This document shows positions 1 to 64,000 of a stretch of 64,000 bases of DNA, in pieces. Source of the stretch: Leucoraja ocellata. Lineage: Eukaryota. Location of the stretch: NCBI GenBank assembly GCA_036785375.1, contig JAWMAR010000136.1, positions 372,001 through 436,000 on the forward strand, read 5' to 3'. The notes below the pieces were generated by a model that was not told where the DNA came from, did no database searches, and was given only the letters and a program-made list of their open reading frames with translations. The position numbers were made by a program, and so were the translations under genes. Each line of letters opens with the position of its first letter. The stretch's first letter is position 1.

Positions 1-206
1 TGCTGTGCTTGCCTGGGAGAAATGTATTTTAAACAAAATCTGAAAATCCTCAAAATATTCAGCAGATTATAACTTCTCAGGAGAAAGAAAAACAGATTCA
101 GTGATTTTAGTCAGCAACCATTAAATCAGAGGTGTTCCATTGAAACAACATATCTACTGTGTGTTTACCTAGGCGAGACCCTGCTGTGCTAAGTCCTATT
201 ACTGCT

Positions 207-240
207 GGTCTGAAGAAGGGTTTCGGCCCGAAACGTTGCC
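207..240 (+). ncRNA. Putative minimal type I hammerhead ribozyme motif
   Basis: CUGAAGA core, extra A, stem II GGG-uuucgg-CCC, GAAA, palindromic ACGU in place of stem III, UH, stem I GGU/GCC; activity untested. Confidence 0.55.
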
Positions 241-338
241 TATCTCCTTCGCTCCATAGATGCTGCTGCACCCGCTGAGTTTCTCCAGCTTTTTTGTGTA
301 ACCTTCGATTCTCCAGCATCTGCAGTTCCCTCTTAAAC
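207..338 (+). mobile_element. Short Penelope-derived non-autonomous element with hammerhead-like 5' motif
   Basis: gtCTGAAGAagggtttcggcccGAAACgttgcc...gatgctgctgcacccgctgagtttctccagc...ctgcagttccctcttaaaca; near-identical copies at 12399, 33562, 51763. Confidence 0.8.
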
Positions 339-1330
339 ACCAACTTGTTCTATTTGATCTTATATGATTGTGCACGCCAGGTTGATAGCATTCACCGAAA
401 CAGGGCGGACCACGTGAAGGTTGCAATCTCCCACCCCAATCAGGGTGGATGACAACGAACAACGAGAGAATGTAGTATAATGCAGAAATTGTTTTAAACC
501 TGCGGAGCACCTAAGCATAATTAACATCAGGCTTTAATATGCAAGCAATTACAGCAATATAAACTATTTGTATGTGATGCTGACAAACAGAATATTTAGA
601 TGACAGAAATGGCATAACAATTGACGTGTAGCAAACCCATGTTACAAAATGTAGGGAGGAATCACTGAATCTCCTCAAAGATAATCATTTGGAACATTTT
701 ATCGGATTCTAAATAAATATTGGAATATTTGCATAAAATACAAAGACCGTGGAAAAGAGCAACTATGGTTATTTGTACTTGGTTACATTGGACAAACAGA
801 CACAAACACTCATTCATTTGGGCATTTAAAAGAGCCATGTGCTTTAAATAGTAGCTCAAAGAATGGATGAAGATACAGTATTACACAGGTCTTAAAAGGT
901 GTATATAGAAATATATTAAAGAATCTGGAATTTATCTGACTATATGATTCATGAGAAAGTGGTAGATGTATTTCAAGAACAAAAGTTATTTTTTATTGCA
1001 GAGGAACATAATATATACATATAAAATCACAATCCATGGTTTTAATTGAAGACTTGAAAATTGAGAGGACTGCAAATTGGAGATGAAAACCAGGATATAT
1101 ATATATATTGGTCTGTAAAAATAATTCAATCAACAAAGTTAAAGAGCAGCAACTTGAACACTCTTAAAGTATCAATTACTGCATATTTCATTTCTGGTTC
1201 TTAGCTGCTCAATCGAAGTGGAGGCCAATAAAAAAAATACTACGTCAGTGCTGTCACCAAAATGTGAAGTGTGGAAAGCAAGCAACATGAACTGCTGTAA
1301 CATTGACCAAACATATTGATCTATTATAGA

Positions 1331-1472
1331 AGATAGACACAAAATGCTGGAGTAACTCAGCTGGACAGGCAGCATCTCTGGAGAGAAGGAATGTGTGACG
1401 TTATGGGTCGAGACCCTTCTTCATATTGTGTGCATCTTTGGTGTAAACCAACACCTGCAGATCCTTCCTACA
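1331..1472. mobile_element. Penelope-derived short element, inverted arrangement, degenerate
   Basis: gacacaaaatgctggagtaactcagc...gacccttcttca followed by a plus-oriented tail taaaccaacacctgcagatcctt. Confidence 0.65.
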
Positions 1473-2148
1473 CATTGATGGATGAGGGTGTTCTTTACTG
1501 GAGCTGGGGGAAGATGGCACTTAGCAAATCTTAAAAGATCGTAATAATTGAAGAAAATTGATTTTAACTACGATACTGACTAGTATCTGCCAAACAAACT
1601 AATAAGTAGTTCAAAAGACACAAAGTGCTGGAGTAATTCAGCGGGACAGACAGCATCCCTGGAGAAAGTGGATAGGTGACAATCTGTGTCTTCAGACTTG
1701 CGTGGAATAAATAGTTCAGTATTGGTTTTAAGTTATTTCAGTGATTTAGAATCAGATTACTCATTCTTGATAGAAATATTTTTTTTTTTGACGAATACGT
1801 CTTCAGATTAATAAAACTACACTGTTTTAGCTCCTGAATATATACGTAGATGAACATGTTTTAATGCAAGGGGATTAATAATGCAAATATGTTGCCATTT
1901 TGTTCTGGACTTTGCTTTTGAGATTACACAAACCAATGTCACCATGGTGGAAATGTGCACCATGTATTTATTTCAGAAAAACAAAGCAATTTATTCTCAG
2001 GTTTGCTAATTGTGCCCATTATGGAAATTTTATTCAAGGAAATTAAAATATTTAATCGCTTCCATGAGGGTACAGAATATTAATAAGTTATTGTTTCATA
2101 TGTTTGATTAAAGGAGTCCTATCATAGGCTAAACATTGAGACTATTAC

Positions 2149-2288
2149 CAATATTCCAGTGTTTTGGTCCTCATCTGCCACAGGAAAAGTGGTGTCACAG
2201 ACCATGAAGAACAGGGTGGTTGCCAGAGTGGAAACTGCATGATCAAACTCCTCAGTGAAGACAGGGTGATCATCGTGTATTTGGATCC
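2149..2288 (-). CDS. exon 45 (cytoplasmic)
   Basis: TTCCAG|[47 protein letters not shown]|GTAATA; donor uncertain (read-through stops a few codons later). Confidence 0.75.
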
Positions 2289-5200
2289 CTGGAAGGAGAG
2301 ATAGATTTTAAGGTACTTGTAAAATTACACAAAAAGATACAACTGCCAGTTTAAAACTAATAGAATGATTTGGTCTATCAAATAATTCCTAAAGTGGAGC
2401 ACGTAACATATCATTTGATCTACTATGTTACACTCTTGTACTTGGTATGTTTGTGCTAATGAATAGCAGGATTTATCACTGAACTGTGTGCAAAAAGGAA
2501 TTTCATTGTAGTTACGTACACGTGACAATGAAGTGCCATTGAAACACAAGGTGCTGGAGAATTCTGACAAACAAAGTATTTAACTTACCAGTTTTAAAAT
2601 GTGCCATTATGTGCAGAATAAAAACAATAAACCTTCCTGCATTGTTGAGCCAAGTTGACTTGATGTACAGTATCCTTTTGTTAGCATCATAGTAAAATCC
2701 CTTGTTGTATGACCTATTTTGGCAGCAGGTAGCTTGTTCATTGGGAACACTGTCGGCCATGAGAAGGGTTAAAGGATTGTGGTTACAGCTACTGTAGAGT
2801 AGGTGGACGATAGAACACCCATATTGGTAGATCACAAAGTGGCGTGGGCTCAGGTTGCCCAGATCAGTTGGAATGAGTCGCTCATCATTCAATGAAACGA
2901 GATATGGTAGATTATCACCGCGATCTATAAAGAGAAACATAATGTTAAGTACCACGAGGCAATCAGGAGGTAAGAATGGATTCACGCAATGAATATGTCA
3001 AAGGTTTTGAAACTATGCTATCAATCCAGTAGTTGTGGTTAATTCTATGAGAAATGACTGTTGGATTCTATCTGTCAACTTCCTCTGTCCAAGTAACTTA
3101 AAGTTACGAGTTGGAGAGCTTTCAGTCAGAGGGGGAAATTGTGGAAGCCAGTTTCAGGCAGGAAAGGTTCCTCATCCCATTTATTTAGCGATTGGCTCTA
3201 TTCCACACAAAAGCAGGTAGCTTTGTTAAGAAATGTACTTGGAGCGAACAGGCAACCGAAAGTTTAAAAAATATACCAATCACAAACAAATATTACAATA
3301 AAGGTGAATACATACAGCCAGTATGAGACAAAATTAGTTGTCTCTGACCAATAATTGTACAATTAAACTAAGCTTATTTTAATTGAGATTTTATTTAATA
3401 CATACATGAGGCATTAATTCAATAGTAATTTCTCAATTTGTATTGGAGTGACGAGTTTGCCTAATATCGCACCCTACCTGCGTTGATGTCATGCTGAGGA
3501 TTTATTAATGTTTGTTTAATTTCTTCAAGTCTTTTCAGAAGAGGAGAGGATAGTAGGATCTCAGTTAGCTTCTCATTGTAAACAGAGATTGAAGCTGGCA
3601 TTGACACCACTTCTGCATAACCAAAACACATAGATATAATGACATGCATCATTTCTGATGTTTCTCTTACACATTTCTCAGAGCACATCCACATCATCAC
3701 ACTCTATAGTTAGTTGGCAATACACACGCAGATGCTATGATATGAAATCAACAGCACACAAGGTTGTCAGTTGGAATCTTCAGGACAGAAATTTGCCAAA
3801 CCAGCTAAAATGACCAGAAGGTGTTGTTGCCATTACGTCCCAATTGCTTGGCTAATGTTAATGAAGAAAGTGATTTGGAATTGCTGCCTTGTCTAGTACA
3901 CAGGCAAATCCAGTCCCACACAGTCAATGTTGGAAGGAACTGCACATGCAAGTTTATACCAAAGATAGACACAAAATGCTGGAGTAACTGAGTGGGTCAG
4001 GCAGCATCTCTGTAGAAAGGGAACAGGTGATGCTTTGGGTAGAGTCTGGGGACAGGTCTCAACCCGAAACATCACCTATTCCTTTTCTCCAGAGATGTGC
4101 TTGATCCGTTGAGTTACTCCAGCACTTTGAGTCTAAGTCACACAGTCATGCTTTCCTCAGAATGAATAAACAAGGAACTGCAGATACTGGTTTACACAAA
4201 AGGGCACAAAGTGCTGGAGTAATTCTGTCTGAAGAAGAGTCCTGGTCTGAAACATCATCATGATGTCCAGAGATATTGCTTGGCCCGCTGAGTTACTCCA
4301 GCACCTTGTGTAGTTTTAAGCTTTCATCAGGGTTGCTCTCACCCTCCTATTGCATCTTCTCTGGAGGTATGATCTTAACATGGATTATGCACAGGCCAGA
4401 GTTCCCACAGCACTCGAGATGAAATTCAAACTGTGCAGCCATGTGAATATTTCTAGCTTCTTGAACGACTCACCACAACCAGGAATGGCCACAACAAGGA
4501 TTAATTCTTGAGCAAAAGAAGAAGAAAAGTCCTGACCCTAGATGGCACCTGTTCATTTCTTTCCATGGATGATGCTTCACCCAATGAGACCCTCCAGTAG
4601 TTTATGTTTGCTCAAGAGTCCAGAATCTACAGTTTCTTATGTCTCTCAGTTGAACTCTTGACCTATTCTATTAACCAGGTCTGCCAGGAAGTCTGTGGGT
4701 GTGTTTTAGTTTCAGAACTTTGAGATGCGGAGGGATCTAGACATCCAATGGCATGAATTGCAAAATACCACAGCAAGTAATGAGGAAAGCTAACAGAACA
4801 CTGACAGTTATTGCCAAGGCAACTGAGTACAACAGTAGGAAGGTAAAGGAAAGACCCAAAGTGTTGGAGTAACTCAGCAGGTCAGGCAGCAACCCTGGAG
4901 AACATGGACAGGTGACGTTTTAGATCGGGACCCTGTGCCCCAAAAGGTGACGGTTAGGGTCCTGACCCGAAAAGTCACCTGTCCATGTTCTCTAGGGATG
5001 CTGCCTGACCAACTGTGTTACTCCAGCATTTTTTGTCTTTCATTGGTAAACCAGCAATTGTAGATCCTTGAATCTACATTTTGAATGCTTCAGTTAAGTA
5101 GGACACTCGTGAAACATGGAAAATCTGTGAACTTCAGAAGGTTGTGGCGGCCAAATTGCTAAAGATATTAAAGAATGACAGACAAATTTCTGGACATAAA

Positions 5201-8200
5201 AAAATGTAAGCTATTGTGGGGTTTGAGCTGATAGATCAGCCGTGATGATATCAAATGGCAAAGCAAATTCAAGTGTCCAAATTTATGTTTTATGTTTCCT
5301 ATTTCTAAAGAGGCAAAGATGTAACTGGTGTTCAGTGACTACCTGCATGTGCTCTTGCGTGTGAGCACGAGGCTGAAACACACTTGGGCTTGGCAATATA
5401 AATCATTCTGATGTAATCAGAACAACCAGGATGAATGGTTTGGAGAGCTAAATAAACTTTTGGAGAATCAGGGCCATTCAGTCAGCAGCTCCTTGATCTC
5501 TGCTTTTATGCCACCTGGTGTACTGTTTAATAATATGTTGATAGCTTTGTGGCTATTTTTACTACAACACCCAGCCATTGATGTTGAAAAATGTTTTAGG
5601 GTTTCGGACTCACCGTTTGTCAAGGATAATTCTGTTCCTTGTTTCTGAACAGTGCTTGATTTTAATGCACTGTCAAAGACACACCGTCCAACATGGTTCA
5701 CGAGCTGTAGAGAAAATAACAAAATGCAGAGGTTAATTTGCTTTATGGTTAAGATGAAAGGAAGGCTGGCAGCCATATATCAACTAGTGAATTATTTTTA
5801 AATCACAAATTGCTTCACACCTAATGAATTGCTGCTTAAATGCACGGTCTACCCTTTTTATTACGGACCTCTTAATAACAGATTTTCATGACAGCAGATA
5901 GTCTGCCCGCACAGTAATCAGACACCACTTTTTCTTTAAAAATACGACTGTGTTACACTGCGGGGGTCACTGAAATGGACAAGCAATTACTTCTATCGAT
6001 ACTTGCACAATGATACTCTATTAATGTAACAAACAGCCGTTAGTATTTTTTAACTTGCACTACCAGAAAAACATTATAAACAGTTAAAAAGCACTTTGTA
6101 ATCGTAAACAACTCATTGTTTCATGGAATGACTTTATGTGGCTGGAGCTAATCCATTTCTCGGTTATAGCAGATAATCAGCAATAATGGACACTTCCCCC
6201 CCCCCCCCCCCCCCCCTCCCCCCCCTGGTCTGTTATAATGAGAGTTATCTGTATTCACTGTATTAGTGGAGGAAACACAGCAGTCAATTTGACCAAAGCA
6301 AACTCCCATGAACAGTAATTTGGTAATAATTAGGTAATCTCTTTTAGTGACATTGTCTGAAGAATACCTGTTGCCAGGACAGAGACTAGCACCCACTTTT
6401 CTTAAAGATAGCTATTTTTATTGACGTCTTTCTGAGACATCAGACAGTACAATACATATCATTTCTTGTAGAGAGCTGCCTATATTTGCAGCATTCCCAT
6501 CCTAGGTTAGATTTTCTCTTGCTCTCCCAAGTAATTATATGGCAGCCTCAGCTATTGCCTCCCATAACTATTTGATGTCTTAATATTATTAAACATCTAC
6601 TATATGCATTATCATTTCTTAATAGTTAAGTTAACTCGTTTTTAAACCACTGTGCTAATTCCTTGTAATTTCTGAAATAAAATGGTTTACACTCTTGGTA
6701 TATTATGCATGTTTTCCTCTAGTGACAATGTCTGTGGAGGATTTGTGAGTGTTTCTGGAGGGCATGCTTGTGATTCTACTGCCTCCTGCAACATCCCCAT
6801 CAGCCCACTATTGATACATATTAAACCATTACATTAATCATGCCATTTGTTGCATTGTATTTCTGTTTTATGACACTTTGGTCCTTTGAACATTTTATTA
6901 CCTTTGGATCTATCTTATCTTGAGTGGACGTAGCCAAACCACCTGGATATCCAAATCGTTTGTGTGCCTTTTCAATTATTTCTCCAGAAATAGTAATGTG
7001 TCCAGAGTTGATTTTACAAACCAAGGTGTGTAGATGACAAAATAGTTCCTCAAGTCGCTGCCTGTCTCCTCCTCCTGAAAAGCAAACAAGGAGAGTTATA
7101 GATGTTAATAAATATTTGGCACGGTGACAATGTTGTATGATAAGGACACAATGTGTTAGAGTAACTCAGCAAGTCAGAAAGCCCTCCAGAAGAACCCACG
7201 CCTTTCCCAACTGCACGGTGTCTTGTTATCTCGGTGTTATATGGTGCTAATTTGCTCAAGTATTTACATTAGACTGTAATTGTATCATCTATTTTTGCTT
7301 GTAAATTACACTTCTGATTGAATTTGGAGATTGGCTGCGATTTACATTTCGAGTTTAATTACTATTCTACCTTTTGATTAATGCATGTAATAGTGATATT
7401 AGATTGATCAACATGACTCATATTGCTGAAATTCAAGTTATAAATTCCAGTGGTTATTATTTATATGAAGCAATTACGCTTCATGAACAGCTAGATAAAA
7501 CGTGGGTCCTCCAAACCTCCTACCTTTTAGTAAAGGCTTCCAACAAGGTAAAAAAAAAAATCTTGCCGTCCCCTAACGACCCCCCTCATGCTCTGTCTGG
7601 TCACCACTCTGCCTCCTCTGCTCCAAAAAAACAAGCTTAACCTATCATATCTCTTCTTCTAAGTGAAATGGTTCAAACCAGGCAACATCCTAGCGAAAAA
7701 CAGTGATGGACTCTTGATCCTATTTCCTTAATTTACCAGATATCTTCTCTCAACTAGCTTCCCCACCCCCACCCCCCCGAATAATGCGAGACAGAATTCC
7801 CTTGGACCTCACCTTTCACATCAATCACTGCATCCACAACATCAACCAATGTCATTTCTGCCAGCTGTAATGTGGCACCACCACCAGTCGCATCTTCCTC
7901 TCCTCATTTTTCTGCTCTCTGCAAGGACCACCCTCTCCACGAGTCCTTGATTCTTTCATCCCTAGCTACTAACCCCTCGGCCTGTACCCCAGCATTTTCA
8001 CTTGAAACTGTATGTGCTGAAGTACCTTTCCCTACACTCTCTCACCACCATCCAAGAGCCTAACAGCCCTTCACAAGTCAGACAAATATTCACATGCCCC
8101 TCCTTTAACTTCATCAACTATATTCAGTGCTCTCTATGTGGACTCCTCTATATCAATGAGACCAAATGTAGGCTAGGCGCCTGCTTTGCACAACGTAAGG

Positions 8201-11200
8201 AACGTGAGATCGCAATTTTTTTCCCTTTTCGCAATACTGGGCTTTTGAGCTGGCTGCTATTGGTACAACGGATATATTTGTTACCTTTCATTGTGTCCAG
8301 AGGTTCATTATTAGTGGTGGTTGTGGTTTCCAACTTGTCTACTGTTACCCATTTTCCTTCTATACTTGGGAATTCATAAGGGTTTAAACATTCTAACATA
8401 TCCTAAAGTAAAAAATAAACATTTTTTGGAAGATTTAGAATCTAAAATTCAATAGAATTCGCAACTATTCTTGAATGACATCAGAAAGCCTATCTTCACA
8501 CAAAGGGTAATGAAAAACCCATGTATCTTGAATTTCCTAGTGAAAATTCTATGAAATTGACAAGTATTTTTCTGGAAAAATATATCGAGGGATATGAAGT
8601 AAAAGGAACATGAATTATAAATCAAACACAACCTGGATGAAGTTGAGAAGTAAAACTAGATTAGAACCAAGTAGGTTGTCTTTCTACCCTGTAATTTGGT
8701 GGCAGTGAATGGGTAAAGAAGGATAGTTATGGTTGGGGATTGTCAAGGGAGGGGCAAGGAGCCTCGGGACATTTTGGTGTGGGACAGAGATATGGAGAGA
8801 TAAGTTGCCAAAATTGAACTTGAGACATCCGGGGTCAGGACATTATCAAAGTCAGTGAGGACATCAGAAGTGTCATGGATGGAAGTGAAGAGTTTGAGCA
8901 ATGAGAGAAGGCATAGGAAACAACTGGACTAAGACAGGGTTAAATAAATGATCCATTAGAGTTTGTTCTGCTTGTGGATCTGAGTGTGATGTAGAAGTGA
9001 GTTGTGAATGACCTGAAAACTGAATACGATAACAGGCGATGAATTATAAAAAGTACACGGATGATTTCACATCAGAGTTGAGTGGGATTGAATAGAACAG
9101 GTCTCCATTCTCTCAAGTCATTTTGGGCTCATAAAGATGGATGATGAGATGTTACCCTTGGATGGAGAATCTTGAACTAGGGGAACAAGCTTTAGATAAT
9201 GATAAGATTTGACGTTAAGATCAGGAGGAATTTCTTCATTTAGGGGCTAAGTCACGTCATGAAATTCTCTGATGTTCAAATCAATGAGCACATCAAACAA
9301 GACTGAGACTGATAACATTTGTAATCTGGGGAAATTAACAATTATGCAGAATTGTGATTAATCAGCGACCATCCTGTAGAAGGGTGGGTCAGGTTTGAGC
9401 AGCTGTATGCCTAATCCATCCCTTATATCATGATCTTACCTATCAACACTCAATGTTTCAGCATCAGCTATGATTTTTGAACTGTAATATAATGTAATAA
9501 CTGAATATGTATTATTACTGTGGAGGTTATCATGCAAGATTTTTGACCTTATTTTTAAAAGTCTATACTTTAAAAAAAATAAGCATTTTGAACCTTTAGC
9601 TCCTGCATCTGAAGGCTGATATGTCGATAAAATGCCTGCAGGTCACTCTTCTGTTTATTCAGCTGAGAAGCAAGGTGTAGGTTCTGGTCCTCCAGTTTAT
9701 CAAACAAGGTGCGGACACTAAAATCCTCCAGTTCAATCTCCTGTGCTCTTTTAGCTGTTAAAACATAAAACCTGCAAAATACCTGTTCTTGTACATTAAT
9801 AAACAGTTGACTATATAATGCAGTAATGTTTTCAATCTTTACAGGTGCTGAATTCTGATATTTGTTCCCTTCCCAAGTAAATTCACTACCCATAAAACAA
9901 AAATAATAATGGCATACAAAATGTACAATTCAGTACTGCCCTTAATGTCCTCCAGTTGCTCCAAACCTTCAGCCCGGCAGAATGCTGTAACTCTGGGACA
10001 TAGGTAAATATAGGGGTGAGTTTGGTCAAGAATTTAGAAACGTGATCTAATATTTGACTTTTTTTTTTAAATGTGAAAAGTGTACATGAAAGCAATAGGG
10101 TAAATCATGTGAATTATCATATAGCTGCTAAATTTGTATAAGATAATTATAAACAGTTGAATAAGGGGTGGGAATTAATAAGCTTTGGCTTCTTCCTGCT
10201 CCTTTTCGGACACATACAATTTCATATATTTATAGATATTGTTTATGACATTTTATAAATATTCTTGTTTTGTATTTTGTATGCTGTTACACTTGCTTTT
10301 TATTCTTTTATTCTGTTCGAAATAAAGAATTAATAAAAAAAGGAAAAAAAAAAAAAAAGCAGGACAACAGTTTGGCACTTCAATGATCAATTCACCTGAA
10401 TACAGCTGTGGTTTTCCTGATATCCCTTACACAGCGAATAAAATCTTAAGTTATCACTGTGTTTACTCCCTTCGCAGATTGGAGATGACAAATGTGATTT
10501 ATGATCCAGGATTACATTCTGAAACTTGGTTAAAGATGGCACTGTCGACAGTGGGAGAACTCAGGCCATTTTGGAACTGCATGGATGCAGAGAGACTTTA
10601 TCTGGAATCAGTTGGAGTTTTGTGATGGGATCATCTCCAATACCGAGCAGCGACAAACTCATGGCATTCAGTATGAAGAGCGTAATCTCCCAGTTCTGCA
10701 GAACCTTCTCTGAGAGCTTGGTGAGTGTCAGCCCTCTGGTCTTTTCATCTACGTTACTCCAGCACTTTGTGTTTTCTTTTGTAAACCAGCATCTGCAGTT
10801 CCTTGCTTCTGAAGATCTGAACCCAGTGGCGACGCTAAATCCTACGAATTTTTATTTTTGTAAAAATATTCTTACAAACAGAAGTACTGTAAAATAAATG
10901 AGCTGCTATATAAATAGGTGAATGATAGAAAATATGCCGATAATAGTCATAAGGCATCCTATTAATATAACAAGGCTGGAGAGTAGCTACTTTGTTTTTA
11001 CCTATTATGTGGGTTGACTCTTCTGTTTCTGATCCTTCTCCGGCACCTCGGGGTCCAAGAGCTTCATAGAAATCCAAGCTAAGAGAAAATATTGCATATT
11101 GTCACCGAACTGATTTAACGCACAAACCACAAGGAAATCTACAGTCCCACAGCTCCAGTTGCCTGAGTTTGATCCTGGCCTGTATGGCATTCTCCTTGTC

Positions 11201-14200
11201 AACGTCTATTGCCCCTGAGTGTTTCTGTTTCCCCCCACACCTCAAAAAATGTGTGGGCAGGTAGGTTAATTGGCCACTATAGATAGCACCTAGTGTTCAG
11301 ATGAGAGGTGGATTGTGGAAGAGTTAGAGTCATGGAGTTATACAGCATAGAAACAGGCCCTTTGGTTGAACTTGTCCATGCCAGCCAAGTTGTCTTCCTG
11401 AGTTGATCCCGTTTGCCTACATGCGGCCTATATCCTTCTGAGCCTTTATCATCCATGTACCTGTAAGAATGTCATTCAAACATTGTATTTCTTCCCATCT
11501 CTACAGCTTTCTCTAGCAACTGGTTTCATATACCCAATATCCTCTGTGTGATGTATTTGCCCCCAGGTCCCTTTTGAATCCTTGTGAATCTGTTCAGTAC
11601 CCTTTCTCAATTAATGGGACATCTTGGTTGCATTGGGCAAGATGGGCCAAAGGGCCTGATTCCATGCGGTGCGACTATAACTCTAGGAAACAGGCATTTG
11701 GTCTGATGGAAAGGCCCTGTCAATAGTTCCATCAATAGGCCACCTTTGGTAGTGAAACAAAGAGCATTTCTTAGATGGAGGAAGCACACTACAATAGCCA
11801 AGGTTATGCTGCATTAGGGAACCAACATACTGTACAACTGTGCCAACATTTACCAAAGGCATTCACAAACCAGGAAATGTTATGACATTACTTTGCTACT
11901 CAAAGGACTGAATATTTTAGCTGCCACAAAGAGCTTCCTAGATAAATATATTTCCTTAAGTGTCAAAGAAAATCATAGGACCACATCGTAAAACAAGGGA
12001 TGATCTTTGTGGATTTAACCTCATTATCGGAACTGTGTGGTGCTAGTTTTTGATTAGTAGAAGCTTTACTGATTCAGCTACCTCTTGCTTACCTATCTTT
12101 CATTATGACATATCCAGGTGGGATGTAAGGTTCCCCCAAACTGCGCCATTTTGGTTTCCACTTCTGCATGGGATTTAATGAAGACTGGTCAGGCTTCAAC
12201 ATCAGGGCTGCCACTGTGAACATTGCAGTCATCACAGCCAGGACACTAAGAGTTCCTGAAGCAAACACCAGGAAACATATATTAACATTCCTGTATCTCA
12301 ATTATATAAATCAACTATAAATATAAAGATTTAAGGACTGAAACGAAAAATGCAAGTTATCATAAAGCATTGATCAAACTCAATAATATGTATATGATGG
12401 TACACAAAAAAGCTGGAGAAACTCAGCGGGTGCAGCAGCATCTATGGAGCGAAGGAAATAGGCAACGTTTTGGGCCGAAACCCTTCTTCAGTCTGCACCC
12501 GCTGAGTTTCTCCAGCTTTTTTGTGTACCTTCGATTCTCCAGCATCTGCAGTTCCTTCTTAAACAATATGTATATGATTATTATATCATGTAAAAATATT
12601 GCATGCTAAATGAATATTCCATGTGCAACATCGTCTTTTTAAGGCATAAAGGTCATTTGTGAAAAATAGTTTAATATTAACAGTGGCACAGTTGTAGAGT
12701 TGCTGCCTTACAGCACCAGAGTCCCAGGTTTGATCCTGACTACGGGTGCTGCTTGTACGGAGTTTGTACATTCTCCCTGTGACCCGCGTGGGTTTTCTCC
12801 GAGATCTTTGGTTTTTCCCACACTCCAAAGACGTACAGATATTTAGGTTAATTGGCTTGGTGCATGTGCAAAATTTGTCCCAAGTGTGTGTAAGGTAGTG
12901 TTCTCTAGTTTTCATAAAACATAGGATTCATGTGTAAAAATTGAAATTCTTGCTTTCCAATAGAAACTACTGCAAGGGACTTTATCTAGGTTCCTTCCAG
13001 GTACAGTCGAGAGATTTGCATGCATGACAAGGATTTTTACACATCCTAGCAAACTGATCTCCTGTTGCTTGTTTGGTTGTGATATTTAACTCACTGCTGT
13101 GTCTAGCCTTTAAGGTCACGCACTCCCCATGGTGATCTACATAATTGCTACAGTTTGTAAATTTCTCAGGTTCACTCCAAGATTAATTGTGCTGGACTGA
13201 ATCCAGTCATTTACTAGCATGGTTCGTTATGTAGGTGAGCAATCAAGGGACTGATTGTACGTGTGTGAGAGATGCGTATTGAAATAAGTAAATATCAAGT
13301 AAATCTCAATTCTATCATTGGCGAGAAGGCTTTAAAGTTTCTTGCTTATAATTTAACTCCATTGCTGGACTGTTATCTCGATCACTGGAACTCATTCTCT
13401 CTCACCACTTATAGATGTGATTTTTGTTGCTGTAAGTAGGATTATAATTGTGGTGGAATGATCCGAGTAAATGTATCAACATGTTGGCTCATGGTGTTCT
13501 GGGGATTGTCAAGTCTTTTCAGAATGGCCACAATTTCTTAAATTAATAAAAATCCCGAATTGAGTTGAATGGGTGGTGAATCTGTGGAATACTTTGCCAC
13601 AGAAGGCTTTGGAGGCCATCAATGGGAATTTTTAAGTCAGAAATCGATAGATTCTTGTGTAGGAAGGGATTGCAGGTGATGATTTAAACCGAAGATAGAC
13701 ACCAAAAGCTGGAGTAACTCAGCGGGACAAGCAGCATCTCTGGACTCAGACAGCTTAAAGCAGGTTGTCTATGTTAAATCTTGACCTAGGGAACTGACTG
13801 GGGTTTCAGACTACATTTTGAAACTCTATCAGTTACCTCATATTTTATGGATTACTTCGAAGAGGAATTATTTTTTACATTACAAAATTAGAATAGGACA
13901 TAAAATGCTGGAGTAACTCAACAGGTCAGGCAGCATCGCTGAAGAACATGGATAGGTGGCATTTCCAGTCAGGGCTCTTCTTCAGACTCTCCTCGAATTA
14001 GGATTAGAATTCTGAAGAAGTTGAAAGGAGCTGAAACGTTGCCTATCCATGTTCTCTGGAAATATTGCCTGACCCGCTAAGTTACTGCAGCACCTTTTAT
14101 CCTTCTTTGTAAACCAGCACCGACAGTTCCTTGTCTCTACTCTAAAGCTAGAACAATGTTTACCTGTAATGAAGACCCAGTCTGGAGTCAGGTTGAGATT

Positions 14201-17200
14201 TTGTCGTTTTAGAATTCCATGTCTCAACAGTTGGAAGGGAGAGGATGGCTGGACAGATAAAGCAGCGTCACATTCTGCATTAAACCTGCTGACACTTACA
14301 ATCAGTGTGCGCTCAGCTTCTGCATTATCATGAAAGACGAACTTCCCAGGTTCCATGAAAGCATGTGCAAATCTAGTATAAAGGAAAATAGTGTTATTCC
14401 AGCTATATTTATGATAATGTTTCAGATGCAGGGGTCAGCCTTTCAGCCACTTCTGCCTGCACTCCCTGTCAGGCAGGGTATGACTGACACATTAACAGCT
14501 CTAATTACATGAACCAACCACAAGTTCTTAGATTCCATCAACATTTTTTTTACATTTCATATACATTACAACTGAGACTCCAGAGTCTTCATAGATAGAG
14601 AATTCCAACAATCCACTACCCCTCCTCCTCCCCTGTGAAAAAAATATTTTTGGATGGCCAAACACCTACATGGAGACTACGACTGGACATCCAGCAACCA
14701 GCCAAGTAAAACACCATTCTTGTGTCGATTCTGTTAAGCCCTATAAAAATTTTCAACGACATCTCATTGGCTCAATTCACCTTTATCGTAAAACCCATCT
14801 CAGCAATCAATCTGATGAAGCCACAGGACAGTCCCACTGTTGCAAGTGTACCCTTCCTTAGGAAGGGAGCCCCGACCTGCATACCATATTTCAAGTGCAA
14901 TCATACTGGGGCTTGATATAATGGTGGTAAAATATCTATGAAGTGCTACATTTTATTACACAAAGTCCAAGTGAGTTAGTGATGGTGTATGATGTCAAAT
15001 TTACTGCTGAGCAAATTCTCTGGCACTGTAAAAAATTACTGAAGTGACTTATAATTCCAATAAATATTTCAGAACAATGGATTTTAAAATAAAAATAACT
15101 TAAATTTATAATATCTTGGCTTCTAAGTTAATCTTGTACATTCCATTGTTAGTCAGTGTTCTATGAAATATGATTAGAACTCTGGTTTGCTGTTAACGAC
15201 AAAGTTGTAATGTGATTCTCAGTTAATTTAGCATGATGTCTTCATGGTTGCTGGATACCAAGAATTCTTTGAAAGAAATAATATTAAAGTGGTGCAGCGG
15301 TAGAGTTGCAGTGTCAGAGACGTGGGTTCGATCCCGACTACGGGTGCTGTCTGTATGGAGTATGTACATTCTCTCTGTAACTGCATGGGTTTTCTCCAAG
15401 ATCTTTGTTTTCTTCTCATACTCCAATGATTCAAAGGTTTGTAGGTTAATTGGCTTGGGTTTGTATACTTCGTATAAGTGTAAATTGTCCTTAGTATGTG
15501 CCGGTTAGCGTTAATATGTTGGGATCACTGGTCAGCGTGGACTCGGTGGACCAAAGGGCCTGTTTCCGTGCTGTATCTATACAACTAAACTAAAAAAAGG
15601 GGAGACCATGCGGGAGAGATTGGAGTGGGAATAAGAGAAACAAGGGGAGAGAGAGTGGATGGTTTGAGTGATAGTGAAGAGTGGGTGTGAGTGATAGTGA
15701 GAAAGCGGAAGGCTAAGGATGAGAGTGATGTGAGTGAAAGCACAAATGTGCACCCATGCCAGAGAATGCATTTGAATGTCCGTTAGTTTTAGAAGATAAT
15801 TATCATAACCAGGATACTCCCTGCTGTGGCATCAGGTCTATAATTGTGCTACTTCACCAGAGTTTAGAGCTTAAAAATAGTCAGAATGGAAACTATTTTC
15901 TGACAGGCAGTAAATAAAACACTTTATTGTACAATTATCAATCAAGGCCAAACACACAAGGTTACAGATATGGAATATGGTCACCTGGTGATGTTGACAT
16001 TAGTTTCCCTGATAAAATAATCCAACTTCCTGAAGGATCCAAAATCCCACTCTGAATTTGTGTTGAACAGGTGGTCTTTTTGGTAAACAGGGTAGTGACC
16101 CAAACTTCGATCTGACAAAGAGAATTAAAGAAAGACTGCTTATTATGAAAGATATGGCCAGTCCAAAGTAATTAACTGAATGTAAATAGGACCTCAATAT
16201 CATATCAATGAAAAGCCAAAGTATGTCTCTATTTGTTGTTTGCTCTGGTCCGCCAACCTGCACTTCAACCAGGAATACATAATGTGTGTGCTGCTAGGAG
16301 ACCTATTCATGCAATATTGTTGCATATTTTATATTTCTTTAAAATCTTCTTACAATATAGATCGCTCATTTGGTCCATTGAGTCTATGCCACTTTCAGAA
16401 CATTCTAATCAATTCCCCATCTATTTTCTGTGACCCTGTTCTCTCCCAATGCCGGTCAATACTCTCTCCCTCACCAATTTATCTGCCACTCTCCTATGTA
16501 AACGGGCAAACTCCCATAGCCAATTAATCGACCAGCACATCTTCGAAGTGTAGGTGGAAACACATCCAGTCATTTGGGGAACATGCAAACTGCACATTGA
16601 CTGATAGTGCTCAAGGTCAGGATTGAACCTGGCTTGCTGCATCCCTGGAGAAACTACCCATGTACTCCAGAGATGCTGCCTGATCTGCTCAGTTACTCCA
16701 ACACTTTGTGTCCTTTTGTGTATTAACGAACATGTGCAGTTCCTTGTTTCAACATCGATACTCACTGCTTTGGTGGATGTTGAGCTTGAAGAGGATCAAG
16801 TCATTTGGTTTTAGGCAGACAATGGGGTTTGGAATTTTGTGAACTCCTCCGTGCAAGTGGGTGAGAGCGGTCCTTTGCACGTGTCCTCGTGTTTTTGGCC
16901 GATGCCGTAGATGTCCAACTATTTCAGGCTGCTCCATCTCTGCACAGGTAAAGATGAAAGACAATATTTAAGAATGGATTGTAATCGCACTGATGAAATA
17001 CACTTAAAGGATTATTTGTTGATCAAATTAGGTTTTAAACTAGGCTTTGAATACATAACAAATAAACAACGTTCAGGCTGCCTTCAACACTTACTAATGA
17101 GGTACTGAGGTACACCAGGGCTGCCAACTCTCACGCTTTGAGCATGACACTCACGCATTTCAGCCAATTCTCACGCCCTCACGCTGAAGACAGAATTCTC

Positions 17201-18161
17201 ACGCTGACAGGCTGTCTTCAGTCCCTGCACAGCAAAGATCCTATAGCGGAGCGGAGCTATAGGATCTTTGCTGCACAGTTTGTCTCTTTGCGCCACATGA
17301 CAGCGATCTACACGGATTGGGGAAGCGCGTCGGTCCCGGGCAGCGGGTGTCAGCGCTTTTTTGCGCCACCTGCGAACGCTGCTCTTCCAGCTGCCACGGC
17401 AACCTCGCTCCCTCCCTCCCTCCCTCCTGCCCTTCAACTCACACGGCAGCGCCAGCGCTGCCAATCCACGCTACACCGTGCCCGCCAGACTCCCCATTGG
17501 GCAGCTGGGGAAAGAGAGGGAGGGGAGAAAGAGAGAGAGAGAGAAAGAAAAAAAGGAAGGGATGGAGGCAAAGAGAGACTGGGGGAGAGAATGTGGTAAA
17601 GGATTGAAGGAAGGGAAGGAGAAAGGGGAGAAAGAGGAAGCGTGAGGAAAGAGGGAGGGGGAGGAAAGAGGGAGCGAGGGGGAGGATGGAGGGGGGAAGG
17701 AAAGGTGTGTGTGTGNNNNNNNNNNNNNNNNNNNNNNNNNNNNNNNNNNNNNNNNNNNNNNNNNNNNNNNNNNNNNNNNNNNNNNNNNNNNNNNNNNNNN
17801 NNNNNNNNNNNNNNNNNNNNNNNNNNNNNNNNNNNNNNNNNNNNNNNNNNNNNNNNNNNNNNNNNNNNNNNNNNNNNNNNNNNNNNNNCTCCCCGTGTGT
17901 GTTTGTCCGTCTCCCTGTGTGTCTGTCTCCCTGTGTGTGTGTGTGTGTGTATCTGTCTCCCTGTGTATGTGTGCCTCCNNNNNNNNNNNNNNNNNNNNNN
18001 NNNNNNNNNNNNNNNNNNNNNNNNNNNNNNNNNNNNNNNNNNNNNNNNNNNNNNNNNNNNNNNNNNNNNNNNNNNNNNNNNNNNNNNNNNNNNNNNNNNN
18101 NNNNNNNNNNNNNNNNNNNNNNNNNNNNNNNNNNNNNNNNNNNNGTGTGTGTATCTGTCTC

Positions 18162-18213
<52 letters not shown>

Positions 18214-21200
18214 TTCCTTTGTGCATGTGTCTCCCTGTGCATCTGTTGTCACATCCTGGCCTTAGACAGGGCTGCCAACTCTCATGGCTTGAGCGTGAGA
18301 GTCACGCATTTCTGCCATTTCTCACGCTGACAGAATTCTCACGCTGTCTTCAGTCCCTGCACAGTTTGTCTTTTTGCGCCATATCACAACGATCTGTGCG
18401 GTCTGGGGAAGCGCGTCAGTTGGCGGCTGTGAGTGACGTCGCATCTCTTCTCTTCTCTTCTTTCTTGGTTGGATGTGCAGCCGCTGACAACATGAAGCAG
18501 CCGGAGATAAAACTAACCAGGTGGATCGGTTGTAAAACATGGGGAGGACCACAATGAGGCCAAACATCTAGGACAGGGTTCGGCAACCTACTGCACACGG
18601 GCTGAATCCGGCCCGTAACCCAAAAAACCACGTTTGTTTTCAATTCGTTTTCGCAGGGTCGGGGCAGGCGAGCCGACCTGAGAACTGCAGCCAGTCCCTG
18701 GGACGCGAGCTGATCTGGGAACGGCAGCCAGTCCCTGGGCACGCAGAATGCCAACTTGATCATTATGGACAAAATGGGCCAGCCACGTACATGTTGTATA
18801 ACTCTGACTATGAAGATCTGAATGGGCTTAGAATGACCATTTAAGCAAAATTGCCCCCACTTTCCACATTTTAATTCTTGAGATTTACATCCCTTTGCTC
18901 TGTTAACAGCGTTAAAGTACTTATGAGGAAAGGGAACATGTTATTTTTTTTTTTTTAAGTTTGCTTTAATTTGTTAGTTGATTGTTTGTTGAGTGCCATC
19001 ATTTCTGAAATGGTCTTAAAGTAACTTAACTGTTATAAAGCAGTAATAAGTGATTTTTGTCCTTACAATTGGAACTTGCATAAAATGGTTGCATTATTAG
19101 CAGGACTACCAACTCACACGCATTGAGCGTGAGACTCACGCATTTCACAAAATTCTCATGCTCTCACGCTGATCACAAAATTTCTCACGCTCAAATATCT
19201 GCGGGTGCTGAAAGTTCAAAATAAAGCAAAAATTGTTTTAGAGGCGAGTAAAAACCATGAGGGGAATATCAGGTGAATGCATAGTCTTTTTCCCAGGATA
19301 TGTGATTCAAGCACTAGAGGGGATTGGTTTAAAGCAGGGCTATCAGCACCAACCTCCCTCCCCCTTGCCCCCTAAGGCACGGCACACACCTCCCACCCTC
19401 ACCTCCGGCGGCTCTATGTCTGTCGACTGCTCTGTCCATACCCCATGGAGTTTTAACCCCGGCCCGGAGCCAGGAGCGGACCGGGTGAGTGCCGCCTCCG
19501 GAGCCTACTATGGGAGGGGGAACACTCCCCCCCCACACCCCCCCCCCCCCCCCTCGGTCGCTACGCTCCCTTGCAATTTCTCACTCTCAACTCTCACCCA
19601 ATGTTGGCAGCCCTGGGTACACATCAAATGCACACTTGTTAATTCATACCCAGAAGTCTGTTCTTAGAGTGGCAAGGCTGGCTAAAAGGTAAAACACTGT
19701 ACATCAGTAGGGCCTTGTGTGCAGAACTGTAGAACAGGCTCTTGCCTAAATCAGCTATAAAAACCAGAAAAGCCACACGCCCAGTTGTCCAGTTACCAGG
19801 GATGATGTCTTGAATGCTTCTCCAAGTCACTCACATGCTGGAACATTCAAATATGATTAAAGATCATAAAGTACAACAAATTTATGGTCCATTGTAAGAA
19901 GATAAGCAGAACCAAAAAAATGATCAGTGGAACTTTGTAGTAAACTTGAGACTTCTGGAATTGTGCAGAACTTCTCACATTTCGCAGCAAGCTGTCACCC
20001 ACTAATAGGCAGGCTGTTAACATTAAATCAAATCTTTTTTGCATTGCAGAATAAACCAAAATAATCCTAATTTTAGCCATAATTGGACCATTCATTTAAA
20101 TTAAATTAAATGCAAACCTGTCTGACAGGGAGATTGCAATAAAGCAAAGGATTATCATGCAGTTAATGCACCAGACCAGCTTCACCCAATGTTGTCTGAT
20201 TATATTTAATAAGGTTCTCCAATGTTTAATTCATCAAACTGGACAATTGAAAGCTTTAAGAAAGGTCATAATTCATTATTGGCTGGAATGATACATTACA
20301 ATGTAATCTCCCATGAGTTGCATTGAACTGAGTGCAAGCTTATGAATAATGATCATTACAGTAGATATGACAAAGGCATTTAGGTGGCTTTTGGATCTGC
20401 AAGTGGATATAGATGGAATGCAGAGAGATGGGTCATGTGCAGGCAGAAGAGAGTAGTTCAGCATAGACATTGTGGGATAAAGTCTGTTTCTGGGCTGCAC
20501 TGTTTTATGTTCTATATCAGCTTTCTCCTCTTTGGCTATTTTCCTGGGTCTGATTCTTTTGCTCAGGTTCTCGAAATAACGTGACCAATCATGACAGTAA
20601 CCCTTTTATTTCACTATAGACTGATCAGATGAGTTGTTCTGATGGGAAAACATTTTGTCCTTGAGTCATTTCACTTGAAAACCCAGCTTCTCCTCTGTAC
20701 TAGTGGTGTCTTTCATTTATTTTAAAAACACATTTTCTTTACTCAAAGCCTAAGTGATTATGAAGATAATTAAAATGTATTAATAGATCAATTGGGATTG
20801 CTCAATGTTGGAGAGATAACATGTAAAATCCAATGGACAACTACCTTCACCTAGTGTTTATGGCCTGTAACTGCAGACACCTAATACACAGACATCTGGT
20901 GATAGAACTATTTGCACAAACGGTTTCATTGTAATAATATTGACAGAGTTATCATGGTCATAGGGAGTACATTTTATGAATATATATATCCACATTTTAA
21001 TGTAACTGTAGCAGCGTACTCTGGTGCTTGAAAAGATGCTTAAAAAGATCTGTAAAACAAGTGAATTACTTAAATTGTGCAAAGATGTTTCATTTTGTCA
21101 GGCAGTGACATTTAAAAGATTTCCCCGTTACACTATAGACAAACTGTAATAGTTGGTTTGGAATAATTGTTACGAAATTCTTGCTGAAGCCACAGTAAGT

Positions 21201-24200
21201 TATTTTTGTATGTTCTCTGTATCTCTGATGCATTCAACCATTATCAGTCACATTCCAGTCAGTTACTGACCTGCGAGGAACTCCTCAACTGCATTCTTTC
21301 CTGACAAAATCCAACCAAAAATTCCAGCAGGCTCAAAGTGGATGAACTGGACTCTCACATTGTCTTCAAGTTTACTGTGTTCATCTGGCCCAAGCACATC
21401 CGCCACAACCTGAGAACATAAAACACATCAAGAACGCTTGCCAAGGCAAAAAGTCACTAGATTAAATGTGTACCATTTTTAGTTTAATCTCTCTTTTTAT
21501 TTTAACTTTCGTTAACCAGGAAATCTGCAGTTGATTAAATTATCATGTTCATTCACTTGACTGCTCAGTAGAAATCTATTTCTAGTCGGGTGCAATAATC
21601 GCAAAATGCACCCTGGAAAGAAAGATCTAATCTCCTGTCAAATATTACTAGATAATTGCTATTACCTTCTGGGATCCTGTCTGGTACCCATGTACAATTC
21701 TATAAAAATAGAGCAATAACTCAGAAGGCACCAGTTAGTTTATACATGCTTTGTAAAGATGAAGTCTTACTAACGGCAGAGTGCAAGGGCCTGGAAGAAT
21801 TGATGCTAGAGGGAGCAGTAAGATGATATTTTTATTGTCTCACCCACTCTTTCTGGTCCTTGGCCATTCCATTTTGAACGGTTAAAACAAGTTTTCCATT
21901 TGTTTGGGTACCTGCAGAAATATTCAGCGTTCTAGCCACACAAACTCTGTCACAGAGCTCCTCAGCAGAGATGTAATTATTACAATGACATCTGGAAGGT
22001 AAGAGAAAGATTGTGCATTAAAATTTCAGATGGAATATAAATCCATGACTTAAGCTTTGACAACAAAAAGTACATAAATTAATAGTACTGTGTTCAGTTT
22101 TCTTTTCTTTACTTTACCTCCTTTCTTCGAAAAGTATGCAAGAACGTAATGGATGAGATCTTATGACAGCTAAATACTCTCCTGTGCTTTATCCAAAGTT
22201 CATGCTCAAAGCTCCACCTTTGATCAGAAAGGTGATTGGATGGTTTGTCTACCTCAAACTGATTTTCCCCATTCTGCAGTGCAACACAACCAGAACCAAA
22301 CACAGTTCAATTATTTCCATGGCAAAGATCAGCCAACTTAAGGTTCTTGACCTGAAACATCACCCGTTTAATCCATCTATAAATGATGCCTGATCACCTC
22401 CAGCACTTTTTGGTTTGCAGTCTAAATAGCTGTTTCATTCACTGAATAATTGGAGTCACTGATGTCTCTTTTAGTCACCATTGCAATAATCCATCCAGAA
22501 CTATTGTACTGTCTTCAGATGCTTTAAATTATTCTATGATCATTACTCTCATAACACTTACCATTCCACCAAAGGGAACAAATGGCTTGTCAGTTGTTCA
22601 TTCTAAACATGAGAATGAATGCGTTTTGTTAGCCAAAGGTACTTGGGAACGGGGCAAATGCAAGTCTTTGTAGTTAAGATGTAAAAACCAGGATTCTCAT
22701 TGAACAATTCAGAGAGCTGTGGTTCTTTCTAAATACATAAGTAATAACCATATAACAATTACAGCACGGAAACAGGCCATCTTGGCCCCACAAGTCCGTG
22801 CCGAACATTTATTTCCCCCTAGTTCCATCTACCTACACTCAGACCATAACCCTCCATTCTTTTCCCACCCAAATACCTATCCAATTTATTTTTAAATGAT
22901 AAAATCAAACCTACCTCCACCACTTCCACTGGAAGCTCATTCCACACAGCTACCACCCTCATGTTACCCCTAAACATCTGTCCCTTAATTCTGAAGTCAT
23001 ATCCTCTTGTTTGAATCTTCCCTCCTCTCAATGGGAAAAACTTATCCACGTCAACTCTGTCTATCCCTCTCATCATTTTAAAGACCTCTATCAAGTCCCC
23101 CCTTAACCTTCTGCGCTCCAAAGAATAAAGACCTACCTTATTCAACCTTTCTCTGTAACTTAGTTGCTGAAACCCAGGCAACATTCTAATAAACATCCTC
23201 TGAACTCTCTCTATTTTGTTGACATCCTTCCTATAATTGGACGACCAAAATTGTACACCATGCTCCAGAATTGGTCTCACCAATGCCTTGTACAATTATA
23301 ACATTACAACCCAACTTCTATACTCAATGCTCTGATTTATAAAGGCTAGCACATCAAAAGCTTTCTTTACCACCCTATCTACATGAGATTCCACCATCAG
23401 GGAACTATTCACAGTTATTCCTAGATCCCTCTGTTCAACTGCATTCCTCAATTCGCTACCATTTACCATGTACGTCCTATTTTGAGTTGTCCTGCCAAGA
23501 TGTAGCACCTCACACTTATCAGCATTAAACGCCATCTGCCATCTTTCAGCCCATTCTTCCAAATGGCCTAAATCTCTCTGTAGACTTTGGAAATCTACTT
23601 AATTATCCACAACACCACGTATCTTAGTATCGTCTGCATACTTATTAATCCAATTTACCACACCATCATTCAGAGCATTGATGTACATGACAAACAACAG
23701 TGGACCCTACACAGATCCCTGAGGCACCCCACTAGTCACCGGCCTCCAGCCTGACAAACAACCATCCACCATTACTCTCTGGCATCTCCCATTCAGCCAC
23801 TGTTGAATCCATCTTGCTACTCCTGCATTAATACCTAACAATTGAACCTTCTTAACCAACCTTCCATAAGGAAACTTGTCAGAGGCCTTACTAAAGTCCA
23901 TATAGGCAACATCCACTGCTTTACCCTCATGAATTTCCCTAGTGACCGCTTCAAAAAATTCAAGAAGATTAGTCAAATATGACCTTCCAGGCACAAATCC
24001 ATTTTGACTGTTCCTAATCAGACCCTGTTTATCCAGATGCTTATATATATTATCTCTAGGTATCCTTTCCATTAATTTGGCCACCACTGGTCAAACTAAC
24101 AGGTCTAGGTTTACTCTTAGACCCCTTTTTAAACAATGGAACAGCATGCCCCCCATCCTCTGGCACTATTCCCGTTTCTAATGACATTTGAAATATTTCT

Positions 24201-27200
24201 GTCATAGCCCCTGCTATTTCTACACTAACTTCCCTCAATGTCCTAGGGAATATCCTGTCAGGACCTGGAGACTTATCCACTTTTATATTTTTCAAAAGTG
24301 TCAGTACTTCTTTTTCTTTGAATCTCATAGTTTCAATAGCTACTCTACGTGTTTCCCTTACCTTACAGAATTCAATATCCTTCTCCTTGGTGAATACCGA
24401 AGAAAATAAATTGTTCAATATCTCCCCCGTCTCTTTTGGCTCTGCAGATAGCTGTCCACTCTGTCTCTCTAATGGACCAATTTTATCCCTCGTTATCCTT
24501 TTGCTATTAATATCATTGTAGAAACCCTTTGGATTTACTTTCACCTTACTTGCCAAAGCAGCCTCATATCTTATTTTAGCTTTTCTAATTTCTTTCTTAA
24601 GATTATTTTTACATTCTTTATACTCCTCAAGCACCTCATTTACTCCATGCTGCTTATAATTATTGTAGATCTCTCTTTTTCTGAACCAAGTGTCCAATTT
24701 CCCTTGAAAACCATGGCTCTTTCCAATTTTTACTATTTCCTTTCAACTGAACAGGGACATAATTAAGTATGAAAGGCAAAAAACCCTCCATTGCGGTCAC
24801 GCCTGTTTTAAAGTGGTGTGGTAGGTGCTTTGTGCAGAAGGCAGAATAGAGAATCTTGAAATAAATGCCATTCATTTTACATGATTCACTTGGGAATTAG
24901 ACAGAGGTTTATATTTAGCACGAACATGGGTCTAATTAATGAACCAGTCAAGCTCCTGCAGCTATCCTGCATATATTCAGGTCAGGCAGCATTTGTGGGG
25001 AAAACCTTAACATGCAGAGCAAGGATGAAAGGGTGGAGGATGAAACAGAAGGTCTGATCTAAGGCAGAAGGGATTGAATGACAAATGTAATGTTAATGAA
25101 AAGAGAAGGAGAGCAATAGAGGGACAGGACATCTGAGGAAATGTAGATAAGAGAAGCAGAATTATTATTGGAAATGAAAAAGGGGTTATCAGACATTTAT
25201 AATTGAATTGTTAATGCTGATTATCAGACATTGTTAATTTCAATTACTGACTTTGGAAAGTTGTGGAGTGCTGAATGAGAAGATGTGTTGCTGTGAACGT
25301 ACTTCAAGCTGCAGTGGAATAGAGTCAGAGGCCAGGCAGAGAGAAGCCAGGATTACAGGCGGAATTAAAGTGACAGGTGATTGGAACATTGGAGTCTTGA
25401 CAAACAAATTGAATGGTCAATGAATGATAATTATAAAGTAACCCAATGAGTATCAGTTGCAAGAAATTTCTTTCTGAAGAGCTGTAACTAACATTCCCAG
25501 TTCTACATCCAGCTTTCCCCCAGGTTCGCCACAAGCTGGAGTGCAGTTATGGTGCTCAGGGAGAACACATCTTCTCGATGATGCCAATCGTGCCTCATTG
25601 GTGCCACAGCGATCATCCACCTGTGGAGAGACAGTGTACAATGCAGGTCACAAACAGAAAAGAAAAACAACGTGCAGAACCACAAAAAAATGAAAGAGAA
25701 CCAAGACAAGGAAATGGTCGATCATCTCCACTCAAACATTAATTCCTTGTAGCATCTGCCTCGATCAGCATTTATATCAACAGATTTGCTGTTGCTCTCA
25801 TTTCAATAGGCTCAGGAATGAATGATACACTGTATAAGAAAGTACAAATCTGAGAATAAGTAACTCCAAACCTATGTAAAAGTATAATGATACCATATTT
25901 TGTTTAAGTAGTTGGTTTATGGATTTTTGAGTCTCTAGTTTTGCCCTTGTTATTCCAGACCATTTTTTCCTTTTCAGTGAACCTTACAACAGCATTAAAA
26001 ACATGTATCAGATACTTCAATGAACTGGAAAATATTTTTGGATATAGACACAAAATGCTCGAGTAACTCAGCGGGTCAGGCAGCATCTCTGGAGAAAAGG
26101 AAATCCGGGTCAAGACCATTCTTCAGATTGAGAGTCAGGGGAGAGGGAAACTAGACGTATGGAAAGGTACAAAACAAATCAGAGCTGGCAACGATGGGTA
26201 AGGAGCCCACTATGGTCCATTGTTGGCTGTGGAGGAGGTGATAATGAAGGATCTGAATTGTGAAATTAGTCTGAAGAAGGGTCTCAACCTGAAACGTCAC
26301 CCATTCCTTCGCTCCATAGATGCTGCCTCACCTGCTGAGTTTCTCCAGCATTTTTGTCTACCTTTGATTGGTCCAGCATCGGCAGTTCCTTCTTAAACAG
26401 TGAAATTAGCAGGTTGACTAGGTGGGGGAGAGATGGAGAAAGAGGGAATGGAAGGGTTACTTGAAATTGGATAAATCAATATGTATACCGCTGGGTTGTA
26501 AGCTGTCCAAGCGGAATATGAGGTGCTGTTCCTCCAAGTGAAAGCGGGGAACTAAATCAGTAGATGATGTGAGACTTTAAATTTTAGCTCTTGATCTGAT
26601 GGCTACATTTGCAATACTGAGCATAACTGGCTGACTCAAAATTTAAATCGTATATCTTCAACAATAAAATTATCAGGACTTGTTGGTATCGTCCCTAAGA
26701 ACTTCCTCTTACCTCAGGGTGACAGTCCATGTCACTGTTGCTATCTGAGTTTTTCTGATCTGCCTCATTGTAGTAAACATAGCCAGTCTTACAAATACAT
26801 GACCCATCTGATTCCTGAAAAGCCCGATTCAAACCATGGCACGTGCATGTTGTGGAGCCTGAATGATGCAAGGATTGTTAAAGAGTGACATGAATATTGC
26901 CAACGTTCCAAAAGGCTTTCACAGCATCTGTACGTTTGTCTTTATTACCACCAAACTTATTGTCACAAGTTTCAGCACTATTTCTCCAAAGCATTGTGTT
27001 GGTCTTATAAAGAAAACAATGAAATAAACCCGGATTCCTTACAGGTGGCAACGTCACCAAGGACACCATGTCCACCAGCCAGATCTAAATATACTGAGTA
27101 ACTTTTTAATTTGTAAAAATGTACTTTAATTTTTATTAATTACTTCATTGCTTCCTTCTTAGTCAACAGCAGTCGCTGATACAGGTTGGAGTGCAAGTTA

Positions 27201-30200
27201 AGACTGTTCTTTCCATCTAATTTTTAGAGCAGTGTTACACTTGCCTTCATATTATTGGACCTCTTTCATTTCATTGGCCCCACTCATTGCTCACCTTGTC
27301 CCGAGTAAGAAGTACTTCCACATGGGAAACAAGCTGCTTGTGCAGGCAAGTGGTTGAATGTGTTATTAGGGCATGGGTGACATTCACGGAGATGCTTAGA
27401 ATGGCTGGTGTTCCCGTATGTCCCTGGGGGACAAGGCTTTGGCAAGGTGGTGCTTTCAGCACAATAGTAGCCTGCTGGACAGGGGTGTGACAAGTAGCTT
27501 GCAGAACCTGTGAGGAATTACATGGGGTGAAAAAATGATGAAAGAAAATTAGAGATGTGTATCATGGAGCTGTTCTTGACAGTTGAACTTCAAGCATATG
27601 GTGTTGACTATGTATAATACATCTTTTTTTGATATAACTTAATGATTTTTAATTATCATTTCATGAAACTCGGGCAGAGGTTGATCTATTGTGTATCAAT
27701 TGAACAAAATCACAGATACAGTGGGTCAGATCATACTTGACCACAACTGCATTCTGCACACACCACCCAACATGTCATCCCTCCTCCACTCCCCCTCCCA
27801 ATCCCTTATCTCAGGATGTTTTTTCCCTCTATCCGCTGATTCAGATGTAAGCAGAGCAGGAGCTCAGATGAGATAACATCTGACCTCAAGCAGGTCCTTA
27901 CTTATGCACTTGAATATGTATAAATTGTCAGCACAAAATGAAATTAGGATAATTTCTAATCTTGCATTCATTGCTGGCAGAGAGTAAATACATATTTTTT
28001 TGTGCTCTTGGCATGTTGTGCTCGGAATGCAGATATCTGAAATTCGTAAGTTTATTTTTGTGCTGTAACTCAAAGTACATAAAAATACCCCAGGGTGCAG
28101 CAAAGAGACAAGCTATTGGGTTTAAACAGTCCATATTATTATTATTATTATTATTTCACCACCAGAGCAAATGGTTGAACTCACCAAAGTGCTTGGATAA
28201 ACACTCCTCAAATACCTGCTCACAGCAATTCATCCCATCGCATGAGTCAACAAGAGAACTATTTTTAATGGCCAGTATCAAACAAGGTGGTGTTATTGCC
28301 CATATTATTTCTCTCAATATGCCTCACCTCCAGTGGGAGCAGACCTAATCTGCGGAACTAATGGAACGCTACTCAAACTATGGCAACTACACTTCAAAAA
28401 CCAAACCTCAACCTCAGCTGCAGTATGGAGAAGATGCTAATGTTTGCATATGCTCGAGGCTGACACCAAGTCATCACCAATTCTACTGAAGTAGAGAAGC
28501 GGTTACCCTTGCACTTGACATGTGCAACCATTCAACCCCTGTTGAACCCGTGTGCTCTCCAACATGGATTATTTATCATATTTTGGGAGTTAATTGGCAA
28601 GGCAACCATCGGTGATGCAATTTACCACTACCTTCAATGCATTCATTCTGATTTTGGTTAAATGAACTGACGGATATTTGGAAACCAGGACTTCTGAGAG
28701 ATAGCTCAGAACTCATGTTCTATTGGGCACTTATTTTCCCTGCCCTCTATAGTCTTTTGAGACCTGGACTACTAACAGCAGGCAGCTCAGGGTACTGGAA
28801 AATTACCATGACTTATGAACTTATGGAAACATGGCAGATATGGTCAGATTGCAGATGAATAGTCATTAACCTAGACTGGGGTGATGGACCTCAGGTTTAA
28901 TGGTTTAATCTTTGTTAAAGGAAAGGAACAAATTACTTGTGTTGAAAAAAAAAATCCTCTCGAACTGAATCCAACACATATTGAATAAATTAACTAAGGT
29001 GATCCTGGTCTGACGTACCCTTTGGACAATGGAAACCTGCTGGACACGGTCTGCAGTAGAGTTCGGCCGCGGAGTCACCTCGATAAGTTCCAGCATCACA
29101 GAGCAGACAGGCTTTCACCAGATGATCCCTCAACCCTGTCACGTTGACTGGCATGTACCCTCCATAACAGGGCAGCATAGAAGAACTATTAGCAGGACAG
29201 AAATACGGGAACACGCACCTACAACAAGAAAGTGGTTGAACCATGACAAAGTTGACAGGTTTTAAATTGTTCTTATTGTCATAGAAACGGCCTCTTTGAA
29301 AATCCTGCTGCATTCGAGACTCTCATTAAAGTAATCTAAAGTTCAGCAAGGTTAGAAGTTTCTATCACATCATTATGCTTGCTGTGACAGAATTAATTAT
29401 TCATTACTGTGAGTGAGTGGCAACCTGTGGGATATTATCACAGACCACAAGCATCTCAAATTGTTGAAGGGCTTCTTTTTAACCTCATTAACAATGTATT
29501 TTAGCGAATGGAAGCGAAAATGGAGGGGGTCAAGTAGGTTTGGTATCCTCTGTAGCAGCTCAATATTCTCACACTTCCAGCATAACTAATGTCTAAGAAG
29601 GAACGATAAATGTGCTGCCAAAGCTTTGCCTATACTGACAGTTTGCCCTTTAAAGAGTTGATTCTGAGTCATGTGTTTAGATATTACAAGTCACAATGCA
29701 CTTTTCTCATCCGTCTCTAAACATGTAGAATGAATATAATTGCAGAAATCAGAAATCACTTGTATTCTGACAAAAAAAACACCCCACTGTGCCAGAACAA
29801 CTTCTGTGTTTTTTTAAAAATCCTGAAACACGAAATCACTCACGGTTTGTCAAAAATTGCTGCTGATTAACACAGTATTGACAAGCCTGAAAGAAACTCT
29901 GGGATGTACATCATCAGTTCATAGAGATGCACAAGAAACTGCAGTTCCTCAGATCTTGAGGAAAAAAAAAACTCCAATATGATTGAAGTACTCAGCACAT
30001 TCGGCAGCATCTGCGGAGGCAACTGTGTCTCTTTCAGTAAACCAGGATCTGCAGTTGGTGTCCACACCAAAGCATGTGTATATAATATGTATATGCCTTT
30101 TTGACAGTTCCTCAAATCAACAACTGCCAACTCACACCTCATACATTTATTTTTTATTTGTTTTAGATACAAGGCCCTAGAATAAACAATATCACTTTCA

Positions 30201-33200
30201 ATGCAAAATCCTATCATATTATGGTTATTTTTTCCTAAAAGCAACCTTAGAACATGATTATTAATAACGTGTATACACAATGCAGTTCTAAAATAGCCTT
30301 TTCCATATTTGACATCTCAACTTATTGACAAGTAAAACCATCTTGAATACGGTCCAATAATTCACCCTTCACTTTGTTACTACTAATTTGACTAGTTGAA
30401 TCATTGTGTACATTAAACTCTCATGAATATTGTATTAGATGCATCTCTAATTTCTTGATTTATGTTGTGACCAATAATGAAATATAAAATGGCTTCAAGC
30501 AGACATTCAAGTAGAGCAATTGGGCGAGAGCATAGCAGAAGAAAGATGGGAAGTATTCTTTTTAAAAAGGTGACATATTAAGGACATTGGTGTATTTTTT
30601 TTTGTTTCGTTAAGTTTTGAGATATAATGCAGAAATAGATCCTTTGGCCCACCAAATCCATACCAACCAATAATCCCTGCACGTTAATACCATCCTACAC
30701 ACACCAGGGACAATTTACGCATATACCAAGCCAATTTACCTACATACGTGTACGTCTTTGGAGCGTGGGAGAAAACCCATGCGGGTCACGGGGAGAATAT
30801 ACAAATTCCGTACAGACAGCGGCCATGGTCGGGATCGAACCTGGGTCGCCGGTGCTGCAAGCGCTTGTAAGGTAGCAACTGGGCTTCCAGAACTAATCAG
30901 ATTGTGGATTTGTGAAGATAACAATATAGATATTGTGAAATAAATGGGATCTGGTGCAGAAGCATTGACACAAGATATTTCAGGAACTGTGAATTATATA
31001 GAGAAGGAAAGATAAACTGGATTAAGAGAGGAAAAAAAAAGAATTAAAAAATAAACAAACCAGGCATGTTTAGAAAAAATATTTTTTAGTACTGTAAATA
31101 TTAATCGGCAATAATTAATAAGTATATAGTGAAAACGTGCTCTAAGGTAGAAATGGGCAAAGTAATCTCTTTATGGTGAAATATACTGTGCAAATGCAAG
31201 AACATCATGCCAATGCATTTCAATGCTGAGGCAAAGAGTGAGATGTTACTTTTGTAATGTACAGATTGGAATGAAAGGAGTTAGAATGCAAATCCTGTTC
31301 ATATGACAAATCACAAATTTGGGGTTAGGCACTACTGCTGTGTGAATGATGATGTATAATGGTCCAAGTACCGTTATTCCCCTTTATAGTTTGACAAGCA
31401 ATTCTGATTAATGTAATTGTAACCAGTGATTGGCACTTACATTTGCTCTGGAGTATTGTATGTGTGGGATCCAAGTGGACAGGTATAACCGCCGGGACAA
31501 GTCGATGCAACCCCCGTCATGGTACTGCAGTACGAGCCTGGTCTGCACAAAACCTCACTTACTGAACCTAGCAATGGGAAACCACAGTAGTCACTGTTAC
31601 CATCTGATATTTGGCTCCAGCTCAAAAAGATTTAAATGAAACTAACTAGCACCAAACGACCCCCCTGTTATGTCTCTTCGGGTATTGGAAATTCGTCCTT
31701 ACAGAATTCACGAATCACTATCCAAAAATTTGAGATGAGAATAAAATTCAGAATTTGTGAGAAAAATATTCATTATCTTAAACTCACACTTCATGATGCG
31801 TACATCGATGATGTGGCTTCCTGTGATGGAACATTGGAATATGGACCGTTTTCTAGGAACGGACATCCCCAATAACACGGGAGTCACCTGTTCTTATATT
31901 GTGCCATTATGATGTTTAAACATCTCAAAACAATATTTTTTGTGCAACCATTTGTAATCTCAGGAAAAGGACAGCTAATTTTTCACACAGCAAGGTCCCA
32001 CCAACAACAATGAGCTAACTATCAATCTGTTTCAGTGATATTAGCAGAGGGTTATATTTTTTTGCTCAGACACTTTGTGAGATGGGATCTTTTATTCATA
32101 TACAAGAGGGTTACAGTCACATTTATGGTTTACCTTTGCATTTACATTTTGGGACTTGTTCTTTATGCTTCACCAGTCAACTGCCACATCCAACGAGCAG
32201 TTGATTGCATGAGTCTATGAGTCTATACTCTGTGAGGCAGCATCCTAAAAACCAGAGCCCCTTTATCAGCTGATACCAAGTACACCATAACTTCCATTTT
32301 CAATTTTTACTTTAATCTCACCTTCAGGGCACTCGTATCCAGCTCGACAAGGCACTCCGTTGATGTTTGGTTCACCAGTTAGTCCTGGATCAGGGCAGTA
32401 GTAACCAGGTGGACATGATAGACAGTCTTTGTAAAAGGCAGCACCGGTCTTGTTTCCCACTGTTCCACCAGGACAGGGGATGGGACTACCTTTCCCAGGA
32501 CACCAATACCCCAGTGGGCACTTGTAATTTTCATAGGCTGTTATTCCTGATAGTAAACACATTAATTAGTGCAATATACTATAATTTTGGAACATACAGC
32601 AAAAGTCCATAAATCCACTACCTGACTATCAGAAATCCTGATGGTTTGGCATTTAGTTCACCAGGTGATGATTATTACACATCCTTCCCACTCAATGGAA
32701 TCCTGATACTCATGCTACGCATTGTGGCTCTGGTTCCCATGCTCACTTTAAAATACTTACTTCACTGAAAAAATATTATAATACTTTTTACTATCTTTAA
32801 ATTCAGTTAATTAAAACTGTTTTAGGGTATTAATCTAAATACCATTCAATATTCTGGAAAATCTACCAGTCTTACACCACAAAGATCTCTCGAATGCTAA
32901 ATTATTATCTGTTCTGGTGCAGGATCTGAATTACTATAGAGCTTCTGATAAAAGTAAATGATATGTTCACAGGAACTCGCACTCTCAGTTTCCATTTATA
33001 GACTCTGTGGTTCATAGATCTATATTCACAGGGGAGCCTAGTTTCCAGTATTCAGACAGTTTAAGAACAAAGTCATGGTGACAAGGCATTGAGAAGTATT
33101 GAATGCATTTCTAAGTTATGTCAACATTTTTAAACTTAAGGTACCATATGTGTACCTTTCCTTTTAAATTTCAAACTGCAAATAATTAACTTTTATTTAT

Positions 33201-36200
33201 ACCCAAAGAAATGTCCATTTGAATATCATTTATCAGAAATATCATTTTTTTAAGATGCCAGCCTTCAGTAACTGGATTTCTAGTTAATTTAATTTAAAAG
33301 TATTGCTTTTGGTCTAAGCTAGAAATACCTGCGTTGTTGCAGAAGTATCCTGGAGGGCAGGTCTGGCAAGCTGCCCGACTGGCTGCTCCACTGACATTGG
33401 AATAGGAGTGGACTGGGCACTTCTGGGGCCCACCAGGAAAATGATGCAAGGCCTGGATCTCTCCATCACAGAAATATCCACCAGGACAGCGATAAAGAAC
33501 GGGATCGCCTGAGTGCAGAGCATACATTTACTGTAACACTCTACAGAAGAGACTTGAAACATTGTGTTTAAGAAGGAACTGCAGATGCTGGAAATCTAAG
33601 GAAGACAAAAATGCTGGAGAAACTCAACGGGTGAGGCAGCATCTATGGAGCGAAGGAAATAGGCAACGTTTTGGGCCGAAACCCTTCTTCGGACTTGAAA
33701 CATTTACTGGCAAATCATCAACTAATGTTAGTAAAGCAAATTGTCATGTTTGCAGGTGCTATTTTAATTCCAAATTCAGTTCTTGAAGAATAGAAGGCAA
33801 AATATTTTTACCGCATGTTGCTTTCTAGTAAGTTAAGGTAAATCCCAAAAATCTATTTTGAGTGTTAACTTGTTTGATACCATGAGCAAACCACAAAGTG
33901 CTGGAGGAACTCCACGGCCAGGCATCATCTGTGGAGGGAATGGACAGATGAGGTTTTGGGTCAGGATCCTTTTTCAGTCTAAAGAATCGTCCCAACCCAA
34001 AATATCTGTCCATTCCCTCCAAAGATACTGCATGGCCCAGTGAGTTCCTCCAACACTTTGTGTTTTGCTCAAAGCTCCAGCATCTACAGTTTTTGTGTTA
34101 CGTATTTCGTACCTTCTTTGCACCAGTATCCAGGTGGGCATGGCTGGCAGTCCTCTTGCTGTCTGGCACCAGTCAGTAATCTAATTGTATTCGAAGGGCA
34201 GGGTTTGGTTACCTTCGTCCCCTCAGGACAATAGAAACCTGAAGGATTCCAGGGAGATTACATTCACTTTGGAATGGAAACAACTCACAAATAATTAATT
34301 TAACAAGAATTTTTCTTCAAAACTACTTTGTGTTTCTCCCATTTCCTGGTTGTAACTTTACGAGAACATCTGTAAAAATAGCAGGAAATCATTCCAAAGC
34401 TATCTATGGATTTTGCGGTTCTTCCATTAAATTTATTATTTATTAAACTTTATTTCGGACTCAAGGTCCAGACAAGGGGCAACATTACATAAAATGCATT
34501 GCATATTAAAAAATATCATGAAGTGCATATCATTAAAGCTACATTGGATGACCAAGAGAGAACTTAATTTTTCAGTTATTTTTAAAATAGAATGCACAAT
34601 TCACGTTGATAAACAACATGGATTGTTGGAATGTTTAAGTCATAGCTTTGGTCATTTAAGTGTAGTGTTTCCCCCATGATGCCAAAATGAATGGATAAGA
34701 ATTGCTGATGTTATTGTATGATATATTTTGTTAAAAAATAGCTGATTTGACCAATTATCAATCACTTATTCTGGCATCATGCTCCCACGTTCTTTCATTA
34801 ATTTCTCTGCTGAGGGAATTGGTGAGAATGTGAGGAGAATAAAAAATAGAATTAATATAGAAACGCAAATAGATTGTTGATGACTGGCGTAAATGTGGTG
34901 GGTTTTAGGCTCTATTTCTGTGCTGTAATTTTCTATGACTCTCTGATTTCTACTGAACATTATAATACTTTTCTAAATGGTTCATTCTCAGTGAATGTCA
35001 CCTTAATCATTCCTGACAGCAAACATCCTCTGGCTCCACACTACAACAACATTTCTAAGGTGGACTGTAACAATTTAATAGTTGTGTCTGGACAGGAACC
35101 AAGCTGCTTAATAATATATCTCGCATTGACAATATCAAGTTACAGATGTCTTAAAAGTCTGATATTGATTCATAGAATCATAGAACACTTTATGAGAGTA
35201 TAAAATAATTCTAAATGGCTCTGGAATTGATTTCACTTTGTCTTATTAAGTCAAACTTTATTCCAGTATACTAATCTGACAGCTAGAAGCCAACAGAGAC
35301 AATACCCTAGCAGTAAACTCACTTCTATGAAGTTTGTCATCATCTTTGCCTGTGTACCCAGACAACAGTAGGTCTGGCCCTCTCTCATTCTCCAGTTGAT
35401 ATATTTTCAGCAGACCCATTAGAATATGATACCTTATTGTCAATTTACATAATACTTAGAAGGAAGCCATTTAATCAATACCAGCTCACAGAGGAAACCC
35501 ATTCTCATGCTCCACTGAAAATGGATGAGAAACATTATGGAGTAATGGGCCTGGAATTGAGCCAAAGGGCCATTATTTATACAAATGAAACAGACAATGG
35601 ACATTTGAGATTCCCAGATCTTCCTCATTAAGCGACATTAACTTTCAATTTGCACGGTATTGAGCAAACAATATTTCCCAAGGACTTTTCACGAAGAACG
35701 TGTGAAATGTAGCACAGTCTAGTAACAGAATAGGTAGCAATCGGAAGGAAGAATACCCAGAAGCATGGACAAATTAAACCCATTTGCTTTAAGCATCTAG
35801 CCACAACACACACTGCATGGAGGCAATGATTACATTTGTAAATAAAATCAAATGTTGTTTGATATTATACCTGCAGGACACGGTCCAGCACACACCTGGC
35901 CCCAGATACATGGATTATTGTTAGTTGCGGCATTAGGGAGAACTCCATGAGGGGTAAAATTATAACTGCCAGCAAGACAGAAGTATCCAGCCGCGCACAG
36001 TCCTTGAATTCTTCCTTCACTGCAGAGACATACATTTTGAATTTCTACATGTGCACGTGAAAAATGATTACAATATTCATTTTTTGAAGCAAAAACATTT
36101 CTAAAGGTTATGATAATTTGTGAATATAATAATAGGATAAATAATGAGCAATAATCTATGTCCAAATAATAACCTTCGCACATCTCTGTTAAAGGTCTGC

Positions 36201-39200
36201 AGACTGAAATATTAACTCTATTTCTTTGCCCACAGGTTTGATCATTCCTGTTTAGTACATGCAGCATTTTCTGCTTTCATTTATCTTTAGACTTTATCAT
36301 CAGGAAGAAGATTTTATCGTTTGAAGATTATTGTTCAACACGACCTTCCAATCAATGCAATGGAGATAGGTGAACTTGAGTTTCCCAAGGGATGGCAAGA
36401 TTCAATAATCGGAGAATTAGCACATTAGGAGGGGGAGCTATAATAGATGGAATGGTCTTTATTAAATCTCAACTTTGGTTTTACATTCTCTTCTAGTATG
36501 GACTACAAAATATTATTTAACATGATGGAATTCATGTAAATGTTTTTAGAAAATTTATCAGCAAATACAGAAGAAATTCTCAAAATATTCGAGGGGGTAG
36601 CGTAGTATTTTGTAAAGGACAGTTCTACAATACAGCTTGAGACAATAATATAGAAATCGAATGAACAGAAATTATTTGAAATATGCAATATAAATAAGAT
36701 AGATATGCCTAATAGAATCAAGGTTATTTTATCCCAATGAATGCTTCCTCCAAATAAATAACTGAATACCGAACATAAGAAAACCACTAATGAATGGGTC
36801 TCTCATGTTGTAAGGCAGCAAATCTACCACCTGTGAGTACTCTCCGGTTGCTCTCCCAGTATCGCAGAAACACTTCGTTTGCCTATCACACCCGCTTGGA
36901 TGATCACACAAATCGTTCAGTAGCAACACTTGCCTGTAGCTGGGAGTGTATTCCTATATTGTAGCACAGCTCTGCAAAGATCACATCTGCTCAGCTACAT
37001 GGTGACACCATGAGAACTCGTGATACATCAGTCGGGACTTTCCATGCTGAAACTATTAACATGATGCTATAACTATTCTTTGAACCGTGTAACTATGATT
37101 CTTGTTTTTTTATGTGACTGTGTTTTAGCACAATGGAATGGCATGGAGTACTTTCTACATTACCTTTGCTAAAATTAGTGAATGGACATTTAAAGCTCAA
37201 AATGGACGTGGTCGAATATTCACTGAGAATTTTTGCACCAACCTCCGCTACATGAAGCACTTGACCCTACTCAAAAGTGAAACAATTGTTAAAAAAAAAT
37301 GTTCAACACCAGATGAGGACAGAACCATAATGAAGGTGTGGCTGAACAGGAACAATTAGCCGACCTGCAGTACTTGCCAGTGGGACAAGGCAGGCATTGC
37401 CTTTCCTCCTTCAAGCTCGACATTTCCTCTGGTGTGAATGTTCCACGAGGACAAGGAATAGGAATCTGGGTACCTGTATGAGATTGTTACAAACAGGAAT
37501 ATGTGTTAGCAATCATTTTGAATGGACTAGAGTATAAAAGCAAGGATATAATGCTGTGATTTTATCAGGTGCTGGTCAGGTCACATTTACGATATTGTGA
37601 GCAGTATTGGGCCCTATATCTGAGGAAAGCTGTACTGGCTTGAAGGGTCCAGAGGTGTTTTATGAGAATGATCCCAGTCACAATTGCATTACCGTTTGAG
37701 GAGCGCTTTAAGGCTTTGGGTCTAAGGCACTGATGGCTATGGAGGCCAAGACTATGTATTTTTAAGGCAGAAATTGAAAGGTCCTTGAATAGGAAGGGCA
37801 TCAACGATTACAGGGTAGAAGACAGGAGAAAGGGGTTGAGAGGGAAATATAGATCAGCCATGACCGAATGGTAGAGTAGACTTGATGGGCCAAATGGCTA
37901 ATTCTGCTCCTGGTTCTTATGGTCATATAGTTGTATAGATCAAGTAGTCAATAAACAATGAATGAGACAATCATGTGTTTGGATTTCTTGTGCCATTACA
38001 TCCCTGAAGTAGATGACGAGGGTCAATTATTTCAAAACAATTTATGAGCAACCTGAATAGTAAAATAAATAATAATTGCAAAACAACAAAAATCAAATGC
38101 TGGAAATGTAAAATATAAACTGACATTACTGGAAGCAGGCAGCAAGTCAGGTTGCATCTATGAAAAAAGATGGGAAAGTTTGAAAGACCTTTTGGTTGAG
38201 TGGGGAAGTGAGAAGAATTAATTTCGGTGACTTGTAACTAATATATTTTCTTATAAAGCTCCAGTCAAAGCTTCAGATCACATAGAGAACTGCAGCCAAT
38301 GACGGGTTTGAATTGCAGTTCTAATTCCATCCCCTTCACTCACGCCAAACACAGAAGAGATGGTGCTTTGCAGCAGGTAGACAATGACCAGTTAATAGGT
38401 TTTTCATTTCACTGTGTCTGAGCAACATACAGTACATTAGCAAGGACTAAAAGAACTGGCTACTTTTCTTACAATAATACCATGTGATCTTTTATGTTCA
38501 ACGAAGGGAGCATGTGAGCTATATTACAACACCCGATTCAGAAGACAGTATCTTTGACAATGAAGCACTCTTGTAATCGAGACCAACAGTCCAACAGTTC
38601 TGTAAAGAAAACACTTTAATTTCAGAATAGGACTTGTATCCACTAATAATTAGAGGCACAGTTGCCATCATTAAACATGTACGCCTATCACACCCGCTAG
38701 GATGATCACATGAAGCGACACATGTGCTGCAGCTTTTCTTCAGCAGGTTGGATTATGACACTGGCTAATAGGTGGTTGTATGGGAAGCCACTGGCCTGCT
38801 GCAGTGTTAGCGGCAGCTGAGCTCATGCATTATATGGTGCAAGTAAAAAAAATGCCAAGAGTCAGATGCCAGTACATATGACCTCCTGCTACATTTCTGG
38901 ACTTGGCACTGAGAGCAGGTTACATCTATGGACATCCTGCAGGATGCATGGATCAGGCACAATATCCTGCTTCATAACACCGAGTCTAAACATTGTTCAA
39001 TTGAGTATAGAAAGTTGGGCGACGTACCTCATAGCTTCAGAAGCCTGGATTCAGTCCAGGTCTCTGTAGCTGTCTGTGTGGAGTTTGCATGTGGTCCTTG
39101 TCCTGAATTCTCCAGATTTCTCTCATACCCTAAGTATCTGACTGAGTGGTAGCATCTGAGGGAAGTTGAATAAAATATGGGGAGGATAGGTCATAGGCAA

Positions 39201-42200
39201 ATTATTGAGAGAATGGGTTTTCTGTAATCCGGCATGGATTTAACAGGCTAGAATGACTGCCTTTTTCAAGTAAATATAGAAATGTGAACCCTATTTATAA
39301 ACTGTTGAACTGCCTGTCCAATTACCCTGACGTAGCCAGGCCTATTCACTGGTTTGCCCTCAACTAAGAAATGACGGTACTTCAAACAGGATATAATCCT
39401 CAAATTACTCTTAAATTAGGCAACATTACTTGGAGATACTGCCAACTCTCGAAAGCTTTATCATTATGATTTTGACAATGTGAAATGAACCAAAGCAAAA
39501 TTTTGAACGGAAAAGCAAACTCAACAGAAAAAACAGAAATGTGACTGTTTATGGAATTACTCACCTCCCGGGCAGTATGAGTGAGTTGGGCAGAGTTTGA
39601 GCTCTACTGTTGCAACATCATTGCAGTAAAAGCCTGCCCGACATGGAATGCACACATCGGAATGTGAATTTGGCTGATATTTTCCCACAGGGCATGGGAT
39701 GGGAGTTCCTGAACCTTTGGGACAAAAGTGTCCCTGGAAAATAGAAGACAAAAATCATACTTCATCAAGCACCAAATACTAAATGTATTTAGAGAATTCA
39801 AGAAGCGGTGATCAAATCCTGTTTTATAGAACCAGATGTTTCTGCCTGGTAATCTACACACCAATGCATGATTTGAATGTGCTTTATATTCTTACACAGA
39901 GGACACGTCCTTTCTACAACCAATCTGTCAAGACTGCTCAGGATTAAGTGTTTCAGGCAATTCAATTCTCACTATTCTGAACTCTTCTGAGGTTCAAGCT
40001 TAGCCTATCCAGTCCTTTCTCATGAGCAACTCAACCATTCCGGGTATTGGTCAATGTGTTCTTGCCCTTCCTTAAATACAGCGAGCAAAACTACAGCATT
40101 ACTCCAGATGTAGTCTCTCCAAAGCACTCTATCACTGAATCACAACATTATATTGGTATTCAATTCCCTAAACGATGAATGATAACACTGAGAGCTTTTT
40201 AATTACTTGCTCAACCTGCTAATGAGACTTTTCCAAACAATGCACAAGCACACTCATATTCGTCTGCATCTCAGAGCTGTGCACTTTTTCATTTCGATAA
40301 CATTTCTTTTTTATGTTCTTACCAAAAGTAAAAATACACTTTTTCACATATTACATTTGCCCATTCACTTAATATTTACACATGCCTTTCTAGCCTCTTT
40401 TATGTCAACTTTCTTTCCTATCTACCTGTCATCAGAAAAACTAACAACCATAATTTCAGTCATGAGTGCCCAACCTAAAAATCATGCACTTTAGCTCACT
40501 TCAATAACTTAAAAAAGCTGGAATATTTGAAAAAAGTTACACATGGCTACTAATATTTATAAAGAAAACTTCAATACGTTTTGTAATTTTTGGATTTTAA
40601 AAATAAATGACACGAACTGTGTATTACAAACAATCACCGCATTATATTTTACTTTGCACTACCCCGCCATTACAGGTGAGGGAAACTTGTTCACATATTC
40701 AGTTTTAGTTATGACTCATATGGTCAATAATTGTTCAAATAATAGCTTTCAATATCTCCATTTAGAAGTTTGCATTGAAAGCGAACTGTAGGCAAAGTTC
40801 GTTTGACGATACTCAAGAATTCTACTTTCATCAGGGACTGTCTAGTTATCCTTTCTCTGTTCTGTTTGGATAGTTAACCCACAGAATAAAATGGTTGTGG
40901 TGGTGGTGGCTGGTTGTGAAGGAACAGCACTCTTTACTTTCAAATATCAATGCATACCTGTGGGCAGAAGAAAGCATCTGGAGTAACTGAACTGTGATTG
41001 CCAGGACAGTAGAACCCGGGATAACATGGCCCAGAGGGATGGCTCAAACCGTCCCTTGCACAGTAATAGCCAGAGTCGCACGCTATGCAGGATTCCAGTG
41101 AAGCTCCTCCTATTAGCAAAACATAATCTAGTTACGTTGAGTTGCTCCAGCCCGATGGAATCAGAATAGAGCAGCTACCCATTTTTGTACCATATTTCCT
41201 CACATAAACGTAATTGAAGAAATACACAGATACATTCATTTGTATAGGTGGAGTATAGGTTCAACAAGATACAGTTTTTACCTTCACAGGATACGCCTTC
41301 TCCTCAATTAGTGCATAATGCATTGATCATGTTTACTTTATACAGTCAATTAACTGTTTTTGTACCACTGGCTAGATAATGGTAGATGGAGTAAGATGTT
41401 ATGTGTGATTTATGTGGTCAAGTTTCAGGATGAACATAAACGAAAATGAAAACATTTGTCCAGAAGGGTCCATACCTGTTTCCGAGTTGTATGTTCCAGG
41501 TGGGCATGGTACAGGTAGCGTAGAGTTGCTGGGGCAGTAGGCACCTGCACTACATTCTCCACCATTCCCTGTGTGATTGAAGTGCATGGAAGGGCGTGGG
41601 GAATTGACTCCAGATTCACAATAAAATCCATGATCGCAGGGACCTTCAACGTGTGTCAGGCCTAAGCTACTGCAATAGAAACCACCTAAGAACGATAGAT
41701 TGAGAATTTTATTCTGAGTTGTTCTTGCATACCACATTAGAAACAGCAAAAACAACTCTTACTTCTTAATGTGCCATTTTTTTCCCTTGAAGTTTGTACA
41801 CAACTCACAACTGCAGTCGACTACTTTGAATCTTTTACCGACCATACTGAGATTAAGTTGTTTTCAGCTGGCATGGTATTTTCTTCACAATCTGAGTAGG
41901 TTAACATATGATGAACGTTTGATTGTACTGGGCCTATATTCGTTGGTGTTTAGAAGAATGATGGTGGATCTCACTGAATGTACAGAATAGTGAAAGGTTT
42001 GGATAGAGTGGGTGTGGGGAGGACATTTCCACTAGTAGGAGAGTCTAGGACTAGAGAATTGCCTCCGAATTAAAGAACGCTCATTCATGAAAGAGATGAC
42101 GAGAAATGTCTTTAGCTAGACGATGGTGAATTTGTGGAATTCTTTACCACAGTAGGCTGTGGAGGCAAAGTCAGTGGATATAGTTAAGGCAGAGATAGAT

Positions 42201-45200
42201 AGATTCTTGATTAGTACAGGTGTCAGAGGTTATGGGGAAAGGCAGAAGAATGAGGTTAGGAGGAAGAGATAGATCAGTCATGATTGAAATGCGGAGTAGA
42301 CTTGATGGGCGTAATGGCCTAAATCTACTATCATATGATCTGAATTGTTCTTTAACTAAGTGCCTGCAAAGACATTTTAAAGGGCAGATGGGAGTCAACC
42401 ACTTGGTGTGGATTCAGAGTAACATATAGAGTCATAGTATCATTCAGCATGGAAACAGACCCTTCGGCCCAACTCCTCCATGGTGACGACGATACTCTAT
42501 CTAAGCTCGTCTGATTTGCTTGAGTTTGCCCTTTATGCCATTAAACCTTTCCTTTTAAATGCTGTTATTATATTTGCCATGTATTCCAAATCATGTAATG
42601 ACAGCAGGCTACCTTCTCTAGAAGACGTGAACTTATTGACTTTGCATGACAATTCTGTTGATATTGGCTTTTTGTACCAGATTTGTTTAATTAACTGAAA
42701 TTAAGTTCTCTGACAGCTGTGGTGGTTTCTGCCATCATGCCTCCAGATCTCTGGTTTAGAATTGCGGTTAGCTACTCTGGAAATATAACCACTAAAGTAC
42801 AGCATCTTGCGATTGTAGTCTCAGAAAACTATTATTCCACTTCCATAGTGCATTTCCTACATGGTGCTCACCCAAAATCAAAAGGATCCATAGTCTTCAC
42901 TGGGCCGTGTGAAGGAACTTTTACTAGGACACATTAAACTCACTTATTTTCTCCTACATCCTTCATATGCTCAATGATTATTTGGTGGTGAAGTGGGGCA
43001 TTGGGTTTGTTCCCACCCAGCGTACGTGCCAGGTGTTCAACAGTGTGTGATTTTCACTCCATCAAGGTCAAGACATTACGGAATGTTTAGGTTAAGTGTT
43101 AAGGGCCTGTCCCAATTGGCGATTTTTTCTGCGACTGCCGGAATCGTTGACTGATGTATCAGGTCACTGAAAAATACACGACGTGATGATGTATGACGCG
43201 GCAGTGACGTGGCATGATGACGTATAACGTGTTTTTTCAAGTCTCGCAACATTTTTTTTGTCACCGCTGGATTTTGAAATGTTCAAAATCTTTTGGCGAC
43301 ACTGATATGACGCCGGCAGTCGCCGAGAAATATCGCCAAGTGGGACAGGCCCTTTTACTGAAACAAATTAATTATTTACAAGACATTCTTTCTATTGTGT
43401 TTTAGAGTTTTGGTTACTGTAAATACTTTAAGATCTGAACTAATTTCAGTATATTTTTTTAATTTTGCAAAGCACAGAAAGCAGAATAGTAGAAAGAGGC
43501 AAACACTCAATTGTAATGCAGGTATCACATTTTAAACAATTATCATTGAAGACCTAATCGTTGAATACTGCATTTAACAAAGAATTGTCATTGTGGATAA
43601 ATACACACAGGATTATGCTTTAATAGATATGTCATTAAAGTCCACCACGCCTCAGAAGACACATTGTCAATAATGGGCATTGTTGTTTGCCAATGGCTGG
43701 TGTGCACCCTTGTTATGCCAAATGTGTCATTGTCACAAAACCTGGAATGTTGGGCACCATTGTGCAGCCAATAGATAAATGCAGGCAGGTGACAGATTAT
43801 GAAATATTGTTCATAATATTGTGCAGCTAAAGTTGCCTCTAAAAGCATTAGAGTATTCTTTAAAAGTTGGTGCGAACACAAGTTCCCACTGTGTCATCGG
43901 CAGAAGTTTAATGTCACATGGTCTAGCTTAAGGCTTCTGTTGTATGGAGCAAAGATCTTATAGCTATAGGATCTTTGGTATGGAGCAGGCAGAGACCATG
44001 CTGGATCAAAGAGCGCTGCATGTTTGTGATCGGTGGCTTCCATGCGTAACTTCATGAAGTCCTAAAAGACCTCATGAACTCATGCACAAAAGACCCAATC
44101 ATATTTCGTAAATGTCTCAATAGGAGAAGATAGATTAAAATAAACAATAGCAAAATCGACCCAATTAAGGACCATGTCTCTCACCAAGGCACAGAGTACA
44201 GCCAGATCTCTCTCCCAGTCCCCAAGAGGCTCCAAATGTTCCAGCTGGGCAAGGTGTTGGAGATGTACTGGTGCCCTTTGGACAGTATGCACCTCGAGGA
44301 CAAGATTGAGCTCGGTCTCTGCAGAGAAAGAGATGAACACAAGGATAATTAGAAATATCTAATTGAAATCTTAAAATAAATGTTGATGAAATTGGGTCTT
44401 CAACAACAGCATGAAATAAAAGTTAGGTTATTTTATAATCTACCTAAAAGAAAAATACAAAATTACATACTTCATGCCATCTAGTTTTAGACTAAGCAAA
44501 AAGACTGTTGAAATTACATTATCCATATTCCTCACGATTTTAAATACCTAGAATAAGGTCTCCCCTTGGCCTCTCATGCTCCAGGAAACAAAGCTACAGT
44601 TTATTGTCTCTCCTTATAATTCAAGCCCTTCAATCCCAGTAACATCCTTGTGACTCTTTTCTGTACCTTTTACATATTTTCATTTGTGTTCTACTATTTT
44701 TCTTTCATTAATGTTTTGATTTCATCATATGGCATTCATGGGTGATGTTTGAATGCTCCTGATTTGCCATTACCACCCAGACAAGTGAAGTGCTGCTGAC
44801 ACTCCCTTTGCATAAATAAAGGAAAGAGGTTGTTATATGACACTGGTCGTAATATGACTGTGATATAGAGTTCCCCGAAGATTAAAGAGTGTGCATCAAA
44901 CTTTAGACTTTAGAGATACAGCATGGAAACAGACCCTTCGGCCCACTGAATCCATGCTGACCTGCAATCACACCCCGTGCACGAGCACTATCCTACACAC
45001 TAGGGACAATTTACAGTTTACGGAAGCCAACTAACCTACAAACCTGCACATCTTAGTAATGTGGAGGAAACTAGAGCACCTAGAGAAAGCCCATGCAGTC
45101 ACAGGGAGAACATACAAACTCCATACAGACAGCACCCATAGTCAGGATCGAATCCGGGTTTCTGGCACTTTAAGGAAGCAACTCTACTGCTGTGCCACCC

Positions 45201-48200
45201 GTTCTACAAGAGTACCGCATAGACTACATTCCTGTACAATGCACCTTGCATCTTACTTGTTTATGCACTGATATCCTTTGGGGCAGACAAAACATTCTTC
45301 TGCTCCTGTGCGATTCATGAATTTCCCATCTTCACATGGTATTGGTGCAGCTGAACCCAATGGACAATAATGGCCCACAGGACAAATATCACCTGAATTC
45401 AAAGAAGTTAAAATGAAATTATGTTAATAAATTAAATAAAGAGTCTTGCAAAGATAGAATCCAAATTTCCTTGCAAGTTAGCTGACTGAATTGTCTCAAA
45501 CGCACTTTCAACTGGGAATACATTTATTATCATCCCTTTCTTTGCAAATATAGACAATATATCGACAAAACATAGACAATATGTTAATGTTTTGGTATTT
45601 ATTCCAGAGGTAGAATCAGAAATACAATTCTGTTGAACAAATTGTACATATTGACAGGAATCAAACTCTATAATGGCAGACTTTCCAAAATGTTCATTGA
45701 GATTGGAAACTCTGCTTCTTTGTTTGGCTCTGCCATGTAACTATTCTCAAAGGCTTCATGGCAAAGCCAAACAAAGAATAAGTGATAATTTAACATGGTA
45801 CCTGTAATGCCATCAAGGGGTGTTGCAGTCCTTGAGCCTTCCTTACAATAAAATCCTGGATCACAAAAATCTCCCGCATTGTCTTTGCCTGGTTCCATAC
45901 AATAGAAACCTTTAGAAATGCAAAACCAGGCGCATGTCATGACAGGAAACTTGGGCATGGGTTCCATCAGACCATACATTTTCGGACACCTTGGGACATG
46001 ATTCACTACTTTTCAGAAACCTGGCTATTAGTTACTGATCTGCTGCAGAATTAATTGATATAAGCATCTAAGCTGCCAGGTGCACTCAAATATCAGTGAG
46101 AAAATGTAGTGCTAATTACACACTAACCTGAAGGACACAGTGCGCAATCTTCCTCACGAGTGCCTCCAGTAGATGATCGCAATGTTCCAGGTGGGCAGGG
46201 GATGGGAAGAGTAGTAGCTTTGGGGCAATAGTGGCCTGAAGGACAAATGTCACCAAATGTGACGGCAACAGGAGTTCGAGACTTGGATCCTTCGAGGCAG
46301 AAAAACCCTAAAAAGTAAATCAGGAAAGTGATTAGAAAGTGAAACAAACAAAGGAATTCTAAATACCAATCTCAGCATTCTTGTTTTCCTTTGAATGCTG
46401 ACCCATCTTCACTTCAAACCATGGTAGTAGGGAGAGAACGACTGAGCCAGTCTCCAGAGTGCGGATCAAATCCACGGACAGTTGGAACACTCTTCCTTCA
46501 TCTTTGGTTAGGCTTACACCTGCCTTCACTATACAAATCAGTTTATACCCAAGTCTGCTTCAGTCCTTGACAATATCAGCAAAAGCCAAAACAAACACCC
46601 TTTGTGGAAATGTCCAACATTAAAGGGCATAGCTATGAGGTGAGAGGGGGAAACTGTAATGAGATGTGCAGGGCATGTTATTTTTACAGAGAGAGTAGTA
46701 GGAGCGGGGAACACATTGCCTGGGGTGGTGTGGAGGCAGGTATGATAGTGGCATTTAAGAGGCTTTTAGAGAGGCACATGGAAGTGCATGGAATAGAGGG
46801 ATATGGATAATCTGTAGGCAGAAAAGATCAGTTCATCTAAACCTCATGTTCGATACAAATATTATGGGCCGATGGCTCTGATCCTGTGCTGTACTGTTCT
46901 ATGATCCATTTTCTATATAAAGATTAAACATCTCACTTGACAGGTTAGAGGCATACAAGACTCTGAATTATTTTACATCATTAAAGTTGCTAATACTCTA
47001 TCCCATTGCATACCAATATTTAAAAGACATTCTGTTGACTAAAATCTTATAGATAGATGAATAAGACCGAGAGCTTGGAGTAGTGATTGTCGATTAGAAA
47101 TAGGAAAGTCAAGAGTGGATGAGAGATTAGAAGGGTATGTACAAATGGAAAGGGAGAGCTGAGAAAGGGTTGTAAGTGGGATTGAGGATCCCTTGCTGAA
47201 GAACTAATCATAACGGCAAAGATGGTTGTATCCAGCTAATTGAGCAGCAATTCATTGGCAATCATCGAATGCCAATGATAAGAAATCATTAAGACTTGAC
47301 GTGTCACATTACCTGCCCAACAAGGTCCTGATACAGCAGTAATTCCCATTTCATCGCAGTATTGCCCAGGAATACAAGCATGACATTGGGAGGCTTCAGT
47401 TAGTCCTGGTTTGTCACTGTAAAAGCCATAAGATCAAGTGCTACATATCACAACAAAGGCAGGAAGTCTACAGTGTGTCAATATTACTCTAAATATTTTT
47501 GAATGAATTTACTAAAAGGGGAATTATGAAACCAGAAAGTCAATGTGAATTATTCCCTTCTCAAATATTTTGGGGAATTGTAGGAATGATAATCTTATAT
47601 TTACCACTGGGCAGTTTACAAAACTAATGCCCAAAACATTGGATGGAAAATTAATATGGTGGGCATGAAATAATTAAAATAGATTAACATAATGTGCAGA
47701 AACAAAAGGAAAAACATCAAAGCTATTGGAAATTGAAAAACTTTAGACCAAACCTTTACCTTATGTGATTCACCTCACTCCCACTATCAAACACAAGTCA
47801 GCCCAAAAATTGATATGCAGATAAAGATAATTCTGGCAGCTGCTAAAATGTCACGCATCCATCGGATAACCTTTCAAAGTTGGAACTAAATCAAGTGCCC
47901 ATTAGTAAGGCACGAAAGGCTTCTGTCTGTTCGCTTATCGTCAAATTGATGATTTAGATTGAAAATATAAGCAATTACTACTGTAATTATCAACTCAATA
48001 TCAAAATGCACACAAACTTGTGTAAACTTTAAAAACTGGCATTTGAGCATCACTCATGTTTCAACAAGGATTCCATCTTACTAAAAATACCTGAAGGTTC
48101 CCTTTGGACAGGGTTGAGGTGTGACACTACCACTGGCGCAGTAGAATCCTGGCAAACACCGAGCCCCTGTAATTCCATCAGTGGGAGTTGGTACAACAGT

Positions 48201-51200
48201 GCCGAGGACACATACATAACCAGCGCTGCAAAGCCCTGTTGGCTCAGTGTTTCCTGGAAAAATAACATAACTTGACAAATGCAGTTCTATTTTCTCAGAC
48301 ATCATTCAAATAAACTTTTGTAATATTGAGTTTGGTGAACAGTAAAGCCAAAAGCATCTTATATTTGGAATTCAGTGCATAATGCATTGCCACAGAAGGC
48401 TGTGGAAGCCAAGTCAATGGATATTTTTAAGGCGAAGATTGACAAATTCTGGATTAGTATGGATGTTAGGGGATATGGGGAGAAGGCAGGAGAATGGGGT
48501 TGAGAGGGAAAGATAGATTAGCCATGAATGAATGGCAGCGTAGATTTGATGGGCTGAATGGCCTAATTGTGCTCCTATAATTTATGAGTTTATGAACAAT
48601 ACCATGTTAGCATCCAGCCACAAATCTCTCAGTTGAGCAGGATTGGATCTGCCTACAGGTGAGATTAGTATTTGTGGATTAGTATTTTATTTCATTTAAA
48701 GAAAGTGTGTAGACAATACCTGAACCCCGACAGTACGTTCCAGGATCACAAGGCAAGCAGTCTGATGCTTTGTGCAACCCGGTCTGATTTCCATAGGTAC
48801 CCTCGGCACACAAGAACTGGTTTGCAGATCTAGTACCTGGTGGACAATACGAGCCCATTGGGCATCTGATAGGTTGACGTTCTCCTTGGAGGGAGAGGCA
48901 CATGAAAAAAAACACACATAAAGTTAAATAAATGAAGTGAACTAATACAAAGAAAGAATGGTTTGTTTAAGCCAGACAATTGTTTTTTTCCCCAAGACTA
49001 TTCTATGCCACATCCTCTATCATCATTAATTGTTCAATTTTTACCTTGTGTTTGGCAGTAGAACCCTGGAGGACAAACCTCACATGTTTCTGCTGCCCAT
49101 TTGGATTGGTAGTGACCTGCCGAACAGCTGGTTTGATTGGCACTTCCCTGTGGACATTGAGAGTGATATTACAACAGGAAAACAATGTCATACAAGTAAC
49201 AGTTTTACTTTGTTCAGACAATGTTAGAACTTCTTCTTGGACAGCTCTATACCTTACATCTTCTTCACAGATATTCAAAGTTTTTATTTAATTTTGCCTT
49301 CTCCTTTCAATATTATTCAATATTACATTGTCAAAAATGATCAGAAAAATGTAAAGGATAACTCGCAAGACAAAACTTCCAATCAGAAAGCTGCTCAGTC
49401 ACATTCTTACAAATCTACTTAAAAAAAATTGATATCTCAATTGGTATCACATCTGTTTATTTTATTTGGATTCAAGATCATTTGGATTCAAGATTTCCAG
49501 GATGGGAAAATCAAATAAAAGAGGGCATTGTTTTGGATGAGAGGAGCAAAGGTTAAATGAGATGTGTGGGGCAAGTTTTCTTTTTACACAGTGGATGGTG
49601 AGTGTCTGGAACATGTTACCGGGGCTGGTGGTTGAGGCAGATACGATAGTGGCATTTAACAAACTTATGATTAGGCATATCGATAGGCAGGAAATGGAGG
49701 GAAATGGATATACATAGGCGGGTAAGAATTGGTCTTGGCATCATGTTTGACACGGACTTTGTGGGCCAAAGAGCCTGTTTTTGTGCTATATTGTTCTATG
49801 TTCCATGTTCTAAATGCCAAACAATGAAAGAATGAAGATATTTTGATTCAAATGTACCATTTTAATGCACTTCATGCACTTTGAAACATCTTCAAATGGA
49901 ATGACAACCACAACCACAAAGATTTTGCAGTTTGGTAAAATGCTGACATTTGGGGCTAAGTTTCACATCATGATGGAATTGAAAAGCTGGTACCAGTACT
50001 GATCTCCTCACAGGACCAACATCAAAGATGCTACTGAGAGCCCAGTGCTGAGTGGTATAGTGATGACAGTGGAATTTGTTTGTAACATAATACGGTAAAA
50101 GTGACAGTGTTCCTGACATTTGCTCATGCTCAGTTAAATGCTGACGTGCTGAAAGTGGAATCCTATTGTTCCTCAGGGAACTCTGCTACAAGCGTTCAAG
50201 ATGGATTAACATGAAATTTAAAAAAAATAACATTATCTTATACTTTTTACTGGTTATTGTACAAACAATCAAATGATAAGTGTTAAAGAAACGCAATTAA
50301 AAATGAAAGATAAGCCTTTATTACAGGTATAGAATATCTCTATATCTCTGACCTGAAAAAAAAAGATATGGAGGCTGTAGTTAACAGATTATTTTGAGAA
50401 ATATTGGGAAAAATATCAAGAATAACAAGTGCAACGTATAATTTAAACATCATAATGGTCTTTCACCAAGTTACCTCACGATGCATTTTCATTATATTTA
50501 AAAAGGCAGAAATGAATAAATATTCTGCTGACCTCAGGGCAGAAGTGACCTGGAGGACACATGTACTCCAATGGTTGATTCACAGTTTGGCCTCCTGGAC
50601 AGTAATATCCTTCACTGCAGACGCCTGAAGGAGTCGACAAACCGTAACCTGCACAGTAATGACCAGATGGGCAAGGACTGCAGTCAGGGAAGGCAACTCC
50701 TCTGGGAACAGCTTCGAGTAAGCATAATGACAAAGAAAAATATGAGTTCAATGGATGAAACTTCAGCAAGATAAAAGATAGAATAATTTAACATTTAGTT
50801 AATAAAGACTTTGTACCTTTATATTATTTTTTAAATTGTGCAGGGTATATAATTTAACCTTATCATTTTAGTCAAACTTCTGTTGCCATTATTCTTGTAA
50901 ATTGTTACTTCCAAGTTTTGTGTTCAATGCTTCTAATATCTACCATACCAAATTTCAGATTAATACCACTGGAAGACTTATTGCAGTGAATTTGTGCAAC
51001 ATTTATTTCTGCTCCATCTTGTTACCAAAAAGACCGCCATTTGACAGGACAGATACATCAGCAATAATATTATTTGTTCATCTGCGTCCTAAATTTTCTT
51101 GGCAATCGAAATACTGAGCCAGCTACCTCTTCATAGCAATGTTGCACTCCAGACAATAAGGAATTATTTGAGAGGATAACTGGAAGATAGAGCGGCAGAG

Positions 51201-54200
51201 CTGCTGCCTTACAGCGCCAGAGACCTGGGTTTGATCCTGACTATGGGTGCAGTCTGTACAGAGTTTGTGCATTCTCCCTGTGACCATGTGGGTTTTCTCC
51301 TGGTGTTCTGGTTTTCTCCCACACTCCAAAGACAGAGGTTTGCAGGTAAATTGGCTTTGGTAAAATAGTAAAATGTCGCCCAGTGTGTGTAGGATAGTGT
51401 TGGTGCAGGGATCATTGGTTGGCACAGACTCCGTGGGTCGAAGGGCCTGTTTCCGTGCTGTATCTCTAAACTAAACTAAAATACATGCTCAGTCTCTTTA
51501 CCTTATGTTCGTGCACAAGTAAGAGATGTCACCTGCCTGCCATCTGGTGGCAACAAGAGGAAAAGCACCTGAATAGGATATCAACAACTTTTCAAATTCT
51601 TGAAAGGAATAACCAATGTCTAAATTGTATCAGGTGTCAAAATGAAATACCACAGGCCAAAAATGTGATTAAATCATGCGAGCATGATTTCTGATCTGTA
51701 GGTCACACAAAAAAATAATAAACTGGGGCACCAGGCTCTCTGAGAATGGGTCAGTAAGTACAAGGTAGACAAAAGTGCTGGAGAAACTCAGCGGGTGCAG
51801 CAGCATCTATGGAGCGAAGGAAATAGACAACGTTTTGGGCTGAAACCCTACTTCAGACAGTAAGTACATCCATTTATTTAGATACATAGACATAAAACAT
51901 AGAAATTAGGTGCAGGAGTAGGCCATTCGGTCCTTTGAGCCAGCACTGCCATTCAATATGATCATGGCAAATCATCCAAATTCAGTACAATGTTCCTGCT
52001 TTTTCACCATATCCCATGATTCCATTAGTCCTAAGAGCTAAATCTAACTCTCTTGAATACATCCAGTGAATTGGCCTCCACTGCCTTCTGTGTCAGTGGT
52101 ATTTCAAGTATCAGAACTTTTCGATCTATTTGAAAATACTGATATAACTGTAGCCGAAAATATGTTATCAGGTAAGAATATTTCTTAAAGCAGTGATTAA
52201 AACATTGAATTTCCCAAAGGTCCTTATACTTTCCAAACTGGGTTTGGAGAGATTGTTCTCTATTTTGTTAATCTCATGCGGGAATGGAGAGATGGTGTAT
52301 TATCAAAATGGAAGTACATGTTACAGGGGAATTATATAGGTGTACGGGACTAGCCTGGTGGACCAGATAGTCAGTTGCATGGTCTTGTTAGATATTTGTA
52401 CCTTCATTTAAAATTACAACTTTTAGCACAAACACGGCAAAAACGGAATTAGAAATCAATGTAGCTAATATTCTTACCCAAGAGGGTTCCAGGAGGGCAG
52501 GGTTTAGCATAGCTTGTTCCCTCTGGACAGTAATGTCCCACAGGGCAGGGTTTGGAGTTGGGAACTGTTGCACTGCCATCACACAGAAAGCCAGCAATGC
52601 ATGGCCCGGATGGAGCTGACAGACCAGGCTTCTCACAGTATAGGCCAAGACCACATGGAACTGGATGAGAAGAACCTTCAGGACAATAGAACCCTGAGGA
52701 AGAAATCATTTTGTCACCCACCATTCAATTAATTAATATAGAAACACTTACAAGGATATGGTGGATTATTGCACAAGGGATGACGAAACAAAGAACTGCA
52801 GATGCTGGTTTATACCAAAGATATAGTGTTGAAGTGACTCCGTGGGTCAGGCAGCATCTCTGGATGTTTCTGTAGGTGATGTTTTGGGTCGGGTCTCATC
52901 TTCAGACTGAAAGTAGGGGGGTCAGTGGGGAGAAGAGATTGAGGTAAGAAAAGACATGGACTAATAAGGGCCAGCCACAAATGCCCTCTCGCTGGGTGGT
53001 GCCCTGGTGGGGCCCAATGTTGGCTTGGGGGAAAGTGTGAATTTAAGTGGGATAATGTGGAGAGCTGAGGAACTATCTAGGAGTGAGGAAGGAGGCAACA
53101 GGAGGGGGAGGGGAGGGGAGTGTGGGTTGAAGTTACTTAAAATTAGAGAATTTAATGTTCATACCTCTGGGTGGTAAGTTTCCCAAGCAAAATATAAGGC
53201 GCCGTTCCTCCAATTTGTGTGTGGCCTAACATTGGCAATGGAAGAGGCCCGGGACTGGAAAATGAGTTTGTGAATGGGAAGGGATGTTGAAACAGTTGGC
53301 AACTGGGAGATTCCATAGGCTTCAGTGGACCGAGCGTAAGTGTTCAGTGGCGCCGAATCCACGTTTTGTCTCTGCATGCAGGAGTTACCATTGGGAACAG
53401 TGCATGCACTAGATGATACTTTTTTTTCCAGAGATGTTGCCTGACCCGCTGCTTTAATCCAGCACTTTGTGTCTATCTTTATTGCACAATGATAACTTAC
53501 TGGGAGCATGGAATGGGAAACTAGATCACATCATTACAGCAGAAGGTCAACAATTCCTCTGAGCAAGGCTCATTTCTCATGGAACAATATCATTGTGTCA
53601 CCTACTGGATCTCCCTTGCTAACCATTTTAACTCCCCTTCCCATTCCAACACTGACCTTTCTGTACTGGCCTCCTCCATTGCCAGTGAGGCCACACACAA
53701 ATTGGAGGAACAGCACTTCATATATTCACTTGGGTAACTACAACCTAGAGCAGGCAACATCAGGCTGATCTGCATTTTGAAATTCCTACATTATTTTGTC
53801 ATATATTTATGCTCTCACTCTATAACTCCTCCCGTACATTTTTTTGACGTGATAACCTTCTTAACAGCTTGCCCCATGGTCACCCTGTTTTACCCTTTCA
53901 GAGATGTCCTCCAACATCCTCCGAGCATCTTTACAAACTTATTTCTCTCCTTCTCATTTCTGACAGAATGTTGTCCCTGTTTCTCTTCCCATAGGTGTGG
54001 CTAGACCTGCTGAGTGTTTACAGCGGTGTGTTTTTATTCTAGCACTGCTTTTACCATCACCCTGTCTCTTCCCATCCAGAACAAGGGCAGGGAATCCCTT
54101 CCACTCCTCCAATCTTTACATTGAATGCATCATGGTCCGTTATTTCTACCACCTTCAGCATCTTCCTCTCCCGATGCTCTCCAGAGTCCTTAAGAGACTA

Positions 54201-57200
54201 TTCCCTTCGCAACTCCCAAGTTCAACAGATACATCATTAAGAACACCCATTCCCTCTTCTTACGGCACCTTCTCATATAACCGCAGGAGATGCAACACCT
54301 GACCTTTTATCTCTTCCCTTCTCAAAACCAAGGAGCCAAACTACTTGCAAAGCTTCCAATTTAGAGCAACGCATTTAGTAACCACAGTGTGGCGTTGTCT
54401 AGATTGGAGAATGCAATACAGGTCAGCTTCATTGCAATACAGGTCAACTTCATTGCAAGGGAAGCTAATCTTCCAGTCATTGTTATACTGACATTTTTTT
54501 TTTCCTCCGATTTTGTTCCAATCAAACCCAAGCAGGCGTAAAGAACAACTTCACAGCTCATGACTGGCTGTTTTAGAGCCAAAGGAATCTACACTGAATT
54601 GAAATATTGTCATCAATTTGTAGTGTTAACTCAGCTATTGTTTCTCCTTAATGTTACATTTCCAGTATTTGCTTTTATTTCACGTTTCTAGTTACAGGCA
54701 CTGGCATTGTTTTTTTTATATCACAGTTTCACGGTCCTATCCCTCTGTTCCTTCAATTTAGAACTTGCCCAGACGGATCAATCGCATTTAACAAGTATTG
54801 ATCATTTTTTGTGCTGTTTCTCAACAATATCACAGGCATTCTCTTTGTTAGGCCACCTTTGTCTCTGCTCTGCAGCTTAAACCATACTTTAAATTGACAG
54901 AATTTAATGTTAGCATTGGTGTGTTAACTCATGTACTACATTTTGAAATGTTACCATTTATTTTATTCTGTGCATATGATTATCATCCACCCGGATATTT
55001 CCTCCAGCTATTCCCAGATGCCTGATTAACTTGACATTTACATTTTTCCCCACGATAAACAAACGTACTGTAATAAATGACATGTATTAACGTGTACCTG
55101 GAGGACAAACCATCTCCGTCGCATTCCCACATTGGTCAAGGCAGTTGGAATGGGACTTGACATTTTCAGAAGTGTTGGCCTGAATTGGAGGTTGGCTGTT
55201 CCTTGCTGCACCTGGACAATAAAACCCCGCTGGACATGGGCCGGAAGGAGTACTAAGACCATTTCCGTCACAGATGTGACCAGCTACCAATTCATCAAAG
55301 AAAATGTGGTTAATAATGGAATATTTCACAAATATTCAATATTACACTGGTTGATATTTACAGTTTTTAAAGATACATAATAACCAACAATAATACTACT
55401 ATTTAATGCAGGGCCAAAGATTTGAGCATTGCAAATGAATCTTACGGTGCATCACCTCTTTAAGGATCATAACCTTCACCATGAGGTCACATGTAAAGCA
55501 GCTTCGAAAGCAGCTTTAGGATTTAACCACAGAATGATACAAAATAATATTAAAAAATTGCATAAGTGCTTGGTTAGAATACTGTAACCAATTTCAGCCC
55601 CAAAAACAGTGTTCCACAAGATATTGCTGATGTGAAATTACATCACGGTTGCAAGGGTTTCAAATGACTGCAGTGTTCAAATAAATCTCACTGAACTGAT
55701 AATAAATGTGATTTACTTTTGGTTAAATCACTTTTTTTTTTTAAATTGTAGAGCACGGCAAAAATTAATGTGGTTAAATTTCTAGGCACATATGAAGTTT
55801 ATACAGAAACAAATTCTTAAACTTATTTACGATAACCAATCCAAAACTACCGCACTTCCCTTGTGAGTCTACAGTAACCCATTGCTACTCTGATCGTTTC
55901 ACTAACCTGGACAATAAAGGCAGTCCAAGACACTGCGAGCCATTGTTCTGTTGTTATAAGTTCCATGTGGGCATGGATTTTGTGTCGCATGTGAAGTACC
56001 TCTAGGGCAATAACAACCTACATTCAATCAGCAAAGAGATAAATTCTACATTTGTTACACAACAAAATACACAATCGGGCAACACAGTGGCGAGGCGGTA
56101 GAGTTGCTGCCTTGCCGTGAAAGAGACCCGGGTTCGATCCTGACCGCATGTGCTGTCTGTGTGGAGTTTGCACGTTCTCCGTGTGACCACATGGGATCCT
56201 CTGGGTGCTCCGGTTTCCTCCCACATTCCAAAGACATGCAGGTTTGTAGGTTAATTGGTTTCTGTAAATTGCCCGTAATGTGTAGGATGCGAAAGTGGGA
56301 TCACGTGGACGGAGCGTACAGATGGTCAAAGTGGACTCAGTGGGCCCAAAGGCCTATTTCCACACTTTATCTCTAAACTAAACTATACTAAAAAGTATCT
56401 ATAGCGAAGACTTTCCTATAAGCAACCGTGCCACCATGAACCAAAGCTGGCACACTGTATAGGAGCCATTTAGTTATGATCAGCAATTTATGAATTCTGT
56501 CTAGTTGCCTTTAATTGTTATCAGCATGCTTACGTGCAGGGGTGTGACTTTCGTTGGAGCTAGGGGCTTTTCAGGTTAGTTGCAGTTTAAACCTAGATGC
56601 AATTACTTAATATTATGGCTGTATAGATAATGTTCTCAAGGCCTTGCCATGTTAGCCATAATACCCCGTGGCGACTGTGAATGGCTTTAGCTAACGCACT
56701 CACCGAGCTTCAGAGAAAATAAAATGAGTCTTCCAGTCATTGAATCTTGATTCATTGGCTTTTAATAAAGTAATACAAAGCAAAGACATAGTTCATCACA
56801 CAGGCACTGAGTTTTATCGTGCACTGAACCACATGCTGAGCTACGGATTACACATTTAAAGCAAGTTTATGATGTAATGGAACAGCAATTGAGATCGGAG
56901 TGTGATGAACCATGTATTTGCTTTGTCATCAACATCCTTAAACAAGTGCAGTCAATCAGAGATTTGTGGTCTATTAAGAGCTTTTCTTATGTCGCAATAA
57001 AAAAATGAATACCCACTCGCCACCATGAAACTGTACATTCGTTAGTTACCTTTTGGACATTTCTTCCAGTTGAGACTAGTTTGAGCAGGACAATAATGTC
57101 CTTCAGGGCATTCCTCAATCTTGCTACCATGGATACAGTAGTGTCCTGAAGGACAGATGTCACACACATCTGCTTGTGTGTATAGCATGTATGTTCCTAG

Positions 57201-60200
57201 GGGGAACAAAATATAACAATCTATATTAATCCTTGTTTCAGTGTTTTCTGGAAAAAATAAATATAGAGGGTATTCAGAGGTCCAAATAATTGAGGCACGT
57301 CATCGACAACATTGTGAAGGTAAAAGTTAATGAGCAACACAAATCTCTTGCTTTACCAAAATTTTTAAATACTTACTGCAAAAAATGTTGCTCTGGAATC
57401 ATCCCAAACATAACAGAATTAAACGGTTAACAATCTCTACTGCACCTTGGTACACCTGATAATAAAGAAACCATTGAAACCATAGACCATTAAAGTTGAG
57501 CAAAGTTCTGTCAATTCTAGGCAATAGTATTTTATCATGCAAATGTCAGTAAATCAGTCCTATTGTAATTTCCTGGTCCGGGACTTTCTGAGACCCATTG
57601 TCTACGGCAGTGATTGACCAATATTCACACAAGATGGAGAATCAATAAAACATGGATCACCGGTTGCAATTCAAATTGTGCTTCATCAGCGGCAGCCTTC
57701 ATTCAGATCTCAATGAATGGGCTAGAGTAGACTGTAGTGGGAGGGATGGGAAGAAGAGGTGATGGGGTGATAGCTACTCCTGAACTAGGGCAGCACTCAG
57801 GAAATATCGCATAAGAAATATTGCATATAAAAAAACAATTTAGAAAAAAAAAACATATCTGGTGTTAGCAGTTAGAGTTGCAAAATCTGAAGAATATAAT
57901 TGGAGTGGATCATGTTTATCAATACATCATGTACACTATGGTATCTATCACTCGGCATTGACTCCTCAGTTGAATGTGCAGTATTATCTAATTTACCAGG
58001 ATTTATTACATTAGACCAAATCTTTAATCCTGCAGTACTGTACCACTTATCTAGCATATAGCTCCCTATACTCCCATAGTAATTTCTACCCATTACAAAG
58101 ATATGCTAGAAATAATTTCTTGCCATTTCTGCATGCCAATGGTCGGTTGGAAGATGCTGGGCAATAATGCCCTGGGGGGCAGGGAGCACCCCTGGTACCA
58201 TCCAGAGGAAAGGCGCGATTGGAACCAGAGATGCAATAAAATCCCGCAGAACAGTCTCCTGAAAGAAAAACGAAGAATTTTCTGTCAATAACTTTTCCCA
58301 TGAAATTACAGATTCAATATTATTTTATGAGAAATGACAAAGAAATGATCAACTTGAAAACAAACTAACTGGTTTCACATTTCCCCATGGTTTTCATTTT
58401 CTCCTTTTATTAAATCCTCCTGGAAGATAACATGTCCTATTCTGCATTGAAACCTACTTGTTTGATATATTGTGGTTAGTCCTGTTGACTGATTTGATAA
58501 GCATATAGATATATGAATGCCATATGGGTAGAGTTAAATAGATGGAGATAGATAAAATATTTAATCATTTGAATCGTTCCACATTATCGTTCCACATTTT
58601 TTAATTGCCGCCTTAAATGGAACACGTTAAAATAGACTACTTTTTAAAATGTTTTTTCAAGACCAACTTCAGTTACATGACTAATTAAGGGCGAATACAA
58701 GATGTGCAAAGACGGAACCATTTCCCTAAAACTAGGTTTCCCCAAACCTTTTAATTCAGCGGTAGGGAAAAGGTGCTTAACTTTATAGATTTAGAAAAAC
58801 AAATTATTTTTATAAATCTTAATACACTCCCTTTTGCAATTACAGTATAAATGCTTTACCTACACTCCCTTCAAACAAATTAATCTGACAATATTAGAAA
58901 AGATTTTCTTTCCCTTTAAGTGGTTCTAGATTTAATCTGTCAAATTATTGGGGATTTGTGTATATTGATATGAACTATATAACTAGCAAGCTCACCATTT
59001 TTAATCCAACTATATACTGTGATGGAAACACATTTAGCTTTATGGCAAAAGAAAGGTTTGGATTTAAAGCCAAGTACCTGAGAAAGCCAGACATCTTGTG
59101 TGGAAATACAATGTCTTTATTTTTCTCTTGAACCTTTCTCCCTCACTTTCCAATCTTACCATAGTTTGATTAATTTTGGAATTGCTAGGGTTTCCAAAAT
59201 ATATGGGTGAACTCAAAGAGATAACCATATAACCATATAACAATTACAGCACGGAAACAGGCCATCTCGGCCCTTCTAGTCCGTGCTGAACACGTATTCA
59301 CCCCTAGTCCCATCTACCTGCACTCAGACCATAACCCTCCATTCCTTTCCCGTCCATATAACTATCCAATTTAATTTTAAATGATAAAATCGAACTTGCC
59401 TCCACCACCTTCACTGGAAGCTCATTCCACACAGCTACCACTCTCTGAGTAAAGAAGTTCCCCCTCATCTTACCCCTAAACTTCTGTCCCTTAATCCCTT
59501 TCATAACATATGAAAGACCATAATGATCTGGGCTGTGAGATTTTGTACTAATCTCTCACTTTTGAACAGTCTTTTTCTTTTCAGTGTCTTGTATCATTTA
59601 AGTATAGTTTACATTTTATACCTGTACCTCACCATATTTGTGCATAAAGCAATAAACTTGACTCAACTGACAACTGGGTCCACTGATCATTATTTATTTG
59701 GTAGAAAAAAATGCTGGAGAAACTCAGCGGGTTAGGCAGCATTTATGGAGCGAAGGAATAGGTGATGTTTTGGGTCGAGACCCTTCATCAGTCTGAAAAA
59801 GGGTTTCGACCTGAAACGTCACCTATTCCTTCGCTCTATAGATGCTGCCTCACCCACTGAGTTTCTCCAGCATTTTTGTCTACCTTCGATTTTTCCCGCA
59901 TCTGCAGTTCTTTCTTAAACATTATTTACTTGGTGCCCAGCATGCTTTGTTACCAGGTCAATTATTTGTTACATTTTGAATGCCATGTTATTTGATTAAA
60001 TTAACAGGATTCAATTATGCAAGTTACTGATAAATACATGTTAAATTGCCACTGCCTATTTAGGATGGGGGATTTGACATATTTAATATACTATTAAAGT
60101 GTCAAAGCAAATCCTTACCCGAAACATTACTCAGTCCCTGACCTTCACAGTACTTTCCTCCTGGACAAGGAAGACATTCATTTCTGGAGGCCATACCCAA

Positions 60201-62552
60201 CAAAGGTTGGTAAGTTCCTGAGGGGCAAGGTTTAGGCTTGTCTGTTCCAGAAGGACAGAAACAACCTGCTGGACACTTATCCCCCGAATCATCCCCGAAT
60301 GGATATCCTGTCCTGGCACCAAGCATGCAGTAATGACCTGGGAAACAAGGTCCAGATGGAGACACAAGTCCTGGGGAAAAGATAGAAGACAGAAGAATCA
60401 ATTGTCTGAAGCCTCCAAAACAAGTCTAAAACACTATTTGGTAAATGCCATGATCCAGCTTGACCAATAATGACCACATTCAGAGGGACACAGAGTGTTG
60501 GAATTACTAGTAAAACAGCATGTCTGGAGAACATGGATCGGTGTTGGGACCCTTCTTCAGACTCGTAAGTGACATCAGTCTAAAGAAGGGTTCTGACTTG
60601 AAATGTCACCTCTCCATGTTCTCCAGAGATGCTGCCTGACCCATTGAGTTACTCCAGCAATTTACGTCCTCTTTTGTAAACTGGCTTCTGCAGTTCCTTG
60701 TTTCTGGACTGAAAGATATTTCAGGTCTGAGGATAAGATTAAAGCATCAGAGTAGATTAAAACAAATATGATGGCTTCAATACAAATATTTTAAAATTAT
60801 CATATGTCAGTAACACTTCAATTTTGTGGAGAAATAGTGCTCTATACCTTCCGTGTCACAGTAGAATCCTGGTGTACACAGACTACAGTCTGTAACAGAT
60901 GATAGACCGCCCCGAGGGCTGAAAGTTCCAGCTGGGCATTTTATTCCATGGCCAGATCCCAGGGGACAGTAGTGCCCAGGTGGGCAGATGTAACCAGTGA
61001 CATTATCTGAGGGACAGGGAGTGCTGGACCTCAGCAAGCACACACAACCTGGGCCACAGAGACCGGAGTAACTTTGCAGTCCTGGAAAACAATTAAAAAG
61101 ATGAGCACTGCAACAAATTACTTTTGACACAAAAGTTGGAAAATGTAAGATCTCTGCAAGGGAGCAACACATTCTAATCAATCTAGTTCTTATATGTAGT
61201 TAAAATAAATCAGAAGTGTATTTTCACAGATGACGACAAGGACTTGGGTGACAATATCTTTGTTATTTACTTCATTCCCAGCCACTGAAGAGTAAATAGG
61301 AAAAAAGAGTCTTACCTTTCGCTGCACAATATTTCCCTCTTGGACATGCTTCACACTGCTCCGCACTGACTTGACCAGTCAGGTTACTGAAAGTGCCCTG
61401 TGGACATGGGTACTGGATGCCCTGTATGCAGTAATAGCCAGCTGGACATTCAACGGGCTGGATTGTGCCTGACCTATTTTCAGTGTATTGTGCAGGCAGA
61501 AGGAATGAACTGCAATATCTAAAACAAAATAACATTAAATGTATTTTCACCTACATTTTATTTAACTTGAGAATTTCTTATATAATACATTTCAATGCAA
61601 CAGAATAGATTGAACAGCATAAAATACCACAACGTCATTGAAATGACACAACTGCAGTTTGCTTTCCAAGCTGCCTATAATTCATTAAGTCAGAAATTAG
61701 TAGTTTTCTCTACCTTCCACAGGTAGAGAAAACCCTCCACAGAAACTCTGCAGTTTTGTTCTAATTCCATTATTTTGATCAGTATTAACTCAATGGTCTT
61801 CTTTGACTCCAAGTTGAACATTCAAACTCATTACTTTGATTCCATAGACCATCTGCCTCCCAGCATATATACAGTAACCTGCATCCACATTAGTCCACTT
61901 AAGTCAACTGATGCTTTTGTCTTCTCAAGGCTCTACGGCAATACTGTCTAAGCCATTCATCAGCTCACAAGTTTCCCAAAAGCATCTGAACTTAAATTAT
62001 TTGGTCTATATTTGTCACTGCTGTAACTTAATCATCAATATTCAAAATAAACACAGGGACAAAAACATTCAAACCATCCCATGGCCTCTTCCAATACTTC
62101 CTTCATAGTGACAATCAATAACAATTTCACAGCTGTTCAGTCCTTGGATAATCACTTCTTGGTTGACTCCTTGCTCCAATGCTTGGAATTTTCTGATCCA
62201 AAATCTTTCTCCTAATTTTACATCACGTATCTATATACTGTGAACGACTCGATTGTAATCATGTATTGTCTTTCTGCTGACTGGTTAGCATGCACCAAAG
62301 CTTCCCACTGTACCTCGGCACACGTGACAATAAACTAAACTGAATTGATCTTTCTGAAAGCCCATCAGTATTTAAAAAAAAATTCTCCCAGACAATATTT
62401 AAACTGATATTTTTAATTTGTCGCAACTTACTTTCCAAGTGGGCATGGCTTGCAATATATCTGTCCAATCTGATCCTGAAACTCTCCAGGAGCACACGGT
62501 TTGGGTTTTGAACTGCCAGAAGGACAGTGGTGATCAATTAGACAAATTAACC
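2149..62552 (-). CDS. Partial multi-exon gene (45 exons, ~2400 aa here): giant Cys-rich Ephrin_rec_like/GCC2-GCC3-repeat single-pass membrane protein, uncharacterised
   Basis: Exons join with AG/GT (one GC) boundaries and matching phases into one stop-free frame of 7202 nt; repeating CPxGxYC motif, then a hydrophobic helix, then a non-repetitive tail. 5' end lies outside the window; terminal exon not found. Confidence 0.92.
2589..2924 (-). CDS. exon 44 (cytoplasmic globular domain)
   Basis: TTATAG|[19 protein letters not shown]...[17 protein letters not shown](G)|GTAAGT; phase 1-1. Confidence 0.88.
3478..3612 (-). CDS. exon 43 (cytoplasmic)
   Basis: ATGCAG|[45 protein letters not shown]|GTAGGG; phase 1-1. 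Confidence 0.8.
3935..4315. mobile_element. Two adjacent inverted (hairpin) Penelope-derived elements
   Basis: ggaactgca...gctggagtaactgag...gaaacatcacc...gagttactccagc arms, repeated at 3935-4135 and 4170-4315. Confidence 0.7.
4850..5080. mobile_element. Inverted (hairpin) Penelope-derived element
   Basis: Arms of ~80 bp: ggagtaactcagcaggtcaggcagcaaccctggagaacatggacaggtgac / gtcacctgtccatgttctctagggatgctgcctgacc...ttactccagc. Confidence 0.75.
5614..5704 (-). CDS. exon 42 (cytoplasmic)
   Basis: CTACAG|[30 protein letters not shown]|GTGAGT; phase 0-1. Confidence 0.68.
5845..6251. mobile_element. Degenerate Tc1/mariner (Tigger/pogo-like) MITE
   Basis: Imperfect TIRs cggtctaccctttttattacggacc / ggtctgttataatgagagttatctg, right end followed by TA; internal poly-C. 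Confidence 0.45.
6902..7074 (-). CDS. exon 41 (cytoplasmic)
   Basis: TTTCAG|[30 protein letters not shown]...TQDKIDPK|GTAATA; phase 1-0. Confidence 0.72.
7690..8192 (+). mobile_element. Penelope-like element ORF remnant (linker plus GIY-YIG endonuclease start)
   Basis: [11 protein letters not shown]... and [37 protein letters not shown] match the PLE pattern FTC-x5-IY-x-I-x-C-x2-C-x3-YIGET-x-R-x-L; frameshifts and stops. Confidence 0.8.
8285..8402 (-). CDS. exon 40 (cytoplasmic)
   Basis: CTTTAG|[39 protein letters not shown](G)|GTAACA; phase 0-1. Confidence 0.7.
9594..9754 (-). CDS. exon 39 (cytoplasmic, coiled-coil-like)
   Basis: TAACAG|[54 protein letters not shown]|GTTCAA; phase 1-0. 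Confidence 0.86.
11002..11078 (-). CDS. exon 38 (cytoplasmic)
   Basis: TCTTAG|[26 protein letters not shown]|GTAAAA; phase 2-1. Confidence 0.85.
12093..12255 (-). CDS. exon 37 (transmembrane helix)
   Basis: CTTCAG|[24 protein letters not shown]...GYVIMKD|GTAAGC; with exon 36 gives a 25-aa hydrophobic stretch followed by basic residues; phase 1-2. Confidence 0.88.
12399..12564. mobile_element. Young inverted Penelope-derived element with 14-bp TSD
   Basis: Exact flanking duplication aatatgtatatgat at 12385-12398 and 12565-12578. Confidence 0.85.
12683..12901 (+). mobile_element. HE1-like tRNA-derived V-SINE (3' truncated)
   Basis: gtggcacagttgtagagttgctgccttacagc...ggtttgatcctgac (A/B boxes), ggagtttgtacattctccctgtgacc V-domain. 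Confidence 0.8.
13895..14140. mobile_element. Inverted Penelope-derived element
   Basis: Minus arm 13895-13988, plus arm 14012-14140; ends ~25 bp from the exon 36 donor. Confidence 0.7.
14164..14372 (-). CDS. exon 36 (juxtamembrane)
   Basis: TACTAG|[18 protein letters not shown]...[12 protein letters not shown](G)|GTAAAC; phase 2-1. Confidence 0.88.
15289..15592 (+). mobile_element. HE1-like V-SINE, full length
   Basis: tRNA-like head, V-domain, tail ggaccaaagggcctgtttccgtgctgtatct + (actaa)n. Confidence 0.85.
15985..16111 (-). CDS. exon 35
   Basis: TGTCAG|[42 protein letters not shown]|GTGACC; phase 1-2. Confidence 0.85.
16766..16939 (-). CDS. exon 34
   Basis: GTGCAG|[11 protein letters not shown]...[23 protein letters not shown]|GTGAGT; phase 1-1. 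Confidence 0.85.
17233..17270. mobile_element. 38-bp palindromic transposon remnant/footprint with 8-bp TSD
   Basis: ctgcacag|caaagatcctatagc-ggagcgga-gctataggatctttg|ctgcacag; the paralogous site near 18357 is empty. Confidence 0.85.
17505..18240. repeat. GA-rich low-complexity tract and (TG)n microsatellite with two assembly gaps
   Basis: Purine tract 17510-17705, (tg)n and ctccctgtgtgt units, N runs 17716-17888 and 17979-18144. Confidence 0.95.
21271..21409 (-). CDS. exon 33
   Basis: TCTCAG|[46 protein letters not shown]|GTCAGT; phase 0-1. Confidence 0.85.
21844..21991 (-). CDS. exon 32
   Basis: TTCCAG|[50 protein letters not shown]|GTGAGA; phase 2-0. Confidence 0.85.
22746..24762 (-). 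mobile_element. CR1-clade LINE (HER1-like), 5'-truncated, disrupted ORF2 reverse transcriptase
   Basis: Fragments [69 protein letters not shown] with stops/frameshifts; 3' tail at 22746. Confidence 0.95.
25493..25620 (-). CDS. exon 31
   Basis: CCACAG|[42 protein letters not shown]|GTTAGT; phase 0-2. Confidence 0.87.
26043..26540 (-). mobile_element. Penelope-like 3' end remnant containing a nested younger short element
   Basis: Minus-strand [17 protein letters not shown] (PLE ORF C-terminus) near 26485-26540, then 3' UTR and terminal repeat. Confidence 0.8.
26270..26399 (+). mobile_element. Short hammerhead-bearing Penelope-derived element with 10-bp TSD
   Basis: gtgaaattag at 26260-26269 and 26400-26409; core CTGAAGAagggtctcaacctGAAACgtcacc. 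Confidence 0.85.
26713..26858 (-). CDS. exon 30 (Cys-rich linker)
   Basis: ATTCAG|[49 protein letters not shown]|GTAAGA; phase 1-0. Confidence 0.88.
27295..27507 (-). CDS. exon 29 (last CPxG repeats)
   Basis: TCACAG|[16 protein letters not shown]...[12 protein letters not shown](G)|GTGAGC; phase 1-1. Confidence 0.92.
28190..28810 (+). mobile_element. Ancient RTE-clade LINE RT remnant
   Basis: [10 protein letters not shown] resembles the RT motif GVKQGCVLAP; downstream [12 protein letters not shown]...FETWTT resembles the RTE C-terminal region. Confidence 0.5.
29019..29218 (-). CDS. exon 28 (Cys-rich repeat)
   Basis: TTGTAG|[18 protein letters not shown]...CPAGFHCPK(G)|GTACGT; phase 2-1. 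Confidence 0.9.
30603..30858 (-). mobile_element. HE1-like V-SINE
   Basis: Reverse complement of SINE head, V-domain and tail (acacaccagggacaattt, gggatcgaacctgggtc). Confidence 0.8.
31441..31567 (-). CDS. exon 27 (Cys-rich repeat)
   Basis: TGCTAG|[42 protein letters not shown]|GTAAGT; phase 1-2. Confidence 0.9.
31930..32240 (+). mobile_element. Ancient Deu-domain SINE (SacSINE1-like) remnant
   Basis: cacagcaaggtcccacca...gagatgggatcttttattca...gaggg resemble the Deu-domain consensus. Confidence 0.45.
32322..32546 (-). CDS. exon 26 (Cys-rich repeat)
   Basis: TATCAG|[16 protein letters not shown]...CRAGYECPE(G)|GTGAGA; phase 1-1. Confidence 0.92.
33329..33508 (-). CDS. exon 25 (Cys-rich repeat)
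   Basis: ACTCAG|[16 protein letters not shown]...[10 protein letters not shown](G)|GTATTT; phase 1-1. Confidence 0.9.
33564..33695 (-). mobile_element. Short Penelope-derived element with TSD
   Basis: Reverse complement of the 207-338 element; gacttgaaacatt at 33551-33563 and 33692-33704. Confidence 0.85.
33885..34100. mobile_element. Older inverted Penelope-derived element abutting the exon 24 donor
   Basis: gagcaaaccacaaagtgctggaggaactc / gagttcctccaacactttgtgttttgctc arms. Confidence 0.7.
34113..34238 (-). CDS. exon 24 (Cys-rich repeat)
   Basis: CTTCAG|[42 protein letters not shown](G)|GTACGA; phase 1-1. Confidence 0.9.
35871..36019 (-). CDS. exon 23 (Cys-rich repeat)
   Basis: CTGCAG|[18 protein letters not shown]...CAGPCPA(G)|GTATAA; phase 2-1. 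Confidence 0.9.
37365..37473 (-). CDS. exon 22 (Cys-rich repeat)
   Basis: ATACAG|[36 protein letters not shown]|GTCGGC; phase 1-2. Confidence 0.88.
37505..37925 (+). mobile_element. CR1-clade LINE 3' fragment
   Basis: ggactagagtataaaagcaaggatataatgctg...ggaggccaag...gacttgatgggccaaatggctaattctgctcc. Confidence 0.75.
38455..38640 (+). mobile_element. Ancient Deu-domain SINE remnant
   Basis: aataataccatgtgatcttttatgttca...gaagacagtatctttgacaatgaagcactc. Confidence 0.45.
39565..39733 (-). CDS. exon 21 (Cys-rich repeat)
   Basis: TTCCAG|[14 protein letters not shown]...CPTHSYCPG(G)|GTGAGT; phase 0-1. Confidence 0.92.
40958..41109 (-). CDS. exon 20 (Cys-rich repeat)
   Basis: TAATAG|[51 protein letters not shown]|GTATGC; phase 1-0. 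Confidence 0.9.
41476..41685 (-). CDS. exon 19 (Cys-rich repeat)
   Basis: TCTTAG|[17 protein letters not shown]...[10 protein letters not shown](G)|GTATGG; phase 1-1. Confidence 0.92.
41895..42340 (+). mobile_element. CR1-clade LINE 3' fragment
   Basis: [23 protein letters not shown] plus the family 3' UTR. Confidence 0.85.
43101..43354. mobile_element. MITE with ~45-bp TIRs (PIF/Harbinger-like termini)
   Basis: aagggcctgtcccaattggcgattttttctgcgactgccgg / ccggcagtcgccgagaaatatcgccaagtgggacaggccctt; TSD not exact. Confidence 0.8.
43950..43977. mobile_element. 28-bp palindromic transposon remnant/footprint with 8-bp TSD
   Basis: gtatggag|caaagatcttatagctataggatctttg|gtatggag. Confidence 0.85.
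44185..44318 (-). CDS. exon 18 (Cys-rich repeat)
   Basis: CTGCAG|[45 protein letters not shown](G)|GTGAGA; phase 2-1. Confidence 0.9.
44901..45200 (-). mobile_element. HE1-like V-SINE, full length
   Basis: Reverse complement of head (gggtggcacagcagtagagttgc), V-domain and tail. Confidence 0.85.
45257..45392 (-). CDS. exon 17 (Cys-rich repeat)
   Basis: ATTCAG|[45 protein letters not shown]|GTAAGA; phase 1-2. Confidence 0.9.
45802..45909 (-). CDS. exon 16 (Cys-rich repeat)
   Basis: CTAAAG|[36 protein letters not shown](G)|GTACCA; phase 1-1. Confidence 0.88.
46128..46307 (-). CDS. exon 15 (Cys-rich repeat)
   Basis: TTTTAG|[13 protein letters not shown]...EDCALCPS(G)|GTTAGT; phase 1-1. Confidence 0.92.
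46605..46905 (+). mobile_element. CR1-clade LINE 3' fragment
   Basis: [10 protein letters not shown]...[10 protein letters not shown]...GIEGYG* plus tail. Confidence 0.75.
47313..47416 (-). CDS. exon 14 (Cys-rich repeat)
   Basis: TTACAG|[35 protein letters not shown](G)|GTAATG; phase 2-1. Confidence 0.9.
48091..48253 (-). CDS. exon 13 (Cys-rich repeat)
   Basis: TTCCAG|[15 protein letters not shown]...CPKGTF|GTATTT; phase 1-2. Confidence 0.9.
48385..48595 (+). mobile_element. CR1-clade LINE 3' fragment
   Basis: ttgccacagaaggctgtggaagccaagtcaatggatatttttaaggc...gatgggctgaatggcctaa. Confidence 0.75.
48720..48884 (-). CDS. exon 12 (Cys-rich repeat)
   Basis: TCCAAG|[14 protein letters not shown]...[10 protein letters not shown](G)|GTATTG; phase 1-1. 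Confidence 0.9.
49045..49147 (-). CDS. exon 11 (Cys-rich repeat)
   Basis: CCACAG|[34 protein letters not shown](G)|GTAAAA; phase 0-1. Confidence 0.9.
49535..49810 (+). mobile_element. CR1-clade LINE 3' fragment
   Basis: gggcaagttttctttttacacag...gtgggccaaagagcctgttt...gttctatgttcc. Confidence 0.7.
50533..50711 (-). CDS. exon 10 (Cys-rich repeat)
   Basis: TCGAAG|[20 protein letters not shown]...CPPGHFCPE|GTCAGC; phase 1-0; AAG acceptor less certain. Confidence 0.82.
51191..51481 (+). mobile_element. HE1-like V-SINE
   Basis: gctgccttacagcgccagagacctgggtttgatcc...gaagggcctgtttccgtgctgtatctctaaactaaactaaa. Confidence 0.85.
51763..51857 (-). mobile_element. Short Penelope-derived element with 11-bp TSD
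   Basis: cagtaagtaca at 51752-51762 and 51858-51868. Confidence 0.85.
51893..52095 (-). mobile_element. CR1-clade LINE 3' tail
   Basis: catagaaattaggtgcaggagtaggccattcgg...gcctccactgccttctgtg. Confidence 0.7.
52478..52693 (-). CDS. exon 9 (Cys-rich repeat)
   Basis: CCTCAG|[14 protein letters not shown]...CPPGTLL|GTAAGA; phase 1-1. Confidence 0.92.
52785..54350. mobile_element. Cluster of Penelope-like 3' remnants in opposite orientations
   Basis: Minus strand [26 protein letters not shown] (53150-53250); plus strand [11 protein letters not shown] (53685-53725); terminal repeats at 52785 and ~53990. Confidence 0.75.
55098..55283 (-). CDS. exon 8 (Cys-rich repeat)
   Basis: TGGTAG|[23 protein letters not shown]...EMVCPP(G)|GTACAC; phase 1-1. 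Confidence 0.88.
55907..56017 (-). CDS. exon 7 (Cys-rich repeat)
   Basis: ATGTAG|[37 protein letters not shown]|GTTAGT; phase 1-1. Confidence 0.87.
56087..56390 (+). mobile_element. HE1-like V-SINE, full length
   Basis: gtggcgaggcggtagagttgctgcc...gggttcgatcc...tctctaaactaaac. Confidence 0.85.
57050..57196 (-). CDS. exon 6 (Cys-rich repeat)
   Basis: CCCTAG|[49 protein letters not shown](G)|GTAACT; phase 1-1. Confidence 0.9.
58124..58258 (-). CDS. exon 5 (Cys-rich repeat; GC donor)
   Basis: TTTCAG|[12 protein letters not shown]...PLACRN(G)|GCAAGA; phase 1-1, non-canonical GC donor inferred. Confidence 0.82.
59222..59495 (-). mobile_element. CR1/HER1-like LINE 3' end, same family as 22746-24762
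   Basis: [25 protein letters not shown]...GMEGYG; near-identical to 22746-22990. Confidence 0.9.
59701..59920. mobile_element. Near-perfect hairpin Penelope-derived element with TSD
   Basis: ~90-bp inverted arms centred at 59792; cattatttatttggt (59688-59702) vs cattatttacttggt (59920-59934). Confidence 0.85.
60119..60370 (-). CDS. exon 4 (Cys-rich repeat)
   Basis: CCCCAG|[15 protein letters not shown]...[10 protein letters not shown](G)|GTAAG; phase 1-1. Confidence 0.92.
60520..60705. mobile_element. Inverted Penelope-derived element, degenerate
   Basis: ctggagaacatgga...cttcttcagac / gtctaaagaagg...ccatgttctccagagatgctgcc. Confidence 0.65.
60848..61081 (-). CDS. exon 3 (Cys-rich repeat)
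   Basis: TTCCAG|[12 protein letters not shown]...[10 protein letters not shown](G)|GTATAG; phase 1-1. Confidence 0.92.
61316..61518 (-). CDS. exon 2 (Cys-rich repeat)
   Basis: TTTTAG|[10 protein letters not shown]...[13 protein letters not shown](G)|GTAAG; phase 2-1. Confidence 0.92.
62432..62552 (-). CDS. exon 1 of 45 (Cys-rich repeat)
   Basis: TTACAG|[40 protein letters not shown](K)|GTAAGT; phase 1-2. Confidence 0.9.
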
Positions 62553-63199
62553 CTGTAAGATAGATGATGAATTGGATGAAAGTTGGGTGAAATCATGTTG
62601 ATTACCTGTTTAGTCAGCTGAACAAATGTATTCCTGTGGAGAACATACAAGTGGATTTCCACTTTAAACTTCATTTAAATGTTGAACATTTCTTGTAATC
62701 AGTTAAAATATATTGCCAAATGTCTTTTCCTGATACAGACACAGTAGGTAGCAGGAGAGTGGTTTACGACTTGACCATGGGACAATCGTAATTTGGGTTT
62801 GAAATGCAGTGCATTTTCAGCCAGCCAGATGTCAATATTCCCCACACATTATTACACTAGAGTTAGGATCAGCAGAGGGGCAGGGGCAATCGTGTGGAAA
62901 TAATGTCTAATATTACCACTACATACTTGACTGAGATCAAAGTGCTGGATGCACGCATCTCAAGTTGCGAAGGTAAATAGGACAAAAGGATTGAATTTTC
63001 AAAAGAAAAAGGAAGTAAAGGTTAGAGAAAAATTTAAAAAGCAGAGGAAACAAATGTAAAATCAGGGGAAAGACTTTCCTTTTTATCTCAGCTCTTATCA
63101 AATATTTTTATTTATCAAATATTTTTTTTCAACTGTCTTTTTTGTGTTTAAACCTGTCTTCATCTCTGGATTTTGTCAGATCAAAAAACCCTCGTACGT

Positions 63200-63400
63200 G
63201 TGTACTTATTACTGGCCATGATCTGTCCTGCCCCTTCACTTCTCCAGCTTTCTTTCCCATCTCCCCTACATTCAGTCTGAAGAAGGGTCCAGACTCAAAA
63301 TGTCACCTCCCCATGGTTACCAGAGATGCTACCTGATCCGCCGAGTTACTCCAGCATTTTGTGAAAACTTTCTCTGGTATAAAACAGCATCTGCAGTCTC
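63200..63400 (+). mobile_element. Penelope-derived 3' UTR plus terminal repeat
   Basis: cagtctgaagaagggtccagactcaaaatgtcacc...gagttactccagc. Confidence 0.65.
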
Positions 63401-63599
63401 TAGCGATGACAGAAAATCAGGGGAGATAGAAATCAAAAAAATCGAAAGAGAAAGACAACAATGAGATGAGATGGATGTCAGCTGGAGATGAAAGATTGAC
63501 ATCGCTCTCTTTATGACAGGATGCCTTAAGTTGCTTTATACCAATGAAATATAGTTGCAGGCACATTGTAGTCACTTCACACATAGCAAGGTGTCACAA

Positions 63600-63870
63600 G
63601 GCAGCACAGTGGCACACCGGTAGAATTTCTGCCATAACAGGCCCGGGTTCGATCCTGACAGTACGGAGTTTGTGCATTTTTCTCTGTGACCACGTGGGTT
63701 TTCTTCGGGTGCTCCAGTTTCCTTCCACATTCCAAAGATGTGCAGGTATGTAGGTTAATTGGCTTCCTTAAATTGTTCCTAGCGAGCAGGATAGAACTGG
63801 TGTATGGGTGATCATTATTTGGTGTGGAGTCAGTGGGCCGAAGGGCCTGATTCTATGTCGTACCTCTAAA
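63600..63870 (+). mobile_element. HE1-like V-SINE
   Basis: gcacagtggcac...gggttcgatcc...gtgggccgaagggcctg. Confidence 0.8.
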
Positions 63871-64000
63871 CAGTGGCGGACTGGCTAGGGTGTCAGCTTG
63901 CCCAATGGCAAGTGGGCCCCTGATGAAGTGATAGCAAGTGATGGCAAGTGGGCCCCTGTTAAATGATAGCATTGTAGTTGTGGGTGGGCCCCCTTTGTCT
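63871..64000. mobile_element. Probable left end of a hAT-like DNA transposon, cut by the window edge
   Basis: Begins cagtggcggactggc immediately after the SINE tail; repeated (tggcaa)gtgggcccc subterminal motifs. Confidence 0.45.

Follow-up and report, generated by a model that had tools for sequence, protein, structure and literature searches.

Dispersed heads of a Neptune-like Penelope element in Leucoraja ocellata carry a mostly decayed minimal hammerhead motif, a fixed 5' boundary and two alternative 3' ends

Penelope-like elements (PLEs) of metazoans carry minimal type I hammerhead motifs in their terminal repeats (Cervera and de la Pena 2014, PMC4209133), and the repeat described here has in common with them an extra nucleotide between A9 and G10.1, a G10.1-C11.1 pair and a palindrome (15.1/15.2-16.1/16.2) with no stem III loop. 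The published motifs are also mostly single and dispersed, with some opposite-strand pairs, and helix I is 2 bp long in D. virilis; these motifs showed no cleavage as monomers and cleaved poorly as dimers. Stem II has 4 bp here compared with 6-8 in the published examples, and the dispersed copies here differ in that their 5' boundary is fixed and their 3' ends fall at two set points. Cartilaginous fish are not named in the portions of that paper covered, and the comparisons with the other systems below likewise draw on portions of each source.

Neptune EN+ PLEs (Craig et al. 2021, PMC8557442) have a single ORF encoding a reverse transcriptase (RT) followed by a GIY-YIG endonuclease, with two Cys residues inside the GIY-YIG core and a CX2-5CxxC linker, all of which are found among the homologues identified here. 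Inverted terminal repeats and a 30-40 bp tail at one end are also shared. Unlike the described Neptune elements, head-only copies make up 20 of the 23 insertions at this locus, where no intact PLE ORF is present within 64 kb. The Anolis Poseidon element PAc (Frangieh et al. 2024, PMC11167929) is alike in its hammerhead at the head, its AT-rich targets, its uncleaved RNA substrate and its two RT start sites, which bound the tail about 110-150 nt downstream. PAc belongs to another PLE clade and most copies here lack a start codon at the core; the evidence for PAc is biochemical, whereas the evidence presented here is genomic. In Adineta vaga, Penelope elements (Arkhipova et al. 2013, PMC3846280) have head-to-head repeats in which the inverted arm is shorter by the tail, with 8-10 bp duplications and some insertions without a duplication, as seen here. 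The A. vaga repeats flank ORFs or captured DNA, while most two-arm units here hold arms only. Finally, animal non-LTR retrozymes (Cervera and de la Pena 2020, PMC7229834; Li et al. 2026 bioRxiv) are similarly non-coding, feature a type I hammerhead and are kin to PLE repeats, and the same literature places them in one chondrichthyan genome. They are defined by head-to-tail tandems, a complete motif in each unit and circular RNAs; the locus described here contains no such tandems.

The window analysed is a single stretch of 64,000 nucleotides from the Leucoraja ocellata assembly GCA_036785375.1. An earlier note on this DNA had proposed about 20 related copies of a non-coding retroelement that starts at a hammerhead motif. 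A profile built from 11 arms, which derives from the window's own copies and is blind to ends past the tail, identified 32 arms at E<=1e-4 (40 at E<=1), while the reversed window gave none. These 32 arms group into 23 insertions (Table 1), in agreement with the proposed abundance. The proposed near-identity of young copies applies to the arms at 208 and 12396 only (93-98%), as the remaining young arms are 83-93% alike. Within the suggested size range of about 100-230 bp, the 230 bp forms consist of two head-to-head arms and are not longer monomers. We found no published description of this repeat in the literature covered, and the family may well be catalogued in Repbase, Dfam or supplementary files, which lay outside that scope. 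A 31-base pattern had no match in viral or metagenome contigs. A 19-base pattern returned 26 loci with similarity that barely extended past the pattern itself (best 16.5 bits), and these were rejected as chance matches.

Table 1. Hammerhead motif, insertions and target duplications in the 64-kb window
Feature	Positions	Strand	Details
Minimal type I hammerhead	208..240	+	stem I 208-209 with 238-239, core 210-216, extra A 217, stem II 218-221 with 226-229, GAAA 230-233, palindrome 233-236
Predicted cleavage of this hammerhead	after 237		GUU
Focal young long head, 5' boundary to tail end	208..339	+	no duplication; absent at this site in organism C
36-nt PLE tail between short and long 3' ends	304..339	+	
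Old two-arm insertion	1330..1476		short arm minus, partly deleted long arm plus (E=0.002)
Old short head	1614..1705	-	13-bp duplication, 1 mismatch; 7-8 extra 5' bases
Old head-to-head pair	3927..4138		long minus arm, short plus arm; 10-bp duplication
Old head-to-head pair	4161..4319		deleted long minus, short plus; 11-bp duplication, 1 mismatch
Very old long head	4521..4645	+	
Old head-to-head pair	4846..5080		short minus, long plus; 21 unrelated bases between
3' half of long head	10750..10805	+	
Youngest head-to-head pair	12396..12565		short minus, long plus without 57 central bases
Duplication of 12396..12565 pair	12385-12398/12565-12578		14 bp, exact
3' part of long head	13661..13745	-	
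Old head-to-head pair	13891..14140		short minus, long plus
Long head with inverted-arm fragment	16630..16752	+	far end of fragment lost
Decayed short head	22340..22416	+	
5'-truncated PLE	26043..26546	-	last 29 GIY-YIG codons (26546-26460), 3' UTR, head to short end
Young long head inside older PLE	26269..26399	+	passes strict hammerhead descriptor (GUC)
Duplication of 26269 head	26260-26269/26400-26409		10 bp
Very old two-arm insertion	29931..30060		tail on both arms; second arm E=0.01
Young long head	33564..33694	-	duplication overlaps its first 3 bases
Duplication of 33564 head	33551-33563/33692-33704		13 bp
Old head-to-head pair, distinct subfamily	33883..34098		short minus, long plus; 2-base junction same as 59791
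Young short head	51762..51858	-	11-bp duplication 51752-51762/51858-51868
5'-truncated PLE	52777..53478	-	broken GIY-YIG 53417-53136, 3' UTR, long head 52907-52783
Inverted short arm of 52777..53478 PLE	53425-53481		whole unit within 11-bp duplication
Young complete head-to-head pair	59700..59921		short minus arm 59791-59700, long plus arm 59791-59921
Duplication of 59700 pair	59688-59702/59920-59934		15 bp, 1 mismatch
Old head-to-head pair	60478..60706		short minus, long plus; about 13-15 bases between
Long head with about 60 pyrimidine-rich upstream bases like ORF-bearing copies	63215..63405	+	no coding remnant found

Target duplications of 10-15 bp were detected at 9 of the 21 units tested, using a score of at least 9, a level seen in 3 of 400 random site pairs. 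All five duplications named previously (12385/12565, 26260/26400, 33551/33692, 51752/51858 and 59688/59920) are among them, as are four others, located at 1611, 3933 and 4168 and flanking the long copy at 52777-53478. The duplicated sites are AT-rich (31% G+C, compared with 39% across the window). The focal copy at 208-339 lacks a detectable duplication (its score is 6, which 50 of 400 random pairs also attain). Its 5' junction is spanned without difference by a contig of organism A, while in a contig of the related organism C with single-copy depth, 191 is followed by 339 after a few unknown letters; this absence at the same site indicates a recent insertion. A match in a contig of organism D that ends at 203 is suggestive only.

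The ends of these copies are highly constrained. Most arms (21 of 32) begin within profile positions 1-5, for which P is about 5e-19 under uniform truncation; of the other 11, several are arms of pairs with a central deletion or filler and the rest are decayed fragments. Across four sequencing runs compared with positions 1-1200 of the window, loose ends just before 208 were in every case the most numerous among those listed (556, 468, 481 and 86 contigs), so the boundary also holds beyond the window, and the shared 5' boundary claimed in the earlier note is well founded. Three young solo copies abut their duplications with no extra base. At the other end, 13 arms stop at profile positions 89-100 and 19 at 122-127, with none between, where one of the 19 long calls (4044-4192) is a joining artefact that is short, judging by its duplication. 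The short and long ends are 36-37 nt apart in four young long arms, and this stretch falls in the 30-40 bp range of PLE tails. By comparison, the ORF-bearing copies break at differing points within the endonuclease (26546 and 53417). PLE copies are mostly 5'-truncated, and dispersed single motifs were once read as probably related to truncated PLEs (PMC4209133), which would make the present copies random 5' truncations, or else solo repeats left by recombination, of full-length PLEs. Plain truncation is incompatible with a boundary that stays fixed across the window and four sequencing runs, and a recombination event between terminal repeats would retain the whole repeat including its upstream part. 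The boundary counts therefore refute random truncation, and we give this reading as a whole virtually no chance of being correct.

The same head terminates two minus-strand fragments of a GIY-YIG C-terminus, at 26546-26460 (E 3e-5) and 53417-53136 (E 3e-15), which verifies the suggestion that this sequence caps Penelope ORF remnants (at 26043 and 52785). The second of these, 52777-53478, is a textbook PLE insertion with a truncated ORF, a 3' UTR, a long head and an inverted short 5' arm. Another coding remnant (8023-8196) had 38 protein matches; the ten that were looked up include three from stingray or skate and three from whale shark. A search with one of these matches yielded 52 proteins, 734-958 aa long, many of which contain RT and GIY-YIG domains, and the full-length relatives have a single ORF in which the RT precedes a C-terminal GIY-YIG. 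The CX2-5CxxC linker is located upstream of GIY-YIG in 45 of these 52 full-length homologues and in proteins P0005 and P0008, and is degenerate in the window's own remnants. Among PLEs with a C-terminal endonuclease, this linker marks Neptune and Nematis and is absent from Penelope/Poseidon, according to the portions of PMC8557442 covered; it occurs in Nematis and Naiad too. The parent is therefore called Neptune-like, a clade assignment made via homologues as the window contains no RT core. By sequence comparison, the repeat is identified as the terminal-repeat head of a Neptune-like PLE of cartilaginous fish. The target duplications, the tail and the head common to ORF remnants all support the proposed PLE origin and mobilisation by a PLE RT/GIY-YIG protein.

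A full-length parent of the young clade was not found in the window or among the contigs listed. A 58-residue remnant had no match in a word-indexed protein search, no solved structure matched protein P0009, and the extended copies have upstream regions that could not be aligned to one another (best E about 0.04). The plus strand has three further decayed remnants of PLE coding sequence, at 7718-8223, 53609-53767 and 54099-54365. The region 53609-54365 comprises an endonuclease end, a weak head remnant (53986-54036, E=0.017) and a linker piece, resembles a partial tandem, and stands head to head with the 52777-53478 copy.

The hammerhead motif at 208-240 is present as the earlier note described, with a 4 bp stem II, a 2 bp stem I, a G10.1-C11.1 pair and a self-complementary ACGU that replaces stem III. 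An intact motif is nevertheless not a general feature of the copies, as only the arms at 208 (GUU) and 26269 (GUC) passed a strict descriptor (CUGANGA/GAAA core, extra base, palindrome and NUH) and 30 of 32 arms failed it; this descriptor had no matches in 200 shuffled windows. G12, which lies within a CpG, is replaced by A in 10 of the 20 arms that were aligned. In the same 20 arms, 81% of cells pair, compared with 16-44% in slid controls, but no stem covariation above shuffles was detected (0.231 versus 0.245, with 339-411 of 500 shuffles reaching the measures), a null that is weak since the copies are few and decayed. The cleavage-competent fold of the monomer is less stable than the minimum by 4.5-6 kcal/mol, and pairing of the palindrome between molecules contributes about -3 kcal/mol. 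The doubt voiced previously about activity, given a stem I of 2-3 bp, is supported, and the core is broken in most copies. An Rfam scan of the window at E<=1 returned nine weak matches and no ribozyme, and a scan of 150-500 returned one chance match; the Rfam models do not cover minimal motifs, so these outcomes do not count against a hammerhead. RNAalifold gave no consensus pair for 13 long arms and single arms did not fold better than their shuffled versions (z -1.06 to +1.04); we therefore make no claim of a conserved RT-binding structure.

The predicted cleavage site after 237 lies 30 nt inside the element, downstream of the 5' boundary, so the ribozyme would make neither end and the templates would be uncleaved RNAs. 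This bears directly on the retrozyme-like nature that had been proposed for the family, where dimeric hammerheads would cut tandem units into monomers and circles that are reverse transcribed. The type I motif, the size and the PLE kinship all fit described retrozymes (PMC7229834; bioRxiv 10.64898/2026.07.22.740005), and two contigs of organism C have a same-strand joint from 243 to 210 that places 34 core bases in tandem, a possible natural core dimer. Yet there is no head-to-tail array among the 14 tandem repeats listed for the window, neither end of the element coincides with the cleavage site, most arms fail the strict descriptor and covariation is lacking. In addition, retrozymes carry canonical type I motifs, as far as these sources describe them, while the motif here is of the minimal PLE type. 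The retrozyme-like claim is not supported by these results and is largely refuted for this window, and we regard a true non-LTR retrozyme as very improbable. In the Anolis PLE, the hammerhead needs protein and is dispensable for insertion (PMC11167929). As part of the explanation that we favour, the hammerhead is, on balance, likely to be cargo from the parent that is not maintained in the copies. Joints from 240-250 to 208 were also observed in contigs, with orientation not stated.

Eleven insertions consist of two arms arranged head to head, and 10 of these 11 combine a short arm with a long arm (P=0.005 if arms are drawn independently); the sole exception is 29931, where both arms have a tail. 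The arms overlap by 2 bases at the 59791 and 33977 junctions, while the other pairs feature 13-22 unrelated bases or deletions at the centre, and the junction fillers all differ between pairs. In 9 of 16 comparisons, the partner arm takes first or second place out of 26-27 arms, and the tree places both arms as sisters at 33883 and 4846, but partners are not always closest (ranks 17/7 for 13891 and 9/25 for 52785). In the youngest pair, the plus arm lacks the 57 bases between two CTG triplets (12491-12493), so the hammerhead of that arm is gone. Such central deletions, also present in several older pairs, are expected for unstable palindromes.

Based on the observed ends, duplications, pairing and kinship of the arms, the elements are probably head-only products of Neptune-like PLE retrotransposition, derived from short cDNAs that begin at two internal RT start sites. 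PLE RT has been reported to prime within its uncleaved RNA at two sites that bound the tail, while the protein nicks and extends both DNA strands, and the RNA must reach beyond the priming sites (PMC11167929); this two-site priming was demonstrated for the Anolis Poseidon element, a clade other than Neptune. According to a review account, PLE transcription begins in the upstream terminal repeat, so every PLE mRNA would carry the head, tail and binding region at its 5' end. We infer that the RNA starts at a fixed 5' point, an initiator-like site in the terminal repeat. Priming in cis on the head and tail at the 5' end of the mRNA would then yield a cDNA of 95 or 131 nt that extends up to the RNA 5' end, while priming at the 3' repeat would yield longer, randomly truncated copies. 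One primer per nicked strand, with one at each start site, would generate pairs of short and long arms, whose cDNA ends would be joined by 2-base microhomology or filler.

The boundary fits what we take to be the initiator consensus in 7 of 15 heads, including three with native upstream sequence, and its bases fit a splice acceptor equally well. The 5' boundary could therefore instead be a 3' splice site, or a processing or stop point, of the same parent, with pairs that arise by fold-back or antisense self-priming. Upstream-extended copies have a pyrimidine run and YAG immediately ahead of the core (52907 and 63275; the AG is changed at 26128), the D. virilis Penelope intron ends exactly at helix I, which is 2 bp there as well (PMC4209133), and self-priming on antisense RNA is how Arkhipova et al. 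read head-to-head junctions (PMC3846280), the published reading of such palindromes. The pyrimidine run is not specific, since the whole 3' UTR is pyrimidine-rich, and splicing would attach a common first exon to the RNA (46 nt in D. virilis), against which the three young solo copies abut their duplications directly and the pair fillers are all different. Fold-back alone also leaves the differing 3' ends in 10 of 11 pairs unexplained, and we consider this reading quite unlikely.

A different possibility concerns the source of the young copies. The young clade could derive from an independent SINE-like head-only source gene that is copied in trans by PLE protein with no ribozyme processing. 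None of six young insertions has an ORF or 3' UTR, and eight young arms form a clade (support 0.94) with nested diagnostic changes that excludes the three heads with upstream sequence. The head-to-head junctions at 59791 and 33977 recreate an initiator-like site, non-autonomous PLE derivatives exist (PMC8557442) and PLE terminal repeats can act in trans (PMC3846280). Set against this, the contrast between young insertions (0/6 linked to an ORF) and older ones (3/17 with upstream repeat sequence) is not significant (P=0.54), and nested subfamilies arise from successive autonomous masters too. In all four runs, the plurality consensus of loose ends before 208 finishes with an identical five-letter string, similar to the upstream flank of the extended copy 63275, a likeness that hints at longer relatives (agreement only 0.35-0.37). 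Furthermore, the Anolis priming RNA reaches past the tail (PMC11167929), and a head-only copy lacks that part. A separate source gene is conceivable but doubtful. Taken further, the elements could be a self-propagating minimal PLE parasite of 130-220 bp, very abundant in elasmobranchs, with a promoter at its 5' end that overlaps the hammerhead. Two-site priming would then occur on one RNA, with the downstream primer displacing the first cDNA, and the junction would rebuild the initiator on both strands. We regard such a parasite as unlikely; if it were real, the genome would amount to a very large natural archive of PLE integration intermediates.

A second high-copy repeat, at 437-341 on the minus strand, immediately adjoins the focal copy at its 3' end. 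This repeat begins with an HDV-type ribozyme look-alike that has 7 of 7 P1 pairs from the first base, 5 of 6 P2 pairs and 3 of 3 P3 pairs around a 7-nt loop, and it presumably resembles the CPEB3 ribozyme. The HDV-type architecture used for this comparison is that of PMC4908430, in the portions covered. At 387, 394 and 395, about 90% or more of the depth in three DNA-like runs disagrees with the window copy, and the majority letters restore a P2 pair and put C at the presumed catalytic position. Read by hand from the letters, the repeat may be of HDV type; the Rfam scan of 150-500 did not report it, and no second copy is present in the window. Organism C has this repeat but lacks the hammerhead insertion at this site. 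Were the ribozyme real, cleavage would generate the 5' end of the repeat, in contrast to the hammerhead family. Contigs of organism C also join 437 to 208 with six letters between, a possible composite of both repeats with orientation not stated, where the summed depth is 661 compared with about 47 for single copy, although summed depths are not copy numbers.

The elements sit in introns of a large host gene with cysteine-rich repeats, which is represented by many short minus-strand exons (for example, 27300-27500, 41399-41758, 50476-50787, 60102-60425 and 60807-61199) and has a weak Ephrin_rec_like match below the cut-off. The window also contains a broken non-LTR retrotransposon at 22819-24742 on the minus strand (RVT_1, E 3e-8) that is unrelated to PLEs, and 27-nt inverted repeats at 43101-43354 and 56775-56926 (200 and 98 bases apart) that are MITE-like and unrelated to PLE heads. 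A tandem region rich in TG contains two runs of N, at 17716-17888 and 17979-18144.

Dispersed single motifs, opposite-strand pairs, one-end tails and head-to-head palindromes are already in print, and the additions of this window are the fixed 5' end and the rule of short plus long arms. As each ingredient has been published, the gain is a sharper test and not a new system. The window bears on how PLE integration is completed, on why insertions are inverted with a tail at one end and on the role of the hammerhead. The dense head-only insertions with fixed ends would correspond in vivo to the short cDNA produced in the 2024 in vitro assay. Genome-wide counts of such heads would test two-primer synthesis against self-priming, and whether cleavage sets the ends. 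For annotation, the insertions carry a warning, as a motif or a palindrome alone does not make such copies retrozyme monomers or MITEs.

Follow-up and report, generated by a model that had tools for sequence, protein, structure and literature searches.

A short inverted-repeat insert in the skate Leucoraja ocellata as a possible excision scar of a P-element-type transposon

What kind of event leaves 38 bp of inverted-repeat DNA between two copies of an 8-bp target site? The question is raised by a locus in a 64-kb stretch of the Leucoraja ocellata genome (contig JAWMAR010000136.1, positions 372,001 to 436,000), which we call the window and within which all positions are numbered unless stated otherwise. 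A first-pass annotation had read the locus as a footprint left in the germline of a cartilaginous fish by a P/THAP9-like transposase. Here, we describe the insert, its relatives in the window and in other sequence collections, and the routes by which it could have arisen. Transposon remnants are a known kind of sequence, and the family described below is a further member of that kind, which may already be catalogued in Repbase or Dfam.

Structure and reality of the insert

The insert at this locus (site 1) is 38 bp long (17233-17270) and stands between exact 8-bp direct repeats of CTGCACAG, at 17225-17232 on the left and at 17271-17278 on the right. Its left terminal inverted repeat (TIR) arm (17233-17247, plus strand, 15 bp) matches the right arm (17256-17270, minus strand, 15 bp) perfectly, and the arms enclose an 8-nt centre, GGAGCGGA (17248-17255), which would be a repair junction if the insert is a scar; the duplications and the centre carry no strand. 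The centre and its neighbouring letters (insert positions 13-25) form a period-5 run, in which a 5-nt unit is repeated 2.6 times. Where the first-pass annotation had described a 38-bp palindrome with an 8-bp target-site duplication, the duplication holds, but the palindrome reduces to the 15-bp perfect arms around the centre, and the two 17-mers that had been taken as mirrored ends agree at 15 of 17 positions. Its observation that a paralogous segment near 18357 keeps a single 8-mer is borne out. One CTGCACAG (18357-18364, no strand) stands in a sister left end of the element that hosts the insert, and this sister segment (18267 onward), 1.1 kb away, aligns across site 1 with a gap of 46 bp. 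Thus, the insert and one copy of the 8-mer were added, and site 1 is an insertion with an 8-bp target duplication, a remnant of a DNA transposon.

Site 1 lies in low-complexity DNA, 450 bp from an assembly gap, a position in favor of a hairpin arisen by chance, of local duplication, or of an artefact of assembly next to the N gaps. A scan of the window for exact 8-bp direct repeats flanking an insert with 12-bp inverted ends (≤1 mismatch) returned two cases, both from the same family (site 1 and a second copy, site 2). The same scan of 40 Markov-resampled windows gave 2 cases at 20-3000 bp and none at ≤60 bp, so that 0/40 null windows produce a structure this short. Moreover, the second copy has a different duplication and is present in independent contigs of two organisms, and a third copy occurs in an unrelated contig. 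Chance and artefact are refuted for the family by the null windows, the unrelated contig, and the contigs of relatives at site 2 (rather than by reads at site 1), and as an account of the insert they are very improbable.

As single-stranded DNA, the site 1 stretch folds with a z score of -7.9, and none of 200 shuffles folds as well. A structured RNA was considered and rejected, as the 12 Rfam matches all fall far under their gathering scores and are mostly generic miRNA hairpins. The insert termini read CAAAG, which is compatible with a CANRG pattern; hAT termini are also compatible with these letters, and CANRG as a consensus for P termini was not found in print among the matches listed.

Genomic surroundings

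The insert is located 117 bp into a different TIR element (17116-19615, no strand), which is non-coding, has 13-bp perfect ends, spans two N gaps, and is flanked by an exact 7-bp, not 8-bp, duplication (17109-17115 and 19616-19622). This host element is composite, with three left-end-like copies (17116, 18267, and 19101) that share one right end. It contains many short CTCACGC-type subterminal repeats, and the three of its open reading frames (ORFs) that were tested gave no Pfam match.

Judging from the exon-like ORFs that lie on the minus strand on both sides, site 1 is probably intronic, and no effect on a host gene is indicated. The exon at 9594-9773 shares 96% identity with a protein of Amblyraja radiata, 84% with Pristis, and 80% with Narcine, values that place the window in a skate or a close relative and bear out the cartilaginous fish named in the first-pass annotation. 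A large gene with many exons and cysteine-rich ephrin-receptor-like repeats occupies the minus strand from about 2500 to 61200; its relatives are named only "uncharacterized" (e.g., si:ch211-286b4.4). Other features of the window are a broken LINE reverse-transcriptase fragment (RVT_1; 22744-24742, minus strand), which we take to be CR1-like, and a 63-bp imperfect palindrome adjoining an exon (45716-45778). Additionally, five self-inverted stretches of 140-200 bp (3966-4135, 4846-5044, 12396-12532, 33883-34071, and 59700-59884) are built from an abundant repeat, pieces of which are joined head to head or tail to tail.

A family of short forms

The second family member (site 2; 43942-43985, no strand) is a 28-bp insert (43950-43977) between 8-bp duplications of GTATGGAG. 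It has the same arms, which overlap at a central GC and contain one mismatch. Exact 8-bp target duplications are thus present at both window sites, with a sequence that differs between them. Two members of the family, 26.7 kb apart, occur in one window; either the family is far more abundant than depth suggests, or the element hopped locally, as is known for P (PMC7776569). Beyond these two sites, a search of the 64-kb window at ≤3 mismatches found one further match to an arm (35020), with no partner arm.

A 33-bp member occupies positions 2962-2994 of a metagenome contig (L001), the sole match in the metagenome contigs to a scan with the first 20 nt of the insert. The first 20 nt of one end are identical between the site 1 insert and the L001 copy, and the 33-bp form is one letter away from the window insert minus one 5-nt unit. 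The duplication around the L001 copy is imperfect, with 7 matching letters out of 8 and a shift of 3 nt, and it is situated within a short tandem array. The contig has a CpG ratio of 0.93 versus 0.35 for the window, and it contains an exon-like ORF resembling an immunoglobulin domain. A search with this exon protein returned one relative at 78% and no vertebrate match, a result that is weak as evidence of lineage. Taken together, the CpG ratio and an immunoglobulin-like exon without vertebrate match suggest that L001 is probably invertebrate. Its 33-bp member could reflect either deep conservation or horizontal transfer of the parent element.

The three forms share one design, namely 13 nt, the unit GCGGA present 0, 1, or 2 times, and 15 nt, for total lengths of 28, 33, and 38 bp. 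Removal of one or two 5-nt units from the site 1 insert gives the 33- and 28-bp forms with one mismatch each. The first-pass annotation had expected insert lengths of about 28-40 bp with variable centres; three lengths at three loci agree with this expectation, but they differ by whole 5-nt units. This regularity favors an alternative in which the family is a mobile micro-MITE. A transposase would move a 33-bp master (15-bp TIRs and a 3-bp spacer), and slippage by one 5-nt unit would have shortened it to 28 bp or lengthened it to 38 bp. Each site would then need no more than a single insertion. Against such a master, both copies in the window have lengths other than 33 bp, and we know of no mobile element so short. 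The human MADE1 MITE, for example, is about 80 bp long. So short an element could not be brought into a paired complex and cleaved, and no duplex would remain after a 17-nt stagger.

Comparison with relatives and contig depth

Contigs from 4 of the 24 sequencing runs listed (organisms A to D) were aligned to window positions 42400-44880, which include site 2. Organisms A (0.2% different) and B (1.4% different) cover the 28-bp insert with no gap inside it. In organism C (3.2% different), a 1.3-kb stretch (42818-44158) is absent, and one contig joins both sides. In organism D (4.1% different), one contig crosses site 2 with 10 letters against 43 in the window, where an empty site predicts 7. Site 2 in organism D is an empty orthologue. 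Since the 28-bp form is present in A and B and the site is empty in D, the insertion at site 2 and its shortening would both postdate the split from D and predate the separation of A and B, unless the site is polymorphic. A long allele at site 2 was absent among the rows listed for the four runs, and no RNA runs were among the sequencing runs listed for this stretch. The stretch 42400-44880 also holds SINE and MITE pieces. A MITE-like element of 254 bp (43101-43354) has inverted ends of 42 bp, and its contig depth is very high in each of the four runs.

Summed contig depth over the insert amounts to about 320-740 single-copy equivalents in 4/4 runs, a value that is inflated by overlapping contigs and is not a copy number. 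This high depth indicates a dispersed family in all four organisms. In one contig of organism D, an addition of 5 letters produces a 33-bp variant that accounts for 17% of the depth (about 117-127 single-copy equivalents), and this addition is the only gap at the insert among the rows listed. The unmutated 33-bp form does not appear among the gap rows listed for the four runs at a threshold of 5%. A single identical centre had been named by the first-pass annotation as a sign against scars, and it appears in part, in the form of this one variant.

The depth results bear on the micro-MITE from both sides. The high summed depth in all four runs (with the same limit on its reading as a copy number) and the single 33-bp variant in organism D are in its favor, but the unmutated master is absent from the gap rows listed, and the D variant may be carried within a larger repeat that was amplified. 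Its high depth would follow from a mobile micro-element and from passive amplification alike. MITEs are defined by high copy number and by homogeneous size and sequence (PMC3698922); here, the summed depth is high, yet the two window copies differ in size. On balance, we consider a mobile micro-MITE improbable.

Search for a parent element

The first-pass annotation had proposed a search for longer elements with the same TIRs, and none was found in the 64-kb window or in the viral, metagenome, and prokaryote collections. DNA-pattern searches for the parent gave 0 matches in each of two scans of viral contigs, 1 match in the metagenome contigs (the short form in L001, with no longer element), and 0 and 3 matches in prokaryote genomes. 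The last three (L002 to L004) were rejected as family members, as they have arms of 13-14 bp, unrelated centres, and no flanking duplication seen; they are chance or operator/terminator palindromes. Pfam comparison of 12 selected ORFs from the 50 listed for the window revealed no transposase, with one RVT_1 and one weak Ephrin_rec_like match.

Previous description was sought as well. The 15-nt arm sequence is absent from the papers searched, and nothing was found on the family of sites 1 and 2 or on P footprints in cartilaginous fish in a literature search whose scope left out subscription papers and bioRxiv supplements. The supplements of PMC12361510 contain no P entry in 12 files, one scanned file aside. 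In Repbase, a non-autonomous element is classified when 11 nt of its terminus match a known family (PMC4455052).

Origin of the short forms

We favor the reading that the site 1 insert is the excision scar of a P-element-type cut-and-paste transposon, with a probability of about one half. An element with these 15-bp ends entered another transposon, in its left end, and produced the 8-bp duplication. The same transposase would then have excised the element by cuts with a long stagger, so that about 17 nt of each end stayed behind on the chromosome as 3' tails that could not pair fully with each other, and the break would have been closed by germline end-joining. Pairing at a GC/AGC microhomology would yield the 28-bp form, and if the 5-nt tip was copied by templated synthesis once or twice, the 33- and 38-bp forms would result. 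The resulting scar would be inert. Inserts of 28-38 bp are too short for the binding and pairing of two transposase ends. Excision of the hAT type takes out the whole element, and hAT scars are built of flanking sequence, not of element ends.

The 17-nt stagger invoked by the first-pass annotation agrees with the Drosophila literature. The P transposase cleaves one of the strands at 17 bp within the element (PMC7776569), and after excision the donor has non-complementary 3' tails of 17 nt (PMC2895639). According to Table 1 of the latter paper, 14 of 68 junctions are 14+2+14 = 30 bp and 5 are 32 bp, with both 8-bp duplications kept, and 20 of 68 are near-precise losses. Junctions with templated insertions include one of 16+4+17 = 37 bp between both 8-bp duplications, and the inserted letters are imperfect repeats of 5-8 nt with adjacent templates (PMC2895639). 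The 5-nt unit of the skate inserts resembles these repeats, and the skate forms share the overall design of the Drosophila junctions.

The 28-, 33-, and 38-bp forms consist of element ends only, and all of them can be parsed with ≤17 nt on each side, whether the ends are symmetric or asymmetric, given assumed letters at positions 16-20 of the parent. If the 17-nt tails are drawn from the insert, a join at 2-3 nt of microhomology gives the 28-bp form. The 33-bp form can be read as 17+17 with a 1-nt overlap or as 17+1+15, and the 38-bp form as 17+4+17 or as 17+6+15. The 17+4+17 split given in the first-pass annotation is a possible parse, but it is one among several and not an observation, as 17+6+15 with symmetric ends fits too. 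It needs asymmetric ends, and it is circular, because its right 17-mer comes from the insert itself; the 17+17 parse is circular in the same way, its right end being derived from site 1. With symmetric ends, the 28-bp form is one of the enumerated microhomology joins for 17-nt tails and has the second smallest flaps among the 8 listed. A symmetric end of 20 nt yields both the 28- and the 33-bp form as 2-nt microhomology joins, and consequently the stagger is unreadable from three copies.

Several results count against a P scar. Joins of 30 and 22 bp are predicted for symmetric tails and are absent among the three forms seen. Organisms A and B carry the same 28-bp form, which places both insertion and shortening on one short branch, and a single event is simpler. 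Furthermore, the 33-bp design recurs (in L001 and in one contig of organism D), and symmetric 17-nt tails need the same one-base filler each time. The larger flanking deletions made by the zebrafish P transposase in cells (PMC10983969), a TIR length and duplication size that suit hAT equally well, and the lack of a parent or transposase in the window and the collections searched also speak against it.

The recurrence of the 33-bp form is explained by the microhomology joins of a symmetric 20-nt end, and these joins support another alternative, in which the inserts are internal-deletion remnants of an element from any superfamily with 8-bp duplications (hAT, P, Zisupton, or MuDR). Such remnants require no long staggered cut. 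They would form when gap repair aborts after an excision, or when replication slips between short direct repeats across the TIR fold-back, as in the "nearly precise excision" of Tn10, whose remnant is a short palindrome of two element ends within intact target duplications. The Tn10 remnant is bacterial, 50 bp long, flanked by a 9-bp duplication, fixed in one form, and independent of transposase. The skate junctions lie at GC/AGC microhomology, in keeping with a deletion. Miniaturisation by microhomology is documented for MITEs, although the documented products are 213-549 bp long and use microhomologies of 6-8 bp (PMC3814204). The 10-25-bp TIRs and 8-bp duplications of hAT elements (PMC3942097) are both found in the skate inserts. 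On the other hand, all three forms stop within 13-20 nt of each end, and longer remnants would be expected too, an expectation set against a small sample. We regard a deletion remnant as a serious possibility but, overall, a rather unlikely one.

Returning to the excision scar, P superfamily members (P, 1360, Galileo, and Pdre/THAP9) have duplications of 7 or 8 bp (PMC3698922), and both window sites fall within this range. Any internal transposase-binding sites and subterminal repeats of the parent would be lost from the remnant. What stands of the first-pass reading is the insertion, the 8-bp duplication, a dispersed family, and sizes like those of Drosophila junctions; the P/THAP9-like enzyme does not stand in the same way, as no parent was found and the features fit hAT too. 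The insert behaves like a P donor-site scar, and its membership of the P superfamily is putative.

Comparison with known systems

The closest counterparts in structure that we compared are the P{wa} junctions of Drosophila melanogaster (Chan, Yu & McVey 2010, PMC2895639). Like the skate forms, they keep both 8-bp duplications and retain 13-17 nt of each end with a 2-3-nt microhomology or a short templated filler, for about 30-37 bp in all. They differ in being laboratory events of a known element with 31-bp TIRs, whereas the skate arms match over 15 bp only and the parent and its enzyme are unseen. Unlike these junctions, the skate forms are fixed in natural genomes, where a single 33-bp variant reaches high depth.

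Among fish, the nearest published relative is zebrafish Pdre2, a recently mobile P family with 13-bp TIRs and 8-bp duplications (PMC10983969), and its existence lends support to the P reading. Pdre2/zfTHAP9, a fish element of the P superfamily, resembles the skate family in its short TIRs, 8-bp duplications, deleted copies, and a TIR that starts with CA (PMC10983969, PMC7776569), but the TIR sequence is otherwise unrelated to the skate arms (PMC10983969). In cells, the zebrafish P transposase produced larger flanking deletions and not neat scars (PMC10983969, section 6). The excerpts of PMC10983969 and PMC7776569 report neither scars made of TIRs only nor a cleavage position.

Non-autonomous hAT elements and MITEs (PMC3942097) share with the skate family the 8-bp duplications, the TIR length class, and the occurrence of deletion derivatives. 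The BuT2 derivatives of that group measure 532-927 bp, unlike the 28-38 bp of the skate forms.

Implications

If the inserts are ordinary deletion remnants, their interest is limited to repeat annotation and to their use as a presence/absence marker among skates. If the micro-MITE alternative holds, the family would be exceptionally small for a mobile element, a result no less surprising than an excision scar. The invertebrate-like copy in L001 raises possible transfer between phyla. In its widest form, the P reading would make the skate inserts a fossil record of hundreds or more germline P-type excisions with a long stagger, in which the cleavage position and the repair spectrum of a vertebrate would be legible without biochemistry, with the same family present in an invertebrate through horizontal transfer across phyla; we put this combined claim forward tentatively and hold it to be unlikely.

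If the P reading itself is true, the 17-nt staggered cut described for the Drosophila enzyme also worked in a vertebrate germline. In that case, genome-wide scar lengths would directly reveal the stagger and the outcomes of end-joining.
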